Part shown: one piece after another, positions 1 through 64,000 of the stretch
How the letters are laid out: every line of letters begins with the position of its first letter
Numbering within the stretch: the first letter of the stretch is position 1
Assembly: GCA_022447685.1 (NCBI GenBank)
Contig: JAKVAO010000001.1
Span: 22,939-86,938, forward strand
Direction of reading: 5' to 3'
Length of the DNA: 64,000 nucleotides
Source: Candidatus Caenarcanales bacterium
Lineage (GTDB): Bacteria > Cyanobacteriota > Vampirovibrionia > LMEP-6097
Program-made: the position numbers and the translations under genes
The notes under the pieces: model-generated
The model's input: only the letters and a program-made list of their open reading frames with translations
Database searches by the model: none
What the model was told of the DNA's origin: nothing

Positions 1-538
1 TAGATTCTGGATTTACGATTAAGTCTAAGTATCTTTGGCGGTAGCGAGTTTCAACATCAGCTATGCCAAGTCTTCTTTTTTTACCTTCCACAATTTCAGG
101 TAGGGGTTGGAGTGTTTTGGAGAGTAAAGTGATTTTCTCTATGTCTAAAGTTACTTCTCCGCGAGGGGTTTTTCTTATCTTACCGGTGACACCAATATAA
201 TCACCCTTATCAAATAAAGGTAATAATTCTTTTAATTCTTCCGGACGAGTCTTTGCATCTGAAAATAATTGCAGTTTACCATCTTCGTCGAAAAGATCAA
301 CAAACATCCAATCGTTTCTCTGATTATGAACCTTGCCACACACAGAGGCTACAAAGTCAGTTCTCTCACCGTCTTCCAAATCTTTGAACTTCTCTTGAAT
401 CTCACCAACTCTGTGAGTTCTCTCAAAACCATACGGATAGGGATCAATTCCCTTTTCTTTTAGTTTTGCTAATTTTTCTAATCGTTGTTCTCTTAAGTTA
501 GAACTCGATTCTACATTATTATCCTGTGTCTTAACCAT
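1..538 (-). CDS. lysS: lysyl-tRNA synthetase, N-terminal part (gene continues beyond window start)
   Basis: Reverse-strand translation from ATG (complement of 536-538) gives MVKTQDNNVESSSNLREQRLEKLAKLKEKGIDPYPYGF...VETRYRQRYLDLIVNPES. This matches the class II LysRS N-terminal anticodon-binding region and the RYRQRYLDL motif. It is not in the ORF track because it runs off the window edge. Confidence 0.8.
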   Translation of the reverse strand, partial: MVKTQDNNVESSSNLREQRLEKLAKLKEKGIDPYPYGFERTHRVGEIQEKFKDLEDGERTDFVASVCGKVHNQRNDWMFVDLFDEDGKLQLFSDAKTRPEELKELLPLFDKGDYIGVTGKIRKTPRGEVTLDIEKITLLSKTLQPLPEIVEGKKRRLGIADVETRYRQRYLDLIVNPES

Positions 539-1028
539 TGTCTAAAGCTACTACTATACTGGGCTTACCTTTTACAATTCCAATACCTGTAACAACAAAA
601 GCTCCCATCATTGGCTCTAGCTCAGGCTCTTCGTCTATACCAGCTCTAAATGGTCTAGCAAGAGTTACGTTAGGTTCATAACCAACCGTTCCTGGTAAGT
701 CTTGTTCAGGATCTACAAGACCGTCAATAAGCTCTACAGGCTCTTTCGTAAATGGATTTAGGATTTTACGGATAGCTCCGAGTTCTTCAACGTCATAAGA
801 AGACTCTGGAATGACGCCACCAGTATCTACTGAGGAAATTTGTATATTTGATGCTAAGGCTTGAACAGAAGCTATTACTTGTGCGTTCTTAGCCTTATCC
901 TGTGCTTCCATTAAATTAGGTATTGCTATGGTTGCAAGTATACCAATTATGATTACAACGACCATCAGCTCTACAAGAGTTAAGCCGCTTTCTGTTCTCC
1001 TTCCAAATTGTTTAACAATTCTTAACAT
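531..1028 (-). CDS. type IV pilin / pseudopilin-like protein (prepilin N-terminal methylation motif)
   Basis: The internal Met gives MLRIVKQFGRRTESG|LTLVELMVVVIIIGILATIAIPNL: a basic leader, Gly, then a hydrophobic helix with Glu at +5 typical of type IV pilins. The ORF track starts 23 codons further upstream (1097), which is likely an over-extension. Confidence 0.55.
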   Translation of the reverse strand: MLRIVKQFGRRTESGLTLVELMVVVIIIGILATIAIPNLMEAQDKAKNAQVIASVQALASNIQISSVDTGGVIPESSYDVEELGAIRKILNPFTKEPVELIDGLVDPEQDLPGTVGYEPNVTLARPFRAGIDEEPELEPMMGAFVVTGIGIVKGKPSIVVALDNG

Positions 1029-1189
1029 AAGCCTGTTACAATCATAGCACTTAAAGAGTTTTTTATTCTTTAGGGTTGGGGGCGATCTATATAACATTTG
1101 AAGTCGGTCATTGAGATGACTTCAAGATATCTCAATCATTGGGTATTAAGTTAATAGATTAAGAATAGGAAAAGGAATATAAAAAACCG

Positions 1190-1765
1190 ATGGACTCAGA
1201 TTCAGTAGTGACTCTTGAAAAGCTTCAAAACAAGCTGAACAGCATAGAAGCTAAGATTGACCAGAATTTTAAAGATATAGGATCCCAACTAAAGGAGCAT
1301 ACTAGAGCTTTAGCATTCATATCGCAAACTCTGGGGAAAACTGATTTGGCAGGCAAATCGCCCAAAAATACCAGTGCTAGTCCTGCTAATGCTGATGAAA
1401 TGATTGCTGACACAAGAACTCAATATGAAAAAATTCGTGAAGAATTATACATTAGTATGAGTATTGAAATGAATGAGGAAAACAAGAAAAGTCCTTTGGG
1501 TAAAGAGATTGATGAGTTCCTAACTAGGATGCGTCTGACTTTCTTGAAGAGTCGTTTGAATATTGCTGATGCAGAACCAAGTAAGTTAGTTCATGTTGTA
1601 ACAAGTAAATTTCCGAATGTGATGACTAATTTTGACCGTGTGGATGTGAAAGAAAAAGATCTTATTAAGCAAATAAACGGCTTATTTACTGGAAATATAT
1701 ACCAAGGAACTTATACTAAAGATTTACTTAAAAATATGTATAACGTTCTTCTGAATTGGGATTAA
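1190..1765 (+). CDS. hypothetical protein (coiled-coil N-terminus)
   Basis: 191-aa ORF that fills the intergenic space. No recognisable motif. Confidence 0.4.
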   Translation: MDSDSVVTLEKLQNKLNSIEAKIDQNFKDIGSQLKEHTRALAFISQTLGKTDLAGKSPKNTSASPANADEMIADTRTQYEKIREELYISMSIEMNEENKKSPLGKEIDEFLTRMRLTFLKSRLNIADAEPSKLVHVVTSKFPNVMTNFDRVDVKEKDLIKQINGLFTGNIYQGTYTKDLLKNMYNVLLNWD

Positions 1766-1777
1766 GCTATGGCTTAA

Positions 1778-2563
1778 TTAGATTTTTTTAGAATAATAGT
1801 CTGCAATTCTATTGAATGAAAGGCTAGTAAGAAATATTATTGCAGCTGGATATATTAGAAGGCTTGGATTTGTTCGTAAATACTGAAATGAATCTCCTGC
1901 AATAGTTCCCCAACTTGTATTTGGTGGGGAAATCCCAAGGCCTATAAAGCTTAAGGTACTTTCTGAAAGAATAGCCCTTGGTAAAGTAAAGCCAATACTT
2001 ACAAGTATCAGGGTCCATGCATTGGGGATAAGATGTTTAAAGATTATTTGTAAATGATTGAGACCAATTAATTTCGAGGCAATAATAAACTCTTCTTGTT
2101 TGAGTTTTAGTAGCTCTGCTCTGGTGATTTTGGTGATTTCCATCCAATTAATAAAGGCAAGACCAAACACTATAGCCCCAGATGATCTGGAAAACAAAAG
2201 AGAAACTATGCTGAGTACCAGTAAATCTGGAAGCGAATATATGAAATCAATGAATTTTAGGATTATAAAATCTACTTTGCCTCCAACATAGGCTGCAAGA
2301 GAAGCCATACTTACTCCTATGAGAAATGCTATTGCTGCTGTCGAGAAAGCTATGGATAAACTTGTTTGAGCACCTTTGATGATTCTAATGAAAATATCTC
2401 TGCCTAGCGCATCTGTTCCCAATATATGATTGCTGCTAGGTGCTTCTAAAATAGAATTGATATTGATACTAATATGGTCATGGCTAAAACAATCAGGGCA
2501 AAGAGTGTAAAGCAGGGTGCTAACACTAATGATTATTAAAAAACTAATGGAAAGTATTGGCAA
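1778..2563 (-). CDS. ABC transporter permease, OppC/DppC/NikC family
   Basis: Multi-TM protein with an N-terminal OppC-type segment (ILGTDALGRDIF) and an ABC permease EAA-like loop (ASKLIGLNHLQIIFKHLIPN). Confidence 0.7.
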   Translation of the reverse strand: MPILSISFLIIISVSTLLYTLCPDCFSHDHISININSILEAPSSNHILGTDALGRDIFIRIIKGAQTSLSIAFSTAAIAFLIGVSMASLAAYVGGKVDFIILKFIDFIYSLPDLLVLSIVSLLFSRSSGAIVFGLAFINWMEITKITRAELLKLKQEEFIIASKLIGLNHLQIIFKHLIPNAWTLILVSIGFTLPRAILSESTLSFIGLGISPPNTSWGTIAGDSFQYLRTNPSLLIYPAAIIFLTSLSFNRIADYYSKKI

Positions 2564-2575
2564 TCTACAAAAATC

Positions 2576-3532
2576 TTAACAGTTTAATGGCTCTGGTAGT
2601 GGGAAATGTGTTTTCTCTTCAATTACCTCAAGTGTTTGAATCAGCTCACTCGTCTTATAGTCACTAGTTCCAATAAGTTTGGATATTAGTTGTTCTATTA
2701 ATTTTTCTGGAGCAGAGGCACCAGAACTGATTCCTATTACAGAGTCCTCTATATTCTCTATAGATTCTTCAGGTACAAAACTTTCAGGGTCAGAGATTAA
2801 ATTAACAGCTTTGCCAGCTTTATCTACTAATTCTACTAACCTTAAAGTATTAGAGGAATTGTTGCTACCAATAATTAAAATATGGTCACATTTGTTAATA
2901 AGCTCTTTGACTGCATCTTGGCGGTTTTGAGTTGCGTAACAGATGTCATCTGCTTTAGGGAATTCAACATTGGAGAATTTAGATTTAATGGCATTAATTA
3001 TTTCAGCTGTATCATCCACAGATAATGTGGTCTGGGTACATACCACTAAAGCTGTTTCAGGATTGAGAGCTAAGCTGTTTAAGTCAGATGCAGATTCTAC
3101 TAAGTGAATTTCATCTCGTGCATAACCCATTGCACCAACTACTTCTTGGTGACCTTTATGTCCTATGTATATAATTTTTTTGTTGTTATCTACAGCTTTC
3201 TTGATTTCTTTATGGACTTTGGTTACTAGTGGGCAAACGGCATCTATGAAAAATATTCCTCTTGCTCTCGCTGATTCTATTACAGCAGGGTCAGTGCCGT
3301 GAGCTGAAAATATTAGTTTAGCTGAATCTGGTACTTCATTTAAATCTTCTATAAATATTACTCCACGATTCTTGAAATCATTGACTACGTGATGATTATG
3401 AACAATTTCGTGCCTTACATATATAGGTGCATCATATATATCAAGTGCTTTATCCACAATCTCTATTGCTCTATCGACACCTGCGCAGAAGCCTCTTGGG
3501 CTTGCAAGAATAATTTGTTTAGGTTTTTTCAC
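2576..3532 (-). CDS. ispH: 4-hydroxy-3-methylbut-2-enyl diphosphate reductase
   Basis: ILASPRGFCAGVDRAIEIV, HEIVHN, CPLVTKVH and SSNT motifs align with E. coli IspH/LytB along the full length (318 aa). Confidence 0.9.
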   Translation of the reverse strand: MKKPKQIILASPRGFCAGVDRAIEIVDKALDIYDAPIYVRHEIVHNHHVVNDFKNRGVIFIEDLNEVPDSAKLIFSAHGTDPAVIESARARGIFFIDAVCPLVTKVHKEIKKAVDNNKKIIYIGHKGHQEVVGAMGYARDEIHLVESASDLNSLALNPETALVVCTQTTLSVDDTAEIINAIKSKFSNVEFPKADDICYATQNRQDAVKELINKCDHILIIGSNNSSNTLRLVELVDKAGKAVNLISDPESFVPEESIENIEDSVIGISSGASAPEKLIEQLISKLIGTSDYKTSELIQTLEVIEEKTHFPLPEPLNC

Positions 3533-3554
3533 AGAAATAATAGTACTATTCTGA

Positions 3555-4520
3555 GTGAAGGCAAGTAAAGTGCAAGATCTATTGTTATTTCAAAATTTAT
3601 TATTAAAAATACTTCCTTTGTATTTGGTAATTCTCATTGGCTTTGTAGCAGGTAAGTTTCTTGAAATTGACAGGAAAAGTATTGCTCTGATGATAATGTA
3701 TGTTGTTGCCCCTATTGTATTCTTTAATGGAATTATCAAAGATAATATTCCGCTTCAGAGTTTATCTATTTCTGTATTTGTTTTTTGTGTTTGTACATTT
3801 TTGGCTTTAATTTTTTTAGGTTTAGGATCTTTGATTTGGAAAGACTCTACCAAAAATATCCTTGCTCTATGTTCAAGTTCAGGTAATATGGGCTATTTTG
3901 GTTTACCTGTTGCTTTAGCTATTTTTGGTCCAAAAGCACTGCCAACTGTAATTATGGCTACGCTCGGGATTATATCTTTCCAAAACTCTCTTGGCTTTTT
4001 TATAGCAGCTAACGGTAAGTATAGCTTTGTAAGAAGCTTAAAGAAAACTTTATTACTTCCTAATATCTACGCTGTGATTTTAGCTTTTTATTTGAAAGAC
4101 TTTATTGATATACCAAGTTTAAGTGGCTTTGCTAAGAATATTTTTAATATCGCAAATAATTTCACAGGTGCCTACAGTATACTTGGTATGCTTATTGTTG
4201 GTTTAGGCTTATCGCAAATCAAGTCTATGAAGCTCAATAAAAAAACTTTCCTATTTTTAATCTTGAGTTTATTTGCTAAATTTGCAATTTTCCCATTTTT
4301 GACTTACTTATTTATTATTTTTGATAAACATAGTTTGCACTTATTTAGTTCTAGCACTTACCCTGTTTTGATGATGCTCTCACTTGCACCTGTTCCTGCA
4401 AATGCAGTAGTTATAGCATCAAGTCTAAAGCTTGATACTGACATGATTTCCATTACTGTGATGTTGAGTAATTTCTTTGCCTTATTTTTAATACCAATGC
4501 TTTTAGTCTGGATGCATTAA
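3555..4520 (+). CDS. AEC-family (auxin efflux carrier / malate permease-like) membrane transporter
   Basis: About 10 predicted TM segments. Size and N-terminal LxxLPxxLxIxxG pattern fit the AEC family. Assignment by resemblance only. Confidence 0.45.
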   Translation: MKASKVQDLLLFQNLLLKILPLYLVILIGFVAGKFLEIDRKSIALMIMYVVAPIVFFNGIIKDNIPLQSLSISVFVFCVCTFLALIFLGLGSLIWKDSTKNILALCSSSGNMGYFGLPVALAIFGPKALPTVIMATLGIISFQNSLGFFIAANGKYSFVRSLKKTLLLPNIYAVILAFYLKDFIDIPSLSGFAKNIFNIANNFTGAYSILGMLIVGLGLSQIKSMKLNKKTFLFLILSLFAKFAIFPFLTYLFIIFDKHSLHLFSSSTYPVLMMLSLAPVPANAVVIASSLKLDTDMISITVMLSNFFALFLIPMLLVWMH

Positions 4521-5416
4521 GGTAGAATATTGAGTGCTACGCTGCTGAGAGAATTTGCCTGAGTTAGAACGCTACTTGCCATGTTTTGTCTAACTTGATC
4601 CATGAAATACTCACTTGAAGAAGCTGCTTTGTCATCGTCTAGCATGGTTGACCTTAATTGTTGAGCACCTAAGGCAAATACTTCCTGGAATTCGGATTGT
4701 GTTCTAAGTCTGTTCGAGTAAGAGGAATTCTTGCTTTCCATTCTGTTGATATTATCAAGCATTGCATTTATATCAGCTAGGCTTCCATTTCGTCCAGTTG
4801 CGCTTCCATCGTGGGAACTTACTGAATTAGAGCCGACATTGAATTCTTGAAGATTGATAGTCGATCCTTCACCTAATGATCCAAGGTTGGTATTATTAAT
4901 TGCAATTTCCATTCCTTTTCCAGTTGTTCCACTTGCAAGATCTAAACTTAAATAATCTTCATCATTCACACCGAATAAAATATTTATATCTTCAGTGCCG
5001 TCAAAAATATTTTTGTCACCAAACTGAGTATTTTCAGCTATGGCATTAATGGTTTCTACCCTTGCAACTACCTCTCTCTGTATGGCAGCAAGTTCTCTTT
5101 CACTATTAGGTGAATTATAAGCTTTAACAGTGAGGTCTCTTATCTCCTGTAAATTTTCTTTTACTGTTTTTAAACCAGCATCTAAAGTGTCTATAAGACC
5201 GACGCCTTGCATAATGTTTCTTCTAGCATTATCTGTACTTTTTACAACAGTATCAATTCCACTTGCTATTGATAAGCCAGCAGCATCATCTGCCGCTTTG
5301 GTGATCCTAGTTCCAGTGGATAGTCTTTTTGTTGTTCTTTCAAGATCACTTGAAATTTGGTTGAAAGATCTTACTGCAAAATCACTTGTAGCATTAGTAT
5401 TGATCGATAGAGCCAT
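4517..5416 (-). CDS. flagellin
   Basis: N-terminus MALSINTNATSDFAVRSFNQ...RLSTGTRITKAADDAAGLSIAS and C-terminus ...SQANSLSSVALNILP are canonical flagellin D0/D1 segments. Confidence 0.85.
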   Translation of the reverse strand: MALSINTNATSDFAVRSFNQISSDLERTTKRLSTGTRITKAADDAAGLSIASGIDTVVKSTDNARRNIMQGVGLIDTLDAGLKTVKENLQEIRDLTVKAYNSPNSERELAAIQREVVARVETINAIAENTQFGDKNIFDGTEDINILFGVNDEDYLSLDLASGTTGKGMEIAINNTNLGSLGEGSTINLQEFNVGSNSVSSHDGSATGRNGSLADINAMLDNINRMESKNSSYSNRLRTQSEFQEVFALGAQQLRSTMLDDDKAASSSEYFMDQVRQNMASSVLTQANSLSSVALNILP

Positions 5417-5452
5417 TTAGTATCATCCTCTTAGCCCCCTGTCTTGATATTT

Positions 5453-5480
5453 ATATCGGCTAAATGGATGAGATCTTTAA
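5453..5480 (-). promoter_or_regulatory. sigma28 (FliA)-type promoter upstream of flagellin
   Basis: Minus-strand sequence TTAAAGATCTCATCCATTTAGCCGATAT fits TAAAG-N14/15-GCCGATAA. It sits about 40 nt upstream of the flagellin start. Confidence 0.5.
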
Positions 5481-5503
5481 CTAATTTTGTAAAAAGACTA
5501 GTA

Positions 5504-6442
5504 CTAGGGTATTAGATTTAGAGCTATACTTCCCTGTGAGTTAGATTGGGTTAGTATTGATGTGGCTGAATTTTGAACTAATTGGGATTTGATTAAATTA
5601 GAGCTTTCAGCAGCAACATCAGTATCAAATATGTTTGAGTGGACTTGACTCATACCCATAGTGAAAGCTTCTTGGTATTCCATATGAGAGCCAAGCGCGT
5701 TATCATAACTTCCTAGATTAGTTCTCATACGTGTGACATTTTCAATCATTTTGTCTATATCACTCATTGTATAATTGGCTTCCCCGCTACTAACAGCAAA
5801 GGTTGCGTCATCCGCAGCTACAACATTAATAGAACCAAGGTTCATTGTCTCTAAAGTTCTTCCAGTTGTATCTATACCCTCTGTTATTGAACCAAGGGCA
5901 GTCTCGTCTGTCGTGAGACTGATTTCAATTCCTTGATTGGCGGCGACTCCTGATTGAAATAATAAGGTAAGTTGGTCGCTATCTTTAACACCGTAGTGAA
6001 TATTTCTGTCCTGGCTCCCATCTAAGAGCACTGATTGACCGAATTTGGTACCTTCTGCAATACTGCCAATCGTATTGATACTCTCAACGAGTTCTCTTTG
6101 CATAACGTCTCTCTGTTCATCACTATAAACTCCGTTGTTTGCTCTTACAGTTAGTTCTCTTATTGAATCTAATTCATCACCAATAGATGCTAAAGCAGCG
6201 TCCATGGTTTGGAGCATTGATATACCATCACTGATATTTCTTTTAGAATTGGTTGTACTCTTTAAAAGAGTTTCAAAGCCTTTTGATATAGATAAACCAG
6301 CTGCATCATCTGCACCTTTGTTGATTCTATGACCACTAGATAATTTCATTGTAGAATCAGCTACTTTATCTGTAGCATTCTCAAATGACCTCCTGGTAAA
6401 TATCGCATTAGTATTTGTATTTAAAGAAATTGACATCTTCAC
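5504..6442 (-). CDS. flagellin (second tandem copy)
   Basis: MSISLNTNTNAIFTRRSF...GADDAAGLSISKG N-terminus and ...TQSNSQGSIALNLIP C-terminus. Paralog of the preceding gene. Confidence 0.85.
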   Translation of the reverse strand: MKMSISLNTNTNAIFTRRSFENATDKVADSTMKLSSGHRINKGADDAAGLSISKGFETLLKSTTNSKRNISDGISMLQTMDAALASIGDELDSIRELTVRANNGVYSDEQRDVMQRELVESINTIGSIAEGTKFGQSVLLDGSQDRNIHYGVKDSDQLTLLFQSGVAANQGIEISLTTDETALGSITEGIDTTGRTLETMNLGSINVVAADDATFAVSSGEANYTMSDIDKMIENVTRMRTNLGSYDNALGSHMEYQEAFTMGMSQVHSNIFDTDVAAESSNLIKSQLVQNSATSILTQSNSQGSIALNLIP

Positions 6443-6472
6443 TCCCCCGTATTGTGATTTGTATGTTTCTCT

Positions 6473-6500
6473 ATATCGGTCAAATGATCTAGATCTTTAA
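6473..6500 (-). promoter_or_regulatory. sigma28 (FliA)-type promoter upstream of second flagellin
   Basis: Minus-strand TTAAAGATCTAGATCATTTGACCGATAT is nearly identical to the motif upstream of the first flagellin. Confidence 0.5.
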
Positions 6501-6529
6501 CATTATTTCAAAAATATTTTATAGCTTCT

Positions 6530-8341
6530 CTAGATATTTACCTGGAGTTCATCATACTTGATAGGTTCACCAAATATCATATTGAGACCGAAACCAACTT
6601 GGTTTCTAACTGTATCGTAACTAGCCCTGAATTTGAAATCTTCTGGACCAAACTCTGCTCTGAGCTGGTTTTGTGTGATTTCATTATCATCCATGTTGAA
6701 GTTCGTGAAAGCTCCAATTGTGAGCCACTTGTTGATTTCAAGGTCGCCATCGAAGACTAAGGCGTGATTACCATCAACGAATTGATCAAAGATAAATGGT
6801 GACTCACCACCAATAGCAGCATATAAGTAATCTATCTCGAATTGAAGTTTATCGAAAGATGCTTCAATAGCAGGACCAAATCTGTTGATAACGTTAATAT
6901 CACCAGTGTCATAGAATCTCAAAGAACCCGCATTCCTTAATCTGAGAGCAACATTGAAGCCCTCATTTCCAAGTCTAAATAGTGGGTTCGTGTAGAATTG
7001 AATACTTTCTTCAAATCTGAAACCTTCTGCTCCAGCTGAGCCTCTAATGCCAGATTCATCTGCTCTTGCCCCTAATAAATCATCTCTTCTTTCACTAGAA
7101 AATAAGTCAACGTTATCTTCAACATAGCCAGCTATACTTCTTATCTGCGCTCCTCTTTCATCGAAAAGCCAATGATTAACTCTTAATCTATGCGCTAATT
7201 CATAATTTTGTTTAATTTGTGAATTACTGAACATTTGGTTTCGGTTAAATTGGTTCACGAGAGCGTTCGTTTCAAAACCCCAACCCAATTGTTGATGAGC
7301 ATTTAATATAAATCTATTTTCAAGAGACCCATAACCTGCCATGATTGCAGTGGTATCACCAGGCGTATTGAAACTGGCTATAGCACCACCACCAAAGCCA
7401 AAATCATTACCGAGTTGTAAGACTGGAGCAAGGGCAAAAGTATTACTACCAAATGATTTATAGAATCTTGGACCTAAGGCAAAGCCACCAATTCTTTCTC
7501 TTTGACCAATTACTGGTCCTCTAAATCTAGTATTTGCTGTTTCACCAACTGTAGTAGTAAGTTCTATTGGAGAAGGAATACTGAGCTTATCATTGATAGC
7601 AATTCTTGCACCTTGGATTTTTAAGTTGTTTTGTTTTTTGGTTTGATCATAAAGAATTCTTTTGGCTGAATATCTTAGTGAGCTTTTGTTCTCGTGTATA
7701 TCTTTCCAGCGTAGCTTTCTTCTCTCGTGATAGAACCTTAACTGTTGTGAATATCTTGTTTGCACGGCATTACCTGGTACGTATACTGTTATTGGTTCAT
7801 TAGTTACCAAGTAACCATTGTCAAAAACTAATTTGATTTTGTCGTCTTTATCTTCGTCCTTAGCTTCTTTGAACTCTGATTTACTGAAGCGTGCTTTAAG
7901 TCTAATCTGGTCAGAGAATATTTTAGGATTCTCCATGGTATATGTCTTGGTGTCGGTTTTGAAAGCAACATGCTCACCATAGGCAACACTTTCGTTTTGT
8001 GTTACTTTGACATCACCATCAGCTTCAATTAAATTCTCTAATCCATCAAAGCTTAGAGTGTCGGCTTCAATCTTGATATTTTTGTCTCTGATTATTGCAA
8101 TGGCATTACCATCAGCAAGATAAAAATCTTGAGTTTCATTATAGGTTAGCTCATCTGCAATAATTTCAACATAGGGCTTTTTACCTTGTGATTCTTCTTC
8201 TATAGAAAGCTCTTGAGTTTGATTTTCTTTTTTATCTTTTTTTGCGAAAACCATTCCAGAAGAAGATATGCAGAGCAAAGCTAATGAACTTAGTAATATT
8301 TTGGATTTATGGTTTGCAAAAAGCACAGACCCTCTAATCAT
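6530..8341 (-). CDS. LptD/OstA-like outer-membrane protein (putative LPS-assembly)
   Basis: Signal peptide, then an OstA-like N-terminal beta-jellyroll segment (LTYNETQDFYLADGNAIAI...EADTLSFDG...EADGDVKV), then a long Gly/aromatic-rich beta-strand region. Shorter than typical LptD. Confidence 0.4.
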   Translation of the reverse strand: MIRGSVLFANHKSKILLSSLALLCISSSGMVFAKKDKKENQTQELSIEEESQGKKPYVEIIADELTYNETQDFYLADGNAIAIIRDKNIKIEADTLSFDGLENLIEADGDVKVTQNESVAYGEHVAFKTDTKTYTMENPKIFSDQIRLKARFSKSEFKEAKDEDKDDKIKLVFDNGYLVTNEPITVYVPGNAVQTRYSQQLRFYHERRKLRWKDIHENKSSLRYSAKRILYDQTKKQNNLKIQGARIAINDKLSIPSPIELTTTVGETANTRFRGPVIGQRERIGGFALGPRFYKSFGSNTFALAPVLQLGNDFGFGGGAIASFNTPGDTTAIMAGYGSLENRFILNAHQQLGWGFETNALVNQFNRNQMFSNSQIKQNYELAHRLRVNHWLFDERGAQIRSIAGYVEDNVDLFSSERRDDLLGARADESGIRGSAGAEGFRFEESIQFYTNPLFRLGNEGFNVALRLRNAGSLRFYDTGDINVINRFGPAIEASFDKLQFEIDYLYAAIGGESPFIFDQFVDGNHALVFDGDLEINKWLTIGAFTNFNMDDNEITQNQLRAEFGPEDFKFRASYDTVRNQVGFGLNMIFGEPIKYDELQVNI

Positions 8342-8408
8342 AAAACAGATGTCTATGAAATGGAGTTTTTTTTTGATTAAGGATATAATTGAGATAATAC
8401 AAATTTAT

Positions 8409-9524
8409 ATGTTTTTGAAGTCCATCAATTTATTGAATTATAGAAATTATCAAGAGTTATTTTTGGAATTAAATAATCAAAAACTCATTATTCTTGGTGA
8501 TAATTCTCAGGGGAAAACTAATTTACTTGAGGTTGTTCAAATTTTGAGTCTTGGTAAGTCCAAAAGAGCTTCTAAAGACGCACAGTTGGTTAATTTCGAT
8601 GCTGATAATGCTGTGATTCACGCAAAGGTGGATAAAGGTTTGGGGGAAGAATTAGCAATAGCGCTAATGATACGCAAAAGTGGTAGAAGAACTCTCAAGA
8701 TTAATGAAGTCACCAAAAAACCTTCTGATATTACTCATAAAATCTATACAGTTTCTTTTATGGTAGATGATTTACATATGGTGGCTGGCTCTCCAAGTGA
8801 GCGTCGCGATTGGTTAGATTCTATTCTAAGGCAGCTTAATATTCAGTATAAGGATGTTTACGCTAAGTTTGAGAAGGCTCTTAGCCAAAGAAATAGTTTT
8901 ATTAAATCTCTAGTTGAGCAAGGTGTTTATTTCCCTAATCTTAATGATAGTCATAGAGAACAATTAAGTATTTGGAATGAAATGTTTATCGAAGCAGCAA
9001 ATACTGTGACTAAGTATAGAAAAGCCTTAATCCAAGAATTAAATCCTGTTATTGCAAGTCATTATAAAAATATTTCAGGCAAAGAAGATGCTTTGGAGGT
9101 GAGCTATGCTGGGACTGAACTTCAAGAAGCTGACCTGGATAAGAGGCTTAGAGTTGATTTCATCAGATCATATACGACTTTAGGACCACACCGTGATGAT
9201 ATTAGTTTTGTTCTGAAGTCTCATAATGCTGGTGATTTTGCAAGCCAAGGTGAGAAAAGATCTATAGTTCTTGCTTCTAAATTATCTGAGATTGACTTAC
9301 TCAAGGCTAAGCATAATATTAGACCTATATTGCTTTTGGATGATGTTCTTGCTGAATTGGATGAGTCAAGGCAGGATCACCTTTTGGATGCTGTAGACTC
9401 TGACACTCAAGTGATTATTACAACCACTCATTTGGGTAAGCATTTGCAAAAATGGAGTGAAAATGCTCAAATTATAAATATAAAGTCTGGTGAAATCGTA
9501 GAGAAAGCTTTGCTGGGAGTATAA
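8409..9524 (+). CDS. recF: DNA replication and repair protein RecF
   Basis: Walker A LIILGDNSQGKTNLLE (the RecF GxNGxGKTN motif), signature and Walker B LLLDDVLAELD near the C-terminus. Start chosen at the internal Met (MFLKSINLLNYRNY). The ORF-track start at 8268 would overlap the upstream convergent gene. Confidence 0.85.
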   Translation: MFLKSINLLNYRNYQELFLELNNQKLIILGDNSQGKTNLLEVVQILSLGKSKRASKDAQLVNFDADNAVIHAKVDKGLGEELAIALMIRKSGRRTLKINEVTKKPSDITHKIYTVSFMVDDLHMVAGSPSERRDWLDSILRQLNIQYKDVYAKFEKALSQRNSFIKSLVEQGVYFPNLNDSHREQLSIWNEMFIEAANTVTKYRKALIQELNPVIASHYKNISGKEDALEVSYAGTELQEADLDKRLRVDFIRSYTTLGPHRDDISFVLKSHNAGDFASQGEKRSIVLASKLSEIDLLKAKHNIRPILLLDDVLAELDESRQDHLLDAVDSDTQVIITTTHLGKHLQKWSENAQIINIKSGEIVEKALLGV

Positions 9525-9890
9525 ATGAAAAGAGAAAAGCAAGAAAACTTAATACCAATAAATAAACTTTTTTCTCAAATTACAAAAAATATTGATAAGA
9601 ACAAGCATCAGTCTATTTTTGAACTCTGGCGTGAACTTCAGTGGGAGAATTTAGGTTTACCGGATATCGTAAAACGTAAGACTTTTGCTGATAGGGTTAC
9701 TCGTGACCGTAAACTTATTGTCGGAGTAAAACATGCTGCTCTAGCAAATGAACTTCAATTTCATAAAGAAAAGCTGTTGAATTTACTTAACCAAGCAATT
9801 AAAAATGCTAATAAAAGTATTCACTTGAAGGAAAATTTTTCTCAAGACTATGTAAAAGAGCTTAGAGCCCTTGTTTTTGAGCTTAGATAA
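9525..9890 (+). CDS. DUF721-type protein commonly found downstream of recF
   Basis: 121 aa, LWRELQWENLGLPDIVKRKTF...LIVGVKHAALANELQF pattern, placed immediately after recF. Confidence 0.5.
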   Translation: MKREKQENLIPINKLFSQITKNIDKNKHQSIFELWRELQWENLGLPDIVKRKTFADRVTRDRKLIVGVKHAALANELQFHKEKLLNLLNQAIKNANKSIHLKENFSQDYVKELRALVFELR

Positions 9891-9982
9891 CTACACTTAC
9901 AATTGTATGTCAAATCTTGCCTCAAGATAATATTGTATTTACATTATGGTGGCTTCAATAACTTGGTGGAGTATGGAATTTT

Positions 9983-10573
9983 TTGAAAAGGCAGCTTTCG
10001 ATGGTTCGCCGGGCAGATGCCAAGGTGATGGATCTTGAAAGTAAGCAAAGGCTCAAATCTATTGCCAAAGGTGATACTTACGAATCCGCTGGGTCTTTAG
10101 GTAGTCTTGCCAAGCAAGAACCTGAAAATTACTTACAAACTTTGGGTGAAAAGAATTTAGACTCTGAGTCAGAAGCTCTTTTGGAGAAGGCTAAACAATT
10201 CCCTGGACACAAAAGTGCAAAGATTTATTATAGAGAGAATGGAAAACCTTTATTGGTGATTATTAATCCTGATAAACTTGATGAAAATATTGCCCCTAAA
10301 TCAAAAATTCTTCCTAGTTCAGCTACATACGAGAAAAAAGAAGCTAATGGTAACGATGTGTTGAAAATTCATGAACTACCAGAAGATCAGGATATTGTAA
10401 TTATTAACGGTCGTTATAACTTATATCACCCTGGTGGATTTTTAAAAGCAGCTACAAACTTGGAGACCAGAAGGTATTTAGATTTTGCAATAACAAAAGA
10501 TAATGAATTGATTTTAAATCAAGGTTCTACATCTAAAGCTAAAATTCAAACTTTAAGTTCTGATACATTATAG
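9983..10573 (+). CDS. hypothetical protein
   Basis: 196-aa ORF with no recognisable motif. Confidence 0.35.
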   Translation: MKRQLSMVRRADAKVMDLESKQRLKSIAKGDTYESAGSLGSLAKQEPENYLQTLGEKNLDSESEALLEKAKQFPGHKSAKIYYRENGKPLLVIINPDKLDENIAPKSKILPSSATYEKKEANGNDVLKIHELPEDQDIVIINGRYNLYHPGGFLKAATNLETRRYLDFAITKDNELILNQGSTSKAKIQTLSSDTL

Positions 10574-10576
10574 GTA

Positions 10577-11116
10577 GTGAAATATTTTTTAAATATTATA
10601 TTTATTTGCTTAATAATATTGCTTGGGACTTCTTGTTCAGAGGAATTGGCGAATAAAACTTTAAAGCAACTTGCTGGTGAGACTCTCAGAACCAAAATGC
10701 TTTTCAAAATAGAATATAGAGAGTTTTTTAAAGACAGAATTACTGAATACCGTTTTTTTGAAGAACCTCTTTTGAATACTACTGTTATCCATGATCCAGG
10801 TGTTCAGGATAGTTCATTTACAGCTTTTGATACTCAGCTTGTGAAAATCACCAGTACTCGCCACTATAAGGCTAAAGCCATTCATAATAAACTTAAAAAT
10901 TTAAAATATAAAAATACTTTCCCTTGGAAAGAAGATTTCAAAGATAGAGGAGACGTTGTGAAAGTTTATTGCACTCAAGACGCTATACCTGTCCTAGCTG
11001 ACAAAGACGGTAATTATAAAGCGGTGCCATTATCCAAGGTCTTTATTTTTTATACTGGTCATATTAATGAAGAGCCTCAAGTCTTTAAAGATATTCTAAG
11101 TCTGATAAAAAATTAG
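10577..11116 (+). CDS. hypothetical lipoprotein
   Basis: N-terminal signal with lipobox LLGTSC|S. Confidence 0.4.
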   Translation: MKYFLNIIFICLIILLGTSCSEELANKTLKQLAGETLRTKMLFKIEYREFFKDRITEYRFFEEPLLNTTVIHDPGVQDSSFTAFDTQLVKITSTRHYKAKAIHNKLKNLKYKNTFPWKEDFKDRGDVVKVYCTQDAIPVLADKDGNYKAVPLSKVFIFYTGHINEEPQVFKDILSLIKN

Positions 11117-11138
11117 AGCTTTGCTAAAATAAAATAGC

Positions 11139-11867
11139 ATGACAGAACTTTTAGAGAAATCCGTAGTTAAGATTGAAGATCTTAAAGCTGACTTGGGTCC
11201 TTTGGGATATATGGAGCTTTTGGATACTATGGGAGATGACCTTAGTATTGTTAACGCTGCTAGAGTTTCTTATAACAAAATCTCTGATAACTTTGAAGCT
11301 AAGGATAAGAAGCTTGTGAAGTTCTTGGCTAAACATAAGCACTGGACTCCATTTGAACAAAATGCTATTAAGTTTAGAGTTAAATGTCCAATCTATATCG
11401 CCCGTCAGTGGATGAAGCACAGATGTTGGGTTTTTAATGAAATTAGTGCAAGATATACCGTCTTTGATAACACTATTTATACTCCAGAAGCTTTCAGAGA
11501 GCAGGCTGAGAAGAATAAACAAGCAAGTGTTGAAGCTTCAGATGAATTGAATCAAGCTGAGGCAAACAAGATTTATGAAAATGCTTACAAAGTATCTTTA
11601 GATGCTTACAATAAACTTCTTGATCTAGGAGTCTGCCGTGAACAGGCTAGAGGGGTATTGCCTGTTGGTTCTCATACTGAATTTATTACTACTGTTAACC
11701 TAAGAAATTATATGCACTGGTATAACTTAAGAGCACCTAAAGATGCTCAGTGGGAAATTCAACAATACGCTAAGGCGTCTATAGAGCTTGTGAAGACTAA
11801 ATTCCCTGTTGCTATTGAGTGTTTCGAGGAATTGAAGCACGAAGAACTTGAAGAAGCTAAAATATAA
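11139..11867 (+). CDS. thyX: FAD-dependent thymidylate synthase ThyX
   Basis: Single ThyX domain with the ThyX signature variant WMKHRCWVFNEISARY (R/K-H-R-x7-S-x-R-Y) and VNAARVSY. Confidence 0.8.
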   Translation: MTELLEKSVVKIEDLKADLGPLGYMELLDTMGDDLSIVNAARVSYNKISDNFEAKDKKLVKFLAKHKHWTPFEQNAIKFRVKCPIYIARQWMKHRCWVFNEISARYTVFDNTIYTPEAFREQAEKNKQASVEASDELNQAEANKIYENAYKVSLDAYNKLLDLGVCREQARGVLPVGSHTEFITTVNLRNYMHWYNLRAPKDAQWEIQQYAKASIELVKTKFPVAIECFEELKHEELEEAKI

Positions 11868-11870
11868 TTA

Positions 11871-12902
11871 GTGTTTTTAGTTTTTGGGAAAATCATACTT
11901 TTACTTGCAGCTATTTTAATAGTCTGTTTGTGGTTTACTAATGCGGTTGAAAACTTAGGAGTTAGGCTCAAGCTCGGAGAACAAGTTGTTGGTAGCTTGC
12001 TTGCTGCTATTGGAACGGCTTTGCCTGAAACTCTCTTGCCTATTATTGCAATTATGCTTGCCGGTGTTCATAGCCAAGGCGATCCGAAAACTGAAATTGC
12101 TATTGGTTCTATTATTGGGGCTCCGTTCCTATTATCTACACTTGCATTGTTTTTATTAGGACTTGCGGTTTTAGTTAATTACCAGAAAAGAAAAAATCTT
12201 GATCTCAAAGTCTGTCACAAGCATATAACCAAAGATTTAAGTTATTTTTTGCTTGCATTATTGGTAGCTGTATCTGCAACTTTTTTTCAGACTCAAGTGA
12301 TTAAAACATCTTTTGCTGTTGTATTGGTTGCTATATATGTTATTTACTTTATCACTACTCTGAGGGAGGGAAGTGAGGCTGCTCACGATGAAGCTGAAGA
12401 CGATGTTGATCAGTTATATATTTCGAGCTTCTCTGTTGCTGGTTTCCGTTTGCCGTCTAATTTATTTTGGATGATTTTCCAGCTTTTCTTGTCTTTGGCA
12501 GGGATTGTTGTTTTTGCTCATGAGTTTATTCTAGAAATTGAGAAAGCATCAATGGCTTTAAATGTTAGTCCATTGATTTTGAGTTTGATCATTGCTCCGA
12601 TTGCAACAGAGCTTCCAGAGAAAGTTAATAGTTGGTTTTGGGCAAGTTCAGGTAAGGATGGCTTAGCACTTGGAAATATAACCGGCGCTATGGTTTTTCA
12701 ATCTGCAATACCTTGTGCTGTGGGGGTTAGTTTGACTCCTTGGAATTTAGATTCTCATACAATTTTCTGTGTAATTTTGACTATACTTTCAGCTTCAATA
12801 ATGCTTTTTTCATTAAAAGTTTTTAAAAAAGTACATGCGGCAACATTAACTTTTATGGGATTCCTGTATTTGCTTTATTTAGTTGCTATAATCCTATTCT
12901 AG
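11871..12902 (+). CDS. CaCA-family Ca2+/cation antiporter (YrbG-like)
   Basis: Two alpha-repeat motifs (GTALPETLLPI and APIATELPEKVNS) separated by a cytoplasmic acidic loop. About 10 TM segments. Confidence 0.6.
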   Translation: MFLVFGKIILLLAAILIVCLWFTNAVENLGVRLKLGEQVVGSLLAAIGTALPETLLPIIAIMLAGVHSQGDPKTEIAIGSIIGAPFLLSTLALFLLGLAVLVNYQKRKNLDLKVCHKHITKDLSYFLLALLVAVSATFFQTQVIKTSFAVVLVAIYVIYFITTLREGSEAAHDEAEDDVDQLYISSFSVAGFRLPSNLFWMIFQLFLSLAGIVVFAHEFILEIEKASMALNVSPLILSLIIAPIATELPEKVNSWFWASSGKDGLALGNITGAMVFQSAIPCAVGVSLTPWNLDSHTIFCVILTILSASIMLFSLKVFKKVHAATLTFMGFLYLLYLVAIILF

Positions 12903-12940
12903 GTTTTTAAGATTTATTCTTAAGGAGATTCTTAAATCAT

Positions 12941-13828
12941 ATGACTCAACATATTACAGGTGAAATTTTAGGACAGTCCGTTCATGTGGACACTCTTTAT
13001 TATGCATGGGCTTCTATGGCAGTTATTCTAGCTGTAGCTATATTCTTGAGCGCTGGTTTAAGTAATGACCCTGAGAAATATGGTGCAAGACAGCTTATTT
13101 CTGAAGGTTTGTATTCTTTTTTTGCTTCATTGGTTAGAGACCAAATTGGTAAGCGTGGAGAGAGATATATTGCACTTATAGGATCTATATTTATTTTTAT
13201 TTTGGTGAATTATTATGCTGGGCTTCTTCCATGGAAACTTGGAGAGTTTTTCCCATGGTGGCCAAAGCTTCCATCTGAGCATGGAGCACACGCTGCAGGG
13301 GCTCATACTACTGCTACTGCTCACGCTGTTGAAGCTCATGGAGCTGCAGTTGCAGAGCATGTTCATTCAGCAAGTGAATCTGTAGCTAGCCATGCTGCTC
13401 ATATCTGGCATGGTGCTAGTACTTGTGCTGATATTAATGTTCCAGCAGCACTCGCTATTCTTGTAGTTGTGATTTATTTCTTCTCAGGTGCAATGATTGG
13501 TGGTTGGAAGTATATTCAAATGTTTTTACCTATTAATTACAACAAAGGTAAAGGTATTAGCTTAAATTTAATGTGTCTAATTGAAATCATGGATTTAGCT
13601 ATTAGACCACTTACTCTTACACTTCGACTTTTTGCAAATACAGTTGCTGGTGAGACTTTACTTGCTACATTTATAGGTTTAGTTGCTTTAGTTCTACCTA
13701 TAGTTGTTCTAGGTTTTGAGATGTTTGTAGGTGTTTTACAAGCATTCTTATTCACTATACTTACTTGTGTTTATGTTGGTGGTGCGGTGCAGCATGCTGA
13801 GCATCTTATCCATGATGAGCATCATTAA
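12941..13828 (+). CDS. atpB: F-type ATPase subunit a paralog with His/Ala-rich insertion
   Basis: C-terminal IRPLTLTLRLFANTVAGETLL (the essential Arg helix of subunit a) and LQAFLFTILTCVYVG...EH align with E. coli AtpB. The unusual 60-aa loop HGAHAAGAHTTATAHAVEAHGAAVAEHVHSASESVASHAAHIWH is an insertion. No other atp genes are adjacent. Confidence 0.7.
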   Translation: MTQHITGEILGQSVHVDTLYYAWASMAVILAVAIFLSAGLSNDPEKYGARQLISEGLYSFFASLVRDQIGKRGERYIALIGSIFIFILVNYYAGLLPWKLGEFFPWWPKLPSEHGAHAAGAHTTATAHAVEAHGAAVAEHVHSASESVASHAAHIWHGASTCADINVPAALAILVVVIYFFSGAMIGGWKYIQMFLPINYNKGKGISLNLMCLIEIMDLAIRPLTLTLRLFANTVAGETLLATFIGLVALVLPIVVLGFEMFVGVLQAFLFTILTCVYVGGAVQHAEHLIHDEHH

Positions 13829-13971
13829 TTAGATCAGCATCTGAACTTAGTCTACTTCGTTTTTTATGATTTTCTAATACTCAAGCTAAACTAGGCTCCG
13901 TTTACCCAATCATAAAATGCCTTGTGTCTTAAGCCCAGCTACTAATCTAAAAAAATACATAATCTGTATTT

Positions 13972-14895
13972 TTGCTATACTTTAGTCTACAAGTGTTTCT
14001 TAAACATTCTTTACACATATTAGCTGAAATTTTACCGGTCTTCTTAATAGCGGTAATTTGCTCTTCGTTAATAGATCTTTATCTACCGAATAACTATTTT
14101 GAAAAAATTGAGCAAAGCTTCATCGCAGGTTCACAATTTAAATCCAAGCTTGGTCTTATAGTTGCAGCTATACTTGGTGCTTTAATTCCCATCTGTACCT
14201 GTGGCATGATTCCTCTTGCTATAGGTCTTTTAAGAAAGAAGCTTAACTGGAAATATATTTTGGCTTTTTTGCTTGCTGGTAATGCTTGTAGTATTTTTGC
14301 TTTGATTTTGAATTTGGGGGTTCTAGGTTGGGAATCAACTATATGGCGTTTTAATTTTGCGGTCTTGTTTGCAGTTATCAATGTGATATTATTTTCTTTA
14401 CTGTATAGTGAATCAATTGAAAATATTATTGAAAGCAAGCTTCAAGAAACTGAAGAAAAGAAACACTGTTGCGGTCCTAAAGTTTCTAAATTAAAGAAAA
14501 TATGGTCTGACTTAAAAGAAACTAGCTTTCAGTTTCTACCATGGATAATTTTTGCAGTTTTAGTCGCAAGCCTAATGCACTTTAATCATGATTTTGTTTT
14601 AGCTAAAACAGGAGAACTTTTACAAAATGAGTTGATTAGCCCATTTTTTCTTTCTTTGATTGCTTTTCCACTTTATCTCTGCGCTGGTGCTGATGTTGCC
14701 ATGAGTGCTGAATTCTTAGATTTAGGAATTGCACTAGGTTCAGTTTTAGCTTTTATGACTGCAAGCCCTGGAGTGAATTTCACTACTTTGGTTGTTTATA
14801 AACAGGCTTTTGATTTACGCGTGGCTATAGCACTTACGGTTTTTCCTGTTGTGGTTATAAGTTTACTTGGCTTGATTTTTAATTTGCTTACTTAG
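13972..14895 (+). CDS. permease, DUF318-like (CxC-containing predicted permease)
   Basis: Polytopic membrane protein with PICTCGMIPLAIGLL and a second half containing CAGADVAMS. Resembles the two-repeat DUF318 permeases. Confidence 0.45.
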   Translation: MLYFSLQVFLKHSLHILAEILPVFLIAVICSSLIDLYLPNNYFEKIEQSFIAGSQFKSKLGLIVAAILGALIPICTCGMIPLAIGLLRKKLNWKYILAFLLAGNACSIFALILNLGVLGWESTIWRFNFAVLFAVINVILFSLLYSESIENIIESKLQETEEKKHCCGPKVSKLKKIWSDLKETSFQFLPWIIFAVLVASLMHFNHDFVLAKTGELLQNELISPFFLSLIAFPLYLCAGADVAMSAEFLDLGIALGSVLAFMTASPGVNFTTLVVYKQAFDLRVAIALTVFPVVVISLLGLIFNLLT

Positions 14896-14916
14896 TTTTA
14901 AAGAATTAAAATATAT

Positions 14917-17016
14917 ATGAATATGAGTGTGAATGTGGAAGATTTAAATCTATTAAAAGAAAAATACTCTGAACTACAAAGTAAATTAAAACATTGGAGT
15001 CATAAATACTATATTGAAAATATAAGTGAAGTCGAAGATGCTGTCTATGACGCTCACATTGAGGAGCTTAAAGTCTTAGAGGCAGAGTATCCAAATTTAA
15101 TTGAGGCAGATAGTATCACTAAAATTATAGGCTCCGGTTTTTATCAGACTAGTTTTACTAAAACATATCATTTGGAGAAAATGATGAGTCTTGATAATGC
15201 TTTTGGTGAAGAGGATATTAGGGATTGGGAAGCTAAAATTAATAGAATGATAGGCGAAGAAACACCTCGTCAATATGTTTTTGAGTTGAAGATTGATGGC
15301 TTGAGTATTGCGATTGATTATAAAAATGGCAAACTTTATCGTGGTGCTACTCGTGGCAACGGTAAAGTGGGCGAAGATGTTACTGCTAACTTGATGACGA
15401 TAAAATCTTTACCTAAGAAGATTCCTGTAGAGCTTTTGGTGCAGCAAGATTTTTCGATTCGTGGTGAAGTTTATTTGCCGAAAGAAGATTTTAAGAAAAT
15501 TAATGCTGAGCGTGAGAAACAAAGTCTAGATCTTTATGCTAATCCTCGTAATACTGCTTCTGGAGCGTTAAGGCAGCTTGACCCTAAAGTTACTGCTTCT
15601 CGTAATTTGGATGCTATTTTTTATAATTATTTTCCTTATAATAATTTAGGCTATGCTGAGACTGAGAAGGCTAAGTCTTCTATCGCTTCAATTAATGAGC
15701 ATTATAGCTCCCTAGAATATCTTGAAAAACTAGGCTTTCACACGAATAAAGAACATAATTATCTTTGTAACAATATAGATCAAGTAATTAAATTATATAA
15801 AGAATGGCAAGAGAAAAAAGATACTTTAGATTTTGAAATTGATGGTGCTGTAGTTAAAGTTAACCAATTAGATTTACAAAAAACTTTAGGTGAAACGAGT
15901 AAAGCTCCTCGCTGGGCTACTGCTCTAAAATTTAGTGCTGAAGAAGCCTTAACCCGTGTTATATCTATAGATATGGAAGTTGGTAGAACTGGAGCTATTA
16001 CTCCTGTCGCTAATTTGGAGCCAGTTTTACTGGCGGGAACTACTGTTAAAAGAGCTACAATTCATAATTTTGACCAAGTAGATAGGCTTGGGGTGAAAGT
16101 TGGAGACTTTGTTCTAGTGCGTAAAGCTGGAGAAATTATTCCTGAGATTATTAAGATAGAAGAAGATAGGCGTGGACAAAGTATCAACGGTGAAACTATT
16201 GAGCTTGTTGATATTTCTCGTCCTGGACACTGTCCTGTCTGTGGTACTGCTCTAGAGCAGGAAGATACTATACTCAGATGCCCTAATATTGTAGGTTGTG
16301 CAGCACAGATACAGAGAAGAATAGAACACTGGGCTTCTAAAAAAGCTATGGATATCGCTGGGCTTGGTCCAGTAGTAGTAGAACAATTACTAGTTGAAAA
16401 ATTAATTAAGAATCCTTTTGATCTTTATAAACTTAAATTTGATGACTTAGCCCCATTGGAGCGTATGGCTGAGAAATCTGTGAATAATTTACTTATTGCT
16501 TTAGAAAACAGTCGCGAAATGCCTTTTCATAGATTCCTCCATGCTTTAGGAATTAAACATGTCGGTTTAAATGTTTCAGAATTGATCGCCTCAGTTTATC
16601 CAAGTCTCTTTGAGCTTGAAAAAGAAGTTCTAGGAAACCATGGTGTAGATTTGTTGAAGTTAGATGGTCTTGGAGAGAAGATTTTAAATTCTTTAAAACA
16701 GTTTTTTGAATCAGAGATTTATGCTCAGGTTAAACAAGATTATATTGATTTAGGTTTTGATTTTAAAGAATTAGTGAAACGGGAACTTTCTGATAAGTTT
16801 GCAGGATTGATTTTTGTTATTACTGGAACTCTTTCAGAGAGTAGATCATACTTTGAGAAGATTATTAAAGATAATGGCGGTAAGGTGAGTTCAAGTGTTT
16901 CCAAAAAGACTTCATATTTACTTTGTGGTAATGAAGCTGGCTCTAAGCTTAGTAAAGCCCAGGACTTGGGTGTGAAAGTGCTTTCTGAAGAGAAATTTAG
17001 AGAACTAAATACCTAA
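14917..17016 (+). CDS. ligA: NAD-dependent DNA ligase
   Basis: Adenylation motif ELKIDGLSIA (KxDG), an OB fold, a Zn finger (CPVCGT...CPN...C), HhH repeats and a C-terminal BRCT domain. 699 aa. Confidence 0.95.
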   Translation: MNMSVNVEDLNLLKEKYSELQSKLKHWSHKYYIENISEVEDAVYDAHIEELKVLEAEYPNLIEADSITKIIGSGFYQTSFTKTYHLEKMMSLDNAFGEEDIRDWEAKINRMIGEETPRQYVFELKIDGLSIAIDYKNGKLYRGATRGNGKVGEDVTANLMTIKSLPKKIPVELLVQQDFSIRGEVYLPKEDFKKINAEREKQSLDLYANPRNTASGALRQLDPKVTASRNLDAIFYNYFPYNNLGYAETEKAKSSIASINEHYSSLEYLEKLGFHTNKEHNYLCNNIDQVIKLYKEWQEKKDTLDFEIDGAVVKVNQLDLQKTLGETSKAPRWATALKFSAEEALTRVISIDMEVGRTGAITPVANLEPVLLAGTTVKRATIHNFDQVDRLGVKVGDFVLVRKAGEIIPEIIKIEEDRRGQSINGETIELVDISRPGHCPVCGTALEQEDTILRCPNIVGCAAQIQRRIEHWASKKAMDIAGLGPVVVEQLLVEKLIKNPFDLYKLKFDDLAPLERMAEKSVNNLLIALENSREMPFHRFLHALGIKHVGLNVSELIASVYPSLFELEKEVLGNHGVDLLKLDGLGEKILNSLKQFFESEIYAQVKQDYIDLGFDFKELVKRELSDKFAGLIFVITGTLSESRSYFEKIIKDNGGKVSSSVSKKTSYLLCGNEAGSKLSKAQDLGVKVLSEEKFRELNT

Positions 17017-18846
17017 CTAACCCATCATTGCATTCTTACGGTGAGCTTTCTTATCAAGAATCTTCTTGCGTAGGCGAATTTTCTCAGGAGTAACCTCAAC
17101 TAACTCTTCATCATTTATATAAACTAAAGCTTCTTCTAATTTAACTTGTCTAGGAGCTTTTAACTGAACTAAAACATCAGCTCCAGCTGATCTCATGTTA
17201 GTGAGTGCTTTTTCTTTAGTAAGGTTTAGCTCAATATCTTGTACTTTATTGGCTTCACCAACTATCATTCCTTTGTAAACTTTATCTGTAGGCTTAACGA
17301 AGAAAACACCTCTGTCTGAGAAGTTTTCAAGAGCATAACTAGTAGCTGCTCCCTCTTCAAGGTTCACTAGTACACCCATTCTTACTTTATCGATGTCACC
17401 AGCATACGGCTTATACTCATAGTAAGAGTGAGTCATGATACCAGTACCTTTAGTAATTCTGATGAACTCAGTGCTGAAACCAATTAGACCACGAGTAGGA
17501 ACTAAGAATTTAAGAAGAGTACGTCCATGAAGTGTATTCATGAAAGTCATCTCAGCTTTTCTCTTACCAAGTCTTTCTATACAAGAACCAGAGAATTCAT
17601 CTTCTACATCTATAATTAATTCTTCATAAGGCTCATGAATTTTACCGTCGATATTTTTCTGTATTACTCTTGGTTTTCCTACTTGGAATTCATAACCCTC
17701 TCTTCTCATAGTTTCTATAAGAATACCTAAGTGAAGTTCACCACGACCTGCTACTAGAAATGAATCAGTGTTTTCTGTAGGAGTAACTTTTAATGCTACA
17801 TTAGTTTCTAATTCTTTATCTAGTCTATCTTTGATCTGTCTTGAAGTTACGAACTTCCCTTCTAAACCAGCAAATGGACTAGAGTTAACTGAGAAAATCA
17901 TTTCTAGAGTAGGCTCATCAACTTTAATAGAAGGAAGCGCTTCAGTTAAAGTCGCGTCACAGACTGTATCTCCGATATTACCTTCAGGCATACCTGCGAG
18001 CATAACTATCATCCCAGCGCTTGCTGTTTCTAATTCAACTTTTTCTAAACCATGAAAACCATAGATCTTTGCGATTTTCTTTTTAGAAATACTTTTTTCA
18101 CCATCTTCGTCTGTTTTGATGAGGTTCATTTGTTGGTTAACAGAAACTGTACCGTTTAAAATCCTTCCTACAAGTAATCTTCCCAAGTATTCATTAGAGT
18201 CTAAACTTACAGTTTGGAATAGGAAAGGCTCTTCAATATTACCTTCTGGAGGAGGAACTTCTTTCAAGATAGTATCTAGAATTACTTCCATGCCAGCATC
18301 TTCATCTTCCAGTTCAGCTTTAGCCATACCATTTACACCAGAAGCGTATACGATAGGGAATTCGATTTGATCATCATCAGCGCCTAGATCTATGAATAGT
18401 TCAAGAACTTCATCAATTACTCTTGCTGGATCTGAATTAGGCTTATCAACTTTATTGATAACTAAGATCGGTTTTAAACCTTGCTCAAAAGCTTTCTTCA
18501 AAACAAATCTAGTCTGAGGCATAGGTCCTTCAAAGGCATCTACCAAAAGTAAACAACCTTGCACCATACCTAGGACACGTTCTACCTCTCCACCGAAGTC
18601 CGAGTGACCTGGGGTATCCACGATATTAATAGTTTGGTCTTTATACTTAACAGAAGTGTTTTTACTTAGAATCGTAATGCCACGCTCTTTTTCTAGAGGG
18701 TTACTATCCATAACGCAAACTTCATGTTCTTTATGTGCAGCGAAGCAATTAGTCTGCTCTAAAATAGCGTCTAAAAGAGTTGTCTTTCCGTGGTCAACGT
18801 GAGCGATAATCGCGATATTTCTAATATTTTCAGTTTTTGGAGGCAT
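17017..18846 (-). CDS. typA: translational GTPase TypA/BipA
   Basis: NIAIIAHVDHGKTTL G1, DTPGHSDF G3, NKVD G4, EF-G-like domains and a C-terminal BipA-specific region. 609 aa. Confidence 0.95.
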   Translation of the reverse strand: MPPKTENIRNIAIIAHVDHGKTTLLDAILEQTNCFAAHKEHEVCVMDSNPLEKERGITILSKNTSVKYKDQTINIVDTPGHSDFGGEVERVLGMVQGCLLLVDAFEGPMPQTRFVLKKAFEQGLKPILVINKVDKPNSDPARVIDEVLELFIDLGADDDQIEFPIVYASGVNGMAKAELEDEDAGMEVILDTILKEVPPPEGNIEEPFLFQTVSLDSNEYLGRLLVGRILNGTVSVNQQMNLIKTDEDGEKSISKKKIAKIYGFHGLEKVELETASAGMIVMLAGMPEGNIGDTVCDATLTEALPSIKVDEPTLEMIFSVNSSPFAGLEGKFVTSRQIKDRLDKELETNVALKVTPTENTDSFLVAGRGELHLGILIETMRREGYEFQVGKPRVIQKNIDGKIHEPYEELIIDVEDEFSGSCIERLGKRKAEMTFMNTLHGRTLLKFLVPTRGLIGFSTEFIRITKGTGIMTHSYYEYKPYAGDIDKVRMGVLVNLEEGAATSYALENFSDRGVFFVKPTDKVYKGMIVGEANKVQDIELNLTKEKALTNMRSAGADVLVQLKAPRQVKLEEALVYINDEELVEVTPEKIRLRKKILDKKAHRKNAMMG

Positions 18847-19207
18847 CGTTTCACGATTTATCTTACTCTATTTTGCTTATGAAATCTGTTTTTATTTAGC
18901 TCACAAATTAAAAATAGATAATCTTTCTAAAAATATTGTCAAAAAATCACAAGAAGCTCTTTGTATATTTATCAAATTCATTGTTTATATGGAGGCCTGT
19001 GCGTGAGTGATAACCTGAAATTAATTTATTTGTATCTTAAAAGTACCCCTAAGTGTGTTGATAACTTTTACAAACTAGGCTCAGTGCTAAGAGATAGGGA
19101 TAAAGCAATTATAGATAACTTTAGAAAATTAGAGAGAAACTCAGCAGATTTTCGAGATGACAACAGAAAACCTAGAAACTAGTATGGCTTTGCTATACTT
19201 CTAGATT

Positions 19208-19753
19208 ATGAAGCTGTTTTTCACCTCTGTGCTTTGTGCCTTAATTTTTGTTAGTTTTTCGTGTTCAAATAATAAAGACTTATCTAAATATGATAATACT
19301 CGCTTGCCAGTAGGTCCACTTCAGTATCAAGCTTTGGAGGATTGGGATCTAGGAACTCCTGATAATTTTATGAGGCTTGAACAGTTTCAGATTCAAGACA
19401 ATTCTGAGCTAGCAGTTTATTTCTTGCCTGGAGAAGCTGGATCTGTTGACGCTAATATTGCTAGATGGAAGAAGCAGTTTCTAGCTAATGAAGCCAGAAA
19501 AGTTGTTTTTGAAAAAAAATATAACTACAAATCTATACCTCTTACTAAAATTATGATTGAGGGTGACTATAAGGAGATGGTGAATCCTTTTGATCCTAGT
19601 TCCGAGAAAAAAATCAAGGATTCTTGGGCTATGTTTGCAGTAGTAGCTGAACTGGAAGAAGGAAAGTGGTTTTTCAAAGCTCTAGGTCCTAAGGAAGAAT
19701 TACTTTCATCCCAGGAAGATATTGATGAATTTGTAAGCACTTTTCGTATTTAA
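19208..19753 (+). CDS. hypothetical lipoprotein
   Basis: Signal peptide with lipobox VSFSC|S. Confidence 0.4.
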   Translation: MKLFFTSVLCALIFVSFSCSNNKDLSKYDNTRLPVGPLQYQALEDWDLGTPDNFMRLEQFQIQDNSELAVYFLPGEAGSVDANIARWKKQFLANEARKVVFEKKYNYKSIPLTKIMIEGDYKEMVNPFDPSSEKKIKDSWAMFAVVAELEEGKWFFKALGPKEELLSSQEDIDEFVSTFRI

Positions 19754-19770
19754 AGATTGATTGAATATTA

Positions 19771-20586
19771 ATGAACTTTGAGCAAATTTTTAATTTAACT
19801 AATTTCCTGATTCTAGTAAATTCTATTTTGTTAATATTAATTACTGCTTTAATATTCTCTCTTTACCAGAAAGATTCTAAAGCTTCATTTGAGAGAAACT
19901 TCTTTGCAAATATCAAAGGACAGGGAATTTGGGGGGAGGAACAGTTAATAAATTTATTGCGAGAAACTCTTTCCCCTAAGCAATTTGAATTACAATACCA
20001 GCTTGACCCTAAAGATGATTATTTTGTTGATGCCGCTGTAAAACTGCCTTTGGCTGAATCTGAATCAATACTTTTACCTATTGACTCTAAGTTGCCCTTA
20101 GAAGATTATTTGAGCTTTCTTAATTCTGGAGCTGAAATTAACTATGCTAATGCAAGGAAATATATAAAAAAGATAGAATCTCGTCTTAAGCAAGAAGCCA
20201 AGTCTGTGCATTCAAAGTATATTAGAGTCCCTTATACAACTGACTTTGCAATAATTTTTATTCCCGTAGAATCTCTTTATTACCTACTGGTGCAGAATAG
20301 TAATTTCATATATCAGCTAAGAAATGAGTATCGAATCATACTTGCAAGTCCCTCAAGTCTTTCAACGCTATTAAATGGTATTCAGATATCTTTTAAATAC
20401 TCAAATTTCACAAAAGACTCTAGAGAGTTCTATGAATCTTATGAACTTTTAAGTAGAGACTTGGATTCAGTATCTAATTCTTTAGTAAAATCTGAAAAAA
20501 AATTGGATGAACTTTATAAAGAGATTCAAGAGATTAAGTCCAGGACTAAGTCTATGAAAAATTCTTCTCTAAGCATGCACCAGTAA
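19771..20586 (+). CDS. rmuC: RmuC-family DNA recombination protein (putative)
   Basis: N-terminal TM anchor, then PIDSKLPLEDYL and AIIFIPVESLYYLL, which resemble RmuC conserved blocks. Confidence 0.5.
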   Translation: MNFEQIFNLTNFLILVNSILLILITALIFSLYQKDSKASFERNFFANIKGQGIWGEEQLINLLRETLSPKQFELQYQLDPKDDYFVDAAVKLPLAESESILLPIDSKLPLEDYLSFLNSGAEINYANARKYIKKIESRLKQEAKSVHSKYIRVPYTTDFAIIFIPVESLYYLLVQNSNFIYQLRNEYRIILASPSSLSTLLNGIQISFKYSNFTKDSREFYESYELLSRDLDSVSNSLVKSEKKLDELYKEIQEIKSRTKSMKNSSLSMHQ

Positions 20587-21498
20587 AGACAAAGCATCCA
20601 AAAATTTCAGGGAACCTGTTTTAATTCTAAGTTCATAGTCAAGTAATTTTTCAAGTAGTTTTTCAATGTGAACTAAATTCATATTTCTACTATCTTTTTT
20701 GAGGTGATAGACTCTGCCAGATTTGATATTGAGAACACTTGCAATTTGATCATCAGAGAATTTTTCCTGACTAAGCAGCAATACTGTTTTGAATGTATCG
20801 AGATTGCTCTGTAGCAGGCTCAGTAAGCCAAGATTATTTTCTTGTAGTTTATCTTTTTTTATTTTTTGAAGTTCATTGATGGCTTTTACTTGTTGATTAC
20901 TTGCAAGGTATTTAATAAATTCAAAAACATCATAGTTACTTAGGCAATATTCTTTTAGGTGACTGATTTTGAGCGGATTATGTATGAATGCCACTCTCTC
21001 GATTTCTTTGTATAGATGAGCTGAATCCTCGCAGCCAATATAATCAATAAACTCCCTAAGGTCTGGAGTCGATACTTTTATATCACTATTGTCTTTTAAT
21101 GCTTGACTGAGCCATTGAAGGCACTCTTTTTGCTCCCAGGATTTAAATTTTTTGAATTGTTCAATTTTGCATTCTTTGACCTGCTTCAGTTCTTTAAATA
21201 ATTTCGTTGTGGCTTTTACACTCTCTGCTTCGAGAACTATTGTTTTACTTTGATTACTGATAGTCTCTAAAAAAAACTTTATATACTTATCTTCTTGCTT
21301 TTCAGCAAATATCGATAGATTTTTGAAAATAAGGTTTTGTTTGTTATTACTATCAAACAAAGAGTTACCCTGATTTAGTATCGAGCATATATCCTCTAGT
21401 TTACTTGCATCATGAATTTTGAAATCTTCGTCATTACCCAGCTCTTTTAACCTGAGTTGACGTCTAAATCTATCTTCACCGTAGATAAGGTAAATCAT
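20569..21498 (-). CDS. holA: DNA polymerase III delta subunit
   Basis: N-terminal MIYLIYGEDRF (HolA IYLLYGEE motif) and C-terminal LLDYELRIKTG, which matches the B. subtilis HolA MDYEMKTG region. 309 aa. Confidence 0.7.
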   Translation of the reverse strand: MIYLIYGEDRFRRQLRLKELGNDEDFKIHDASKLEDICSILNQGNSLFDSNNKQNLIFKNLSIFAEKQEDKYIKFFLETISNQSKTIVLEAESVKATTKLFKELKQVKECKIEQFKKFKSWEQKECLQWLSQALKDNSDIKVSTPDLREFIDYIGCEDSAHLYKEIERVAFIHNPLKISHLKEYCLSNYDVFEFIKYLASNQQVKAINELQKIKKDKLQENNLGLLSLLQSNLDTFKTVLLLSQEKFSDDQIASVLNIKSGRVYHLKKDSRNMNLVHIEKLLEKLLDYELRIKTGSLKFLDALSLLVHA

Positions 21499-21528
21499 TC
21501 ATAGCTAAATATACTATATCTTTGCTAT

Positions 21529-21813
21529 CTACCCTATCATCTTCGATATAGATACTGGTTTTACAAATTGCTTAAAACTTTCTTGGGTTTTAGATTTACT
21601 TGAACTTACAAGTTTCTTTTCCTCTTCTTTGTTGTTTACTCTTTTGGTAAATAATGGAATACCTGATTCCCTTTCTTTTTTCCCTTGGGCAATGGCAGAT
21701 TTTAGTAATGTAGGCTGCCTTAAATCATCTCTTAATCTAGATGCAATTATTTCTCTTACTTTACTTAATTTAATTTTTTTCTTGGTTTGATTCATTATTC
21801 CTACTGACTCCAA
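21529..21813 (-). CDS. hypothetical basic protein
   Basis: 94-aa Lys-rich ORF. No convincing match (rpsT was considered and rejected). Confidence 0.3.
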   Translation of the reverse strand: MESVGIMNQTKKKIKLSKVREIIASRLRDDLRQPTLLKSAIAQGKKERESGIPLFTKRVNNKEEEKKLVSSSKSKTQESFKQFVKPVSISKMIG

Positions 21814-22015
21814 CTATTTATTAGCAATAAATGTAGTTTAATCAAAAAATATTAAGCCTTGGTTAAGAGTCCTGCTTTGCTCTATCTCTGGCAAAAATAA
21901 AAATCTTAAGCTTTTTTTCAATATGAATAAGTTATGGGAGCTAATACTTTGCTATCATATTAGTTCGTTATTTTTATGCTCAAGTTGAGTATCTAAATAA
22001 TTTCAGGTAAAACAT

Positions 22016-22858
22016 ATGGCCCTTAAGAAGAAAAATCCAAAAACACCAGGCGCTAGAGGCATGATCACTCTAGAAAGAACTGATTTGACTAAGTCAAAGC
22101 CAGAAAAGTCTTTAATTGTCAAGCTGAATAAGTCTACTGGTAGAAATAACTTAGGTAGAATCACTTGTAGGCACAAAGGTGGTGCTGTTAAGAAGAAATA
22201 CAGAATTGTTGACTGGAAAAGAGATAAGTTTGGTATTCCAGCTACTGTAAAAGCTATTGAATATGATCCAAATAGAAATGTACATTTAGCTCTACTTTTC
22301 TATAAAGACGGTGAAAAGCGTTATATCCTTGCACCTAAAGGTTTAAATATTGGAACAATTGTAGAGTCAGGCCCAGAATCTGAGATTGCTATCGGAAACT
22401 GTTTACCACTTAGAGATATTCCTCAAGGTACAACTGTTCACTGTATCGAGCTAAACCTTGGTAAAGGTGCTCAAATGGTAAGATCAGCTGGATCTTCAGC
22501 TATGCTATCTGCAAAAGATGGTGATTATGCAATTATCAAACTTCCATCTGGTGAGTTGAGAAGAGTTCATTTAGACTGTATCGCTACTATTGGTACTTTG
22601 GGTAATGCTGACCAGAAAAATACTGTTACTGGTAAAGCTGGTATTAATAGACATAAAGGTATCAGGCCTACTGTTCGAGGTTCTGCTATGAACCCTGTTG
22701 ATCACCCTCATGGTGGTGGTGAAGGTAGAGCACCTATTGGTGGTATTCCTAAAACATTTAAAGGTAAGAGAGTTGGTATTAAGACTAGAAAGAATAAGCG
22801 TTCTTCTAAGTACATAATTACTAACAGAAGAGGTAGAAAGGTAGCAGCAACTAGCTAG
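22016..22858 (+). CDS. rplB: 50S ribosomal protein L2
   Basis: [28 protein letters not shown]...[25 protein letters not shown] matches L2 throughout. Confidence 0.95.
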
Positions 22859-22874
22859 TTAAAAGGTAAGATTT

Positions 22875-23156
22875 ATGTCACGTTCAACAAAAAAAGGACC
22901 ATATGTTCATCATTCACTCTGGAAAAAGCTTCAACAAGCTATAGAGAAAGGTGAGAAGAAAGTTATCAAAACATGGAAGAGATCTTCAATGATACTTCCT
23001 GAAATGGTTGGTTTCACAATCGCTGTATATAATGGTCAAAAGTTTATTCCTGTGTATTGTTCAGAATCAATGGTTGGTCACAGGTTAGGTGAATTTGCTC
23101 TTACTAGAACATTTAGAGGGCATGCAGGATCTAAGAAAGCAAAAGTTGGCAGATAA
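22875..23156 (+). CDS. rpsS: 30S ribosomal protein S19
   Basis: [11 protein letters not shown]...[11 protein letters not shown]...[16 protein letters not shown]. Confidence 0.95.
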
Positions 23157-23590
23157 TGGTAGAAAAAGTAACAGTTAAAGCAAGATTAGGATTTATTAGG
23201 CAAACTGCAAGAAAACTTCGCAGAACAGTAAATCTTATTAGAAAAATGAAAGCTGGTGAAGCTCTAGATACATTAAGGTTCCTACCTTATGCAGCAGCTA
23301 CTTCAGTGAAGAAATTATTAATGAGTGCAATGGCAAATGCTAAAGCTAATCATGGTATTGATAAGCCTGAGGATTTATATATTTCTCAATTCTTAGTTGA
23401 CGATAAAAGCATTCTAAAAAGATATAGAGCAAGAGCAAGAGGACGTGCTTTCTCTATATATAAAAGATGTTCACAAATGAATATTGTTTTAAGTGAAATG
23501 AATCCTGCTGAATATGCTAAGCATGTGTGGGAAGTGTCTCCTAGAAACAAAAAAAACTGGAAAAAGGATAATAAGGAGCTAAGCAAGTAA
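23156..23590 (+). CDS. rplV: 50S ribosomal protein L22 (with C-terminal extension)
   Basis: L22 core (KARLGFIRQTARKLRRTVNLIRKMKAGEALDTLRF) plus about 30 extra C-terminal residues. Confidence 0.9.
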   Translation: MVEKVTVKARLGFIRQTARKLRRTVNLIRKMKAGEALDTLRFLPYAAATSVKKLLMSAMANAKANHGIDKPEDLYISQFLVDDKSILKRYRARARGRAFSIYKRCSQMNIVLSEMNPAEYAKHVWEVSPRNKKNWKKDNKELSK

Positions 23591-24306
23591 TGGGACAGAA
23601 AGTACCACCACGCGCAAATAGATTAGGTATTGTTGAATCTTCTGATTCTATAACTTATGTAGAATTCAGAGCAGGACAATTTGCATACGTTCTTCAAGAA
23701 GATACTTTGATTAGAAAGTATGTTAAGAAGAAACTTAAAAACGCAGGTATTAGCAAAATTATTATTCAAAGAAAGCCTGGTCAAGTTCAAGTTAACTTGA
23801 TGACAGCGAGACCTGGTTTGGTTTTTGGTAAGTCTAACGAAGGTTTGGATACTTTAAGAGCTGAATTGACAGCACTTATTAATCGTCCAGAGCTTACCTT
23901 ACAAGTTAATGTTTTTGAAGTTAATAAAATTGATGTAGATGCACAGCTTATTGCTGAGAGTATTGCTCAGCAGCTTGAGAGAAGAATTGCTTTTAGAAGA
24001 GCAATGAAGCAGTTTATCCAAAGAGCGATGAGAGCTGGAGCTACAGGTATCAAGATTGAAGTTTCTGGAAGATTGGCAGGTATCGAGATTGCTAGAACAG
24101 AGAGATCTCAAGAAGGTAGTGTTCCTTGCCATACTTTTAGAGCAAACATAGATTATGGATTCTCTGAGGCCCTTACTACTTATGGAAACATTGGTATCAA
24201 AGTATGGGTAAATCATGGAATTCTTAAGCCAGGAGAAAAGGCGAAGTTAAATATTAAAGCCGCTGCTGGAAATATGGGAGGAGTAACAGCTAATGCTGCA
24301 GCCTAA
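23590..24306 (+). CDS. rpsC: 30S ribosomal protein S3
   Basis: [21 protein letters not shown] domain and C-terminal GILKPGEK. Confidence 0.95.
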
Positions 24307-24706
24307 GAGAACTAAATTTAGAAAACAAATGCGTGGCCGCATGACTGGTAAAGAAACTCGTGGTGCTAAGATTGATTTCGGTGATATTGGTCTTCAAGCA
24401 CTTGAGCCAAAATGGATTACTTCAAGACAGATAGAGGCAGCTAGAAGAGCTATGACTCGTCATATCAAGAGGGGTGGTCGTATTTGGATTAGAATTTTCC
24501 CAGATAAGCCAGTAACAATGAGACCTGCTGAAACTAGAATGGGTGCTGGTAAAGGTAATCCTGAATTTTGGGTAGCTGTTGTTAAGCCAGGTAGAGTTAT
24601 TTTTGAAATAGCTGGTGTTGATCTTGCTTTAGCAAAGAGAGCATTAGAGTTAGCAGCTGCTAAATTCCCATGCAAATGTAAGATTATTACTAAGGAGGGT
24701 TTATAG
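24293..24706 (+). CDS. rplP: 50S ribosomal protein L16
   Basis: [19 protein letters not shown]...[36 protein letters not shown]. Confidence 0.95.
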
Positions 24707-24708
24707 TT

Positions 24709-24915
24709 ATGTTATTAAAAGCTAAAGATTTAAGAGATAAATCAGTAGATGAATTGAAATCAGAGCTCAAAACATTATATAATGACTTATTCGAAGCTAA
24801 GATGGCACTTCACTCTAGAAAGCTTGAAAACCTTTCATCAATAAGAGAAATTAAGAAGTCGGTAGCTAGAATCTACACTGTAATTAAGGAAAAGGAAGAG
24901 CTAGAGAATGCCTAA
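24709..24915 (+). CDS. rpmC: 50S ribosomal protein L29
   Basis: 68 aa, [31 protein letters not shown]. Confidence 0.9.
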
Positions 24916-25153
24916 AAGAAGATTAATCGGTATTGTAAAAAGCGCTAAAGTAGACAAAACTATCCAAGTTATAGTTACTACTAAAGTTAAGCATAAGCGT
25001 TATCACAAAATTATCAATAGATCAAAGACTTTTGCCGCTCATGATTCAGAAAATCTAGCAGCTGCAGGTGATAAGGTTCTTATCGAAGAATCTCGCCCTA
25101 TTTCTAAAACCAAGAAGTGGGTATTAGTCAATGTATTGGAGAAAGCTATTTAA
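24908..25153 (+). CDS. rpsQ: 30S ribosomal protein S17
   Basis: RRLIGIVKSAKVDKTIQVIV...KRYHKI...HDSENLAAAGDKVLIEESRPISKTKKW. Confidence 0.95.
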   Translation: MPKRRLIGIVKSAKVDKTIQVIVTTKVKHKRYHKIINRSKTFAAHDSENLAAAGDKVLIEESRPISKTKKWVLVNVLEKAI

Positions 25154-25163
25154 GGGATAAAGC

Positions 25164-25529
25164 ATGTTACAACAAGAAAGTGAGTTAAATGTTGCTGATA
25201 ACACTGGCGCTAAGAGGGTCAGAATAATAAGAGTATTGAAAGCTAACGCAAAGTTTGCTGAATTAGGAGATACTTTTGTTGCTACTGTTAAGGATGCACT
25301 TCCTAACATGTCAGTAAAGAAATCTGCGATTGTTCGTGGTGTGGTTGCACGCATGAAGAAACGTAAGAGAAGAAAAGACGGTAGTTGGATTGAATTCGAT
25401 GAAAATGCATGTGTCTTAATCGACAAAGCAGGAAACCCAATCGGTTCTCGTGTATTTGGTCCTATTGCTAGAGAGTTAAGAGAGCATGGATTTATGAAGA
25501 TCGTTTCTCTAGCTCAGGAGGTAGTTTAA
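25164..25529 (+). CDS. rplN: 50S ribosomal protein L14
   Basis: [25 protein letters not shown]...[23 protein letters not shown]. Confidence 0.95.
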
Positions 25530-25972
25530 TGAATAACACTAAGAAAAAAAAGCCATTAAAGAGATATACTAAAGCTGCTGTTAAGCCTTTTGTGAAGAAA
25601 GGATCTAAGCTACTTTTATCTAGAGCGCTTAATAAGGTTGGAGCTTCTAACCCTAGAGTTAAGTCGCACGTTAAATGTGGTGATGAAGTTATTGTAATCA
25701 GCGGTTCTAGCAAAGGTAAAATTTCTAAAGTATTAGACGTTTTCCAAGATGGAACCATTATTGTAGAAGGCGTTAATGTAAAGACTAAGCATAAGAAAGC
25801 TTATGATCCTGGACAAGAAGGTGAAATTACTAAGATTGAAGCTCCTATTTATGCTTCTAATGTAATGATCTGGGATGAAACTGCAAAGAAAGCTTCAAGA
25901 GTAGGTAAGAAAACCCTTGAAAATGGTTCAAAGGTTAGAATTTCCAAAGTAAGTGGGGAGCAATTAGATTAA
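25529..25972 (+). CDS. rplX: 50S ribosomal protein L24 (with about 45-aa basic N-terminal extension)
   Basis: KOW core [21 protein letters not shown]... preceded by a Lys-rich extension. No alternative ATG is available. Confidence 0.85.
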
Positions 25973-26532
25973 TGGCTACAAGTTTAAAAGAAAAATATAA
26001 TAGCGAAGTAAAGAACGAACTTAAAGATGATCTTAAATGTGCTAACGTTCACCAAATTCCAAAATTACAAAAGATTATTATTAACTTTGGTTTAGGTGAA
26101 TCTGCATCTAATTCTAAAACTTTAGAGAGAGCAATTGAAGAATTAGCTAATATTTCTGGGCAAAAGCCAGTAATCACTAGAGCTAGAAAATCTATTGCAG
26201 GTTTCAAGTTAAGAGAAGGTGCTCCAATTGGTATCAAAGTTACTTTAAGAAGTGAAAAAATGTACAACTTCTTCAGTAAATTAGTTAATATCGCAATGCC
26301 AAGGATTAGAGATTTCCAAGGAATTTCTCGTAAGTCTTTTGACGGTAAAGGTAATTATACTTTCGGTATCAAGGAACAGATTATATTTCCTGAAATTAAG
26401 TATGATCAAGTAGACGCTATTAGAGGTATGGATATTACTATTTGTACATCTGCTACTAATGACGCTGATGCATTAGTACTTTTAGAAAAACTTGGAATGC
26501 CTTTCAAGAAGGTAGCTGGAGCAAAGGGATAA
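25972..26532 (+). CDS. rplE: 50S ribosomal protein L5
   Basis: [17 protein letters not shown]...[27 protein letters not shown]. Confidence 0.95.
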
Positions 26533-26539
26533 TTTAATT

Positions 26540-26845
26540 ATGGCAAAGAAATCTTGTATTCAAAAAACAAAGAAGAAAGAAAGGCTTATTGAAAAGTTTG
26601 CTAAGAAACGTGGTGAGCTAAAAGCTAAGATGAATGATCCAGAATTGGATTTTGAAGAAAGAATAGCAATTCAGGAGAAACTTGAAAACCTTCCACTTAA
26701 TTCATCTCGTGTTAGACACAGAAATAGATGTTGGTTGACTGGTAGACCTCGTGGTTACCATAGAGATTTAGGTTTATGTCGTAACTCACTTAGAGAGATG
26801 GCTCATAGAGGATTGATTCCTGGTTTAACGAAGGCTAGTTGGTAA
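26540..26845 (+). CDS. rpsN: 30S ribosomal protein S14 (long form)
   Basis: RCWLTGRPRGYHRDLGLCRNSLREMAHRGLIPGLTKASW. Confidence 0.95.
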   Translation: MAKKSCIQKTKKKERLIEKFAKKRGELKAKMNDPELDFEERIAIQEKLENLPLNSSRVRHRNRCWLTGRPRGYHRDLGLCRNSLREMAHRGLIPGLTKASW

Positions 26846-26857
26846 TCGGAGTATAAA

Positions 26858-27292
26858 ATGGTTGTAAAAGATTCAAAAACAAAAACAAATAAAGTAAGTA
26901 ACGATCCAGTATCTGATTGTCTTACTAGAATTAGAAATGCAGTAACTATCAAGAAAAATAAAGTTGATGTTCCTTTCAGTAAGTTAAAGCTAGCTTTAAT
27001 AGATTTACTTCAGAAAGAAGGTTACATTAAGTCTTATGAAGTAATCAATATAGATACTCCTTCAATGAAGTCTATTATTATTGAATTGAAGTATGTACAG
27101 GGTGAATCTGCGATTAAAGGCTTAAAAAGAGTTTCAAAGCCTGGACTTAGAAAATACTCAAAGTCTAAGTATGTTCCAAGAATTTTAAACGGTTTAGGTA
27201 TCTGCGTAATATCTACAAATAAAGGATTGATTACTGATAGAAAAGCAAGAGCTGAAAAATGTGGTGGAGAAATTCTTTGCACCGTTTGGTAA
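26858..27292 (+). CDS. rpsH: 30S ribosomal protein S8
   Basis: DPVSDCLTRIRNA...GLRKYSKSKYVPRILNGLGICVISTNKGLITDRKAR. Confidence 0.95.
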   Translation: MVVKDSKTKTNKVSNDPVSDCLTRIRNAVTIKKNKVDVPFSKLKLALIDLLQKEGYIKSYEVINIDTPSMKSIIIELKYVQGESAIKGLKRVSKPGLRKYSKSKYVPRILNGLGICVISTNKGLITDRKARAEKCGGEILCTVW

Positions 27293-27311
27293 TTTAAAGG
27301 GATAAGGAAAA

Positions 27312-27866
27312 ATGTCTAGAATAGGTAAGAAAGAAATAATAATCCCAGAAAATGTCCAAGTGACATTAGAGGAAAGTGATTTTGGAACTTTAGTTAAAGT
27401 TAAAGGTCCTAAAGCTGAGTTAGAGAAGTTAATCAGACCTGAGATAGCCTTAGCTCAAGAAGATAAAGTTTTGAAATTGACTGTAGCTAAGAAGACTAAG
27501 CAATCAAATGCTTTCTATGGTTTATCTAGAACTTTAATCAACAATATGATAGTTGGCGTTACAGTTGGCTTCAATAAAGAACTTGAGATTCAAGGTGTTG
27601 GTTATAGAGCTTTAATGCAAGGTCAAGCTATTAATTTTCAGCTTGGTAAGTCTCACCCAGAGGTTTTTGACGCTCCATCAGGGATTACTTTTACTGTTGA
27701 AAAAACAGGACTTGGAATTAAGGTTGAAGGTGCAGATAAAGAACTTGTTGGTCAAGTAGCAGCTTCAATAAGAGCTTTAAGACCAGTAGAAGTTTATAAA
27801 GGTAAAGGTATCAGATATAAAGGCGAGTATGTTCGTAAGAAAGCTGGTAAGTCTGGTGGTAAGTAA
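27312..27866 (+). CDS. rplF: 50S ribosomal protein L6
   Basis: MSRIGKKEIIIPENVQVTL...QGVGYRA...GIRYKGEYVRKKAGK. Confidence 0.95.
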   Translation: MSRIGKKEIIIPENVQVTLEESDFGTLVKVKGPKAELEKLIRPEIALAQEDKVLKLTVAKKTKQSNAFYGLSRTLINNMIVGVTVGFNKELEIQGVGYRALMQGQAINFQLGKSHPEVFDAPSGITFTVEKTGLGIKVEGADKELVGQVAASIRALRPVEVYKGKGIRYKGEYVRKKAGKSGGK

Positions 27867-27886
27867 AATTTTAAAGGAATTTCAAA

Positions 27887-28273
27887 ATGGCATTAGTTTC
27901 AAGAAAAGTTAGAAGACAGAAAAGGCATTTTAGGGCAAGAAGAAAGCTTGTTGGTACTCAAGACAGACCTAGATTATCTGTATATAGATCAAATAAGCAT
28001 ATTTCAGCCCAGATTGTAGTTGATTCAGATCCCGAGAATCCAAGTAAGGGAGCTATAACTCTTTGTGCAACTTCTTCTTATTCTTCTAAACTCAAACCTG
28101 AGTTGAATGGTGGAGCTAATGTAGCAGCTGCAGAGTTAGTTGGTAAAACTGTTGCTGAGCTTGCAAAAGAAAAAGGTATATCAAAAGTAGTTTTTGATAA
28201 AGGTGGAAATTTATACCACGGTAGAGTAAAGGCTTTAGCAGAAGCTGCAAGAGAAGCAGGACTAGAGTTTTAA
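27887..28273 (+). CDS. rplR: 50S ribosomal protein L18
   Basis: [18 protein letters not shown]...[23 protein letters not shown]. Confidence 0.95.
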
Positions 28274-28284
28274 TAGGAGTTTTT

Positions 28285-29055
28285 ATGTCAGAAGAAGCAA
28301 AAAAAGAGGAAAACAAAGTTAAGGTTACTGAAGTAAAAGAAACTTCTAAAGAAGCTGAGAAGGTAGTTGAAGTTAAAGCAGAGACTAACAAAGAAGCAAA
28401 TTCTAAAGATAAAGATGCTGGTGTAGCTGTTGCTAAGCTTGATGATACAGAAAGCGCAATCATTGGTAAAGAAGCTGCTCCATCTTCAGAAAAATCTGAT
28501 CCTAAAGCTTTTAACAAAAAGAAAAAGAAAAAAGACGGTGGTCAGAGAAGACAAAAGAGATCTGAAACTCAAGAAGCTGAGTACATAGAGAAAGTTGTTC
28601 AAGTTAGAAGAGTAACCAAAGTTGTTAAAGGTGGTAAAAAGCTTTCTTTCAGAGTTGTTGTTATTATTGGTAACGAGAAAGGTAAAGTAGGAGTTGGAGT
28701 TGGTAAAGCTTCTGAAGTATTAGGTGCTATTCGTAAAGCAGTATATGATGCTAGAAAGAACTTAGTTGATATTTCTATGGTTGCTAGCACTATCTCACAT
28801 AGAGTAGTTGCAAGAGCTGCTGGTTCAGAGATTATGCTTAAGCCTGCTGCTGAAGGTACTGGTATCATTGCTGGTGGTACAGCTAGGATTGTATTAGAGC
28901 TTTCTGGTCTAGGTGATATACTTGCTAAATCTAAGGGATCAAAATCTCCACTAAACGTAGCTAGAGCTACGATTAAAGCTTTACAATCACTTAGAAGTTT
29001 CAAAGACGTTGCAAAATTAAGAGGTTTAACTGTAAAACAAATGCTTTTTGCATAA
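28285..29055 (+). CDS. rpsE: 30S ribosomal protein S5 (with about 87-aa Lys/Glu-rich N-terminal extension)
   Basis: The S5 core (RVTKVVKGGKKLSFRVVVIIGNEKGKVGVGVGKASEV...AAEGTGIIAGG) follows a low-complexity KE-rich extension. Confidence 0.9.
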   Translation: MSEEAKKEENKVKVTEVKETSKEAEKVVEVKAETNKEANSKDKDAGVAVAKLDDTESAIIGKEAAPSSEKSDPKAFNKKKKKKDGGQRRQKRSETQEAEYIEKVVQVRRVTKVVKGGKKLSFRVVVIIGNEKGKVGVGVGKASEVLGAIRKAVYDARKNLVDISMVASTISHRVVARAAGSEIMLKPAAEGTGIIAGGTARIVLELSGLGDILAKSKGSKSPLNVARATIKALQSLRSFKDVAKLRGLTVKQMLFA

Positions 29056-29068
29056 AGGATCAATAATC

Positions 29069-29266
29069 ATGGCAGAAAAAAATAGAAAAAAAATATCAAT
29101 AAAATTAGTTAGAGGATATGCTGCAGCTTCTAAGAAACAATCAAAAGTTTTAGAATCTTTAGGATTGAGAAAAACTAATGCTGTAGTTGATCATTTCGAC
29201 TCTCCTACAATTTTAGGGATGGTTAAGAAAGTTGAGCACTTAGTGCAAGTTCAGGAACTTGTATAA
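29069..29266 (+). CDS. rpmD: 50S ribosomal protein L30
   Basis: MAEKNRKKISIKLVRGYAAASKKQSKVLESLGLRK...ILGMVKKVEHLVQVQEL. The internal Met was chosen as the start because it removes the overlap with rpsE (the ORF track starts at 29048). Confidence 0.85.
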   Translation: MAEKNRKKISIKLVRGYAAASKKQSKVLESLGLRKTNAVVDHFDSPTILGMVKKVEHLVQVQELV

Positions 29267-29291
29267 GTTATATTGTTAGGAGTTTGAGAAA

Positions 29292-29750
29292 ATGGCAGAG
29301 AATCTTAAGAATTTAGATAAAGCAGAAGGCTCAGTAAAGACTAGAGCTAGAAAAGGTAGAGGTATTGCTTCTGGTGCTGGTAAAACTAGTGGTAGAGGAA
29401 TGAGAGGTCAAAAATGTAGATCTGGTTATTCTAGGGAGCCTTGGAGAGAAGGTGGTCAGACTCCATTATATAGACGTTTACCTAAGAGACAAGTTAATAC
29501 TAGAGTTAATAGAAAAGAATACTCAATTATTAATTTATCTGATATACAAAGCTTGGCTGAAGCTGGACATAAAGAGATTAGCTTACTAGTTTTAGAGGAA
29601 GCTGGTTTTATCAAAAAAGCATTACCATATGGTCTTAAAGTTTTAGGTGCTGGTGAACTAAGTTCTGCTGTTACTGTTAAAGCAAATAAATTTAGTGAAT
29701 CTGCAAAGGAAGCTATAGAGAAAGCAGGTGGTAAAGCAATTGAAGTCTGA
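29292..29750 (+). CDS. rplO: 50S ribosomal protein L15
   Basis: [20 protein letters not shown]...[13 protein letters not shown]. Confidence 0.95.
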
Positions 29751-31119
29751 AAATAATCAAGTATTAAGTTTCCAAGAAATAACTAAATCATCAGGGCTCG
29801 TTCAAAAAATTATTTTTACGGCTCTGATGATATCTATTTATAGGTTTGGTGTTCATATACCTTTATATGGTGTTGATCAAGAAGCATTAAAATCTAGTAC
29901 TGTCTTATCTTCAGGTTTATTAGGTCTTGTTGATATGTTTGCTGGTGGTGCTTTAAGTGCTTTATCTATTTTTGCACTTGGTATTGGTCCTTATATTACA
30001 TCAAGCATTATTATGCAACTTTTGGTTGAGGTTGTATCTTATCTAAAAGATCTACAAAGAAACCAAGGAGAAGATGGAAGGCAACAATTCCAGAAAATTA
30101 CTAGATACTTAACTATAGCTCTAGCTTTCTTCCAGAGTTTAGCTTTAGCTAGATTCCTTGATGTGGCTCAGATTGCTGTCGACCCTGGTTTTGTATTTTA
30201 TGCTAGAACGATTTTAGTTTTAACTGTTACCTCTTTATTTGTTATGTGGTTAGGTGAGGTGATTACTGAGAAAGGTGTTGGTAATGGGGCTAGCCTCTTG
30301 ATTTTTGTTGGTATAGCTTCAAAACTTCCTGTAATGATAAAAGACACTGCTACAGCCCTAAGAGTGGGTTCTAGTCCTCAATGGGGAGTTATATCTCTTG
30401 TGATTCTATTCCTTGCATTGACGGTATTAATTATTTATATCCAAGAGGGATCAAGAAATTTAACTATATTTGGTGCTAGAAAGCAGAGTGTGGTAACAAA
30501 AGACCATATATTGCCTTTGAAAATAAATCCAGCAGGTGTACTTCCAATAATTTTTGCGAGTGCTTTATTATTTATGCCAGTTCAGCTTCTAACTTTTGCA
30601 GGTATGAGTGATAAATCAGTTTCTATCTTGTTGAGAGAAACCTTTGCTGCTCTTCCTGGTATAGCTAATCTTACAGGTACAAGTATTGGTGCTTTTGGCT
30701 CATGGGTTGCTGAAAGAATTGAATTTATATTTCAATACTCCAAAGTAGAACATTCAATTGTTTATTTAGTGATGATTGTTGCTTTCACTTTCTTCTACTC
30801 ATCAATAGTACTTAACCCTAGAGTTATAGCAGATAATTTGAAGAAATCTGGTAACTCACTTGAAGGTGTTAAGCCTGGTAAGCCAACAGCTGATTTTCTA
30901 GAAAAAACTATTTCTAGAATTGTTTTAATTGGTGCTGCTGCCATTGGTTTAATTGCTGTACTTCCAATTCATGCAGAGCAATGGTTCCAAGTAAACACAC
31001 TTGGTGGACTTGGTTCTACTAGTTTAATAATCCTAGTTGGTGTTGCTGTTGATGTTAGAAATCAAATTCTATCTTATATTCAAAGTCATAGATATCAAGC
31101 TAAAAGCCTTTTAGATTAG
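29728..31119 (+). CDS. secY: preprotein translocase subunit SecY
   Basis: 10-TM protein, [16 protein letters not shown] and [12 protein letters not shown] motifs. Follows rplO as in spc operons. Confidence 0.95.
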
Positions 31120-31158
31120 ATCTTGGTCTGGTATATTTATTTATCTATATATTCTAAA

Positions 31159-32343
31159 CTATTGTTCAGTCTTATCTGCAACAGTAATTTTTAGATCTAA
31201 ATTATCAGAAATATTATTCGTTGGGATAAACTCTTCTTTTATGATTTGAAGGCTCTCATTCCCTCTTAGAACCTTGTGTTGATCCAAGATACTTGCCTTA
31301 ATATTTTGTACTAATCTATGGTTATTGTAATCAATACCTTTCAGACTTATATAATGTGTAATTTCGTTAAATAGACCTTCTTTTATAAAGCTTGATGTTA
31401 GTTTGGGACCAGCTTCAAGTATGATTCTTGGATACTTCTTTAAATATTCTTGAAGTGAGTTAAATAAATTATCTTCTAGAATTACCTTGTCACCTGGACT
31501 TTTAGGCTTAAGCTTACTTACTTTTAACTCATTTATAGTTCTATTTTCAGCTTCTGTAAAAATATTTAGCTTCCTTCTCTCTTTTTCAGAAAAGTCTTGT
31601 GTTTTTTTGAGAATTAATAAATCTGGATTCTTAATATCATTTAGCTTTAGTTCAACTTTGCTATACCTAACATTTAAACTTGGGTTGTCCATCTTCACAG
31701 TGTTAATTCCTGTTATTAATAAATCATTTACTGACCTCAATCTATGAACTTCTTTACGAGAATTACTATTGGTTATCCATTGATCACTCACTTTGGTAAT
31801 CATAGAGCCATCTGCATAAGATGCGATTTTGATATTAATCCATGGAAGCTCTGACTCAAGTTTATGGAAAAAAACACGGTTTAAGTAATCACTTTCTATC
31901 TTAGTCTCTTGAGAAATTTTTTTAGGACCAATAATTTCGGTACCATTTTTTAGTAATTCTTTATAACTTGCTTCCCGAGCTGAATTCAAATCTGGATTAG
32001 GGTCTCTAGTACTAAATATAAGTCTTTTGAATTTATATTTCTTTATAAGATCTATACAGGGCGGTGTTTTCCCATGATGATTACATGGTTCTAAACTTAC
32101 ATATATATCTGACTCACTAAGAAGTTTTTCATAGTTACTTGGGTTTCTTGCTATAGCATCTTGAATTGCATTTACTTCTGCATGAGCTTCTCCAGATTTT
32201 CTATGAAATCCTTTACCAAGTATAAGATTGTTATGAACAATTACAGTACCAACAATTGGATTGGGAAAAGCTTGTGTTTCACCTAGCTTAGCTAACCTGA
32301 AGCATTCGTGGAGAAATTTTTCATCAAAATTACTTGGAGACAT
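31159..32343 (-). CDS. ribD: bifunctional riboflavin biosynthesis deaminase/reductase RibD
   Basis: N-terminal CDA-fold deaminase motifs (GEAHAEVNAI and LEPCNHHGKTPPC), C-terminal RibD reductase-like domain. 394 aa. Confidence 0.8.
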   Translation of the reverse strand: MSPSNFDEKFLHECFRLAKLGETQAFPNPIVGTVIVHNNLILGKGFHRKSGEAHAEVNAIQDAIARNPSNYEKLLSESDIYVSLEPCNHHGKTPPCIDLIKKYKFKRLIFSTRDPNPDLNSAREASYKELLKNGTEIIGPKKISQETKIESDYLNRVFFHKLESELPWINIKIASYADGSMITKVSDQWITNSNSRKEVHRLRSVNDLLITGINTVKMDNPSLNVRYSKVELKLNDIKNPDLLILKKTQDFSEKERRKLNIFTEAENRTINELKVSKLKPKSPGDKVILEDNLFNSLQEYLKKYPRIILEAGPKLTSSFIKEGLFNEITHYISLKGIDYNNHRLVQNIKASILDQHKVLRGNESLQIIKEEFIPTNNISDNLDLKITVADKTEQ

Positions 32344-33175
32344 GTTTTAATTCTTCGTTCTGTTTATGCTTTGCTTTTTGCCAGAATTCTTGAAGCTCTG
32401 TTGGACTATGTTCTTTTAGGCTTGAGGAACCTGATTCCTTTACTATATCCATCATAATATCAAAACGGTTAGTAAATTTATTATTGGTTTTTCTTAAAGC
32501 TTCCTCTGGATCAATCTTGAACCATCTTGCAAGATTAACTACGGTAAAAAGAATGTCACCTAATTCTAGCTCTGCTGCATCTTTTTCTGATTTACTCAAT
32601 TCTTCTTTTGCAAAGCTTACTTCTTTGAACTCCTCTATCTCACTTTGAAGTTGTTCGTATAGTTTTCTCTCTTCATCCCATTCAAAACTCTCTCTAACTG
32701 CTTTCTTTGAGATTTTCCAAGCTCTTGCAAGTGAAGGTAATTCTTTCGGGATGCCTTCAAATATCGATTTTCTGTTTTTCTTTTCCTCTTTTTTGATTTT
32801 CTCCCAGTTATTATCTACTTCATCTGTGTTTTTTACACTTGCATCAGAGAATACGTGAGGATTTCTTCTAATCATCTTCTCGTTGATATAATCCACGACA
32901 TCTGAGAATTTAAATGCTCCTCTCTCTTCTGCAATTTCAGAATGAAGCATAACTTGTAATAAAACATCACCAAGTTCTTCTTTTAAAGTGTGGTTTGCAA
33001 TTTTCTGCTTTTCAGGATTAGCCTCCTCAACTTCATCTACTGCTTCTAAGCATTCATAAAGCTCCTCAAGCAGATATCTTTTGAGTGAACTATGAGTTTG
33101 TGTCTTAACCCAAGGGCAGCCTTTTTCTTGATTCCTAAGTGCTGCTACTGTATTTTTAAAATCTTCTATAGACAT
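32330..33175 (-). CDS. mazG: nucleoside triphosphate pyrophosphohydrolase MazG
   Basis: Two MazG-type EExxE repeats (KEELGDVLLQVMLHSEI and ELELGDILFTVVNLARW) and an N-terminal GCPWV segment. Confidence 0.75.
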   Translation of the reverse strand: MSIEDFKNTVAALRNQEKGCPWVKTQTHSSLKRYLLEELYECLEAVDEVEEANPEKQKIANHTLKEELGDVLLQVMLHSEIAEERGAFKFSDVVDYINEKMIRRNPHVFSDASVKNTDEVDNNWEKIKKEEKKNRKSIFEGIPKELPSLARAWKISKKAVRESFEWDEERKLYEQLQSEIEEFKEVSFAKEELSKSEKDAAELELGDILFTVVNLARWFKIDPEEALRKTNNKFTNRFDIMMDIVKESGSSSLKEHSPTELQEFWQKAKHKQNEELKHVSK

Positions 33176-33216
33176 CAGTTATATATGGTAAAACAATAAA
33201 GTTCAACAAATCAACT

Positions 33217-33753
33217 TTAGTTGATCATAAAGCCTATAAAAACAAGAATTATAGTTGTTATTACTAAACAGGTTATTTTATTTCTGATTATGAAATTAAA
33301 CATCCACATAAAAGGCTCGAATAGCATTTGAAAAAAGCTTTTATTAACTTGAACTTTTTCGGGTTTGTTCCTGTCACCATAGTGATCCTTGAATGACTCA
33401 TTGTCGATTAGTATGATTTTCTTTCTGATTCTTAATAAATCTTCTATGCACATTTCAAGCGCTGGCAGGGTTTTGAATAATTTACCTTGATTCTCTTCGT
33501 AAGAAGCTTCATAGGCACAAAAATCTTCAGGGGTTAAGCCATAAGTTACTTTGGGTTTATCACCAATATTGAAAATGATATAGTCGATTAACTCATAATC
33601 TTTTACCAAAGTATCCCTCATTGTTTCTAATAAATCTTGATTGCTGACGATTTTAGACATTGTTGGGTGTTTAGATTCTAAGAGAAGTTTCTTGTATTCC
33701 TTAGTACTCTCCCTAAGTTTGTTAACAAGATCAAGAGCTTCCTCTTTTTCCAT
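33217..33753 (-). CDS. hypothetical protein with C-terminal TM anchor
   Basis: 178-aa ORF with a hydrophobic C-terminal tail. No motif. Confidence 0.35.
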   Translation of the reverse strand: MEKEEALDLVNKLRESTKEYKKLLLESKHPTMSKIVSNQDLLETMRDTLVKDYELIDYIIFNIGDKPKVTYGLTPEDFCAYEASYEENQGKLFKTLPALEMCIEDLLRIRKKIILIDNESFKDHYGDRNKPEKVQVNKSFFQMLFEPFMWMFNFIIRNKITCLVITTIILVFIGFMIN

Positions 33754-34062
33754 ATTATCTTACCTTTTTCTGAGCTTAATATATATAATCCCAGTTTTTT
33801 GGAGATTTGAAGATTAAAAAAAATAAATTTTGAGTGAGGGTTTTGATCGGTAAAATAATATTTTTCTAACACAAATATTAACTAAAAATTAAAATGCACA
33901 ATTGCGTTAATAAAGGATCAACATTTAGGTATATATTATCTATAGATTAGTGAGAATAAAGTGATATACATATCTCTGTCTGTAAATTAATAGTAGTGCT
34001 TTTACCAATCCTTAATCTGGGTATGCAATTACTAGGAATATATCGAAGAGAGGATAAGTGCA

Positions 34063-34740
34063 TTGGGTGGACCTTTAAATAATTCGTATAATAAAATACC
34101 TCCGCAGTTAAGTAGAGTTGAGACTACTAGTTTAAATGAAACGGGTCTAAATAATTCTACTGCTACTGGTATTACTGATGAACAGAAAGATAATATCGCC
34201 TTCGTTGCAAAGCAGGCACTGGGTGAAACTGATAAAAACCCTAATCCTCAAGCTTTGAAAGCAATGAAAGATTTGGGGCTCACAACTAAATCTCAAGTTA
34301 GAGAGCTTACTAATCCTGACAAGATTACAGACAAGACAATCACCCCTGGGCAGGCAGCAACAATAAGTAATGTTGCGACAAGTATAAAAACTAATCTTAA
34401 AGAAATAGAAAATGAAACAACAATAGCTAAAGCAGAACCACCTGAAGCTAAAGTTTCAGATGCAATAATTGTTGGTAATAATAAAGTAGAATCTAATAAT
34501 GCATGGGGGGCTTTCGGGGTTGAAGTTGTAGCAGATGCAGGGGCTTTCTCTGAGGTTTCTGGAGAGATTAACCCTGAAACCATAGGTCAAACTTCAGCAT
34601 CAAATATAAATGGTATTGAAATTGCAAACGCTAAAGGAAATTTACAAGCTTTAGGTTTTACTCCCGTTACTGATAAGGCAGAAGTAAATAGTATTAGCGG
34701 AGCACTTATAGGAATTGCTGGAGAGGGAGAAGTAAGCTAA
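34063..34740 (+). CDS. hypothetical Thr/Asn/Gly-rich protein
   Basis: 225-aa ORF after a 310-bp AT-rich intergenic region. No signal peptide seen. Confidence 0.35.
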   Translation: MGGPLNNSYNKIPPQLSRVETTSLNETGLNNSTATGITDEQKDNIAFVAKQALGETDKNPNPQALKAMKDLGLTTKSQVRELTNPDKITDKTITPGQAATISNVATSIKTNLKEIENETTIAKAEPPEAKVSDAIIVGNNKVESNNAWGAFGVEVVADAGAFSEVSGEINPETIGQTSASNINGIEIANAKGNLQALGFTPVTDKAEVNSISGALIGIAGEGEVS

Positions 34741-34756
34741 GCTTAAATAAGTAGGG

Positions 34757-35308
34757 ATGGACCTTAGAGATCAAGCTAGAATTTTAGATATCAAAGAGGG
34801 ATTAGACAAAGGGAAATTTAAACTTTTTTGTCAAGTCGATGATAGTGGAGAAAACAGTAGCTATGTTATTGTTGACCCTAGTTTTGAAGCTAAAGGCAAG
34901 GTTCTACTTGCACTAGATTTAGTTTATGGTGTTTTGAAACCAAGCTTTTTGGATGGAGCAGAAGATATTGAGCTGCGTGAGAATAAGTATTTTCAGCAGA
35001 GTTTAGAGTTTACCAATGCAAACCAACTGAAAGATCAACTTTTGGATAGGAATGGAGAAGGCTTTTTCTTTGATCCAACAATGATAGATTTACCTTCTGA
35101 TTTTGATCCTGAATTTTACAATTCTGCTGGTTCTGTTGTATTTACCTTAGAAGGGCAAATGTATAATCATGATGTTCACCTAATCCAGAGATTAAAAGAT
35201 GGCAAGCTGAAAATTTGTAAAGAAAATGGTGAATCAGCTCATGGTGAATTTATTCTTTTCCTTGAAATTTCAGGTTTTCACGTACCTGATAATCTCTTCT
35301 ATCACTAA
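34757..35308 (+). CDS. hypothetical protein
   Basis: 183-aa ORF, acidic, no motif. Confidence 0.35.
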   Translation: MDLRDQARILDIKEGLDKGKFKLFCQVDDSGENSSYVIVDPSFEAKGKVLLALDLVYGVLKPSFLDGAEDIELRENKYFQQSLEFTNANQLKDQLLDRNGEGFFFDPTMIDLPSDFDPEFYNSAGSVVFTLEGQMYNHDVHLIQRLKDGKLKICKENGESAHGEFILFLEISGFHVPDNLFYH

Positions 35309-35326
35309 TGCTATCCTTATTATTTA

Positions 35327-35914
35327 ATGAAAAAAATATGCTTGCTAAGCTTTGTGTTGTTTTTCTTGCTATCTTGTTCTAATAACGAGATAGCTCTAAA
35401 TCCTAGTGAGAATAAGGCTTTAAGTTCAGCTTCTAAAGCTCATATCGCTATGCAAGATTTAAGTTACGAGGAGCTTAGTTCAGAAGATAGAGAATTGCTT
35501 GATCACGCCAAAGATGCTATGTCTAAGTCATATTCTCCCTACTCTCATTTTCATGTTGGTTCAGCTTTAAGATCATTTGACGGTGAAATTATTACAGGAT
35601 CCAATGTTGAGAACGCAGCTTATGGTCCTAGTAAATGTGCTGAGCAAGTGGCATTAACTAGAGCTAATATGATGGGACAAGCCAAGATTAAGACTATAGC
35701 TATCATTGGTAAAGGTGAAGATTTTGAGACTGAAGAAGTTGTAGCACCATGTGGGGTTTGCCGCCAGGTTATCTATGAATTTGCTCAGAGGTCTGATACT
35801 GATATTAAGATCATTATGTCGAATTCCAGGCGTGACAAAATTATTGTTTCCACCATCAGTGAGTTATTGCCACTTGCTTTTGGTCCTAAAGATTTAGGGA
35901 TTAATGTTGAATGA
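35327..35914 (+). CDS. cdd: cytidine deaminase with N-terminal lipoprotein signal
   Basis: Tetrameric-type Cdd motifs (YSPYSHFHVGSA, NVENAAYGPSKCAEQVA, APCGVCRQV and ELLPLAFGPKDLG, which is very close to B. subtilis Cdd). It is preceded by MKKICLLSFVLFFLLSC|S (lipobox). Confidence 0.75.
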   Translation: MKKICLLSFVLFFLLSCSNNEIALNPSENKALSSASKAHIAMQDLSYEELSSEDRELLDHAKDAMSKSYSPYSHFHVGSALRSFDGEIITGSNVENAAYGPSKCAEQVALTRANMMGQAKIKTIAIIGKGEDFETEEVVAPCGVCRQVIYEFAQRSDTDIKIIMSNSRRDKIIVSTISELLPLAFGPKDLGINVE

Positions 35915-37146
35915 AGATTCTTCACAGTTCTGATTGGCATATTGGAAAGTATCTCTGTGAAAGAAAGAGATACGATGAATTTGAAGCTTTTTTTGACTGG
36001 TTATTAAAAGAGATTGAAATACTTGAAATAGACGTGCTTCTTGTTGCTGGAGATATTTTTGATACTGCTGCCCCTAATAATAGGGCTCAACAGATTTACT
36101 ATAGTTTCCTTTCTAATTTAGTTAAATCCAAGTGCAGGCACGTAGTTATTATTTCTGGTAATCATGATTCCCCTTCCTTCATCAGCGCTCCACAGAATAT
36201 TCTCAAATCTTTAGATATACATTTAGTTGGAACTGTAACTGGAAACTATGAAGATGAACTAGTTGAAATTAAAGACAAAAATGGTGATGTCGAGTTATTG
36301 GTTTGTGCTGTGCCTTATTTGCGAGACAAAGATGTTCGTAAGTCTCAAGCTGGAGAGAGTATTGAAGAGAAATCTGAAAAGCTGGTAGCTGGAATTAAAG
36401 AGCATTACCGTGAAGTGATGAATGTCGCTTTAGCTAGAAGGAAAGAGCTTAATTCAGATAGATATATCCCTATTCTTGGGATGGGACACTTGTTTACGGC
36501 AGGTGCAAGTCCTGGAGAGGGAGTTCGGGATCTTTATGTTGGTTCTTTAGGCTATGTAAGTGCAGACACTTTTCCTTCGGAATTAGATTACGTTGCTCTT
36601 GGGCATTTGCATATTGCCCAGAAAGTTGGGGGAGATGATCGTATCAGATATTGTGGTTCACCTATTCCTATGGGCTTTGGGGAAGCTAAGCAGGTTAAAA
36701 AATTAATTAGTTTAGAGTTTGATGCCAACTCCAATCATCCTAAAATCAGTGAGATACCGATACCTAGTTTTCAGTCTCTAGAGAAAATTTCTGGTGATGA
36801 AAAGCTTATAGAAACTAGAGTTCAGGATTTAATTAGCTCGAAGAGTAGTGCTTGGCTCGAAATTGAGTATGATGGACTTTTGGATGCACAGAATTTTAGA
36901 GAGAGAATTATTGAAATTTTGGCTGAAACTGATTTGGAGCTTCTTAGGTTTAAAAATAAAAAAGTGGTGAATCATTATCTTACCGCTAGTGTTCATGAAG
37001 AGAAATTGGAGGACCTTAGTCCTATAGATGTTTTCAATCGTTGTCTAGAGGATAATGAGGTTGATTCAAATGATAAAGATTTGTTACTTGTCAGTTACTC
37101 AGAGATTCTAAAATCAATCCAGGAGGAGGATCTAAAAGCAGAGTGA
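35911..37146 (+). CDS. sbcD: exonuclease SbcCD, nuclease subunit D
   Basis: Calcineurin-like phosphoesterase motifs MKILHSSDWHIGK, LVAGDIFD and GNHDS (Mre11/SbcD). Translationally coupled to sbcC. Confidence 0.85.
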   Translation: MKILHSSDWHIGKYLCERKRYDEFEAFFDWLLKEIEILEIDVLLVAGDIFDTAAPNNRAQQIYYSFLSNLVKSKCRHVVIISGNHDSPSFISAPQNILKSLDIHLVGTVTGNYEDELVEIKDKNGDVELLVCAVPYLRDKDVRKSQAGESIEEKSEKLVAGIKEHYREVMNVALARRKELNSDRYIPILGMGHLFTAGASPGEGVRDLYVGSLGYVSADTFPSELDYVALGHLHIAQKVGGDDRIRYCGSPIPMGFGEAKQVKKLISLEFDANSNHPKISEIPIPSFQSLEKISGDEKLIETRVQDLISSKSSAWLEIEYDGLLDAQNFRERIIEILAETDLELLRFKNKKVVNHYLTASVHEEKLEDLSPIDVFNRCLEDNEVDSNDKDLLLVSYSEILKSIQEEDLKAE

Positions 37147-40100
37147 AGATACTAGAGTTACGTTTCCAGAATTTAAATTCTCTTCATGGTGAATGGATGA
37201 TTGATTTTCGTGATGATGCTTTTCTTGAAAATGGTATTTTTGCGATTACTGGAGCTACAGGTGCTGGTAAAACTACTATACTCGATGCGATTACTTTAGC
37301 TTTGTTTGGTGCAACAGCGCGCCTAGGTAAAATTACAGAAACTAGCAATGAAATTATGTCCAGGCATACTGGTGAGTGTTTTGCAGAGATTAGTTTTGAA
37401 ACAAAACAAGGCAGCTTTAGAGTTACATGGAGTCAGAGAAGATCCCGTAAACAAGCTGAGGGTAAGTTACAGACTCCCAAGCATGAGATTGTAAATGCTT
37501 TAACAGGTGAAATTATTGCCTCAACCAAACTTAGAGAAGTTGAAAAAGCTGTTGAGGATAGGCTTGGAATGAACTTTAAGCAATTCACTCGCTCTATTTT
37601 ACTTGCCCAAGGGAGTTTTGCAGCTTTTTTGCAAGCAAGTCCAGATGAAAGGGCTCCTATACTGGAGCAAATAACTGGTACCGAAATCTATACACAGATA
37701 TCGCTCAAAGTGCATGAAAGAAGAAATGAGGAAAAGAGTAAATTACTTTCTTTAGAAGACCAAGTTTCCAATATTAAGATTTTGACTGAAGATGAGCAGT
37801 TGGCGATGCAAAATTTATATTCTGAGAAAGAGAGTCTGAAAGACGCTATATATCAGCAGCATAAAGATATGCAGACTGAGCTTTCTAAGCTTAAGAATGA
37901 GGAAGCCTGGTTAAGAGAAAAGAATAAACTTGAAACTAACTTGATTAACTTAAATAAATCTCTTGCTGAAAATGCTTTGGAGCTTGATTCTGCTAAACAA
38001 AAACAAGTTAGTTTTGACTCGGCTTATAAGATTTTCTCTGAGTCTAAGAAAGGGAGGCTCACTTCAATTCAAAAGCTAAGAGAATTAAATTTTAAAATTT
38101 TTGAAGAAGAAAAGGTTCTTGCTAAATCTAGGTTAGATTTGAATAATATTAAACAAGATCAGCAGAATTTAAAGCAAGAAAAAACTCAGATTGAGAAATT
38201 CATAGCGACTTCTTCTAGCAAATTTGAAGAATTCAATAGTTACTTTGCAAAATCTCTTGATTTGAAAACTATTGAGGCTAATATTAGTAGTCTTGAAGCT
38301 TTAGCTAAAGCAAGCTGTAAGCTGGAGCAGGAACTGGATAAAGAGATTAAGTATAAAGAAAGTCTAGAAACCAAGCTAATACAGGCTCGCAAAGAATTTA
38401 AGCAATTAGATCAAGACTCTAAGACTTATGAAGAGAAAAAAGCAAGTTATATAGAGAAGATCTCTGGCTTAGAGAAGAAAATTAATGATTTGCTGCAAGG
38501 CTTTAACCTAGAAGCATTTAGAGAACGAATCGAACTATACTCTCTGATGCTTGAATTAAAACAGCTAGAGAAAAGCAAGTGCTCAAGCTTAGAGTCTTTA
38601 GATTTATTTGCTAAGGATCTGAAAATTTATGCTGAGAAGAAAGAACTATTAGAAGCATTGTGTAAGGAACTGGAGAAGAACCGAGAACAGGAGCTTAAAA
38701 TACTCAACCTAGAGGAAGAGAGAAAGAAATTACTAGCAGGTGAGGCTTGCCCACTATGTGGTTCTCTTGAGCATCCTTTCGTAGAGTCTAATACGGAGTT
38801 TGAAGATTCAAGTTCAGAGCTTTCTATCAAGAAACAAGATTTGGCTGAGCTTTTGGAGAAGCAGAAGCAAATATTATTGGAGACCGCTGCGCTAGAAAAA
38901 GAAATAGAAGTCTTCAATAATAATATTGAGCAGCTCACCGAAAAACTAGAGAACCTGTCACTAGTAAATGATTTACTTGAAAATCTTAAGAATCAATCAG
39001 TTAAGCATCTTGAAGATGATTTACTCGATATGAAAAATAAACTTAAACAGATTGAAAGTTTTGACTTAGATCTAAATTCTTCAAATAAATTGCTAAGGGA
39101 GCTTGACTTAAAATTTGCAAGTTCAGCTGAGCAAAGAAATAGAATCAAAGAAAATGGTTTGAAACTCAAGTCTGAGTCTGAGCTTTTAGGAAAACGCTTG
39201 GTGGATTCTAAAGAAGAACTTAAAAATACAGAACTAGAGTTTGTGAACACACTTAAGCTCATAGATGCTTCTCTAGAGATCGATGAAAATATTTCTCGGA
39301 CTTTTCAGGCTTTGAAATGTAACTATGTAAGCTTGAAAGAGAAGAAATTAGAAGCTGAACAGCTTCAATTAAGTATTAAAGAAGCAGACTTGAAAGTTTC
39401 ATCTATAGATAAATCCCTAGGCTTTACACTAGAAAAGCTGCAAGCTCAAGAGTCTGCCTTGAATCTGTCTTTAAAACAATTAGAAGAATTAACTTCTCAT
39501 AGAAAAAGTGAATTCTCTGAAAGTTCCCCAGAGGCTTTGGAAGCAGCTTTGGAGCAGGAAGACTTAGCTTTGCAAAGACAAGAAAAAGATCTTATTCAAA
39601 AAATTAATGAACTTGAGAATCAAAGATCTTTAGTTAAGCTTGAAATAGATAACATAAGCAACCGTATTAAAGAATTAGAATCTGAACTGGAATCTGCTAA
39701 GTTTATATACCTAAATGAATTAGAGCAAGCAATAGCTGACTTGAGTCATAACCTTGAAGTTAAATTTAATGAGCTTAGTGAATTGAATCAAGAGCTTGGA
39801 ATAATCAAAGAAAAACTGGAATCTAATGCTCAAGCCAAAAAAAACTTTGCTGAAAAAATTCAGCAGCTTAATATGCAGAAAAAAGAACTCGAAAGATTTA
39901 ATTTATTGCATGAACTTATAGGTTCTTCAGATGGTAAGAAGTTTAGGAATTTTGCTCAGGGTTTAAGCTTTGAGATTATGATAAATCAAGCAAATAGACA
40001 GCTAGAGAAGATGACAGATAGATATTTGTTGATTAGAGATGAAAAAAACAATTTAGCATTAAATATTCTCGATAATTATCAGGCTGGAGAAATTCGTTCT

Positions 40101-40418
40101 ACTAAGAATCTGTCTGGTGGTGAAAGCTTCATTGTCAGTTTGGCCCTAGCGCTTGGCTTATCTAAGATGGCGAGTAACAATATTCAGGTTGATTCATTGT
40201 TTTTGGATGAAGGCTTTGGTACCTTGGATGAAGAGGCTTTGGAAACTGCAATTTCTGTTTTATCTGGCTTGAAAGAAGATGGTAAGTTGATTGGAGTTAT
40301 TTCCCATATCCCTGCACTTAAAGAACGAATTCCCACTCAGATTCATATCGAAGCTTCTAGTCTGGGTAGAAGTTCCATTCATGGCGCTGGAGTTAAAAAA
40401 ACTGTTGTATGCACTTAG
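37143..40418 (+). CDS. sbcC: exonuclease SbcCD, ATPase subunit C
   Basis: N-terminal Walker A ITGATGAGKTTILDAI, a long coiled coil with a central zinc hook CPLCGS, and C-terminal signature LSGGESF plus Walker B LFLDEGFGTLD. 1091 aa. Confidence 0.9.
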   Translation: MKILELRFQNLNSLHGEWMIDFRDDAFLENGIFAITGATGAGKTTILDAITLALFGATARLGKITETSNEIMSRHTGECFAEISFETKQGSFRVTWSQRRSRKQAEGKLQTPKHEIVNALTGEIIASTKLREVEKAVEDRLGMNFKQFTRSILLAQGSFAAFLQASPDERAPILEQITGTEIYTQISLKVHERRNEEKSKLLSLEDQVSNIKILTEDEQLAMQNLYSEKESLKDAIYQQHKDMQTELSKLKNEEAWLREKNKLETNLINLNKSLAENALELDSAKQKQVSFDSAYKIFSESKKGRLTSIQKLRELNFKIFEEEKVLAKSRLDLNNIKQDQQNLKQEKTQIEKFIATSSSKFEEFNSYFAKSLDLKTIEANISSLEALAKASCKLEQELDKEIKYKESLETKLIQARKEFKQLDQDSKTYEEKKASYIEKISGLEKKINDLLQGFNLEAFRERIELYSLMLELKQLEKSKCSSLESLDLFAKDLKIYAEKKELLEALCKELEKNREQELKILNLEEERKKLLAGEACPLCGSLEHPFVESNTEFEDSSSELSIKKQDLAELLEKQKQILLETAALEKEIEVFNNNIEQLTEKLENLSLVNDLLENLKNQSVKHLEDDLLDMKNKLKQIESFDLDLNSSNKLLRELDLKFASSAEQRNRIKENGLKLKSESELLGKRLVDSKEELKNTELEFVNTLKLIDASLEIDENISRTFQALKCNYVSLKEKKLEAEQLQLSIKEADLKVSSIDKSLGFTLEKLQAQESALNLSLKQLEELTSHRKSEFSESSPEALEAALEQEDLALQRQEKDLIQKINELENQRSLVKLEIDNISNRIKELESELESAKFIYLNELEQAIADLSHNLEVKFNELSELNQELGIIKEKLESNAQAKKNFAEKIQQLNMQKKELERFNLLHELIGSSDGKKFRNFAQGLSFEIMINQANRQLEKMTDRYLLIRDEKNNLALNILDNYQAGEIRSTKNLSGGESFIVSLALALGLSKMASNNIQVDSLFLDEGFGTLDEEALETAISVLSGLKEDGKLIGVISHIPALKERIPTQIHIEASSLGRSSIHGAGVKKTVVCT

Positions 40419-40509
40419 GACCCGCTGAAAAATATCCAATACTGCTACTGTTTCTGATTTATATACAATTTATAAATTGATTTTTCTTTGCTTTGGGTAA
40501 TATTTAAAT

Positions 40510-40761
40510 ATGTCATCTAAAAGCTTAAAGAAAATCAGAGCTTTAAAAAAAGAGCAAATCAATAAAATTATTAAATTTGCGTGGCAAGATAAAATTAGCT
40601 TCGAAGAAATTGAAGAAACCACTGGACTCAATGAAGCTGAAGTTATTATTGTTATGAGACGTGAACTTAAAGCAGGGAGCTTCAGACTCTGGCGTAAACG
40701 TGTCTCTGGTAGGCTTACTAAGCATAAAAAGCTTGAAAAATATAAGTTGGATTTAGAGTAA
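40510..40761 (+). CDS. small conserved protein (DUF2805/TIGR03643-like)
   Basis: 83 aa. FAWQDKISFEEIEETTGLNEAEVIIVMRRELKAGSFRLWRKRVSGR resembles the small DUF2805 family, recalled from memory. Confidence 0.4.
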   Translation: MSSKSLKKIRALKKEQINKIIKFAWQDKISFEEIEETTGLNEAEVIIVMRRELKAGSFRLWRKRVSGRLTKHKKLEKYKLDLE

Positions 40762-40786
40762 AAAACTTTTTAAGAATAAAGATTAA

Positions 40787-40842
40787 GCAAAGAGAGTCTC
40801 ATGAATGGGAGAGATTAGAGATAGAGAAGAGACTCTCTTTGC
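40787..40842. terminator. perfect 14-bp inverted repeat (GCAAAGAGAGTCTC ... GAGACTCTCTTTGC) with 28-nt loop between convergent genes. Candidate bidirectional terminator or structured element.
   Basis: Read directly from sequence at 40787-40800 and 40829-40842. Lies between the 3' ends of the + gene ending at 40761 and the - gene ending at 41019. Confidence 0.4.
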
Positions 40843-41018
40843 TGGTAATTTGAAAGCTCAATCTAGTGTTTTAGGAAGCACATTGGGAGATTGATTAGAC
40901 TAGTTTGAGCTTTTTCTTAACCTCATCTTAACCTTATGACTATATAAGGCAGGCTTGAGAATTTTTTGACAAAGAATTTGAAATTTTTTTGATTTTTTTC
41001 TTTGCAGAAAATAATTGA

Positions 41019-42386
41019 TCAAGACTTCTTATGATTAAGAGTGCTGAGATAGTCTGCAAGCATATCAATTTCAGCTTCTGTTCCTACAAATGGTGGCATG
41101 ATTTTAAGATATGAGTTCTTCTCGACATCTGTTTCGTGCATTAAAGTAAGAAATCCCTTAATCGTATCTTTGTCTCTTTCACCTAGAAGCCTAGTCATAC
41201 TTCTATAACCATTTTCAGTATGGCATTTCATGCATTGCTGTTTGAAAATAAACTCACCTGAGCTTTCATCTTCAGCGGGCTGCCATTTGGAATGTGCAAG
41301 GAAACCATCTTGGTTGATCTTATCAACTTCAGAAACTTTAATCCCGTTCGAGTACATATAACCATAGATTACATATGGTTTTCTGAGCATTTCTCTAGAC
41401 CACTCTGAGATTGCTGTTACTCCAAGTCCACAGACCATAAATGCTAAGGCTGCAATGAAAGAAAAGCCTTTAGGGTTTAGGTAAGGTCCTATATAAGCGA
41501 AAATCAAAATAGTTCCAGAGAGTATCAAGCTCAAATAAATTGCTCTTGCAAGTATAGAGAAATTACCTACTCCTGAGGCTTGTATACCGTTGAATATATT
41601 GTCGAGTACATTTCCGGGAACTTGAGAGAAGAACCAGAAACCAAATATTGGACCTAAAATGAATACAGGGAAAAACCATTTAGAAGAATACTTAAGCATA
41701 TAGGCTCTGAAATCACCTTGGTTTTTATCTTCTGGATCTTTCTCTTTAACTTTAAGATCTTGATAGTCTTTATTTTTGATTCTTGCAGAAGTTACTAGAG
41801 AATACATTCCAGCTATAGCCATCATGACAAAAAGTCTGATGAACAGTGAAGGCCAGTATGTTGGATTGAAGAAACCTTCATACCATAATTTGGATTCGAC
41901 CCAGTTTCCTGGAGTTAGCATGAATGAAAGTATTCCGTTGATGATAACTAGTGTAAATACTGATAAAACTGCGTACCATCTAGCAAGGCTGAGATGAAGT
42001 TCTTTGGAGATTTTATCCCATGTATAGTAGTAAACAAATATAGTTGCAATTTCAGTTAGGAAAAATAAATACTCTGTCGCCCAGCCAAGTGTGTAATTCT
42101 GAATCAGAGTTCCAGTTCCATCTGGACTTACAAGACTGATAGAAAACCATATCCCAACACCAGTTACAGCTCCAGCAACTGTAGTTGCCAGTAAGAAAAA
42201 TTTGGAGTGTTTCTTAAGATAGTGGTATATTCTCTCATCACCACGCTTATAAGCAAGCCACTCTGTGACTGCAAAAAAGATTCCACCACCTACAGCGAAG
42301 TGGGATAAAAAGACGTGGATTACTGAGATTAGCCCTACTAACCATGATCCACCTATTCCTGGTATGCTCCATACTGGGTAATTCAT
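41019..42386 (-). CDS. polytopic membrane protein with C-terminal mono-haem cytochrome c domain, part of a cytochrome bc-type cluster
   Basis: About 10 TM helices, then a C-terminal soluble domain with CMKCH (CxxCH haem-c site) and a downstream Met (IMPPF). Paralogous to the gene at 44106-45203. Confidence 0.5.
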   Translation of the reverse strand: MNYPVWSIPGIGGSWLVGLISVIHVFLSHFAVGGGIFFAVTEWLAYKRGDERIYHYLKKHSKFFLLATTVAGAVTGVGIWFSISLVSPDGTGTLIQNYTLGWATEYLFFLTEIATIFVYYYTWDKISKELHLSLARWYAVLSVFTLVIINGILSFMLTPGNWVESKLWYEGFFNPTYWPSLFIRLFVMMAIAGMYSLVTSARIKNKDYQDLKVKEKDPEDKNQGDFRAYMLKYSSKWFFPVFILGPIFGFWFFSQVPGNVLDNIFNGIQASGVGNFSILARAIYLSLILSGTILIFAYIGPYLNPKGFSFIAALAFMVCGLGVTAISEWSREMLRKPYVIYGYMYSNGIKVSEVDKINQDGFLAHSKWQPAEDESSGEFIFKQQCMKCHTENGYRSMTRLLGERDKDTIKGFLTLMHETDVEKNSYLKIMPPFVGTEAEIDMLADYLSTLNHKKS

Positions 42387-42423
42387 AACAAACCTCTAGA
42401 GAAAGTTCTCTTCTTATAAATCA

Positions 42424-43500
42424 TCAATCTAAAATCCCCCAAACAGTAAAACCAAGAAAACCTATAGTAAAAAGGATTCCATAGATATCAAAGCATTTAC
42501 TAATAAACTTATTTTTGCCGGTGTCGACAATTGGAGCTACTAAAAGAATTAAAGCTAAAACTCCAAAAAACATTAAGCCAAGAATTTCACCCTCAAAAGG
42601 ACCTATATGAGGAGGTAATAATTTGAGAAACTGGAACATTGCAAGGAAGTACCATTCTGGTTTAATACCAGCTGGAGCTGGCGCGAAAGGATCAGCCTCT
42701 GGTCCTAAGCCCCATGGGAAAAGTGCTACAACAGCGGCTACTATATTGAAGAAAAATAACCAGACCATGAAGTCTTTAACTAAGAAATCTGGCACGAACT
42801 TTTCGTATTTCTTCTTCTTAGCTTTTTTGAAGCTTTCAGGCTCAGACATACCGTGTAACTGAACTAAGAGTAAGTGAATACCTGCTACAGCAACTAAAGC
42901 TATTGGTAATAAAATTACATGAATTAAGAAAAATCTAGAAATAGTACCTTGTCCAATCTCACTACCACCTCTAAGCATGTCTGCAAGAGTAGCTCCAATG
43001 AATGGGGTCTTAGCAGCAATATCTAAACCTATCTTCGTTGCGAAGAATGCAATTTCATCCCAAGGTAATAAATAACCAGTAAAACCAAATGCAAAGCAAA
43101 TCACTAAAAGTGCCATGCCGCTGAACCAAGTAATTTCACGAGGTTTTCTGTAGGCTTTCATAAAGTAAGCACTAAACATATGAACAAACAAAATGAATAT
43201 TAAAATATTTGCAGCCCAACTATGAAGAGATCTGACGAACCAACCAAAATCAATCTGAGTATTAATAAATAACACAGAAGAGTGTGCAGAGCTTATTTCT
43301 GGCACATAGTAAACCATTAAAAGTATTCCGGTTAAACCCTGGATCGCAAGTAAAACCATGGCGATACCACCCATGTAGTACCACATGCTTTGCTTGTGAA
43401 CTGGAACTTCTTTCTTCTCTGCGACTTTGATTAGACCTGAGATTCCAACTCTCTCATCAAGCCAACTATAAAATTTCTCTCCGTAATCTACTGAACTCAT
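42424..43500 (-). CDS. cytochrome b6-type protein (cytochrome b with fused subunit-IV-like C-terminal part)
   Basis: 358 aa. His pairs in helices B and D (FVRSLHSWAANILIFILFVHMFSAYF and RFFLIHVILLPIALVAVAGIHLL) and a PEWY motif in the C-terminal part. Confidence 0.8.
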   Translation of the reverse strand: MSSVDYGEKFYSWLDERVGISGLIKVAEKKEVPVHKQSMWYYMGGIAMVLLAIQGLTGILLMVYYVPEISSAHSSVLFINTQIDFGWFVRSLHSWAANILIFILFVHMFSAYFMKAYRKPREITWFSGMALLVICFAFGFTGYLLPWDEIAFFATKIGLDIAAKTPFIGATLADMLRGGSEIGQGTISRFFLIHVILLPIALVAVAGIHLLLVQLHGMSEPESFKKAKKKKYEKFVPDFLVKDFMVWLFFFNIVAAVVALFPWGLGPEADPFAPAPAGIKPEWYFLAMFQFLKLLPPHIGPFEGEILGLMFFGVLALILLVAPIVDTGKNKFISKCFDIYGILFTIGFLGFTVWGILD

Positions 43501-43646
43501 ATTTTACAACCTTGCTTAGGACTCACTCACTTGTCCACTTTCTTCGTTATTCTCGTCTTCAAAATGCTCATGTAATTCCATTACACTGCGCTTTTTCATC
43601 CTCGAAAGCCTTGAAATTGAACAAGTGCCTGAGTCCTAATTTCTTT

Positions 43647-44093
43647 TTATGCCCTCGAAACTATAATTTCTCCTTCATTCACTTCCACACTTAAAGCTTT
43701 TAAAGGTTTCGGGGGAGGACCAGCTAAGTTCTTCCCCGAAACGGTGTCATAGACTCCGCCATGACATGCACACCATATCTTTTTCTTCTCATCGCTGTAC
43801 TGAACTGTACATCCTAGATGAGTACATATCGCATTATATGCGTAAAATTCACCTTCTTCAGATCTCACTAATAGAGCTGGAGCTGAACCAAACTTGAAGT
43901 TCTTGGCGCTACCTGGAATAAAATCATCAACTTTTCCCATGGAAATAGAGGTTACTAATTCTGCTCCGGCTTGCTTTTTCTGAGTACCTGAAATTAGATA
44001 TCTGAAGAATGGATAACTCGCCATTCCAGTCCAGAGAGCTGCAAAAACTCCTGTGATCCACCTGGTAAATACTCTTCTTGAACTTTTGATCAT
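43647..44093 (-). CDS. Rieske [2Fe-2S] iron-sulfur protein
   Basis: N-terminal TM/Tat-like anchor, then box I CTHLGC and box II CACHGG. Confidence 0.8.
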   Translation of the reverse strand: MIKSSRRVFTRWITGVFAALWTGMASYPFFRYLISGTQKKQAGAELVTSISMGKVDDFIPGSAKNFKFGSAPALLVRSEEGEFYAYNAICTHLGCTVQYSDEKKKIWCACHGGVYDTVSGKNLAGPPPKPLKALSVEVNEGEIIVSRA

Positions 44094-44105
44094 TCTTAAA
44101 ACCTC

Positions 44106-45050
44106 TTACTTATTTGCTTTCAAGCAAATTTTAATTAACCAACCTATATAGAAAATAACTCCGACTGTAAGCGTGCCGAATATAACTAGCCAATCCCACT
44201 GTATCTGAACTGGTACAATTCCTGGATCTAAAGCCCCTTCTAAACTCCAGACTCTAAGGAAATGTCTCATCACTATCATTAATAAAACCGTTACTAGTGA
44301 GCTGATCATTGCTCCCATGAATTTGAGTTTGCTTGGTTTAATCAAGACTAGAACTGAGAAAACTAGTGAAATAATCATGAATAACATTGAGCTATGGAAG
44401 GAAGCAGTAGCAAGTCCGCCACCTTTTATGAAAAATAAAGCTCTATCAGTAGGTAATGAGAGCATGAACCAAGTTCCAAAGCCAAGCTGTAAAATAGTTA
44501 CAGAAGCGTATATGCCAGAGCCTACTTTGTATAGCCAGTGTGCGTAGTTTTTATCCTTCTTCTGATAGTAGAGACCGAAGCCACCTAGAGCGATACCAGT
44601 GATTGCAATAGAAGAAATAGCGAAGTGTAAAAATCTAGGAATTAACTGTGGTTCATTTAAGTTTAGGTTGATACCACTTGTTCCTTTCTTCGCTAGTTCA
44701 AGCCACTCGCTTGGGTTGAGCATCAGTGTCATATTGTTTACGAAGATAAAAGCTATGCAAAGAAATAAAAAGCTAGAAAGTATTAGAAAGATTGGGGCGA
44801 ATTTACCAAATTTTTCGCCTTTGAATTTGTAGACATACTGAGCATAGTAGCCGATAAGTAAGAAAACCAAAATCAAGATCCAAGGCACAGCCATTAATAT
44901 AGAAGAGCTGTAGAATGCTGGTCCATATATTAACTGAAGGAATAAAAGTGGAACTATTCCCTGTGTAATAGCTAAGGAAGTGAAAAATGGTAATGAAAAT
45001 GCTAATTGGCGGCCAGCTTTGTGAGCATAGCTATCTTTCTTAGAGCCCAA
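44106..45050 (-). CDS. polytopic membrane protein, paralog of the 41019-42386 product without the cytochrome c domain. Possibly the 3' part of a gene interrupted by an in-frame TAA.
   Basis: TTG start. About 8 TM helices. Its N-terminus, plus the 47-aa ORF immediately upstream in the same frame, aligns with the N-terminus of the 455-aa paralog. Confidence 0.4.
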   Translation of the reverse strand: MGSKKDSYAHKAGRQLAFSLPFFTSLAITQGIVPLLFLQLIYGPAFYSSSILMAVPWILILVFLLIGYYAQYVYKFKGEKFGKFAPIFLILSSFLFLCIAFIFVNNMTLMLNPSEWLELAKKGTSGINLNLNEPQLIPRFLHFAISSIAITGIALGGFGLYYQKKDKNYAHWLYKVGSGIYASVTILQLGFGTWFMLSLPTDRALFFIKGGGLATASFHSSMLFMIISLVFSVLVLIKPSKLKFMGAMISSLVTVLLMIVMRHFLRVWSLEGALDPGIVPVQIQWDWLVIFGTLTVGVIFYIGWLIKICLKANK

Positions 45051-45059
45051 TAGAACGCT

Positions 45060-45203
45060 TTATACAGCTCCACCAGCTAAAGCTACATTCATTGGAACTA
45101 CATGAGTGAAGAAACCAACTATTAAAAGTACTTGAAGTAGCCATAATGGCGCTGGAAATGGTAAATCTTGGTAGTTTGGGACTATATTTGCTATTGGATC
45201 CAT
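45060..45203 (-). pseudogene. 47-aa in-frame 5' ORF (MDPIANIVPNYQDLPFPAPLWLLQVLLIVGFFTHVVPMNVALAGGAV) separated from the downstream 314-aa ORF by a single TAA (complement of 45060-45062). Candidate interrupted gene, or programmed readthrough.
   Basis: The frame is continuous across the TAA. The segment aligns with SWLVGLISVIHVFLSHFAVGGGIFFAV of the paralog. Confidence 0.35.
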
Positions 45204-45564
45204 AAGGAATTGCCCTTAAGGATGATTTTAACTCTAGTTTTTGATCTTTACTTCAGGGAAAACTAAGGATTAACTGTGTAAATGCTTGTGTCTTGTGAGT
45301 AAATTGGTGCTTTTGTTTGTGGAATTTTATTGTTCTCTTGCGAAATCTTTTAGAAAGGCTTGGTTTTTGTGTTATGCCTTGAGTCAATGATGTTGGTATT
45401 TGGTGAACTTGCGTGTTTTGTCGAGAAATTGCTGCCTAAGGTCTAGAAATCATCATCCTTTGTGACGAAATTTGTTTTGTAACTCAAGAAATTAAGATCT
45501 TTTGTGAAGAAAAGCATAGAATATTAAAAGAAATTAAAATCTAAAGTTCAGAAAAGGAGTTTGT

Positions 45565-46209
45565 GTGGATAAGAAAGAGAAAAATAGATACGTAATGTTT
45601 AAGGCAGTTGAAGAAGTGCTTCTCAGCAGTGAGGAAACTTTGAGTTCAACTCCAGCATTATCCTTAGTATTCAAGGATTTTCAAAAATTACTTGGAGAAA
45701 TTAATGAGGTCGATAATAAATATAAATTAGTTTCAGAAGGAGCTGCTGCAAAGAAAGATAAGTCTGAGGATGATTTGATTGATGCTTTGCTCGCTGTTGC
45801 TGGAGTGGTTTATATCTATGCTCGAAGAAATGATGATGAGCAATTGAAGGCTATGACTAGGCTTACTAGTAGCAGCCTGAAGAAAATGCGCGATGCTGAT
45901 TTGTTGCAGAAAGCTAAAGGAATAACTCAGATGATCGAAGATAAATTTCAGGAACTTAAGAAATTTGGTTTGGAGAGAGACATTCTAAAAGACCTTCAAC
46001 AGAAAGTATCTAATTATGAAAATGCTTCAGATTCTAAAGACGCTAAGTTTGGGCAGAGTAAAGCTGCTAGACAAGAGCTAACTGAGATTTTTGAGCAGGC
46101 AAATGAGATCTTGAATGAAGAGCTAGACACAGTTATGGATTTTGTGAAAACCAAAGATTCCTCTCTCTATAAGGATTATCATGCTACTCGTTCGATTAAA
46201 GATGTTTAG
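45565..46209 (+). CDS. hypothetical alpha-helical protein
   Basis: GTG start with RBS AAAAGGAG 6 nt upstream. 214 aa. Followed by a strong intrinsic terminator. Confidence 0.45.
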   Translation: MDKKEKNRYVMFKAVEEVLLSSEETLSSTPALSLVFKDFQKLLGEINEVDNKYKLVSEGAAAKKDKSEDDLIDALLAVAGVVYIYARRNDDEQLKAMTRLTSSSLKKMRDADLLQKAKGITQMIEDKFQELKKFGLERDILKDLQQKVSNYENASDSKDAKFGQSKAARQELTEIFEQANEILNEELDTVMDFVKTKDSSLYKDYHATRSIKDV

Positions 46210-46244
46210 TTTCTATTTCTCACTGGCATGAGATTTTGTGTGTA

Positions 46245-46272
46245 AAGCACCCCTTTGGGGTGCTTTTTTATT
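46245..46272 (+). terminator. rho-independent terminator
   Basis: AAAGCACCCC TTTG GGGTGCTTT followed by TTTTATT, read directly from sequence. Confidence 0.7.
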
Positions 46273-46326
46273 CTTGAACATTGAAATATTAATGAAATAA
46301 TAACGTTATAAGTATATAATTATATT

Positions 46327-46542
46327 ATGGCAAAAATTAAACAACTACAAAAAGTAGGGACAAGTAAAGGAATCGTAATTGATAAGCCAATTTTAGAGAT
46401 GCTTGATCTTGACCATGATGAGGCTGCTGTAGAGTTTGAAATTACTCCTGAGGGATTATTATTAAAACCTGCAAAGATTGAATCTATTTATAAAAAAGTT
46501 GCTAAAAAACATCGTAAGTCACTTGATAAGTTAGGTAAGTAA
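46327..46542 (+). CDS. AbrB/MazE/SpoVT-type antitoxin-like DNA-binding protein (Phd/MazE class)
   Basis: 71 aa. VGTSKGIVIDKPILEMLDLDHDEAAVEFEITPEGLLLKP is the swapped-hairpin AbrB/MazE fold pattern. Its stop overlaps the start region of the Doc-family gene. Confidence 0.65.
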   Translation: MAKIKQLQKVGTSKGIVIDKPILEMLDLDHDEAAVEFEITPEGLLLKPAKIESIYKKVAKKHRKSLDKLGK

Positions 46543-46628
46543 TTCTGTATTTTCTAAATTTAGAAGAAGTTCTTTTTATACATCAAGCTGAGACTTCTTA
46601 TGCTAAGCATGATTCAAATGTTCGAGAT

Positions 46629-46928
46629 TTGAACTTACTCAAATCCTCAATTGAAAATATTGAGATGATTTATATCAATGCTTACGATACCAATATATTT
46701 TCTCTTGCGAGTTACTATATAAAGTATATAAGCTTAAATCACCCTTTTGTCGATGGGAATAAGCGTACAGCATTAGCTTCAGCTGTTGTATTCTTAGAAT
46801 TTAATGGGTACTCTATTGATGAAACATATGAAGAAGAATTAGCAGACTTAGTTTTAAATTTCATTAATAAAAAGATTCAACAAAAGGATTTAGTTCAGTT
46901 TCTAAGAGGTAACTCTAGAAAGAATTAA
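46629..46928 (+). CDS. doc: Doc/Fic-family toxin (death-on-curing type), annotated from a TTG. The conserved N-terminal helix lies further upstream in frame.
   Basis: HPFVDGNKRTALASAVVFLEFNGY is the Doc Fic-motif (HxFx[DN]GNKR). The upstream in-frame codons encode LNLEEVLFIHQAETSYAKHDSNVRDL, which matches the Doc N-terminus but has no ATG/GTG/TTG start. Confidence 0.75.
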   Translation: MNLLKSSIENIEMIYINAYDTNIFSLASYYIKYISLNHPFVDGNKRTALASAVVFLEFNGYSIDETYEEELADLVLNFINKKIQQKDLVQFLRGNSRKN

Positions 46929-46955
46929 TTTATGGATAAAGAGCCTATAGATTAA

Positions 46956-49193
46956 ATGATGAGTAAACTGTGTGTAAATTTAGAATATTGTTATGGCATA
47001 AAAAAACTTTGTCATGAATTTGATTTTGAAGGAGGGGAGACAAGTATTATATATGCACCTAATGGTTCAATGAAAAGCTCTTTTGCTAGAGTATTTAAGG
47101 ACTTGAGTAAAAGTGAATTGTCTAAGGACTTGATGTTCCCTGAAAGAAACTCTAAGCGTGAGGTTTTAGTTTGTGACAGTGATAGAGAGAGCGGTAGAAA
47201 GATTGAAGCTGAAGAAGTTTTAGTTATAGAACCTTATGTAGAAAACTATGAATTAGATGAAATGTCTACTCTCCTAGCAAAACCTGATCTGAGACAAAAA
47301 TACGCTGAGATTCATAAAGAAATTGCAACTAAACAAGATATTGCCTTAAAAGCCTTAATCAAAAATACTGGTTATTCTAAAGCTAAAAATGATCAAAAAG
47401 AAAAAATTTATAACAAGCTACTTAAATCTTTCGGTGAAAAGGATTTGAAAGAGTTATTTGAGAAAATTTTAGAATCTATCGATAAATATAATGAACATGA
47501 ACTCCGTGATATTGAATATAAGCAAATTTTCAATTCAGAATCAGAGACTTTACTTAAAAATGAAAAATTCAGATCACATATTAGCGATTATGTAACTCTC
47601 TATGAGAAATTAATAGATCAATCACAATATTTGAGTAAAGATTTCAATGATTACAACGCTAATCAAATTCAAAAGCAATTAGATAATAATGGTTTCTTTA
47701 AATCTGGTCATAAGCTTAAAATGAAAAATAAAGAAGAATTGATTGATAATCAAGAGCAGTTGAAATCTCTGATTGAAGAGGAAAAAGAGAAAATCTTTAA
47801 TGACGATGAATTGAAAAATAAGTTTATAGAATTTGAAAATTTATTAAATAAGAAAGAAGATAGGCGGTTTAGAGATTATTTACAAAATAATCAGAAACTA
47901 ATTCCATACTTAGAAAATCTTGATAGTTTAGAAAAAACTCTTTGGATGATATATGCTTCAGAGGCCAAGTCTGAACTTGAAGATTTTTCTAAATCTTACA
48001 GCAAAGGGAAAGATGAGTTGTTAAAGATTGTTCGGGAAGCTAAAGAAAGTAAAACAACTTGGATGGAAGCTATGAAAACTTTTAATGAGAGATTTACTCA
48101 CTTACCTTTTTCGCTTAGCCCTATAAACAAGGAAGATTGTATCCTACATGAAGAAGAGCCTAATATTCAATTTGTTTTTAAAGAAAATGATGAACTGCAA
48201 AGGAATGTTGAGAAAGAAGATCTATTAAAAGTATTGAGTCAGGGAGAAAAGCGAGCTCTCTATTTGCTCCATATTATTTTTGAAATTGAAATTAGAAAGT
48301 GTAAAAAACAGAATACTTTTATTATCATTGATGACATCGCTGATTCATTTGATTATAAAAATAAGTATGCAATCATTGAATATTTGCAAGATATTTCTAA
48401 AGATCAGAACTTTAAGCAAATTATACTCACGCATAATTATGATTTTTATAGAACTACCAAGAGTAGATTAGCTATTCCTAAAAAGCTTTGTTTTCAGGTT
48501 TATAAAGGAAACAAAGAAATAAAACTTTTGGGGGATATAATTGGGCAGAATCCTATTGTAGAAATTATAAATGATATTTACTCAGCAGAGGACGGTGAAT
48601 TTAATGATATTAATTTAATTGCTTCGATCCCTATTCTTAGAAATATTTCAGAATACTTGGGCTTGCAAGAGTTTAAAAATCAATTAACCTATATGCTTCA
48701 TATTAAAGCTGGAAAAGATTCTATTATTGGAACCTACGATATTACAGTTGGAGATTTAACCAAGATCTATAATGTAGTCAATAGGGGCAGTATTGAATAC
48801 CCTATGGATAGAGAAGAGAAAATTCTTGATTTGATTTATAAAGTAGCTGATGATTTCCTGTCTGATAAAAAAGAAACTTTAAGTTTAGAAAATAAAATAG
48901 TGTTAGCTATGGCTATTAGACTTAAGGCTGAAGAAAAAATGATAAGTGATTTAAAGGAATTTGACTCATCCTTTAACATACCAAGTAGTCCAAAGCAGAC
49001 ACGCGATCTATCTAAAAAATATCAAAAGCTCCTAGAGAAAGAGCGTGAAAAATCTATATTAGAAAGAGTTCGTGTCATGACCCCTGAAAATATCCACATA
49101 AATTCTTTTATGTATGAACCCATACTTGACATGGCAGATGTTGAACTTAAACATTTATATACTCAAGTGAATGATATTTTGGGCGAAAATTAA
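46956..49193 (+). CDS. AAA_13-like (PrrC/RloC-type) ABC ATPase with long coiled-coil insertion and an uncharacterised C-terminal domain of about 250 aa
   Basis: Deviant Walker A IIYAPNGSMKSS (aa 31-42). K/E-rich coiled-coil from about aa 100 to 400. ABC signature LSQGEKRALYLL (nt about 48233-48250). Walker B/D-loop FIIIDDIADSFD (nt 48318-48335). H-loop ILTHNYDFY. Confidence 0.6.
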   Translation: MMSKLCVNLEYCYGIKKLCHEFDFEGGETSIIYAPNGSMKSSFARVFKDLSKSELSKDLMFPERNSKREVLVCDSDRESGRKIEAEEVLVIEPYVENYELDEMSTLLAKPDLRQKYAEIHKEIATKQDIALKALIKNTGYSKAKNDQKEKIYNKLLKSFGEKDLKELFEKILESIDKYNEHELRDIEYKQIFNSESETLLKNEKFRSHISDYVTLYEKLIDQSQYLSKDFNDYNANQIQKQLDNNGFFKSGHKLKMKNKEELIDNQEQLKSLIEEEKEKIFNDDELKNKFIEFENLLNKKEDRRFRDYLQNNQKLIPYLENLDSLEKTLWMIYASEAKSELEDFSKSYSKGKDELLKIVREAKESKTTWMEAMKTFNERFTHLPFSLSPINKEDCILHEEEPNIQFVFKENDELQRNVEKEDLLKVLSQGEKRALYLLHIIFEIEIRKCKKQNTFIIIDDIADSFDYKNKYAIIEYLQDISKDQNFKQIILTHNYDFYRTTKSRLAIPKKLCFQVYKGNKEIKLLGDIIGQNPIVEIINDIYSAEDGEFNDINLIASIPILRNISEYLGLQEFKNQLTYMLHIKAGKDSIIGTYDITVGDLTKIYNVVNRGSIEYPMDREEKILDLIYKVADDFLSDKKETLSLENKIVLAMAIRLKAEEKMISDLKEFDSSFNIPSSPKQTRDLSKKYQKLLEKEREKSILERVRVMTPENIHINSFMYEPILDMADVELKHLYTQVNDILGEN

Positions 49194-49203
49194 CTTCAGG
49201 ATT

Positions 49204-49566
49204 CTAAGATCCACTACCAGAAAAATAAGTAATTCTAGCCACAGAAACTTCAGAAACAAACATAACTCCAGATTGCCCTTCTAGTAGTGTTCTCAAGCCT
49301 CTTGCGATATTACTGATTACATCTTCAGGTGCTACAGCCATGACCATGACTTGGCTAGACTTATCATTGAACAGTAATCTACCTTCGTGTGAACCGCTGT
49401 GACCATAACCAGAGACATTCGGAATTATCGTATAGCCAGTAACTCCTGAGTCCTGCATCATATTCGTCACCTTCTCTTGATTCTCACCAGAAATGACTAC
49501 TTCGATTTTAAGCATTTTGCTTAATTTTAGCCCAGTGTTTTCTTCATCAAAAAATACGTTGTCCAT
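49204..49566 (-). CDS. PII-like (nitrogen-regulatory-protein P-II superfamily) protein associated with the DAB operon
   Basis: 120 aa. Ferredoxin-like PII-type fold pattern (KIEVVISGENQEKVTNMMQDSGVTGYTI...GRLLFNDKSSQVMVMAVAPEDV). Sits immediately downstream of dabA. Confidence 0.55.
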   Translation of the reverse strand: MDNVFFDEENTGLKLSKMLKIEVVISGENQEKVTNMMQDSGVTGYTIIPNVSGYGHSGSHEGRLLFNDKSSQVMVMAVAPEDVISNIARGLRTLLEGQSGVMFVSEVSVARITYFSGSGS

Positions 49567-49577
49567 ATAACTTATCC

Positions 49578-52280
49578 TTACAGATCGTCGAAATTATCGA
49601 CGTTTATAATACTACCAGTATCTGGCTCAATAATGGTAAGATAAATCCACTGATTTCTGAATAAGGTAAGTAAGTTAAGGTTTCTTTTAAGAATATTTTC
49701 TACTCTCTCATATGGAGCGTGAATTACGACCCTCAATCTAAGTGGTTTGTGAAATAACTCCTCATCACTTTTGAACACTGATTGTAAACTAAGTCCAGTG
49801 AATAGATCACTCATGTTTCCTTGAAGTACACCTAGGTCACCAACTATATTATGGGTGATTTTGCTGCCACTTCCGAAGTTTTTGATATCCATAGAAGAGA
49901 AGTAGTATTGGTTGTTAATCCACTGTGTGACTACCATTGGACCTCCCATGATAGTTTCAAGTAAAGTTCCATCTGGATCAGACTCTTGTCTGTAGGAGTG
50001 CATGAACACTCTATTAGAAAGATTATTACCTTTGGTAAGTTCTCTTGGTCCAATGACGAAAGCCATATTCCCAGCAAGCCCCCACTCAGGTCTTGTCTCT
50101 GACCAGTCTATAGATTTAGCTAGAATTGCTGCATCATCGATATCAAAACTTTCATCACTATTTCTTGAGACTCTATTTAGCTTTGCTGCTATTTTTAAGT
50201 TTGCTTTTAGTTCTTTTAACTTCTCGATTTTTTCTGGATGGGTGATTTCAATATCGTAGATTTCAATTTCGTCAGTGGTTGTATTGTGCTCCGCACCAAG
50301 GAAAACAGTAGTGTCTGGAATCTTGATACCATTATCTGCTATTGTTCTTCTGATTTCTGGAGTGTTGAGTACTTTTGCAAGAGTCTTAGCGTTAGAGCCA
50401 CCATGCTGTCCAGCACAAGCTCCGCAGTCTAATGCTGATGCGTATGGATTATTTTCTGTTTGGCTACCGTGTCCAGTGAAGAGTACAAATTCACTAAAAT
50501 TATCAGTAAGTCCCATTAGTCTTAAAGCAGTTTCTGCAAAGAAAGCTTGTTCCTTTCTAGATAGACCATGCTCGTTGGTTGGGCTCAAGTCTATATTAGG
50601 TTCGAAGTGTACTTTTGTTTTCTCTTTAGGGAAAAGCTTTTCTATACCTAGTTTTAATTTTAGAGTTATAGTTTTTAATAGCATGAGAGCTAAATAAATT
50701 AAACCTGAAGCTTCAGCAAATATGAAAGCCGCTGCTATATTGTTTTTCTGTGCTTTATAAGATTTATAGACTAATTCGGAGATGCGCTGGTTAATCTGAA
50801 AATCCATGAAATCTTCAGCACTTTTCGGGTGAACATGCTCTTCTACAACGTGCTTTGGACTTATTAGTACTGGGCATGCTGCTTGAGGATTGGTATCTTT
50901 GTGAGTTTTGTAACTGATTGGTAAACCAAAGAAACCAGCAAAGCCAAGTGTCTCAACGTTGGCAACGCTTTCTATAGATCTTCTAATACCTTCAGATCTG
51001 ACATCTATGCAGAATATCATCTGTGCTGTCGAACGCTTATTTTGAGCAGAGATACTACTCATTAATTCTTGGTTAACAGAGATCTGCTCAAGTAGTATAG
51101 AGTGTTCTGTAAGTTCCCAGCTCATTTGCATAATGTAACTTGCTCTGAGAGAGAATTCTTTGATCACTTCTCTGATTTTATTAAGTTCAGTATCACGAAG
51201 CATTTCTGGATCAACGTCATTGTTTAAATTACTTTTTTTAATTAGAGTAATTAGATTCTTATCACTGTATTTAATTTCATCAGGGATTATTTGTTGATTA
51301 TATTTCTCTAATTCTGAGTTCTGTTCCTGTAAAAGCTTTTTGAGAATTTGTTCTTCGAATTCTTCAAAATCATTTAAGCCATCTTTGTCTTTGAAATTTA
51401 AATAATCAAATAGATATATAATCTCAACTATCAGCCTTACTGCAAGGAAATCAGTTGTTTTGATTTTGTATTTGAAATCTTTGTTGTGACTATTCAGCTC
51501 TCTCCACTTGATAAAGCTTGACCAGCCACTTTGGCAACATAGATTCGATTTCAGGTATTCATCCCAGTCACTTTCTTTTAGACCCAAGGTCTCAAGTGCT
51601 ACTACTACTGTCTTCTCTGAGGAATCTGGCAGCATTTTGATCCAGGATTTGATTTTTCTATTCTTGCTAAGTTTGTCATCGAAAGGAGCTAGCTTTTTCC
51701 AGCAAGTATAAAAACCTTGATCTCTATTTGGTAATTCCCATGTAGCTTGACTTTCATCGAAGTAAGCTGCGCAGAGATAGTTCATGTAATTATTAACTTT
51801 ATCTAGGGTGCGCCCGTTGTTTATATGCTGAGAATATGGATAAGTTTTCTCTGGCTTTTGACGAAATTCTTCTATAACTCTTTGCTCAAGAAGTTTTAGT
51901 AGTAGAGGTGAGGTTTTTAAGGACTTGCCATTATCAAGTTCAATGTCATTGAAGTGTTTATCAATAGTCTTTAAAAGTAACTCACGGTTTATCTCATTGT
52001 TATCGAGTAAGTCATAGTATTTTTTGATGGGAAAGAAAGATTCTGCATCGAAATATTTAGCTGCATCTTTAGTTGCATCAAAGAAGTGCTGGTCTTCAAA
52101 CCCTTTCAATGGATTAATTGCAATGAAACTTTTTAGTGACCAATTGGTATTCACGACTTCGAAGGCATTCGCTACAAGAGCTGTGATCATATTTGTGGTA
52201 AGTTTTTTATCATCAAAACTCTTGTGAACATTGTTGAGAGTTGAAGTTAATGCCTCTTGGTCTTTTAAACTGGTAATCAT
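49578..52280 (-). CDS. dabA: DabA (DUF2309) subunit of a DAB-type energy-coupled CO2 hydration / inorganic carbon uptake complex
   Basis: 900 aa. DUF2309 hallmark MIFCIDVRSEGIRR (Cys-x-Asp zinc ligands) and FTGHGSQTENNPYASALDCGACAG (His and Cys ligands). Directly downstream of a PF00361-type membrane subunit. Confidence 0.85.
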   Translation of the reverse strand: MITSLKDQEALTSTLNNVHKSFDDKKLTTNMITALVANAFEVVNTNWSLKSFIAINPLKGFEDQHFFDATKDAAKYFDAESFFPIKKYYDLLDNNEINRELLLKTIDKHFNDIELDNGKSLKTSPLLLKLLEQRVIEEFRQKPEKTYPYSQHINNGRTLDKVNNYMNYLCAAYFDESQATWELPNRDQGFYTCWKKLAPFDDKLSKNRKIKSWIKMLPDSSEKTVVVALETLGLKESDWDEYLKSNLCCQSGWSSFIKWRELNSHNKDFKYKIKTTDFLAVRLIVEIIYLFDYLNFKDKDGLNDFEEFEEQILKKLLQEQNSELEKYNQQIIPDEIKYSDKNLITLIKKSNLNNDVDPEMLRDTELNKIREVIKEFSLRASYIMQMSWELTEHSILLEQISVNQELMSSISAQNKRSTAQMIFCIDVRSEGIRRSIESVANVETLGFAGFFGLPISYKTHKDTNPQAACPVLISPKHVVEEHVHPKSAEDFMDFQINQRISELVYKSYKAQKNNIAAAFIFAEASGLIYLALMLLKTITLKLKLGIEKLFPKEKTKVHFEPNIDLSPTNEHGLSRKEQAFFAETALRLMGLTDNFSEFVLFTGHGSQTENNPYASALDCGACAGQHGGSNAKTLAKVLNTPEIRRTIADNGIKIPDTTVFLGAEHNTTTDEIEIYDIEITHPEKIEKLKELKANLKIAAKLNRVSRNSDESFDIDDAAILAKSIDWSETRPEWGLAGNMAFVIGPRELTKGNNLSNRVFMHSYRQESDPDGTLLETIMGGPMVVTQWINNQYYFSSMDIKNFGSGSKITHNIVGDLGVLQGNMSDLFTGLSLQSVFKSDEELFHKPLRLRVVIHAPYERVENILKRNLNLLTLFRNQWIYLTIIEPDTGSIINVDNFDDL

Positions 52281-52324
52281 GGTTAAATCCTTTATTTTGA
52301 GTTGCGATTAATCTGTATTTGTTT

Positions 52325-53668
52325 TTAATTCGCGTATTCACCTCTAACACTAGTATTGGTAACTTCTTTACTCATTGAGGTGTTTTTGAGAAAAGCGTAT
52401 ATTCTCAAATGTAATTCCTCTGGAAGAGCATAGAGTATATCTTCTTTATAGTTCATTGCTAACCAAAGTAGGACAAATGGACTGAGCAGAAGCCAGTGCG
52501 GTAGATGAATTGCATAAGTATGCATGTGAACGCTACTAACTAAGACTAATTCGAAAAAGTGTATGAATGCTCCATAGAGTATTGCAGCTGAGACCGAGAC
52601 AAAGAATGCAAAGAATGGAACTAGGAAGTTTTTACTACTGGTAAGTATGCTCAGGCTAAGTTGTGTTAATGCCATAAATATAAATGCAAATAAAATAATG
52701 GAACTGTCGTAGAAATTAATTGGAATATGCGCAGCTACAGAAAAAAGATTGATGGAAACATATGAAAACCCCATGGCAATTACTAGTAATAATGTTTTCT
52801 GAGCAACGGTTAACCTAAGTTTTTCTGGACGCTTGATTTGAATACCTGAGCCAGCGGCAAGGAAGTGAAAGGCTTTGAATAAGCCGTGCATGATTAAATG
52901 GCTTATTGCAGCTGGGAAAAGACCAAGTCCAATTTGGAGCACCATGAAACTCATTTGAGAAACAGTGGAGCACACTAAAGTAGCTTTTACTGTATTCTTC
53001 GTGAAAGCCCAAAGCATTGCAACGAAAGCGCTAAAGGCACCAATGAAGCTTAAGATGCTTAGAAATATAGGTTGTTCTAGCAGCATAGGGCTAAGTTTTA
53101 CTAAGAGAAAGCCACCACCGTTAACTATCCCTGCGTGCATTAGAGCTGAGATTGGTGTTGGCGAATTCATAGATGAAATCAACCAACCATGGAAAGGTAG
53201 CAGAGCTGACTGTGTGAGTGCAGTTATGCAAACTAGGCTTAAAGAAATGATTTGATAATTACCAGGAATGTCTCCAAAGCTTTGGTTGAGCTTGGTGATG
53301 CTGAGTTCACCAGTGTAGATATAAGTGATAATGCTAAAACCAAGTAAACAAGCTATACCTATACCAAAGTTTCGTGCTGCAACTATCCCAGATTCGAAAG
53401 CTGCTTTCCATTTATCTTTGTGGATCATGAGTAGCACCAAAAGGACATTCGTTAATGCGTAGAAAAAACAAAAAGCAATCAAATTATCTGTATTCACTAG
53501 TAAGCAAGCTGAAACTATAAGTGCAAAGAGTCTTACAAAGTATGTTTTGTATAAAGAATCTCCACTGATATAGTTCTTCGAAAACTGGGTGATTATAAAT
53601 CCAACAAATAAAACTAATATAGTTAGACTTAAGCCAAGTGAATTGATCTGAAATATTGAATTGAGCAT
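52325..53668 (-). CDS. dabB: DabB, proton-conducting membrane subunit (NuoL/MnhA-like) of the DAB complex
   Basis: 447 aa, about 13 TM helices, NuoL/Mrp antiporter-like core (HAGIVNGGGFLLVKL and HLIMHGLFKAFHFLAAGS). Operon partner of DUF2309. Confidence 0.75.
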   Translation of the reverse strand: MLNSIFQINSLGLSLTILVLFVGFIITQFSKNYISGDSLYKTYFVRLFALIVSACLLVNTDNLIAFCFFYALTNVLLVLLMIHKDKWKAAFESGIVAARNFGIGIACLLGFSIITYIYTGELSITKLNQSFGDIPGNYQIISLSLVCITALTQSALLPFHGWLISSMNSPTPISALMHAGIVNGGGFLLVKLSPMLLEQPIFLSILSFIGAFSAFVAMLWAFTKNTVKATLVCSTVSQMSFMVLQIGLGLFPAAISHLIMHGLFKAFHFLAAGSGIQIKRPEKLRLTVAQKTLLLVIAMGFSYVSINLFSVAAHIPINFYDSSIILFAFIFMALTQLSLSILTSSKNFLVPFFAFFVSVSAAILYGAFIHFFELVLVSSVHMHTYAIHLPHWLLLSPFVLLWLAMNYKEDILYALPEELHLRIYAFLKNTSMSKEVTNTSVRGEYAN

Positions 53669-53884
53669 TAATTTCTTCCTTCGAGAAAGTTCGTGGTAAC
53701 TATAAGCAATATGCCCTGCAGTTATGATACTTATCTATAATAATAGTTAATCATAGCTCATAAGTAAAGCTTTGATTTGGGCGGCAGGATTATAAGCTTA
53801 GCTAATCTCCGTGCTAGGATTAATCCGTGGGCTTGTGAAGTGATTGCTCTGCATCAAATTCAAAGCATCGAGTTTCTAATAATT

Positions 53885-54739
53885 ATGTCTAATCTTGAAA
53901 TTGGTAATCTAAAATGTTTTATAGCTGTAGCTGAAGAAGGAAGCTTCACTAAGGCTGCAAATAAAATTAATATTACTCAGTCGGCTCTGTCGCAACAGGT
54001 ATCACGTTTAGAGAAAAACTTGAAAGTGCAATTATTAAATAGAAGTAAAAATAATACTCTGACTGATTCGGGTGAACAGTTACTTCGCTATGCAAAGCAG
54101 ATAGTTAAACTTGAACAAGAAGCCCTGGATTATTTTCTTGAACCTGAGCTGGAGGGGGAGCTATCCTTTGGTTTACCGGAGGATTTTGCGACTTTGTTTC
54201 TGCAAGATATTCTTGCTGATTTTATATTTCATCATCCTCGTATCTCAGTGAAGGTAGAATGTGATTTAACTCTGAATTTACTTGCAGGGTTTAAGAAGAA
54301 TAAATTTGATCTAGTCTTGGTTAAACTTGATGATTTATCTGATTTCCCGAATGGGGTTGAAATTCGTTCAGAGAAATTAGTTTGGGTAGCAGCTAAGGAT
54401 TTTCAGCAGGCTTCCTCTGGAGCATTACCTTTGGTTCTTTCACCTAAACCTTGTGTCTACAGAGCAAGGGCCCTTAAGGCTCTCAATGAAAAAAATATTA
54501 AATCTAAAATCGTATACTCTAGCCAAAGTTATATTGGTTCAAATGCAGCTGTTAAAGCTGGGCTTGGAATTACAGTACTTCCCAAAAATATGATCCCAGA
54601 AGGTTTATACGAGTTTAAATCAAGTAAATTACCAGCACTTGAAGATACACATATAGCTTTACTTACTAATGGTTCCAATTCTAAAGCTCTGCAATCATTT
54701 GCAAACTATGTATCAGAAAAGCTGCATAGCCTTATCTAG
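53885..54739 (+). CDS. LysR-family transcriptional regulator, divergent from the dabBA operon
   Basis: N-terminal HTH NLKCFIAVAEEGSFTKAANKINITQSALSQQVSRLEKNL, C-terminal LysR substrate-binding domain. Start moved to the internal Met (the ORF track begins at 53777). Confidence 0.8.
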   Translation: MSNLEIGNLKCFIAVAEEGSFTKAANKINITQSALSQQVSRLEKNLKVQLLNRSKNNTLTDSGEQLLRYAKQIVKLEQEALDYFLEPELEGELSFGLPEDFATLFLQDILADFIFHHPRISVKVECDLTLNLLAGFKKNKFDLVLVKLDDLSDFPNGVEIRSEKLVWVAAKDFQQASSGALPLVLSPKPCVYRARALKALNEKNIKSKIVYSSQSYIGSNAAVKAGLGITVLPKNMIPEGLYEFKSSKLPALEDTHIALLTNGSNSKALQSFANYVSEKLHSLI

Positions 54740-55079
54740 GAGTAACTGCTTCCTCGTCCTCTTCTCCAGTTCTTATTCTGTAAACTTTCTCAATTGGACT
54801 TACAAATATCTTACCGTCACCAACTTCTCCAGTTTTAGCTGATTTTAAAATACTTTGAATGGTTCTTTCTTCGAAGTGATCAGAAACTCCAATTTCAATT
54901 TTGATTTTTTCAGTTAAGCCAATCTTTACAGTTGTACCTCTATAGGTCTCGATCTTTTCGGCTTCACCACCGTGTCCTATGACTTTAGATACTGTTAAAC
55001 CTTGAACTTCAACATCAAATAATGCTTCTAAAACATCATTCAATTTTTCTTTTCTGATAATTGCAGTAATTAATTTCAT
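54732..55079 (-). CDS. glnK: nitrogen regulatory protein P-II (GlnK type)
   Basis: MKLITAIIRKEKLNDVLEAL...T-loop GHGGEAEKIETYRGTT with the uridylylation-site Tyr. 115 aa. Immediately downstream of amtB. Confidence 0.85.
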   Translation of the reverse strand: MKLITAIIRKEKLNDVLEALFDVEVQGLTVSKVIGHGGEAEKIETYRGTTVKIGLTEKIKIEIGVSDHFEERTIQSILKSAKTGEVGDGKIFVSPIEKVYRIRTGEEDEEAVTPR

Positions 55080-56413
55080 AAATTTTGCTCCGCCAAGTTT
55101 TTCACAGCCAGGCTATCTCTTTCTAGAATCAAGAGAGCGCCTTCGCCTTCAGTATAAGCTTCCTCGCCATGCATAGCGATATCAAGTCCTTGTTTTTCAG
55201 CGTTTTCCTCAACTCTAAATGGAATAACAAGATTAATGAGGCTCGCTATTATATATGTCATAACAGCGCTGTAGCCAATGGCAATTATGACAGCTATAGC
55301 TTGTACTAGGACTTGCAGGTAACTACCATCTACTTCAGATCCCCATGCTTTACTAATGAACAGGCCTGTAAGTAATGATCCGACTATACCACCTAAGCCA
55401 TGAGCACCAAAAACATCTAATGAATCATCAAAGGCTGTTCTAGAACGCCACATGATAATGAAATAACAAGGAAATGTACTCAAGGCTCCAATCAATATTG
55501 CAGAGAGAGGTGACATAAGTCCAGCTCCAGGAGTGATAGCTACTAAACCAACAATGATTGATGTCGCGAGTCCAACAGCGGTAACTCTTTTGGTGTAAAG
55601 GCAGTCAAGTAATGACCAGCAAATAATTGCAGCGGCTGGTGCAAGTAGAGTGTTAGCCATCGCTAGTGCAGCTTCTGCATTCGCTGCATAAGCACTACCA
55701 CCATTAAATCCAAACCAGCCAAACCAGAGTATTCCAGCTCCAAGTAATGTAAATGGCACTTGGTGAGGGAGCATAGCAAGTTTACCGATATCTTTTCTTT
55801 TACCTATGAATAATGATAAAACGACTGCACTAATAGCAGCGTTGATATGAACAACTGTTCCACCAGCGAAGTCAATAGCCTGTCCCAGCCAAAGATGCTC
55901 AAATAGTCCGCCGCCCCAGACCCATTTTGCCATAGGCGCGTATACAAGTATGCTCCAAATGAAAATGAAAAGCATATAGGCTCTAAAATGAATACGTTCA
56001 ACAACTGCACCACTAATTAAAGCAGTTGTGATTATGGCAAAGGTTCCTTGAAACAAAAAATCAAGAATTCTTGGTATACCGCCATCTTCTGTCGCTTCGA
56101 GTCCAACTCCATTCATGAAAGCAAAATCCAGACCACCTATAAACAGATTGCCATCTGAGTAAGCAAGGCTGTAGCCGATTAATGCCCAGGTGATACTTAC
56201 TATTCCCATGGGGATGAAGCTCATCATCATAGTGTTTAAAGCGTTTTTCTTTCTGACTAAGCCTGCGTAGAAAAAGGCTAGACCTACAATCATAAAAAAT
56301 ACAAATGAGCTTGAAACTAGTAGCCAGCAAGTATCGACAGAATTAATGGAAGGAGACATATATAGAGTGAAGTTTTTTAAATTTCTTTTAACTCTAGCAT
56401 TTAGGTACCGCAA
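55076..56413 (-). CDS. amtB: ammonium transporter
   Basis: 11-TM Amt/MEP protein with paired His (VVHINAAISAVV and LDVFGAHGLGGIVG). Translationally coupled to glnK. Confidence 0.85.
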   Translation of the reverse strand: MRYLNARVKRNLKNFTLYMSPSINSVDTCWLLVSSSFVFFMIVGLAFFYAGLVRKKNALNTMMMSFIPMGIVSITWALIGYSLAYSDGNLFIGGLDFAFMNGVGLEATEDGGIPRILDFLFQGTFAIITTALISGAVVERIHFRAYMLFIFIWSILVYAPMAKWVWGGGLFEHLWLGQAIDFAGGTVVHINAAISAVVLSLFIGKRKDIGKLAMLPHQVPFTLLGAGILWFGWFGFNGGSAYAANAEAALAMANTLLAPAAAIICWSLLDCLYTKRVTAVGLATSIIVGLVAITPGAGLMSPLSAILIGALSTFPCYFIIMWRSRTAFDDSLDVFGAHGLGGIVGSLLTGLFISKAWGSEVDGSYLQVLVQAIAVIIAIGYSAVMTYIIASLINLVIPFRVEENAEKQGLDIAMHGEEAYTEGEGALLILERDSLAVKNLAEQNL

Positions 56414-57891
56414 AAAGTTTGATAATTTTCTTCTTTGCTTTCTGGAGGCAGGCTGTAGTCAATATAATTGTTTTGTTTTTCGTAGGGCTTAGATAATATA
56501 GAGATTAATTTTTCAAACTCACTGAAATCATTTTCTCTGCGAGCGTGTTCTATTGCTTTCTCGACATTATGATTTCTAGCTATAAACAAAGGGTTTACCT
56601 TAGACATTGATTGGCTAATAGCTTCTGCTTGGTTAAGGTCAAGCTCTGAAGACCAGTTCTGTAACCAGTTCTGGGCTTGCTCGTCATTTTCAAATAAATC
56701 ACAGAATTTTTTCTTGGATTTAGCTTCTTCAAGTTTTGGGTTCTGTGCAAGCTCCTCACATATATCAGATAGATATCTAAAACTCAAAGTGAAATCTGCT
56801 CTTTCCATTTCCATTAGCTCGAATAACTGCAGCAAGAGTTTTCTATTTTCATCGCTATCTTCTTTAAGACCAAGTTTCTCTAGTATTCCTGTTCTTAAGC
56901 TTTTTGCAAATTTATCTTGGAAAAATTCTATAGCTTCCATGACTAAGTTTTTAGCTGTATTCTCGTCTGGGGCAAGTAAATTTAGTAAGGTACTTGCAAA
57001 GCAATTGATGTTCCACTTGGCTATATGTCCTTGGTTTGCATAGGCATATCTACCATAGTGGTCTATAGAGCTAAATACAGTTGCGGGATTATAGAAATTC
57101 ATGAATGCACAAGGTCCGAAATCAATACTTTCACCGGAGATACTCATGTTGTCGGTGTTCATAACTCCATGAATAAATCCAAAATTCATCCACTTACTTA
57201 CTAGTGAAGCCTGTTTCTCGGCGACGGCTTTGATCAAATTGAAATATTTATTTTCATCTTTCTCTATCTCTAGGTAATGTCTATCGATAACATAATCAGT
57301 AAGGGTTTTGAGTGATTCGTTATCACCTCTTGCTACGAAGTATTCAAAGGTTCCAACTCTAATATGGCTAGAAGCAACTCTACATAAGATTGCTCCATCT
57401 AGTGGTCTCTCACGGTAAACTTTTTCTCCAGTCTTCACTATTGAAAGTGATCTGGTGCTAGGAATCCCTAGATGGTGTAGAGCTTCACTGATTATATATT
57501 CTCTAAGCATTGGTCCTATAGCTGCCCTGCCGTCTCCTGCTCTAGAGAATCTGGTTTGACCTGAGCCCTTGAGTTGCATATCTCTTCTAGCACCTGATTT
57601 GTCTATGAACTCACCTAATAACACGGCTCTGCCATCACCTAATTGAGGTACAAAGTGTCCAAATTGATGACCGGCGTAGGCTTGAGCTATAGGTTCAGAG
57701 CTTGCAAGAATTTTGTTACCAGCCAGTATTTCTACTGCTTCCTTCGATTTGAAAAATTTTTTATCTAAACCAAGCTCGTCTATGAGATCATAGTTGATCT
57801 TGACTAGCTCTGCTTTCTTCACTGGTTCAGGGTTAATCTTTTCAAAAAAAGCTTCAGGTAATTTGGCGTAAGTATTTTCAAGGCTTAGCAT
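56401..57891 (-). CDS. selO: protein adenylyltransferase SelO (YdiU/UPF0061)
   Basis: AQAYAGHQFGHFVPQLGDGRAVLLGE and GIPSTRSLSIV are SelO signature blocks. 496 aa. Confidence 0.85.
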   Translation of the reverse strand: MLSLENTYAKLPEAFFEKINPEPVKKAELVKINYDLIDELGLDKKFFKSKEAVEILAGNKILASSEPIAQAYAGHQFGHFVPQLGDGRAVLLGEFIDKSGARRDMQLKGSGQTRFSRAGDGRAAIGPMLREYIISEALHHLGIPSTRSLSIVKTGEKVYRERPLDGAILCRVASSHIRVGTFEYFVARGDNESLKTLTDYVIDRHYLEIEKDENKYFNLIKAVAEKQASLVSKWMNFGFIHGVMNTDNMSISGESIDFGPCAFMNFYNPATVFSSIDHYGRYAYANQGHIAKWNINCFASTLLNLLAPDENTAKNLVMEAIEFFQDKFAKSLRTGILEKLGLKEDSDENRKLLLQLFELMEMERADFTLSFRYLSDICEELAQNPKLEEAKSKKKFCDLFENDEQAQNWLQNWSSELDLNQAEAISQSMSKVNPLFIARNHNVEKAIEHARRENDFSEFEKLISILSKPYEKQNNYIDYSLPPESKEENYQTFCGT

Positions 57892-57944
57892 TGCATATCT
57901 AAATATAAATTAAATTAGTTCTTTATTGCTACAATTTATGCTAT

Positions 57945-59231
57945 ATGGCAAATTTTGATTTAAATAATGAACTAAAAGATTCAGACAAAGAAGTATATGA
58001 CTTAATCGCTAAAGAAGCTAATAGGCAGTCTGAGAATATTGAATTAATTGCAAGTGAAAATTTCACGAGTAGAGCTGTAATGGAAGTTATGGGCTCTTGC
58101 CTTACTAATAAGTACGCTGAAGGTTATCCAGGAAAGAGATACTACAACGGTTGTGAATTCCACGACGAATTAGAGACTTTAGCTATAGAGAGAGCGAAGA
58201 AACTTTTTGGCGCTAAGTTCGCTAATGTTCAGCCGCATTCTGGAGCTAATGCTAATATCGCTGCTTTTATGGCAATGATGCAGCCAGGTGACGCTTTTCT
58301 TGGTATGAGCCTTAAAGAAGGTGGACATCTTACTCACGGTTCTCCAGTTAATTTCTCAGGTAAGTTCTATAAAGTCTATGAATATGGTGTTAACGATGAA
58401 GGTTTACTTGATTATGATGAGATAGCTCGTATTGCTCAAGAATCTAAGCCTAAAGTTCTTATAGCGGGAGCCTCTGCTTACCCTAGAACTATTGATTTCG
58501 CTAAATTTAGAGAGATTGCTGACAGTGTCGGTGCGTTCTTGATGGTTGATATGGCACATATTGCAGGTTTAGTAGCTGCTGGCGTTCATCCAAGCCCAGT
58601 TCCTTTCGCTGATGTTGTTACTACTACTACTCATAAGACCCTAGCTGGCCCTAGAGGTGGTCTTATTCTTACTAATAACGAAGATTTAGCTAAGAAGCTT
58701 AATTCAGCTGTTTTTCCTGGTTCTCAAGGTGGTCCTTTGATGCATACTATTGCTGCTAAAGCTGTGTGTTTTGCTGAGGCTATGACTGATGATTTCAAAG
58801 CTTATCAGGAGCAGGTTGTTAAGAATACTAAGGCTCTTGCTGAATCACTTAGGAATGGTGGGATTGATCTTGTTAGTAATGGCAGTGATAACCATTTGGT
58901 CTTACTTGATTTAATCAAAGATAATATTACAGGTAAAGACTTAGCTAATCTTCTAGATGAGTACAAGATAACTGTTAACAAAAATGGGGTTCCTAAAGAT
59001 CCTCAAAGCCCTTTTGTTACTAGTGGAATCAGAATTGGCACACCTGCAATGACAAGAAGAGGTTTTAAAGAGAAAGAATTTGAAATTCTGGGGAATATTA
59101 TATCCAGGTTCATAAAGTCTATGGCAGCAAATGAGTTAGCGCTTGATGAAGATACTGAAAACTTTGTTAAGTCTGAAGTTGAAAGTCTAACTAAGTCTCT
59201 TGAATACTACAAAGAGCCTGTATATTCATAA
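57945..59231 (+). CDS. glyA: serine hydroxymethyltransferase
   Basis: [13 protein letters not shown]-Lys region [17 protein letters not shown] and GSQGGPLMH. 428 aa. Confidence 0.95.
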
Positions 59232-59361
59232 ATCTTTAGTAAAAACTATGTTTTTATTGATTTTCAGCACTTAAAGACCTAAATAGTCTTTGCTAATTTG
59301 AAGATATGGGCTATTATGGTAAAACAAGCTAGTAAGACTTTAGGTTGAGGAAGAAATAACT

Positions 59362-60684
59362 TTGTTTGAAGAAAAATTAAGAATTAAGGGTGGAACATCT
59401 TTACAAGGTGAGGTGAAAATCATTGGAGCGAAGAATGCAGTTTTAAAACAAATGGCTGCGGCTCTTATTTTGCCTAAGGGCAAGTCTATTATCCGCAATG
59501 TCCCAGATTTATCTGATGTAGTTGCGATGAATGAGATTTTGACTCTACTTGGAGCTGAAGTTAGCTATGAGGGCGATGTATTAGATATTGATGCTTCGAA
59601 TCTTTCTAGTTCTTTTGTCCCGATTGAGCTTGCCAGAAAACTGAGAGCAAGTTTTGTTTGTTTAGGGGCTTTGGTTGCTAGATTCAAAAAAGCGCAGGTT
59701 GCATTACCTGGAGGTTGTGATTTAGGTGCTCGTAAAGTTGATCTTCACCTCAAAGGATTAAAGGCTTTGGGAGTGAAAATTAAAGAAGAACAAGGTTATA
59801 TTTTCGCTGAAGCGGGTAGGTTAATCGGTACTAAGATTTATTTAGATCTCCCAAGTAATGGTGCAACGGAAAATATTATGCTTGCAGCCTCTCTTGCTGA
59901 AGGTGAAACTATTATAGAGAATGCGGCTAGAGATCCTGAGATTTTAGATTTAGCTAATTACCTTAACTCGCTTGGTTGTAAAATTTCTGGTGCAGGTACT
60001 AGCAATATTCATATTGAGGGTGTTGAATTAGATTCTTTACATGCTTCTGACTTTAATTGTTTACCAGATAGAATTGAAGCTGCGACTTATCTTATCGCTA
60101 CTGCGATGACTTCAGGTAAAGTTAAAGTTAAAGATGTTTTGGAAGAAGATTTACAGGCTCTTTTAAGTAAGCTTGAAGATGTTGGTGTTGATATTAAAAT
60201 TTTCCCAACTGTAAATAACTTAGTGGATATACTTGTCGATTCTGAATCTAAAACTTTAACTGCTACAGATGTTAAAACTATGTGGTATCCAGGTTTCTCG
60301 ACGGATATCCAACCTATATTTTCAGCTTTGTTAGCTGTTTGTAAGGGAACAAGTACTGTAGTTGAAAACATCTATAATTCAAGGTTTCAACACTTAGAAG
60401 AATTGAATAAAATGGGTGCTAAGTCAGATATTAATGGAGAAGTCTCTGTTATTACTGGTGTTAGCAAACTTAAAGGTACTCAAGTCGAAGGGCGTGATCT
60501 TAGAGCTACAGCAGCTCTTGTGGTTGCAGCTTTAGCTGCAGAAGGTGTTTCTGAAGTTAGAGGACTTAAGCATTTAGATAGAGGTTATGAGCATATTGTT
60601 GAAAAGTTCAAAGCTTTGGGTGCTGATATCGAGCGTATTTCTGAAAATAACTTCGAACAAGAACAGAGTCTTAATTTAGTTTAA
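59362..60684 (+). CDS. murA: UDP-N-acetylglucosamine 1-carboxyvinyltransferase
   Basis: TTG start with RBS GAGGAAG. KIIGAKNAVLKQMAAALI, active-site loop LPGGCDLGARKVDLH, IDRGYE and ALGADIER match MurA. Confidence 0.9.
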   Translation: MFEEKLRIKGGTSLQGEVKIIGAKNAVLKQMAAALILPKGKSIIRNVPDLSDVVAMNEILTLLGAEVSYEGDVLDIDASNLSSSFVPIELARKLRASFVCLGALVARFKKAQVALPGGCDLGARKVDLHLKGLKALGVKIKEEQGYIFAEAGRLIGTKIYLDLPSNGATENIMLAASLAEGETIIENAARDPEILDLANYLNSLGCKISGAGTSNIHIEGVELDSLHASDFNCLPDRIEAATYLIATAMTSGKVKVKDVLEEDLQALLSKLEDVGVDIKIFPTVNNLVDILVDSESKTLTATDVKTMWYPGFSTDIQPIFSALLAVCKGTSTVVENIYNSRFQHLEELNKMGAKSDINGEVSVITGVSKLKGTQVEGRDLRATAALVVAALAAEGVSEVRGLKHLDRGYEHIVEKFKALGADIERISENNFEQEQSLNLV

Positions 60685-60687
60685 CTT

Positions 60688-61584
60688 TTAACTAGCAAGA
60701 GCTGCTGTAAAGAAACCTTTCTTACGTAATTTGCGCGTTTCTTTTTTTAGACCTTTTGACTTTTCAAGGTTCTTCTCGATTTGTTTTTTAAGCTTTTTGA
60801 TTTCTTTTTTGCTGAGTTTAGCAGAGCTGCGTTTTTTTTTGCTGAACATAGATTTGATGATTTTAGATGTTCTGATTCTGATACTTTGGAAAACTCCGTT
60901 ACCGTTATAGTCAGTATCATTCATGGCTTGAAGTACAGGGAAAAGTTTAGTTAGTTTGTCAATTGCGCTTTCTACTAATTCTTCCTTGTCTTCCATCTCT
61001 TCATCGTTGGATTTCTCATTTTCTTTTTTGTGCTCTTCTTCGCTTTTGAGAACTTTGATGGAAGCTAGAATGGAAATGGCTCTTTCTAAAAAGCCAGGAA
61101 CTGGATTGTTGAAGTCATCAAGAACAGCTTTTTGATTATTAGCATTAGCAGCTAGATTGTTGATGCCATTTTGCATTAATTTAGGGTTCAAAAATGCCAT
61201 AGCTAGATTGTTTCCAGGGCTGAAGGACTCCGCTCTAGCTTCACCATTAGCTACTTCGCTTGCTTTCTGGGACGCGCTCACATTATCTTGCAGTGTATTA
61301 TTCTGCATGATTTGTTTAGTAATCTGATCCCTTTCTTGACCTTTATAAGACTGAGCAAAGAAGCTCCATTTCACTTCTCCAGCACCACCGTATCTGCTAC
61401 CGCCTCCACGACTGATGGTTCCGCCACCGCCGCCACCACCAGCGCCTTTACGTCGCTTCTCGCGTTCGAGTTCGTCTTCTATAGCTTTTTTTCTTTCTGC
61501 CTCAGCTTGTGCACTTTTCTTAGCAGTATCTAGGCTTTTTAAAGCCGTGCTAGTGATCACATTCTGTTTGGAGTTAGGAAGCAT
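60688..61584 (-). CDS. hypothetical Lys- and Gly-rich protein
   Basis: 298 aa with a GAGGGGGGGTISRGGGSRYGGAG tract flanked by KE-rich coiled-coil segments. No known motif. Confidence 0.35.
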   Translation of the reverse strand: MLPNSKQNVITSTALKSLDTAKKSAQAEAERKKAIEDELEREKRRKGAGGGGGGGTISRGGGSRYGGAGEVKWSFFAQSYKGQERDQITKQIMQNNTLQDNVSASQKASEVANGEARAESFSPGNNLAMAFLNPKLMQNGINNLAANANNQKAVLDDFNNPVPGFLERAISILASIKVLKSEEEHKKENEKSNDEEMEDKEELVESAIDKLTKLFPVLQAMNDTDYNGNGVFQSIRIRTSKIIKSMFSKKKRSSAKLSKKEIKKLKKQIEKNLEKSKGLKKETRKLRKKGFFTAALAS

Positions 61585-61712
61585 TGATCTCCTTCGATTA
61601 CTGCTTGATAATTAACTTTTCTTTAATTATAGCAAAATAGCTCTCTATAATCCAGTATTTGCAGTTGTGATCTCGATATAAGTTGATTTAATAGTTTTTA
61701 AAATTAAAACTT

Positions 61713-62408
61713 TTAGAACCATTTACCAAAAGTGTTATCCCAGAAATTATTCCATATTTCGCCTAAGTTTGGTATGTTTGACTCTTGTCTAGGTTCTGGT
61801 TGATTTGGATCAGGTAAAGGTGGATAAACATCTGGCTTTGCATCTACAGCCTTCTGGTAATTCTCCATAAATTCTTCTCTTGATACTACTTCGTAGTCTC
61901 TTCCCTTTAGTACGTGATAACCTGGAGTTTCTACTGCTTTATCGACATTTATTCTTTTCAAAAATACTACTTCGCCTTTCTCAATTTCAGAACCATTTTT
62001 AGGTGAAGGCTTTGTATCTCTACTGTATGGGTTCTTTATTTCTCCCTCTTTAGATATAACCATAACTTCGTATAGACCATGTCCGTCATTCATAAAATTC
62101 TCAACTAGTAAATCTGTTTTGAATTTTTCTTCTCCTTCATTAAGCAGAGAGTTAAAACCTTCACCGTATGGACCAATGTTAAACCTATGACCAACTTCCC
62201 TTTTGGATTCAGGAACTGCCATATCTTCAAATCCTGGTAAAGGAAAATTAGTTTCATCAACTTGAGCATAAGTAAATGGATCAACTGGAGTTACTTCTTT
62301 AGACTCGGTACTTTCAGGGCTTTTTACAGTCGTTGGATTGATGTTCCTCAAATAATCAGCCCTAGGCTCTGTAGCTTTTGAATCTAAATTTATAATATTT
62401 TTTACCAT
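61713..62408 (-). CDS. hypothetical protein
   Basis: 231-aa ORF, Pro/Glu-rich, no motif. Confidence 0.35.
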   Translation of the reverse strand: MVKNIINLDSKATEPRADYLRNINPTTVKSPESTESKEVTPVDPFTYAQVDETNFPLPGFEDMAVPESKREVGHRFNIGPYGEGFNSLLNEGEEKFKTDLLVENFMNDGHGLYEVMVISKEGEIKNPYSRDTKPSPKNGSEIEKGEVVFLKRINVDKAVETPGYHVLKGRDYEVVSREEFMENYQKAVDAKPDVYPPLPDPNQPEPRQESNIPNLGEIWNNFWDNTFGKWF

Positions 62409-62485
62409 AGTCTTACCTTTATAAGTACAAAGAATCAGGGGGGGGATTATTTTGATAGTGTTTCTAGTTTGTTATTAATTCGGTA

Positions 62486-63883
62486 TTAAAGTGACTTAGA
62501 GAAAATTTTGTGAGCTGACCTTTGCTTCAAATGATAATCAAAACAGCTTGATATATTGCGTATAAAAAATCTACCAAGCTCAGTTACCTTGAGATGAAAT
62601 TCATTTTCTTTTTCAGAGATAATGACGAGATTATTGCTTTCAAAATTACGTAATTCCTCCAATTCTTGGCTGTATTTTAATTTATTGATAATGCTCTCAC
62701 AATGACACATAATTTCTTTGATAATTTCGCGCCTTTCATTGTCAGATTCAGTAGATATATAGAATTTATCAGCATTAGTCGCTGCTGGACTATAGTAGCT
62801 GGCAAGTTTTTTAGGGTTTTGTTTGTAAGTACCTTGAACCGAGGATATCGCAGTCACACCAAGTCCAAACAAATCACAGCCATCGTGTGTTGTGTAGCCT
62901 TGAAAATTTCTATAGAGCTTATTTTGTCTTTGAGCTTTGCTAAGTTCATCCTCGGGCTTTGCAAAGTGATCTATGCCAATGAATTCATAGCCTGCTGCCG
63001 TGAATTGTTGAACGGCTTCATCAAAGATTTCACATTTTTTGCTTTGGCTGGGTAAGCTTAATTCGTCAATGTATTTCTTTTGGAACGGGAAAAACTCTGG
63101 GATATGAGCGTAATTGAACAAGGCAATTCTCTCTGGGGCAATCTTTTTAACCATTTCAATGGTTTCGTTAAAGCTATTTATGTCTTGGTGTGGAAGCCCA
63201 TAAATTAAATCAAAATTGATACTCTTGAAACCAACCAGGCGAGCTTGTTTTACTAGCTCTGACACGGATTCAAAACTCTGTTTTCTGTTAATGGCTTCTT
63301 GGGTTTCTTCGTTAAAATCTTGAATTCCCATGCTCAAACGATTAAAACCAAGTTTATGAAGCGTTTCAAGATGTTCATTACTGGTAACTCTTGGGTCAAT
63401 CTCTATCGAGTATTCATGCCCAGATTCTTTTTCTTCTGAGATTTCATAGAGGTTGAAATATTTTTTGATGTGCTCATAGATTTCTGTAATCTGTTCAGGG
63501 CTTAGATAAGTTGGAGTTCCACCACCCCAAGCCATTTGCACAACGTGCCTAGATTTGTCTATTTTCGAGCCGTAGAATTTGATCTCTTGTTTAAGGTAAT
63601 TGATATAGTCTTGGCTTATTTCTTTTTTCTTGCTGATGATTACATTGCAAGCACAGTAATAGCATTGGCTTTCACAGAAAGGTATGTGTAAGTATAAAGA
63701 ATAGTCTTTCTGGCTTTGGTTGGATTTCTCTATCGCTTCAAAAAAAAGTTCTGGCTTATAATCGTGCTTCCACTCAGGAGCAGTGGGATAGCTAGTGTAT
63801 CTAGGCACCGAAACGCCATAGTTCTTGATTAATTCCTGAAATTCAGGAGAGGAAGTGCGGGATACTTGAACTGAACTACTCAT
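62486..63883 (-). CDS. hemN: oxygen-independent coproporphyrinogen III oxidase (radical SAM)
   Basis: Radical-SAM cluster motif HIPFCESQCYYCACN (CxxxCxxC), GGGTP, and a HemN C-terminal domain. 465 aa. Confidence 0.85.
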   Translation of the reverse strand: MSSSVQVSRTSSPEFQELIKNYGVSVPRYTSYPTAPEWKHDYKPELFFEAIEKSNQSQKDYSLYLHIPFCESQCYYCACNVIISKKKEISQDYINYLKQEIKFYGSKIDKSRHVVQMAWGGGTPTYLSPEQITEIYEHIKKYFNLYEISEEKESGHEYSIEIDPRVTSNEHLETLHKLGFNRLSMGIQDFNEETQEAINRKQSFESVSELVKQARLVGFKSINFDLIYGLPHQDINSFNETIEMVKKIAPERIALFNYAHIPEFFPFQKKYIDELSLPSQSKKCEIFDEAVQQFTAAGYEFIGIDHFAKPEDELSKAQRQNKLYRNFQGYTTHDGCDLFGLGVTAISSVQGTYKQNPKKLASYYSPAATNADKFYISTESDNERREIIKEIMCHCESIINKLKYSQELEELRNFESNNLVIISEKENEFHLKVTELGRFFIRNISSCFDYHLKQRSAHKIFSKSL

Positions 63884-64000
63884 AGTTGTACTAAAAATTA
63901 TAACTATTAACCGTGACCTTAAATTATTTTAACATTCTACCTTGACGAGTATGTTAATATTGTAATTTGTCTAAATCGCAAAGATTTGGGATTATTTTAT

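Follow-up and report, generated by a model that had tools for sequence, protein, structure and literature searches.

The gene at 12941..13828 on the forward strand of the 64-kb stretch of DNA that we analysed (the window) is probably a regular, functional a-subunit of F-type ATP synthase. Its features point to orthology with AtpI of cyanobacteria and AtpB of E. coli, in a lineage whose atp genes are dispersed and whose a-subunits share a clade-wide His-rich loop. The host is most likely a Caenarcaniphilales-like melainabacterium (Vampirovibrionia), a non-photosynthetic cyanobacterial relative. The gene and its features are as follows.

12922..12927 (+): Shine-Dalgarno-like AAGGAG, 13 nt 5' of the a-subunit ATG, by direct sequence reading
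12941..13828 (+): atpB/atpI, F-type ATP synthase subunit a, ORF of 295 aa, complete CDS with stop
13274..13402 (+): His/Ala-rich expansion of the periplasmic aH3-aH4 linker, residues 112-154, with 15 Ala and 9 His
13406..13438 (+): WHGASxCADIN motif at the start of aH4, residues 156-166, conserved
13529..13579 (+): extra segment PINYNKGKGISLNLMCL in the cytoplasmic aH4-aH5 loop, group-1-specific by alignment
13625..13654 (+): RLFANTVAGE in aH5 with the essential Arg229, Asn233 and Glu238, by alignment
13718..13741 (+): aH6 residues Glu260 and Gln267, both columns invariant
13793..13825 (+): C-terminal cytoplasmic His-rich tail HAEHLIHDEHH, 5 His in 11 residues

The reading frame opens with ATG, and its N-terminus, MTQHITGEILGQ, is kept among orthologues in the alignment. 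As the preliminary description had recognized, the C-terminal half is that of subunit a: Pfam PF00119 (ATP-synt_A; 133.1 bits, cut-off 33.9) and TIGR01131 (120.8 bits, cut-off 102.6) both match above their cut-offs, and the RLFANTVAGE Arg-helix is kept. The AF2 model has the six canonical helices (residues 16-38, 49-69, 71-103, 166-187, 210-247 and 252-292) at a mean pLDDT of 72.6; every top Foldseek match to this model is a subunit a (TM ≤0.74), the best being the chloroplast a-subunit (TM 0.73). An N-ATPase identity (altF1_A) was ruled out by the TIGR03306 score (55.1 bits, cut-off 302.1), and the N-ATPase operon atpDCQRBEFAG with its atpQ/atpR is not seen here, the gene having no atp neighbours.

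Arg229 and Asn233 are invariant in 81 of 81 sequences, Glu238 is invariant within groups 1 and 2 of the a-subunits and kept in at least 90% of the broader set, and Asn166 is invariant or nearly so. By motif, we take Arg229, Asn233, Glu238 and Gln267 to be the equivalents of E. coli aR210, aN214, aE219 and aQ252, with Glu260 at the position of aH245; judging from the SADVN motif, D164 and N166 presumably match the periplasmic half-channel residues aD146 and aN148. W156, G158, S160, D164 and N166 do not vary across groups 1 and 2, nor do H285, E287 and H288 of the C-terminal tail. With Arg229, Asn233, Glu238, Glu260 and Gln267 all in place, the a-subunit should still pair with a c-ring.

Among known proteins, the best match in both sequence and fold is the cyanobacterial and chloroplast AtpI (spinach 6FKF/6VM4, chain a), which has in common with our protein the LLPWK and (S/A)PxxDIN motifs, the RLFxN Arg helix and a C-terminal His. 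Unlike AtpI, the protein has an extra WWP segment and the extra cytoplasmic-loop segment PINYNKGKGISLNLMCL, which in the alignment group 1 possesses and group 2 and the canonical a-subunits lack. Downstream of its gene, moreover, neither atpH (c) nor the other genes of the atp1 operon follow.

The neighbours are instead those named in the preliminary description, a CaCA antiporter and a DUF318 permease, and they form part of the following array.

11139..11867 (+): thyX, upstream array member, PF02511
11871..12902 (+): CaCA-family cation antiporter (Na_Ca_ex), directly 5' of the a-subunit gene, PF01699 twice
13972..14895 (+), start possibly 13993: ArsP_1/DUF318 permease, directly 3' of the a-subunit gene, PF03773 at 133.9 bits
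14917..17016 (+): ligA, NAD-dependent DNA ligase, identified from its Pfam domains on L007, an identical contig

In most sampled loci the a-subunit gene is followed by the DUF318 permease gene and then by ligA, and several also have thyX and CaCA upstream. The permease follows the a-subunit gene in all sampled group-1 loci except L011, where no ArsP match lies within 8.9 kb downstream; ligA, which closes the run, is kept in L012-L014 and L096-L101. Upstream, CaCA adjoins the a-subunit gene in L001, L009, L010 and L096, and the position of thyX is kept in L001, L009, L010 and L096-L101. Spacing is tight: 38 nt, including the AAGGAG, separate the CaCA stop (12900-12902) from the a-subunit ATG, in L001 the CaCA stop overlaps the a-subunit start, and in L096 only 18 nt lie between the a-subunit and DUF318 genes. 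Promoter and terminator scans around the a-subunit gene gave counts not clearly above the shuffled expectation and no convincing site, so the operon structure is deduced from these short gaps.

The absence of neighbouring atp genes within 10 kb, reported from the first reading, was confirmed and extended. Pfam annotation of ±10 kb around the gene returned no atp gene; over the whole 64 kb, the F1 Walker-A motif is absent, and a search of six-frame ORFs with HMM profiles of c, b', b, delta, alpha and gamma (the alpha profile would probably detect beta too) found nothing at E ≤ 1. The same profiles had no match in any group-1 or group-2 locus but gave matches in the positive control, L019. Sister lineages such as the Gastranaerophilales keep the canonical operon a-c-b'-b-delta-alpha-gamma, which we found in L008, L019 (Gastranaerophilales) and L089-L091. 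The proposal that the atp operon is split, with atpB relocated, is thus supported: orthologues 53-88% identical in many related MAGs share the stand-alone site and its neighbours, whereas the sisters retain the canonical arrangement. Orthologues amount to about 75 clusters at 51-100% identity and a further 11 at 38-45%, include named Melainabacteria, and have their best GTDB matches, among those listed, in Candidatus Caenarcaniphilales (68% identity). The stand-alone position is common to these roughly 75 clusters of Caenarcaniphilales-like Melainabacteria, as judged from the sampled loci.

Dispersal reaches beyond the a-subunit. The gamma family of this clade came to light when 50% representatives were searched with a profile and a further search was run from there; it comprises about 95 clusters, several of them named Melainabacteria, and is 39-45% identical to canonical gamma. 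In every context examined this gamma is a lone gene, adjoining a pyrimidine-nucleoside phosphorylase gene. A gamma search seeded from L008 returned canonical-lineage Melainabacteria only, and the three contexts inspected were canonical. The a-subunit MDD9897739.1 and the gamma subunit MDD9897417.1 share an organism name, their accession numbers differ by 322, and they appear to come from one MAG, the sole MAG behind the link between the two genes. A second accession-number link between a-subunit and gamma was sought and none was found, the gamma loci had no region in common with the window by tblastx, and the supplements of Soo et al. 2014 hold no atp gene table.

Because the a-subunit and gamma genes both stand alone, and both do so in one MAG, the atp operon appears to be dispersed in this clade; because gamma is separate too, the remainder is not a normal atpEFHAGDC block elsewhere. 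The lineage-feature scenario outlined in the preliminary description therefore holds for the split and the loop and fails for the intact block that it placed elsewhere. Under our reading, the ancestral a-c-b'-b-delta-alpha-gamma operon would have been broken up in the clade, leaving the a-subunit gene alone in a (thyX-CaCA-)a-DUF318 permease-ligA array and gamma alone elsewhere. Conservation of the a-subunit and gamma, together with the literature on other Melainabacteria, whose gut and aquifer genomes hold 7-8 of 8 ATP synthase subunits, suggests that the enzyme would nevertheless be complete.

Split atp loci occur elsewhere, as cyanobacterial atp1/atp2 and as stand-alone atpB in Helicobacter, Campylobacter and Aquifex, where the a-subunit gene likewise lies away from the other F1Fo genes of an otherwise complete enzyme. 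The present case differs from those in that gamma is detached from alpha and beta as well, and in that the a-subunit gene is set between transporters and DNA-metabolism genes.

A gene physically apart from all other atp genes and tightly packed with two transporters could also be a divergent paralog or an orphan a-subunit working outside F1Fo, for instance by giving the adjoining transporters a proton path, with a canonical operon elsewhere. Its identity to canonical melainabacterial a-subunits is indeed low (30-32% in BLAST alignments, 35-40% over gap-trimmed columns). We nevertheless consider this explanation very improbable, and the paralog reading in particular was rejected on residue conservation, the rough tree and the lone gamma gene. 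The invariant residues make sense only against a c-ring, and in a rough NJ tree the canonical melainabacterial a-subunits form the sister of groups 1 and 2. Gamma in this clade is equally divergent and equally alone, which fits one dispersed enzyme with no spare copy. No second a-subunit type turned up among the sampled clade sequences, the matches listed in the genome scan include one a-locus per melainabacterial assembly, and for no listed group-1 or group-2 a-subunit is the longest contig the 2.58-Mb one that carries a canonical operon. The gene would accordingly be single-copy in its genome.

The second distinguishing feature is the loop itself. Its side of the membrane, for which a topology check had been suggested, is periplasmic by homology to solved structures; it ends 8-10 residues ahead of the half-channel residues in WHGASxCADIN and is followed by His157, inside the conserved WHG. 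Two figures given for it earlier needed adjustment. The insertion of 60 aa corresponds to the whole stretch from LLPWK to STCADIN, which is indeed 60 aa long; the chloroplast protein has 11 aa there, which leaves a net insertion of about 49 aa. The count of 12 His in 48 residues was too high, the EHGAH...IWHG peptide containing 10 His in 46. The enrichment is nonetheless exceptional: in the 64-kb window, the loop is the only 45-aa stretch with at least six His in any six-frame ORF of at least 100 aa, the His background is 1.7%, and the binomial probability of at least 10 His in 45 residues is 3e-9 to 1e-6. The loop presumably grew out of the LPHGE motif of the ancestral linker.

Across the clade, His-richness recurs in about 74 orthologue clusters, while loop length ranges from 2 to 59 aa and the His count from 1 to 12. 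A long loop is not essential, because some orthologues have only 2 loop residues. The range occurs among orthologues otherwise 50-90% identical, indels are found even between proteins 88% identical, and the AF2 model has low pLDDT across the loop, marking a flexible, low-confidence region. Unrelated insertions of 70-130 aa occupy the same linker in many Chloroflexota, and that of Chloroflexus is partly disordered (PMC12002316). All of this would suit a tolerated low-complexity spacer without a specific role, whose length drifts at a permissive aH3-aH4 site. We regard such a spacer as rather improbable, because loop composition is constant over the same clusters: about 23% His (21-23%) and 22% Ala, with Glu and Gly and hardly any Lys or Arg. 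The loop is also written in GC-rich codons on a 35% GC genome background (GC of 0.52 versus 0.36 in the remainder of the gene). Tandem Repeats Finder detected no DNA tandem repeat inside it, which speaks against an origin by DNA slippage. Finally, dN/dS in the loop, at 0.21 versus 0.056 elsewhere in the gene (one pair, 39 codons), is well below 1.

The Chloroflexus aurantiacus a-subunit (PDB 9ITJ; PMC12002316) is the closest positional parallel, with an insertion at the homologous periplasmic aH3-aH4 linker; phmmer aligns residues 105-160 of our protein to linker residues 131-185 of 9itj_T. Its inlet half-channel starts at aHis170/aAsp171 of the extended linker (PMC12002316). The two inserts are unrelated sequences of independent origin. 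Unlike the loop described here, that of Chloroflexus is not His-rich, and the enzyme carries two a-subunits. Its Cys135-Cys173 disulfide, which clamps the base of the insertion, is missing from our protein, which has no Cys on the aH3 side and, as the sole Cys nearby, C162 inside the conserved motif.

With about 10 imidazoles and 4 carboxylates, the flexible loop would form a titratable cluster, and its computed net charge shifts from about -3 at pH 7.5 to +5 at pH 5.5. We tentatively propose that it acts as a titratable proton-collecting and/or metal-binding antenna at the outer channel mouth, where it may collect, buffer or hand over protons and perhaps also bind divalent metal. A known analogue is the ATP6 of the ice worm Mesenchytraeus solifugus (PMC12035521, PMC6047255), which likewise has a His-rich appendage of subunit a at a proton-channel mouth. 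That extension is thought to speed proton flux, and grafting it on E. coli AtpB raised ATP synthesis about 5-fold (PMC12035521). It is not homologous in sequence to the loop and differs from it in being an 18-aa C-terminal tail with alternating His on the matrix (exit) side, whereas here an internal periplasmic loop shows an HxxH bias.

This bias (75 HxxH spacings observed in the loops against 33 expected, a statistic over related sequences and uncorrected for their relatedness) raises the possibility that the loop is primarily a divalent-metal (Zn/Ni/Cu) site, gating or capping the periplasmic half-channel or sensing metal, and functionally tied to the DUF318 permease. A minimal HGH core is kept even in the shortest loops, and the adjacency of the a-subunit and DUF318 genes and the His-rich loop are both group-1-specific, although this co-occurrence amounts to one evolutionary event. 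The permease resembles the SO_0444 Cu/Zn efflux family, but only weakly, its 88.8 bits being far below the cut-off of 300. Metal loops of the ZnuA, ZIP and CDF types are typically Asp/Ser/Gly-rich, unlike the Ala-rich loop described here. Variation in length and in His number (1 to 12) also means that the loop has no fixed coordination site. A primary role in metal binding therefore seems unlikely to us, if somewhat less so than a mere spacer. Metal ions have been reported at the proton-channel mouths of the Pseudomonas aeruginosa and Polytomella a-subunits (PMC12796488). As in our loop, the P. aeruginosa metal cap brings His and carboxylates near a half-channel mouth, and there metal coordination is known and mutating the ligands lowers ATP synthesis (PMC12796488). 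The cap nevertheless lies on the cytoplasmic side, and its four ligands (E182, H186, D287, H289) are fixed, in contrast to the variable loop.

The protein described here also has a His-rich C-terminal tail of its own, in a position analogous to the ice-worm extension and the P. aeruginosa metal-capping tail. More speculatively, and we hold this to be doubtful, the periplasmic loop and the HAEHLIHDEHH tail would place His clusters at both Fo mouths and jointly form a gate, responsive to pH and/or Zn, by which proton flow is tuned or blocked, in an enzyme assembled from fully dispersed single genes whose stoichiometry is no longer set by an operon. If true, such a gate could curb wasteful ATP hydrolysis or proton leak.

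The atp operon is normally very stable, and in this clade its a-subunit and gamma genes, at least, lie scattered; one then has to ask how subunit stoichiometry is maintained without operon-level translational coupling. With loops of 2 to 59 residues, the same clade also supplies a natural length series of a His-rich appendage located where the Fo proton channel opens to the periplasm. Whether surface histidines of rotary ATPases work as proton antennae or as metal gates could be tested directly on this series, and the question is timely given two 2025 reports, of a His-rich subunit-a tail that boosts ATP synthesis and of a metal ion that caps a proton half-channel.

We first considered whether the open reading frame at 12941-13828 is subunit a at all, as the preliminary description had proposed, together with a CaCA antiporter and a DUF318 permease as its flanks and no other atp gene within 10 kb. 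All of these claims were borne out, with the features arranged as follows.

Features in and around the a-subunit gene of the window
11871-12902: Na_Ca_ex (CaCA) antiporter, directly before the a-subunit gene
13 nt 5' of the a-subunit ATG: AAGGAG, within the 38-nt gap behind the CaCA stop
12941-13828, + strand: a-subunit open reading frame, ATG start, 295 aa
13972-14895: ArsP_1/DUF318 permease, directly after the a-subunit gene

The protein scores 133.1 bits against Pfam ATP-synt_A (cut-off 33.9) and 120.8 bits against TIGR01131 (cut-off 102.6). Arg229 (in RLFANTVAGE), Asn233, Glu260, and Gln267 are invariant across 81 sequences, and Glu238 is invariant in the close melainabacterial orthologues (group 1) and the more distant relatives (group 2) and nearly so in the broader alignment. 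Judged by motif, these five residues would correspond to E. coli aR210, aN214, aH245, aQ252, and, for Glu238, aE219, and every residue required to operate against a c-ring is kept. AlphaFold models all six canonical helices, and structurally the model comes closest to the a-subunits of chloroplasts, mycobacteria, and Chloroflexus. Score, residues, and fold together place the protein in the subunit-a family. An N-ATPase subunit was ruled out (TIGR03306, 55 bits versus 302 required). We consider it probable that the product is the Fo stator half of the organism's only F-type ATPase, encoded in a single copy.

Searching 5.8 billion proteins for homologues gave matches in three tiers: one identical protein, ~75 group-1 clusters (51–88% identity, 250–306 aa), and eleven group-2 clusters (38–45% identity, about 241 aa). 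The named matches all carry the label Candidatus Melainabacteria, and the best GTDB representative genomes among the matches listed are Candidatus Caenarcaniphilales MAGs (68%). The organism (window GC 35%) is therefore a Caenarcaniphilales-like bacterium from the class that is sister to the cyanobacteria and does not photosynthesize. Melainabacterial-type a-subunits also occur at loci L013 and L017 and as protein P0530 (NBV97965.1) under the names 'uncultured Gammaproteobacteria bacterium' or 'Proteobacteria bacterium', which are probably taxonomic mislabels at source.

Within ±10 kb, the a-subunit is accompanied by thyX upstream, ligA downstream, a recF-like gene, dciA, bipA, rmuC, and holA, and by no other atp gene. 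The whole 64 kb lacks an F1-type Walker-A motif, and profile HMMs of melainabacterial c, b', b, delta, alpha, and gamma found nothing at E ≤ 1 in its six-frame ORFs; the same HMMs recovered all six genes beside the a-subunit in a control locus. The a-subunit and the two transporters are enclosed by a co-directional replication and repair run at 8268-21498 (recF-like, dciA, thyX, ligA; rmuC and holA nearby) with very short intergenic gaps. The permease itself carries PICTCG in a predicted membrane segment and HCCGP in its central loop, motifs that look like thiol or metal ligands.

The isolation of the gene extends to its relatives. At every sampled group-1 locus, c, b, delta, alpha, and gamma are absent within ±10 kb, and the DUF318 permease comes after the a-subunit at all of them except L011, where 8.9 kb downstream contains no ArsP match. 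The pair thyX-CaCA precedes the a-subunit in the window, L001, L009, L010, and L096-L101, and ligA lies behind the permease in the window, L012-L014, and L096-L101; in L001 and L002 unannotated genes take that place. Spacing is tight, with the CaCA stop and a-subunit start overlapping in L001 and 18 nt separating the a-subunit from DUF318 in L096. Group-2 loci, which have no c-subunit, show a different order, in which a convergent gene follows a mini-operon.

Group-2 mini-operon
L004 9417-10729 (also L005, L006): atpZ-like gene (ATPase_gene1, slightly under the Pfam cut-off), unannotated 133-aa ORF, a-subunit

More distant Melainabacteria keep the cyanobacterial order a-c-b'-b-delta-alpha-gamma (L008, L019 from Gastranaerophilales, L089 on a 2.58-Mb contig, L090, and L091), and groups 1 and 2 cluster as sister to these canonical a-subunits in a rough neighbour-joining tree without support values. 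By locus context, the gut and aquifer Melainabacteria reported to hold 7–8 of 8 F-ATPase subunits (Di Rienzi et al. 2013, PMC3787301, supplementary file 2) belong to such canonical-operon lineages.

Gamma was found indirectly, by searching 1.84 billion representatives with a profile of canonical melainabacterial gammas, which yielded P0258. A second search, seeded from a member of the P0258 cluster, gave about 95 gamma clusters, several named Melainabacteria, with cyanobacterial gammas only at the foot of the list. In four of four independent contexts gamma is a lone gene, with neither alpha upstream nor beta downstream.

Lone gamma genes
L092 10001-10903
L093 10001-10897
L094 3233-4132
L102 392-1282

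A pyrimidine-nucleoside phosphorylase gene follows gamma, and wherever co-directional upstream sequence exists, genes for an ABC ATPase and then a SIS-domain protein come before it. The link between gamma and the a-subunit clade rests on one MAG: group-1 a-subunit P0068 (MDD9897739.1) and gamma P0422 (MDD9897417.1, located on GCA_028817775.1) share an organism name, and their accessions are 322 apart. From the lone a-subunit loci, the lone gamma loci, and this link we conclude that the clade's atp operon is dispersed, with a-subunit and gamma apart from one another and from alpha. Because gamma stands alone with no alpha or beta nearby, the operon is broken up rather than merely without its first gene. 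The preliminary description weighed a divergent paralog against a split operon with atpB relocated, and named as refutation of the paralog a split and loop shared by related species along with a normal atpEFHAGDC block elsewhere; related species do share the same split and loop, but in place of a normal block gamma too is alone.

The His-rich loop was described as 12 His in 48 residues within a 60-aa insertion. We count 10 His in 46 residues; the stretch from LLPWK to STCADIN is indeed 60 aa, and the net insertion is ~49 aa because the chloroplast protein has 11 aa between the same motifs. Among window ORFs of at least 100 aa (background His 1.7%), it is the sole stretch with at least 6 His per 45 residues (binomial P 3e-9 to 1e-6). 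Alignment to solved structures places the insert in the aH3-aH4 linker, which in Chloroflexus aurantiacus is periplasmic, carries a partly disordered 31-aa insertion, and gives the inlet half-channel its first residues, aHis170/aAsp171 (PMC12002316). The Chloroflexus insertion occupies the same site as the window loop, but differs in composition and in having a disulfide clamp. The insert of the window protein ends at ...HAAHIWHGASTCADIN, and W156, G158, S160, D164, and N166 are invariant across the clade. We take D164 and N166 as counterparts of residues in SADVN of E. coli, where aN148 lines the periplasmic half-channel.

The segment from WWP to W(H/E)G spans 2–59 aa in 74 group-1 clusters (median 13 in 84 group-1 and group-2 clusters), and that of the window protein (47 aa) is among the longest. 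Most of the shortest loops (about 6 aa) retain an HGH/GHH-type core, only P0056 being shorter at 2 aa. In group 2 an invariable 7-aa KLDNGEH stands there in place of a His-rich loop, and canonical and chloroplast a-subunits have LP(H/Q)GE at the site, which suggests a seed from which the expansion may have arisen. Pooled over both groups, the loops comprise 23% His, 22% Ala, 9% Glu, and 9% Gly, with Lys/Arg almost absent; HxxH spacing occurs 75 times versus 33 expected, a purely descriptive figure since the sequences are related.

Such extreme length variation would fit a purely neutral spacer, as would the acceptance by this linker of unrelated 70–130-aa inserts, some His-rich, in many Chloroflexota. 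Loop coding DNA, however, has 52% GC versus 36% in the remainder of the gene (81% and 60% at first and second codon positions), contains no tandem repeat, and shows a dN/dS of 0.21 (39 codons, three indels) versus 0.056 elsewhere against the 88%-identical L096 orthologue. This is evidence for a selected composition, and composition, codon, and dN/dS data leave the neutral spacer an unlikely explanation. The Chloroflexota/Dehalococcoidia MAG loci L027, L032, L044, and L065 (a-subunit at about 10001-10980 each) have linkers of 70–130 aa, that of L032 with 15 His in 116 residues; the linker is a recurrent insertion site in which His-rich versions arose more than once.

Two further segments are distinctive. 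The cytoplasmic aH4-aH5 loop holds a second group-1-specific stretch (13529-13579, PINYNKGKGISLNLMCL), missing from group 2 and canonical a-subunits. The C-terminal cytoplasmic tail HAEHLIHDEHH (13793-13825) has 5 His in 11 residues, with H285, E287, and H288 invariant in the clade. Its position matches that of the tail with which the P. aeruginosa a-subunit caps a metal, and that of the His-rich extension in the ice-worm. As periplasmic loop and cytoplasmic tail are both His-rich, histidines decorate both channel mouths.

Binding of, or gating by, metal is a serious rival for the loop's function, if a somewhat improbable one. In P. aeruginosa metal ions have been observed at channel mouths, and one has been proposed in Polytomella (PMC12796488); loop and adjoining permease, moreover, co-occur in group 1 only. 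This co-occurrence, however, is a single evolutionary event, and the permease scores far under the cut-off for the SO_0444 Cu/Zn efflux family. The ice-worm and Pseudomonas features resemble the loop in chemistry but lie across the membrane from it. A full-text literature search found no description of dispersed Caenarcaniphilales atp genes or of this His-rich linker, which is no proof of novelty.

The best-supported reading, which we hold tentatively, is a proton-handling one: the loop would place imidazoles and carboxylates at the mouth of the channel on the periplasmic side, as a flexible and titratable cluster that could collect, buffer, or release protons. AlphaFold gives it a low pLDDT of 41–56 with a tentative helix at 112–130, and by calculation it carries a net charge of about -3 at pH 7.5 and of about +5 at pH 5.5. 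The nearest experimental precedent is the His-rich tail of ATP6 in the ice-worm; in E. coli this tail increased ATP synthesis about 5-fold (PMC12035521). Related Caenarcaniphilales have been described as fermenting and not respiring (PMC4040986), and the enzyme may therefore chiefly pump protons out.

Follow-up and report, generated by a model that had tools for sequence, protein, structure and literature searches.

Three adjacent genes in the window (the whole 64,000-nt stretch of DNA that was analysed) encode an antitoxin, a Doc-family toxin and a large ATPase. The block that they form is quite likely a small defence islet of two modules that are independent, move separately and are adjacent by chance. 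No related locus examined pairs the toxin-antitoxin (TA) genes with the ATPase, so the block is read as a two-part islet and not as a new three-gene system. The first module would be a classical type II TA cassette with a "doc_partner" antitoxin and a Doc kinase. The second would be a stand-alone member of the PDC-S46 family, in which an SMC/Rad50-type head is split by a helical insertion of ~280 aa and followed by a HEPN-like domain of ~218 aa.

The window belongs to a Candidatus Caenarcaniphilales genome, in which the block is placed between housekeeping clusters. A preliminary description of this DNA had reported an upstream terminator, three co-oriented genes and a 10-bp gap to a convergent gene, and all of these are present (Table 1). 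The antitoxin and Doc genes overlap by 1 nt and the gap between Doc and the ATPase gene is 27 bp. Neither an internal terminator nor a convincing internal promoter was found in the block. Because the gap is so short and no terminator interrupts it, the TA promoter probably drives all three genes as one transcript in the host genome. The GC content of the 2.9-kb block is 29.1%, against 35.2% for the window, of which it is the most AT-rich stretch; the AT-richness previously judged by eye is thus borne out by computation. The ATPase gene, at 29.4%, has the lowest GC of 60 ORFs (mean 35.8%, sd 2.7), and low GC is common to all three genes. The block looks horizontally acquired, as had been proposed. 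Direct repeats or att-like sites flanking it were looked for and none was found, and an Rfam scan of the entire window gave zero matches. Relatives without the insert were sought in JGI metagenome contigs through the 214-aa upstream protein, and none of the 128 pattern matches encodes a relative.

Table 1. Features of the antitoxin-Doc-ATPase block and its borders, in window coordinates.
Feature	Position	Strand	Remarks
Intrinsic terminator that ends the preceding 214-aa gene; left border of the low-GC islet	46244..46272	+	Stem 46244-46266, 10 pairs, 6 G-C, loop of 3, T tail
TA-cassette promoter-like region	46274..46323	+	ATGAAA-17-TATAAT, 10/12 matches
Imperfect palindrome, centre TAACGTTA	46286-46323		Overlaps the -10
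Antitoxin, AbrB/MazE-type, 71 aa, "doc_partner" family	46327..46542	+	Family matches and position upstream of Doc
Doc-family toxin gene, 128-codon frame	46542..46928	+	Frame open from 46539; motif HPFVDGNKRT intact
ATPase gene, 745 aa	46956-49193	+	
ATPase N-lobe, aa 1-102	46956..47261	+	Atypical Walker A APNGSMKS; K40 at 47073-47075; M39 family-invariant
All-helical insertion, aa 103-380, between Walker A and signature	47262..48095	+	AlphaFold secondary structure
ATPase C-lobe, aa 381-527	48096..48536	+	LSQGEK signature, Walker B IIIDD, D-loop SFD, H-loop TH493
T5 run with 1-bp deletion in other population members	48443..48447	+	The resulting frameshift splits the ATPase into ORFs of 504 and 221 aa
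C-terminal helical domain, aa 528-745 and stop	48537..49193	+	Putative HEPN-like fold, putative effector
Convergent P-II-like gene	ends 49204		10-bp gap to ATPase end 49193

The preliminary description had taken the TA pair to be hard-wired to the ATPase. Doc and antitoxin HMMs found the pair at none of 93 loci that carry an ATPase homologue, in genomes, plasmids and viral contigs. The comparison of homologue neighbourhoods had been set beforehand as a possible refutation, and ATPase and TA pair co-occur at no other locus examined. No conserved partner of the ATPase was found; no neighbour family is present at more than 10 of 80 loci, and the recurrent ones are restriction-modification (RM) components. 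The co-oriented close neighbours comprise N6_Mtase, Eco57I, Methylase_S and RhuM (5 each), MmeI and TaqI_C (3 each), and further DpnII, Mrr and Type ISP. The closest antitoxin/Doc cassettes lack the ATPase wherever the flank suffices. In L083 (antitoxin 82%, Doc 62% identical) the cassette is followed by a convergent Fic gene, and in L093 by an unrelated ORF; in L094 a non-coding stretch comes first and a convergent gene after it. The nearest ATPase homologue outside the host species is at most 45% identical, so the linkage was assessed on distant homologues.

Fic-fold proteins (RhuM, and one RhuM-Fic fusion) adjoin ATPase homologues at 5 of the 80 loci. A Fic-ATPase partnership was considered on this ground and set aside as weak, since four of the five loci are one Saccharibacteria type I RM architecture. 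The RhuM neighbours lie inside type I RM operons and the adjacency is explained by co-embedding. The order hsdM-rhuM-ATPase-hsdS-hsdR is seen in loci L043, L045, L047 and L050.

The promoter-like region of the TA cassette is kept in L083. The palindrome that covers its -10 is a probable antitoxin operator, and the antitoxin would probably repress its own promoter through it. The assignment of the antitoxin to the AbrB/MazE type probably stands by way of the "doc_partner" family; the window protein itself matches TIGR02609 weakly (15.1 bits, cut-off 55.9, E=0.023). At E<=1 the same model also picks up five of six close members of the family, the best at 2.7e-7; among the six, one matches ChpS and one matches Pfam MazE_antitoxin. 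An antitoxin gene is located directly 5' of the Doc gene in the window and likewise in each of the five related cassettes (L083, L093, L094, L095 and L084), and upstream of each of the four closest Docs it encodes a 71-aa orthologue with 76-82% identity. A PDB sequence search with the antitoxin profile returned nothing meaningful.

The Doc assignment, made earlier from the HPFVDGNKRT motif, is upheld on the 128-aa frame by TIGR01550 DOC_P1 (66.0 bits, cut-off 38.65, E=3e-18) and by Pfam Fic PF02661 (38.3 bits, cut-off 24, E=2e-9). The frame is homologous to Docs of ~130 aa across at least 95% of its length, and H68, P69, F70, D72, G73, N74, K75 and R76 are invariant in a 12-sequence alignment. 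Doc toxins phosphorylate EF-Tu and thereby stop translation. The ancestral ATG is replaced by GTA at nt 46539-41. Reading on from the stop codon at 46536-38, the first canonical start (ATG, GTG or TTG) is a TTG inside the frame, at 46629. Where the start would be expected, only ATT 46542 and CTG 46545 are available as candidates; in the four closest relatives this site holds ATG, ATG, TTG and TTG. Gene callers predict only an 87-aa product. With the ATG changed to GTA, the toxin would therefore be untranslated or made at a very low level, in the latter case perhaps by reinitiation at the ATT or CTG, and an effector role for Doc is weakened. The loss is present in every population contig compared. 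Relaxed selection on Doc was considered and rejected, as dN between the window and its relatives (0.28-0.38) is no larger than among the relatives (0.34-0.35), with dS saturated. Amino-acid divergence is not accelerated, and Doc may therefore still be expressed and selected.

The cassette resembles phage P1 Phd/Doc and the chromosomal Doc modules (TIGR01550/TIGR02609) in its Doc fold, the HxFx(D/N)(A/G)NKR motif, a toxin gene overlapping a small antitoxin gene and a predicted autoregulatory promoter palindrome. It differs from them in that the antitoxin is a probable AbrB/MazE "doc_partner" protein, not Phd/YefM, and in the lost Doc start. In PADLOC, PDC-M59 lists an antitoxin, a Doc-like protein and a third gene jointly as a defence candidate. 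The window Doc matches PDC-M59B weakly (E=8e-5), whereas neither the antitoxin nor the ATPase of the window matches any component of PDC-M59. The two-gene core of PDC-M59 without the third gene was rejected by the PDC authors (bioRxiv 10.1101/2024.01.29.577857), we assume for being an ordinary TA.

The ATPase had been thought to belong to an undescribed system. It matches PADLOC PDC-S46 over its full length (747 bits, E=5.1e-225, positions 1-717 of the 719-position profile aligned with residues 2-740) and so is a member of that family. Its only other PADLOC matches at E<=1 are mad8 (E=1e-7) and PDC-S06; the PrrC and RloC models give none at that threshold. PDC-S46 belongs to a published set of 145 untested candidates for phage defence and is classed as single-gene (PDC-S) (Payne et al., bioRxiv 10.1101/2024.01.29.577857). 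The PDC candidates were defined by embedding in BREX, DISARM or RM loci (bioRxiv 10.1101/2024.01.29.577857). A literature search found no paper that names PDC-S46 and none that links a Doc TA to an ABC ATPase. At E<=1e-10 there are more than 5,790 homologues; 80 full-length ones from bacteria and archaea show 31-42% identity, and the C-terminal domain occurs in 1,275 clusters formed at 50% identity. Plasmids (29), one phage record and 11 IMG/VR contigs also carry homologues. The family is tied to defence by this context of RM operons, plasmids and viral contigs, and to this extent the proposed defence role is retained; the proposed new three-gene system is unsupported. Like the PDC-S46 candidates, the window ATPase is a full-length single polypeptide with homologues embedded in RM loci. 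Unlike them, the window gene lies outside RM, BREX and DISARM loci, 3' of a Doc TA cassette and between housekeeping clusters.

The ABC-ATPase assignment is well founded. K40 of Walker A, L427, S428, G430 and E431 of the signature, D459 and D460 of Walker B and H493 of the H-loop are invariant across 100 homologues. In Foldseek the head groups with those of SMC, Rad50 and RecN, with SMC/Rad50 matches down to E=3e-7. Pfam SMC_N has matches in 45 of 50 relatives but none in the window ATPase. A PDB sequence search with the family profile gave only a marginal match to the Smc4 head (E=0.57). The AAA_13 layout suggested earlier is not sustained: Pfam AAA_13 (PF13166) matches 1 of the 50 relatives and is a precomputed match in 1 of 120, and it does not match the window ATPase at E<=0.1. 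The DDxxxS(F/L)D Walker B and D-loop presumably resemble those of AAA_13.

In an AlphaFold model of the ATPase (pLDDT 85), the all-helical insertion spans residues ~103-380, and the helical domain at the C-terminus (~528-745) stands apart. The insertion between Walker A and signature is as described before, yet the long coiled coil attributed to it is not seen; its longest helices span about 27 residues, forming a helical domain and not a long SMC-like coiled coil. The insertion is a putative sensor or dimerisation arm. The separate C-terminal domain is likewise retained, at ~218 aa, and its fold is putatively HEPN-like. The Rx4-6H motif of HEPN is absent from the family consensus of the domain, where the nearest pattern is R562-N563-x3-Y567. 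Its invariant polar residues are R562, N563, T578, H582, K584, E645, K647, R655, E659, T709, N712, H714, N716, E721 and D725. Pfam searches with the domain from 26 relatives gave noise only. Free-standing proteins of 214-230 aa with the domain were considered as proof of an autonomous gene and discounted; L110, the one example checked, may be a truncation and sits just 3' of a transposase remnant.

The C-terminal nuclease domain of PrrC and RloC is classed as HEPN. The window ATPase is like these proteins in its N-terminal ABC-type NTPase, its C-terminal all-helical, putatively nuclease-type domain and the frequent type I RM location of its family, and unlike them in matching neither Pfam AAA_13 nor the PADLOC PrrC and RloC models. 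Its insertion of ~280 aa is much larger than that of PrrC and has no CxxC zinc hook as in RloC. R655-x3-E659 and H714 are reminiscent of the Arg-Glu-His triad of PrrC, a putative equivalence. By analogy with PrrC and RloC, the ATPase and its insertion would sense infection or the loss of restriction, and the ATPase would then license the C-terminal domain as an RNase, leading to abortive infection. This PrrC-like mechanism, with its trigger, RNase activity and defence phenotype, is a tentative reading with nearly an even chance of being right. The window ATPase adjoins no RM system, so that a PrrC-like trigger, as guard of RM, has no visible partner here. Septu PtuA, retron I-A PtuA, Lamassu LmuB and MADS Mad8 share the SMC-like ABC head with a helical insertion, and Foldseek with the ATPase finds the retron I-A and Septu PtuA chains. 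These systems have separate effectors (e.g. HNH nucleases), whereas the putative effector of the window ATPase is fused and there is no conserved partner.

Against the reading as two modules stand the similar low GC of the genes and the single apparent transcription unit, which may reflect joint arrival or a functional link specific to the lineage. The probably co-transcribed TA-ATPase arrangement is peculiar to the host lineage. A bolder reading would be that the TA promoter has been captured as an on-switch, with antitoxin loss during infection derepressing the ATPase, and that PDC-S46 forms, beside PrrC and RloC, a third lineage of such ABC-HEPN ribonucleases, distinct in sequence and with a non-canonical active site that has no Rx4-6H. 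We consider this combination unlikely.

The islet could also be a decaying remnant with no present function, the Doc silenced and the ATPase drifting to a pseudogene. Such decay would agree with the population-wide loss of the Doc ATG and with two or more independent ATPase null alleles. One is the deletion in the T5 run (504+221 aa), which together with linked SNPs is common to two independent assemblies; the other is a nonsense allele (586+129 aa). As listed, there is a further, putative split into 274+415 aa. The intact ATPase allele is nevertheless present in most contigs (at least 59), and the window copy is open over 745 codons at 29% GC with all family-invariant residues kept. The Doc frame likewise retains 128 open codons, an intact active site and unaccelerated divergence. 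Decay is a rather improbable account. Segregating null alleles are the pattern expected of a dispensable accessory gene.

A true three-component system, in which the ATPase senses infection and frees or activates Doc, or in which the antitoxin-controlled promoter switches on the ATPase under stress, seems very improbable. The tight co-oriented spacing without an internal terminator, the shared low GC, the RhuM and RhuM-Fic neighbours and the Doc-like middle gene of the three-gene candidate PDC-M59 would all fit it, as would the arrangement itself, which is fixed at the site in 24 of 24 species contigs read. Yet the AbrB/Doc pair is absent from all 93 homologue loci, the closest cassettes lack the ATPase, PADLOC classes the ATPase family as single-gene, and Doc has no canonical start codon. 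RM co-embedding accounts for RhuM, and the window has no match to PDC-M59A or C and only the weak one to PDC-M59B. Moreover, null alleles of the ATPase are maintained in strains whose TA cassette is unaltered, which indicates that the TA does not depend on the ATPase. There is a similarly slight chance that the ATPase is non-immune, an SMC/Rad50-like repair or maintenance gene or a selfish-element maintenance gene riding mobile DNA beside a plain addiction module: its best structural matches are heads from chromosome maintenance and DNA repair, its Walker A (M39 instead of Gly) and its DD Walker B depart from the usual form and its family is a defence candidate only, with no literature match, but the patchy, not vertically conserved spread over bacteria, archaea, plasmids and viral contigs, the recurrent insertion within RM operons, the putatively HEPN-like C-terminal domain, as in PrrC/RloC, and the dispensability of the gene within the species argue otherwise.

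As the TA-ATPase linkage is not conserved, the three-gene system as such does not matter, and both parts are already known, the Doc TA pair being of an ordinary kind and the ATPase catalogued as a PDC-S46 candidate. The useful remainder is a structural reading of PDC-S46, a large, widespread and unstudied family, as an SMC-like head with a ~280-aa insertion and a fused HEPN-like domain, often found in type I/II RM operons like PrrC. This reading yields mutational targets (K40, D459, D460, R562, N563, H582, R655, E659 and H714) and a PrrC-like hypothesis open to experiment. If the bolder reading were true, its general interest would lie only in PDC-S46 as a third ABC-HEPN ribonuclease lineage and not in promoter capture. 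The locus itself, with a start-codon-less toxin and segregating ATPase nulls in one population, illustrates on a small scale how defence islets turn over in an uncultivated Melainabacteria lineage.

The region had been described from the sequence as a terminator followed by three plus-strand genes that end 10 bp before a convergent gene, and this layout was confirmed (see table). The block of about 46.3–49.2 kb, referred to here as the islet, had also been judged by eye to be more AT-rich than its surroundings; its computed GC content is 29.1% against 35.2% for the window. At 29.4% GC, the ATPase gene is the lowest among the 60 ORFs that reach 100 aa (mean 35.8%, sd 2.7), and the Doc and antitoxin genes have 28.7% and 31.5%. 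The source contig is part of a Candidatus Caenarcaniphilales MAG, and both flanks of the islet are housekeeping DNA, with Rieske and cytochrome b genes upstream and P-II-like, DabA and proton-antiporter-like subunit genes downstream. The upstream gene for a 214-aa helical protein (45565–46209) is normal in GC and is followed by a terminator of its own; it is therefore placed outside the islet. Searches of Pfam, NCBIfam and PADLOC with this protein gave no match, and the JGI metagenome contigs yielded no relative.

Features of the islet and its borders
Feature	Position	Strand	Remark
Terminator, stem and T tail	stem 46244–46266	+	3′ of the 214-aa gene
71-aa antitoxin-like ORF	46327–46542	+	NCBI MCH2226210.1, hypothetical protein
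Doc frame	end at 46928	+	TIGR01550 and Pfam Fic
ATPase, 745 aa	46956–49193	+	NCBI MCH2226212.1, hypothetical protein
P-II-like gene	ends 49204	-	convergent, 10 bp past the ATPase stop

The gap between Doc and the ATPase gene is 27 bp and holds no terminator, and promoter-like sites inside the islet occur only at chance level. The three genes are therefore probably co-transcribed here from the toxin-antitoxin (TA) promoter. An imperfect palindrome at 46286–46323, with the centre TAACGTTA, overlaps the -10 element of this promoter and is conserved in the related TA cassette L083; the antitoxin probably uses it as operator. On the other side, the minus strand of 49204–53668 carries the DabA gene (Pfam E=1e-230) and a Proton_antipo_M-family gene, presumably DabB. 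Together with the adjacent P-II-like gene they form a DAB-type inorganic-carbon uptake module, which in this non-photosynthetic Melainabacteria (Caenarcaniphilales) genome adjoins an AmtB/P-II pair and a LysR regulator.

There is firm support for the Doc assignment. The protein matches TIGR01550 (E=3e-18, 66 bits, cut-off 38.65) and Pfam Fic (E=2e-9), and the HPFVDGNKRT motif is invariant among its relatives. The antitoxin of the window matches TIGR02609 'doc_partner' weakly when taken alone (E=0.023). Because five of six members of its family match this model (best 2.7e-7) and single members match ChpS and Pfam MazE_antitoxin, the AbrB/MazE type predicted for it is a reasonable assignment.

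Doc has lost its start codon. The mechanical ORF, which begins at an internal TTG at 46629, has 99 aa, and the gene-caller product has 87 aa. The frame is actually open from 46539, and Doc homologues of about 130 aa align over at least 95% of its 128 codons. Four closely related cassettes (L083, L093, L094 and L095) were recovered, with antitoxins 76–82% and Docs 56–63% identical to those of the window; at the antitoxin-stop junction, the start codons of Doc are ATG, ATG, TTG and TTG, respectively. In the window, two substitutions at 46536–46547 turned the ATGA overlap into GTAA, neither of which changes the antitoxin (AAA to AAG, TGA to TAA). The native junction reads GTAATTCTG; no ATG, GTG or TTG start remains. 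Reinitiation at ATT 46542 or CTG 46545 could still translate Doc, presumably at low efficiency. Because Doc divergence is not accelerated (dN 0.28–0.38 from the window to the relatives, versus 0.34–0.35 among the relatives), the loss of the start is either recent or tolerated.

The preliminary description proposed an undescribed system. PADLOC matches the ATPase over its full length to PDC-S46 (E=5e-225), a family of single-gene phage defence candidates already published; Pfam gives no significant match for the window protein. The PDC families come from a 'guilt-by-embedding' approach applied to BREX, DISARM and restriction-modification (RM) loci (bioRxiv 10.1101/2024.01.29.577857), and a literature search for PDC-S46 by name found no paper. 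The ATPase has more than 5,790 homologues, and motif conservation was read across 100 homologues. The Walker A motif is atypical, xPNGxM39-K40-(T/S)-S, followed by the signature L427-S428-x-G430-E431, the Walker B and D-loop D459-D460-x3-S464-F465-D466, and the H-loop histidine H493. Throughout the family the Walker A position before the Lys holds an invariant Met in place of Gly (PNGxMK[T/S]S; 47058–47081, aa 35–42), and Walker B has DD instead of DE (48330–48353, aa 459–466). These two features raise the question of whether the protein hydrolyzes ATP or only binds nucleotide.

In the AlphaFold model (pLDDT 85) the best Foldseek matches of the head are the SMC, Rad50 and RecN heads, in agreement with the proposed ABC-ATPase fold, and retron I-A and Septu PtuA stand lower in the list. 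Residues 103 to 380 are modelled as an all-helical insertion whose longest helices have about 27 residues. Pfam identifies SMC_N in 45 of 50 relatives and AAA_13 in one, and the PADLOC matches of the window ATPase include no PrrC or RloC model. Thus the earlier label 'AAA_13-like' is right for the layout but not for family membership.

The C-terminal domain may have a HEPN-like fold. It scored 8.1, 7.3 and 7.2 against HEPN toxins of HEPN-MNT systems and 7.6 against the sacsin HEPN, with Csm6, LsoA, AbiA and HepS ranked lower. Foldseek with the domain model gave nothing below E=1, Pfam found no match to the domain, and the Rx4-6H motif is absent from the family consensus. The invariant polar residues are R562, N563, T578, H582, K584, E645, K647, R655, E659, T709, N712, H714, N716, E721 and D725. 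Because structural matches to HEPN are joined by neither a Foldseek or Pfam match nor an Rx4-6H motif, the modelled domain is called HEPN-like, without a defined active site. Its profile matched 1,275 cluster representatives among 1.84 billion, and in the best 150 of these 1,275 the domain lies at the C terminus of proteins of about 720 aa or in shorter pieces. Sixteen of the best 150 carriers, the profile-search protein P0266 and 15 representatives, have only 214–230 aa. The short carrier checked (locus L110, 301–981) lies between a transposase remnant and an N6/N4 DNA methylase gene, and may be a truncated copy, not a gene in its own right.

The three genes had been proposed to form one module, a proposal that the preliminary description itself made depend on their co-occurrence elsewhere. 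This linkage fails in both directions, for the ATPase homologue loci lack the TA pair and the closest readable cassettes lack the ATPase. All stop-to-stop ORFs were searched with HMMs of the Doc and the antitoxin family, and no Doc/antitoxin pair was found in 80 genome loci (31–42% identity, bacteria and archaea), 2 plasmid loci and 11 IMG/VR contigs, all distant homologues, as no ATPase relative above 45% identity occurs outside the species. Fic-type matches turned up only in L026, as a RhuM-Fic fusion adjoining the ATPase, and in L034, as a Fic-like ORF at a distance of 5 kb. Among the cassettes, the L095 sequence ends soon after Doc, and the 3′ neighbour was read in the other three: in L083 it is a convergent Fic_N-Fic gene, in L093 an unrelated ORF in the same orientation, and in L094 a convergent gene that lies beyond a stretch of non-coding DNA. 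The L093 ORF (1404–1520) lies 9 bp past Doc, starts with MNPPKKIASFVLGAGFSHA and is cut off by the contig end; its GAGxS-like start is reminiscent of SIR2-type defence proteins, and Pfam gave no match for the 39-aa fragment.

The close co-oriented neighbours of the ATPase homologues are RM genes, namely N6_Mtase, Eco57I, Methylase_S, MmeI, TaqI_C, DpnII, Mrr and Type ISP. RhuM is a neighbour in 5 of the 80 genome loci, and four Saccharibacteria loci have the order hsdM-rhuM-ATPase-hsdS-hsdR, which recalls prrC, a gene that sits inside the EcoprrI operon. The RhuM genes (L026 8166–9149; L043 4976–5998; L045 3235–4257; L047 4979–5998; L050 4979–5998) overlap the ATPase gene by 4 bp or stand 6 bp from it, one RhuM is fused to Fic, and four of the five pairs lie inside type I RM operons. 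This Fic-fold association may amount to no more than co-embedding.

A PADLOC scan of the 42 window ORFs outside 45.5–49.6 kb and the ribosomal-protein cluster (22.9–31.2 kb) found no RM system. Pooled over these ORFs, the single matches were mad3 (4e-11), PDC-S48 (3e-9), PDC-M51A (3e-9), PDC-S10 (1.5e-6) and RTasRmuC (2e-12). Generic SMC-like matches (LmuB, DndD, PbeC, PtuA) probably come from a 1091-aa SbcC.

The islet is at the same site in 24 of 24 contigs read, and null alleles of the ATPase segregate within the species (L087, L088, L096). In one, the T5 run at 48443–48447 has lost 1 bp, which yields ORFs of 504 and 221 aa, and the deletion with its linked SNPs is common to two independent assemblies. 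A second allele is split into 586 and 129 aa with total length unchanged, and the protein cluster lists a possible third, of 274+415 aa. L087 and L088, the null-allele haplotypes compared, carry an identical TA cassette. Given these alleles and the identical cassette, the ATPase is dispensable and the TA pair is independent of it.

The most economical reading is that two independently mobile modules lie in a small acquired islet, one an ordinary doc_partner/Doc TA cassette with its toxin attenuated or silenced, the other a stand-alone PDC-S46 protein. A lineage-specific regulatory capture, in which the TA promoter drives the ATPase, is improbable, and is retained because of the probable co-transcription of the three genes. 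For the stand-alone PDC-S46 protein, the ABC sensor would license the fused HEPN-like domain as an RNase, leading to abortive infection as with PrrC and RloC. The analysis shows the architecture and the genomic context; a PrrC/RloC-like mechanism is plausible, if slightly on the doubtful side. The general value of the finding thus lies not in the three-gene idea but in a structural hypothesis for PDC-S46, a widespread defence candidate.

Follow-up and report, generated by a model that had tools for sequence, protein, structure and literature searches.

The gene at 46956..49193 on the plus strand of the window (the whole stretch of DNA analysed, 64,000 nucleotides) is an intact, ordinary, divergent member of the PADLOC candidate family PDC-S46. 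It encodes a methionine immediately before the Walker lysine, a position at which glycine is nearly universal in P-loop NTPases. Judged from alignments of its relatives, this methionine is a hallmark of the family held by purifying selection and not a lesion of the window copy.

Family membership and distribution

The translated protein matched the PADLOC PDC-S46 model (PDLC05023) with E=5.1e-225, residues 2-740 aligning to profile positions 1-717 of 719, and gave a full-length match to phrog_38705 (PHROG 38705) with E=4.8e-142. The PDC-S46 model was also matched by 60/60 relatives. More than 5790 hits were obtained in a 90%-identity cluster database and at least 672 clusters at 50% identity (E<=1e-30), and at least 439 genomic loci were found in many bacterial phyla and in archaea. 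Mobile-element copies were present on 29 plasmid records, one phage record and 11 IMG/VR loci. Compared with other PDC-S46 proteins the window protein stands alone in its 50%-identity cluster, with a best identity of 43-46%, and carries a few lineage-specific short insertions. The criterion by which PDC candidates were defined was location inside BREX, DISARM or type I restriction-modification (R-M) systems, and they were described as a set of 145 untested candidates (Payne et al., bioRxiv 10.1101/2024.01.29.577857). A literature search returned no paper mentioning the name PDC-S46, and the string is absent from the supplements of the PDC paper (bioRxiv 10.1101/2024.01.29.577857). PDC-S46 is catalogued as a candidate family with a putative function in defence.

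An earlier note on this DNA, made from sequence alone, had described the protein as AAA_13-like and had compared its tail with PrrC and RloC. The AAA_13 label did not hold at the profile level. Pfam AAA_13 (PF13166) did not match the window protein at E<=0.1 and was matched by 1/60 relatives (1.3e-9), the family consensus matched nothing, and there was no PADLOC PrrC or RloC match in the protein or in the 60 relatives. Scans against Pfam, NCBIfam and PADLOC, in which the protein, the 60 relatives and the consensus served as queries, therefore give no support for membership of AAA_13, PrrC or RloC.

Motifs of the nucleotide-binding site

The gene and the motifs of its ATPase head are as follows.

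46956..49193, plus strand: ATPase gene, 745 aa from an ATG start, encoding an ABC/SMC-head-type NTPase of candidate family PDC-S46
46992..46994, plus strand: Y13 of the C-Y-G motif, 27 residues N-terminal of the Walker lysine; Y in 105/105 aligned sequences
nt 47055-47081, plus strand: deviant Walker A, APNGSMKSS (A34, M39, K40, S42); family consensus [AS]xNGx[M/L]K[ST]S
47250..48095, plus strand: helical insert of ~280 aa (residues 99-380) splitting the ATPase head, with many short helices and a small hairpin
nt 47688-47711, plus strand: NGFFKxxH (residues 245-252), a conserved motif within the helical insert
48234..48248, plus strand: ABC signature (C-loop) LSQGE, residues 427-431; LSxGE in 83/84 loci, with L427, S428, G430 and E431 invariant
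48315..48353, plus strand: Walker B TFIIIDD (residues 454-460; nt 48315-48335) and D-loop SFD (residues 464-466); DD in 84/84 loci
48429..48437, plus strand: H-loop THN, residues 492-494; H493 and N494 invariant

The earlier note had placed a non-canonical P-loop at APNGSMKSS and had regarded the Walker lysine and serine, signature, Walker B and H-loop as intact, and both statements are borne out by the motif positions and their conservation. A regular-expression search over all 745 aa found no GK[ST], and the only xK[ST][ST] sites were MKSS (residue 39) and SKTT (residue 365, inside the helical insert). AlphaFold2 places this motif between a strand (residues 29-33) and a helix (residues 40-51), the classical position of a P-loop, with mean pLDDT of 88-96 in 10-residue blocks around it. 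The absence of any other GK[ST] together with this strand-loop-helix placement rules out mis-registration of the P-loop. Matches of the PADLOC PDC-S06 profile to residues 20-59 and of NCBIfam ArtP to residues 7-51, both weak, cover the N-terminal segment that we take to be the expected place of an ABC ATPase Walker A, and add weak independent support for the register.

Across 105 aligned sequences Y13, N36, G37, K40, S42, S428, G430, E431, D459, D460, S464, D466, H493 and N494 were invariant, and the window copy retains every family-invariant residue. CYG or CFG was present in 124/138 representatives; from general knowledge of ABC ATPases, Y13 presumably supplies the aromatic side chain of the A-loop, against which the base of the nucleotide stacks. 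On the evidence of these alignments the nucleotide site is under selection.

The P-loop methionine

Methionine preceded the Walker lysine in 119/120 relatives from a protein search, the remaining one also having methionine there together with NW for NG. The same position held 79 methionines and five leucines among 84 fetched loci, and methionine in 144/146 P-loop-containing representatives, the other two having one leucine and one phenylalanine. Glycine occurred there in none of the ~350 relatives examined. The Gly-to-Met change reported in the earlier note is thus real, and the ~350 relatives show it to be lineage-wide and not peculiar to this gene. A private, possibly inactivating mutation is ruled out by the presence of Met, Leu or Phe in all of them. 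The alanine at the first position of the motif had likewise been counted as a deviation. It is usual in PrrC (AxxGxGKT), so that only the methionine deviates. The methionine might also have been an internal translation start, since MKTS opens three database gene models. This idea was rejected because those models resemble truncated calls and because some members have Leu or Phe at this position.

Steric bulk at the Gly-Lys step might hamper the binding of phosphate and leave a site that only binds nucleotide or turns it over very slowly. The earlier note suggested binding without hydrolysis in a sensor role. In such a pseudo-ATPase or pure nucleotide sensor, methionine would abolish hydrolysis, and the head, on binding nucleotide or another ligand, would serve the C-terminal domain as a static scaffold or sensor. 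Such a sensor would agree with the complete absence from the family of the near-universal glycine and with replacement of the Q-loop glutamine (E92 is Glu in 86/105 sequences). Against it, some active P-loop ATPases tolerate a residue other than glycine, as in MCM (GDPxx[AS]KS) and MoxR (GxPGxAKT), the substitutes there being Ala or Ser and not Met. The sites of PrrC use nucleotides unequally, GTP being hydrolysed, dTTP merely bound and ATP inhibitory (PMC1484252), which would fit a sensor. Against a sensor, D460 (the water-activating position), H493, S464, D466, S428, G430 and E431, residues required only in catalysis or the transition state, are all invariant in the family, and their equivalents are essential in EcoPrrC (PMC3025547). 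We consider a pure sensor unlikely. The invariance of Y13, K40, D459, D460, S464, D466 and H493 in the alignment argues against a dead site, and hydrolysis is not settled by it. The methionine side chain probably retunes the site, through nucleotide preference or slower turnover, rather than abolishing binding. A bulky hydrophobic residue is thus fixed at a near-universal glycine position, with the other catalytic motifs kept, in a large bacterial and archaeal family, and if the site is active the family would constitute a natural experiment on the purpose of the Walker A Gly-Lys step.

Fold of the ATPase head

The full-length AlphaFold2 model had a pLDDT of 85, and its best Foldseek matches were SMC, cohesin, condensin and Rad50 heads together with retron PtuA-type ATPases. 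Values of E=1e-6 to 1e-4 were obtained against the condensin, cohesin and Rad50 heads, and the SMC head of PDB 4i99 was matched by sequence (E=0.003). The protein thus has an SMC/Rad50-type ABC head fold, split by an insertion and bearing the signature motif. A housekeeping SMC/Rad50-like ATPase of DNA repair or chromosome maintenance would produce these same top matches. It would also fit the weak SMC_N (PF02463) match seen in 55/60 relatives, the presence of sbcD and sbcC at 35911-40418, 6.5 kb upstream of the ATPase gene, and one relative that adjoins an SbcC-like/Metallophos/MksE cluster. We nevertheless regard such a role as extremely improbable. Members are scattered unevenly over the phyla, share just 35-45% identity and also occur on plasmids and in prophages; the window gene lies within a low-GC islet, separated from sbcCD by an opposite-strand respiratory operon; and relatives are embedded in R-M operons. 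In addition, the insert is a ~280-aa helical bundle and not a long antiparallel coiled coil, and no conserved kleisin or nuclease partner was found nearby.

The C-terminal domain

Beyond the head lies a separate domain with several conserved motifs.

48543..49190, plus strand: all-alpha C-terminal domain, residues 530-745 (~215 aa), family-specific; putative effector or sensor
nt 48639-48656, plus strand: conserved motif RNISEY, residues 562-567
nt 48696-48707, plus strand: conserved motif LHIK, residues 581-584
nt 48885-48896, plus strand: conserved motif LENK, residues 644-647
nt 48918-48932, plus strand: conserved motif RLKAE, residues 655-659
nt 49080-49130, plus strand: conserved motif TPENIHxNSFMYEPILD, residues 709-725

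The earlier note had called this tail an orphan domain lacking any recognizable motif. The second half of that description stands: Pfam gave nothing for the window protein or for the family consensus, and a permissive scan of 82 C-terminal segments gave noise. The domain is not an orphan, being family-wide, contained in the full-length PDC-S46 profile and the best conserved part of the family. It has ~20 invariant polar residues, among them R562, N563, H582, K647, R655, E659, H714, N716, E721 and D725, with E566, K584 and E645 near-invariant. Nor is it merely the ABC helical lid, since its ~215 aa follow the last strands of the head and form a helical domain in their own right.

An AlphaFold2 model of residues 486-745 (pLDDT 83.7, pTM 0.83) gave no significant Foldseek match, the best values being E 0.73 in PDB and 0.41 in BFVD. 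PDB sequence searches with the single sequence and with a profile gave no match to the domain, and PHROGs contained nothing beyond the family's own model. The sole suggestive Foldseek hits were HEPN toxins, at E>1 and with low probability (~0.2). R562 and N563 are invariant, and at position 567, the place of the histidine of the HEPN Rx4-6H motif, 65 of 82 sequences had Tyr, 14 had Phe and two had His. A canonical HEPN domain was therefore rejected because this histidine is not conserved. An HD domain was ruled out by the absence of an invariant His-Asp dipeptide from the alignment. With its ~20 invariant polar residues and no detectable relatives, the fused domain is a promising candidate for new effector chemistry.

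Comparison with PrrC, RloC and other defence ATPases

At the motif level the resemblance to PrrC is real. The EcoPrrC motifs AxxGxGKT, LSKGE, YVFIDD, SSLD and KFIITTH (PMC3025547) have counterparts in the window protein, in the same order, in APNGSMKSS, LSQGE, TFIIIDD, DSFD and IILTH, the glycine before the PrrC Walker lysine being replaced by methionine. The spacing from DD to the D-loop is also shared, the Asp of SxD lying six residues past the second Asp of DD. Both proteins combine an ABC-type NTPase and a C-terminal effector-like domain in one polypeptide.

The PrrC triad is R320-x3-E324...H356 (PMC1484252), and two R-x3-E pairs in the window tail, R562/E566 and R655/E659, together with the invariant H582 and H714, recall it. 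Both arginines of these pairs and E659 are invariant, and E566 is present in 76/82 sequences. No C-terminal similarity to the PrrC nuclease was detected in the Pfam and PADLOC profile scans or in the Foldseek search. The 'PrrC box' (YYNAFYEDLFYWDND) that lies between Walker A and the signature is absent from the translation; where PrrC has this short element, the 745-aa window protein has its 280-aa helical insert. An acidic/aromatic stretch, IEPYVENYELDE, at residues 91-102 loosely recalls the 'PrrC box'.

RloC is distantly homologous to PrrC and bears a zinc hook on a coiled coil like that of Rad50. The window protein shares with it a longer ABC-type NTPase, an insertion between the head halves, a C-terminal effector, putative in the window protein, and a stand-alone defence-type gene. 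In contrast, none of its seven cysteines forms the CxxC of the RloC hook, and in the predicted structure its insert is a bundle of short helices instead of a long coiled coil.

The ABC head fold is further shared with mad8 of MADS, PDC-S06, retron PtuA, AriA of PARIS, LmuB and GajA, families that normally carry a canonical GK[ST]. The mad8 profile gave a weak match in 55/60 members (best 2.4e-8, C-lobe only), PDC-S06 also matched members weakly, and the retron Ec83 and retron IA ATPases were among the Foldseek hits. The effector of these systems is either a separate protein or a fused nuclease of a known type, such as Toprim or HNH, whereas the window protein has a fused tail without a fold match.

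Local context of the window gene

Upstream of the ATPase gene lies a Phd/Doc pair, with the following features.

46244..46266, plus strand: terminator-like hairpin (10 pairs, with a T run) closing the preceding unit (orf214), at the left edge of the low-GC islet
46274..46320, plus strand: overlapping pair of sigma-70-like promoter matches immediately 5' of the phd-like gene; consensus matches only
46327..46542, plus strand: AbrB/Phd-like antitoxin candidate, 71 aa, directly upstream of doc; weak TIGR02609 doc_partner match (E=0.023), phrog_4324 E=1.4e-4
46542..46928, plus strand: Doc (Fic-fold) toxin gene with intact HPFVDGNKR; TIGR01550 E=7e-16 (profile positions 33-116 of 122), Pfam Fic, phrog_577 (Doc-like toxin) E=9e-23

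For Doc to be full length, translation would have to begin at ATT 46542 (or CTG 46545), in overlap with the phd stop. From TTG 46629, which is the first canonical start, the product has 99 aa and is ~30 N-terminal residues short. The phd-doc-ATPase region is a horizontally acquired low-GC islet, with GC of 0.29-0.315 in phd, doc and the ATPase gene versus 0.36-0.39 in the flanking genes. The ATPase gene is probably co-transcribed with the Phd/Doc pair. The sigma-70-like matches, which across the region are no more frequent than in shuffled sequence, are a candidate promoter of the unit. The window neighbours of the ATPase gene are Phd/Doc, P-II/DabAB and the respiratory operon, with no adjacent R-M system. 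Rfam and tRNA scans of the window returned nothing.

This layout raises the possibility that the ATPase is the third part of a Phd-Doc-ATPase toxin-antitoxin module, regulating or assisting Doc and being no defence effector itself. The shared strand, the 27-nt gap between doc and the ATPase gene and the low GC common to all three genes would fit such a module, as would the single terminator and promoter-like stretch before phd, with no terminator-like site between doc and the ATPase gene, and the recurrence of the exact arrangement in metagenome contigs carrying the window protein. The arrangement does not, however, extend to the family. BLAST with Doc, Phd and orf214 found no relative in 570 neighbouring ORFs of 78 homologous loci, and no conserved partner gene was found next to the family ATPase among homologous loci; the lack of a single conserved partner family fits the PADLOC single-gene ('S') classification. 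Moreover, toxin-antitoxin pairs often sit near defence genes without a functional link, and a three-gene module is judged very unlikely.

Proposed function and neighbourhoods of relatives

The most likely role, by analogy with PrrC and other ABC defence ATPases, is that of a factor in defence or abortive infection that consists of one protein, is gated by NTP and carries a putative effector domain, and we think it rather probable that the window gene, as an intact divergent PDC-S46 member, is an NTP-gated single-protein defence candidate with a C-terminal effector. Two heads would bind NTP head-to-tail, as in those proteins, an infection cue would trigger a nucleotide-dependent switch, and the switch would license the C-terminal domain as a toxic effector, leading to abortive infection. 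Where relatives are embedded in R-M systems, this cue would probably arise when the R-M enzyme next to them is lost or inhibited. As a weak assignment, the effector would most plausibly be a nuclease that needs no metal and relies on Arg, Glu and His side chains. A more specific proposal, which we put forward tentatively and hold to be doubtful, is that PDC-S46 proteins do the same job as PrrC and act as guards, set off when a phage knocks out some host process or a restriction system, whether or not the latter is linked to the guard. The methionine would then confer an unusual nucleotide preference or a timer-like, very slow turnover, and the tail would be a nuclease, probably an RNase, of a fold not seen before, centred on the TPENIHxNSFMYEPILD loop and the invariant Arg, Glu and His residues.

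The neighbourhoods of relatives bear on the proposed guard role. In type I R-M operons the slot of PrrC lies between hsdS and hsdR; the window gene, following a Phd/Doc pair, is not R-M-embedded, and some relatives (~5/78) have a type I R-M operon location as in PrrC. With X denoting the family gene, one locus (L053) has the prr-like layout hsdM-hsdS-X-hsdR, and a second (L019) has the same layout with an AAA_14/DUF4143 gene before hsdR. A SNF2-DUF4391-X-Mod-Res cassette was also recurrent. Relatives in the PrrC slot and in this cassette would extend the restriction-guard model, with its suicidal backup, beyond PrrC. Type I, type III or SNF2-DUF4391 genes were present within four genes at 19/78 loci and flanked the family gene on both sides in seven, and ~60-75% of relatives are not R-M-adjacent. 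Other neighbours included Mrr, type IIG/ISP, DpnII, GmrSD and nSTAND3 genes, and plasmid copies were located near antirestriction, MazEF and VapBC genes.

P-loop register and predicted architecture

The 745-aa ORF was confirmed at 46956..49193 on the + strand, and its translation contains the odd P-loop APNGSMKSS at nt 47055-47081, the coordinates given in the earlier note. The remaining ATPase motifs, which that note had described as intact, were likewise all found. The principal features of the protein are as follows.

Residues 34-42 (nt 47055-47081), + strand, Walker A, APNGSMKSS
Residues 99-380 (~280 aa), insert splitting the head halves, predicted as numerous short helices with one small hairpin
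Residues 427-431, + strand, signature, LSQGE
Residues 454-460, + strand, Walker B, TFIIIDD
Residues 464-466, + strand, D-loop, SFD
Residues 492-494, + strand, H-loop, THN
Residues 530-745, predicted all-alpha domain at the C-terminus, following the H-loop and the last two strands of the head

The possibility that the P-loop had been placed in the wrong register was checked. Pattern searching found no GK[ST] in the entire protein, the sole further xK[ST][ST] being SKTT at residue 365 within the helical insert. In the full-length AlphaFold2 model (mean pLDDT 85.1, pTM 0.66) APNGSMKSS lies between a strand (29-33) and a helix (40-51), the classical P-loop position, and weak matches to PADLOC PDC-S06 (residues 20-59) and NCBIfam ArtP (residues 7-51) cover the N-terminal segment, which we take to be the Walker A region of an ABC ATPase. 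On these three grounds the register is firm. The full-length model matches the heads of SMC, condensin, cohesin and Rad50 proteins (Foldseek E=1e-6 to 1e-4) and also retron PtuA-type ATPases. The insert carries invariant residues of its own, including NGFFKxxH at 245-252; there is no long antiparallel coiled coil in its model and no CxxC hook in its translation.

Membership of the candidate defence family PDC-S46

The designation 'AAA_13-like' did not survive profile searching, since Pfam gave no match to the window protein and AAA_13 was matched by only 1/60 relatives, with generic SMC_N weakly matched by 55/60. PADLOC-DB returned PDC-S46, a single-gene candidate phage-defence family, end to end (residues 2-740 aligned to positions 1-717 of the 719-position profile, E=5.1e-225), and PHROGs gave an end-to-end match to phrog_38705, which carries no functional annotation. 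All 60 relatives scanned against PADLOC matched PDC-S46, 55 weakly matched the MADS component mad8 over the C-lobe of the head only, and a few matched PDC-S06; with matches confined to these families, none was obtained to the PrrC or RloC profiles. The window protein is an intact member of PDC-S46. The PDC systems are 145 candidates known from nomination rather than assay, chosen as genes embedded within BREX, DISARM or type I R-M loci (bioRxiv 10.1101/2024.01.29.577857); PDC-S46 was not mentioned by name in the literature searched.

The family is large and patchily distributed, with >5790 matches among 90%-identity clusters, 672 clusters at 50% identity (E<=1e-30) and, in GTDB species genomes, at least 439 loci that span many bacterial phyla, Micrarchaeota and Woesearchaeota. 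Members were also found in 29 plasmid records from many genera (where the product is called a hypothetical protein, a 'phage infection protein' or an AAA family ATPase), in one phage record and in 11 IMG/VR loci. The window protein is alone in its own 50% cluster, its closest relatives sharing at best 43-46% identity.

A family-wide methionine in an otherwise conserved active site

The Gly-to-Met change proved to be lineage-wide. The pattern [AS]xNGxMK[ST]S fits 119/120 relatives returned by protein search, the remaining one retaining Met with NW in place of NG. Of 84 loci taken from genomes and metagenomes, 79 have Met before the Walker lysine and 5 have Leu; in the 146 of 150 representatives of 50% clusters in which the P-loop is present, that residue is Met in 144, Leu in 1 and Phe in 1. 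Gly was found at this position in none of these three sets. The view of the P-loop as doubly non-canonical holds only for the Met: the first position is Ala or Ser across the family, and the Walker A of EcoPrrC is itself AxxGxGKT (PMC3025547), so that only the bulky hydrophobic residue at the Gly-Lys step is truly deviant.

Met aside, the ABC-type active site is invariant in 105 aligned sequences, including the P-loop (N36, G37, K40, S42), the signature (S428, G430, E431), the Asp-Asp pair (D459, D460), the D-loop (S464, D466), and H493 and N494. Y13, which lies in a C-Y-G motif 27 residues before the Walker lysine, is also invariant in the 105 sequences and is probably the A-loop residue. Such conservation would be expected of an NTP-dependent dimerisation switch and argues against decay of the site; the deviant Walker A is a selected trait common to the whole family. 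MCM and MoxR ATPases have Ala or Ser at the pre-lysine position, yet are active; we know of no precedent for Met there. The substitution may slow hydrolysis or alter nucleotide preference, and PrrC offers a precedent for unorthodox nucleotide use, hydrolysing GTP and binding dTTP, with ATP inhibitory (PMC1484252). EcoPrrC shares with PDC-S46 the Asp-Asp Walker B and, in DDPVSSLD, a D-loop Asp placed six residues after the second Asp of the pair; the aspartate pair, the H-loop histidine and the residues of the D-loop are all essential in EcoPrrC (PMC3025547). The ATPase motifs of the window protein are PrrC-like, though profile-level membership of AAA_13, PrrC or RloC is lacking.

The public gene models of three cluster representatives (P0159, P0216 and P0253) start exactly at the P-loop Met (MKTSFAK...) and are presumably truncated or miscalled; a conserved in-frame ATG inside Walker A can mislead gene callers.

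The C-terminal domain

The C-terminal domain had been regarded as an orphan without recognisable motifs. It is not an orphan, being part of the PDC-S46 profile and the best-conserved region of the family; the absence of a recognisable motif stands, as Pfam scans of 82 C-terminal segments and the family consensus gave noise only. In 82 diverse sequences R562, N563, H582, K647, R655, E659, T709, H714, N716, F718, M719, E721, P722 and D725 are invariant and E566, K584, E645, Q681 and N712 nearly so. For TPENIHxNSFMYEPILD (709-725), where conservation is highest, AlphaFold2 predicts a low-confidence loop (pLDDT <50 at residues 715-718), which would fit a segment ordered only upon binding of a substrate or partner.

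Structure prediction and fold searching, as the earlier note had proposed, gave a confident AlphaFold2 model of residues 486-745 (pLDDT 83.7, pTM 0.83) with no significant match in the PDB (Foldseek, best E=0.73) or BFVD (best E=0.41); the tail is a conserved domain without a fold match in either database. Several HEPN toxins were among the PDB matches at a probability of ~0.2 and target-normalised TM-scores of 0.34-0.42, and RN[IL][AS]E[Y/F/H] resembles the HEPN Rx4H motif. However, the position of the HEPN histidine is Tyr in 65/82 sequences, Phe in 14/82 and His in only 2/82, so canonical HEPN chemistry is unsupported. R562/E566 and R655/E659 each make an R-x3-E pair in the domain, which also has two invariant histidines, recalling the Arg-x3-Glu...His triad of PrrC/RloC; this triad-like composition may serve as a lead and is not demonstrated homology.

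We infer that the window protein is a single-protein defence or abortive-infection factor, in which an NTP-driven head dimer would gate a C-terminal effector, possibly a metal-independent nuclease. The parts worth experiment lie at the family level, namely the fixed P-loop Met and the tail without a fold match; the window copy adds one more member to an already catalogued candidate family.

Genomic neighbourhood across the family

No conserved partner gene adjoining the ATPase was found among family loci; restriction and defence genes are strongly enriched around it. The immediate upstream gene (n=77 loci) encodes type III Res/helicase in 5, DUF4391 and type I HsdS in 4 each, and Mrr and N6 methylase in 3 each, with Eco57I, DpnII and type ISP enzymes also seen; the immediate downstream gene (n=76) encodes type III Mod in 5 and Mrr in 4, with nSTAND3, GmrSD and D12 methylases also present. 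In an iterative search with seven seed proteins, 19/78 loci had type I, type III or SNF2-DUF4391 components no more than 4 genes away, and 7 had such components on both flanks. The family is frequently embedded in R-M loci, with layouts such as these (X, PDC-S46 gene).

L053, hsdM-hsdS-X-hsdR, the layout of the prr locus
L019, hsdM-hsdS-X-AAA_14/DUF4143-hsdR, counted as the prr-locus layout
L003 4044-15180, also L043, L051, L080 and others, SNF2-DUF4391-X-Mod-Res

The last, a recurrent five-gene cassette of SNF2 helicase (~1080 aa), DUF4391, X, type III-like Mod (N6_N4_Mtase) and Res (ResIII + RE_endonuc), places the ATPase inside what resembles an extended, type III-like R-M system. Some plasmid copies have a type I M subunit gene and an antirestriction gene as neighbours, or lie near MazEF, VapBC or HNH genes; others are solitary. 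One relative (L001 10177-15032 and L002, Bacteroidetes metagenome bins) is back to back with SbcC-like ATPase (1031 aa), Metallophos and MksE-domain proteins, a group that may be a Wadjet/Mks-like cluster.

The low-GC islet and its surroundings

In the window the ATPase gene is without R-M linkage and follows a Phd/Doc pair.

22016-31119, + strand, ordinary ribosomal protein operon (S10/spc: L2, S19, L22, S3, L16 ... SecY)
46244-46266, strong terminator-like hairpin ending the preceding unit and marking the left edge of the islet
46270-49200, low-GC islet (phd, doc, ATPase gene)
46274-46320, promoter-like sites downstream of the hairpin
46327-46542, + strand, Phd/AbrB-like gene (71 aa)
To 46928, + strand, Doc toxin gene, 27 nt before the ATPase gene
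49204-53668, - strand, P-II-like (120 aa), DabA (DUF2309, 900 aa) and DabB-like NuoL/Proton_antipo_M (447 aa) genes
53777-54739, LysR regulator, divergent from the DabA/DabB module
54732-56413, second P-II (GlnK) and Amt ammonium transporter

Because the three genes share a GC of 0.29-0.315 against 0.36-0.39 on both flanks, they look like one acquired islet and probably form one transcript. Many metagenome assemblies contain the identical protein in the same gene neighbourhood. Neither Doc nor Phd was found as a companion among homologous PDC-S46 loci elsewhere, so the link is probably local. The Doc frame is open from 46539 to 46928 (+) and encodes a normal Doc N-terminus (ILYFLNLEEVLFIHQ...), with no ATG, GTG or TTG start before TTG 46629; full-length Doc (~128 aa) therefore needs ATT 46542, which overlaps the phd stop codon in the sequence TAATT, or CTG 46545. 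Either translational coupling drives initiation at a rare start codon, or Doc is attenuated or truncated by ~30 aa.

Chromosomal housekeeping genes flank the islet: a Rieske/cytochrome b operon borders it at one end, P-II and DabA/DabB at the other. The P-II gene is convergent, 10 nt separating the ATPase stop (49193) from its own (49204), and lies directly downstream of the DabA and DabB-like genes, with which it would form a module for inorganic-carbon uptake that has its own P-II. The 214-aa ORF that immediately precedes the islet (45565-46209, +) matched nothing in Pfam, NCBIfam, PADLOC or PHROGs, and no relative of it adjoins other family members. Scans of the full 64 kb for tRNA genes and Rfam families gave no match. 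The ribosomal protein operon marks the window as chromosomal and explains its strong positive GC skew at 22016-31119. The sbcD and sbcC genes lie at 35911-40418, 6.5 kb upstream of the ATPase gene, a proximity that is probably coincidental.
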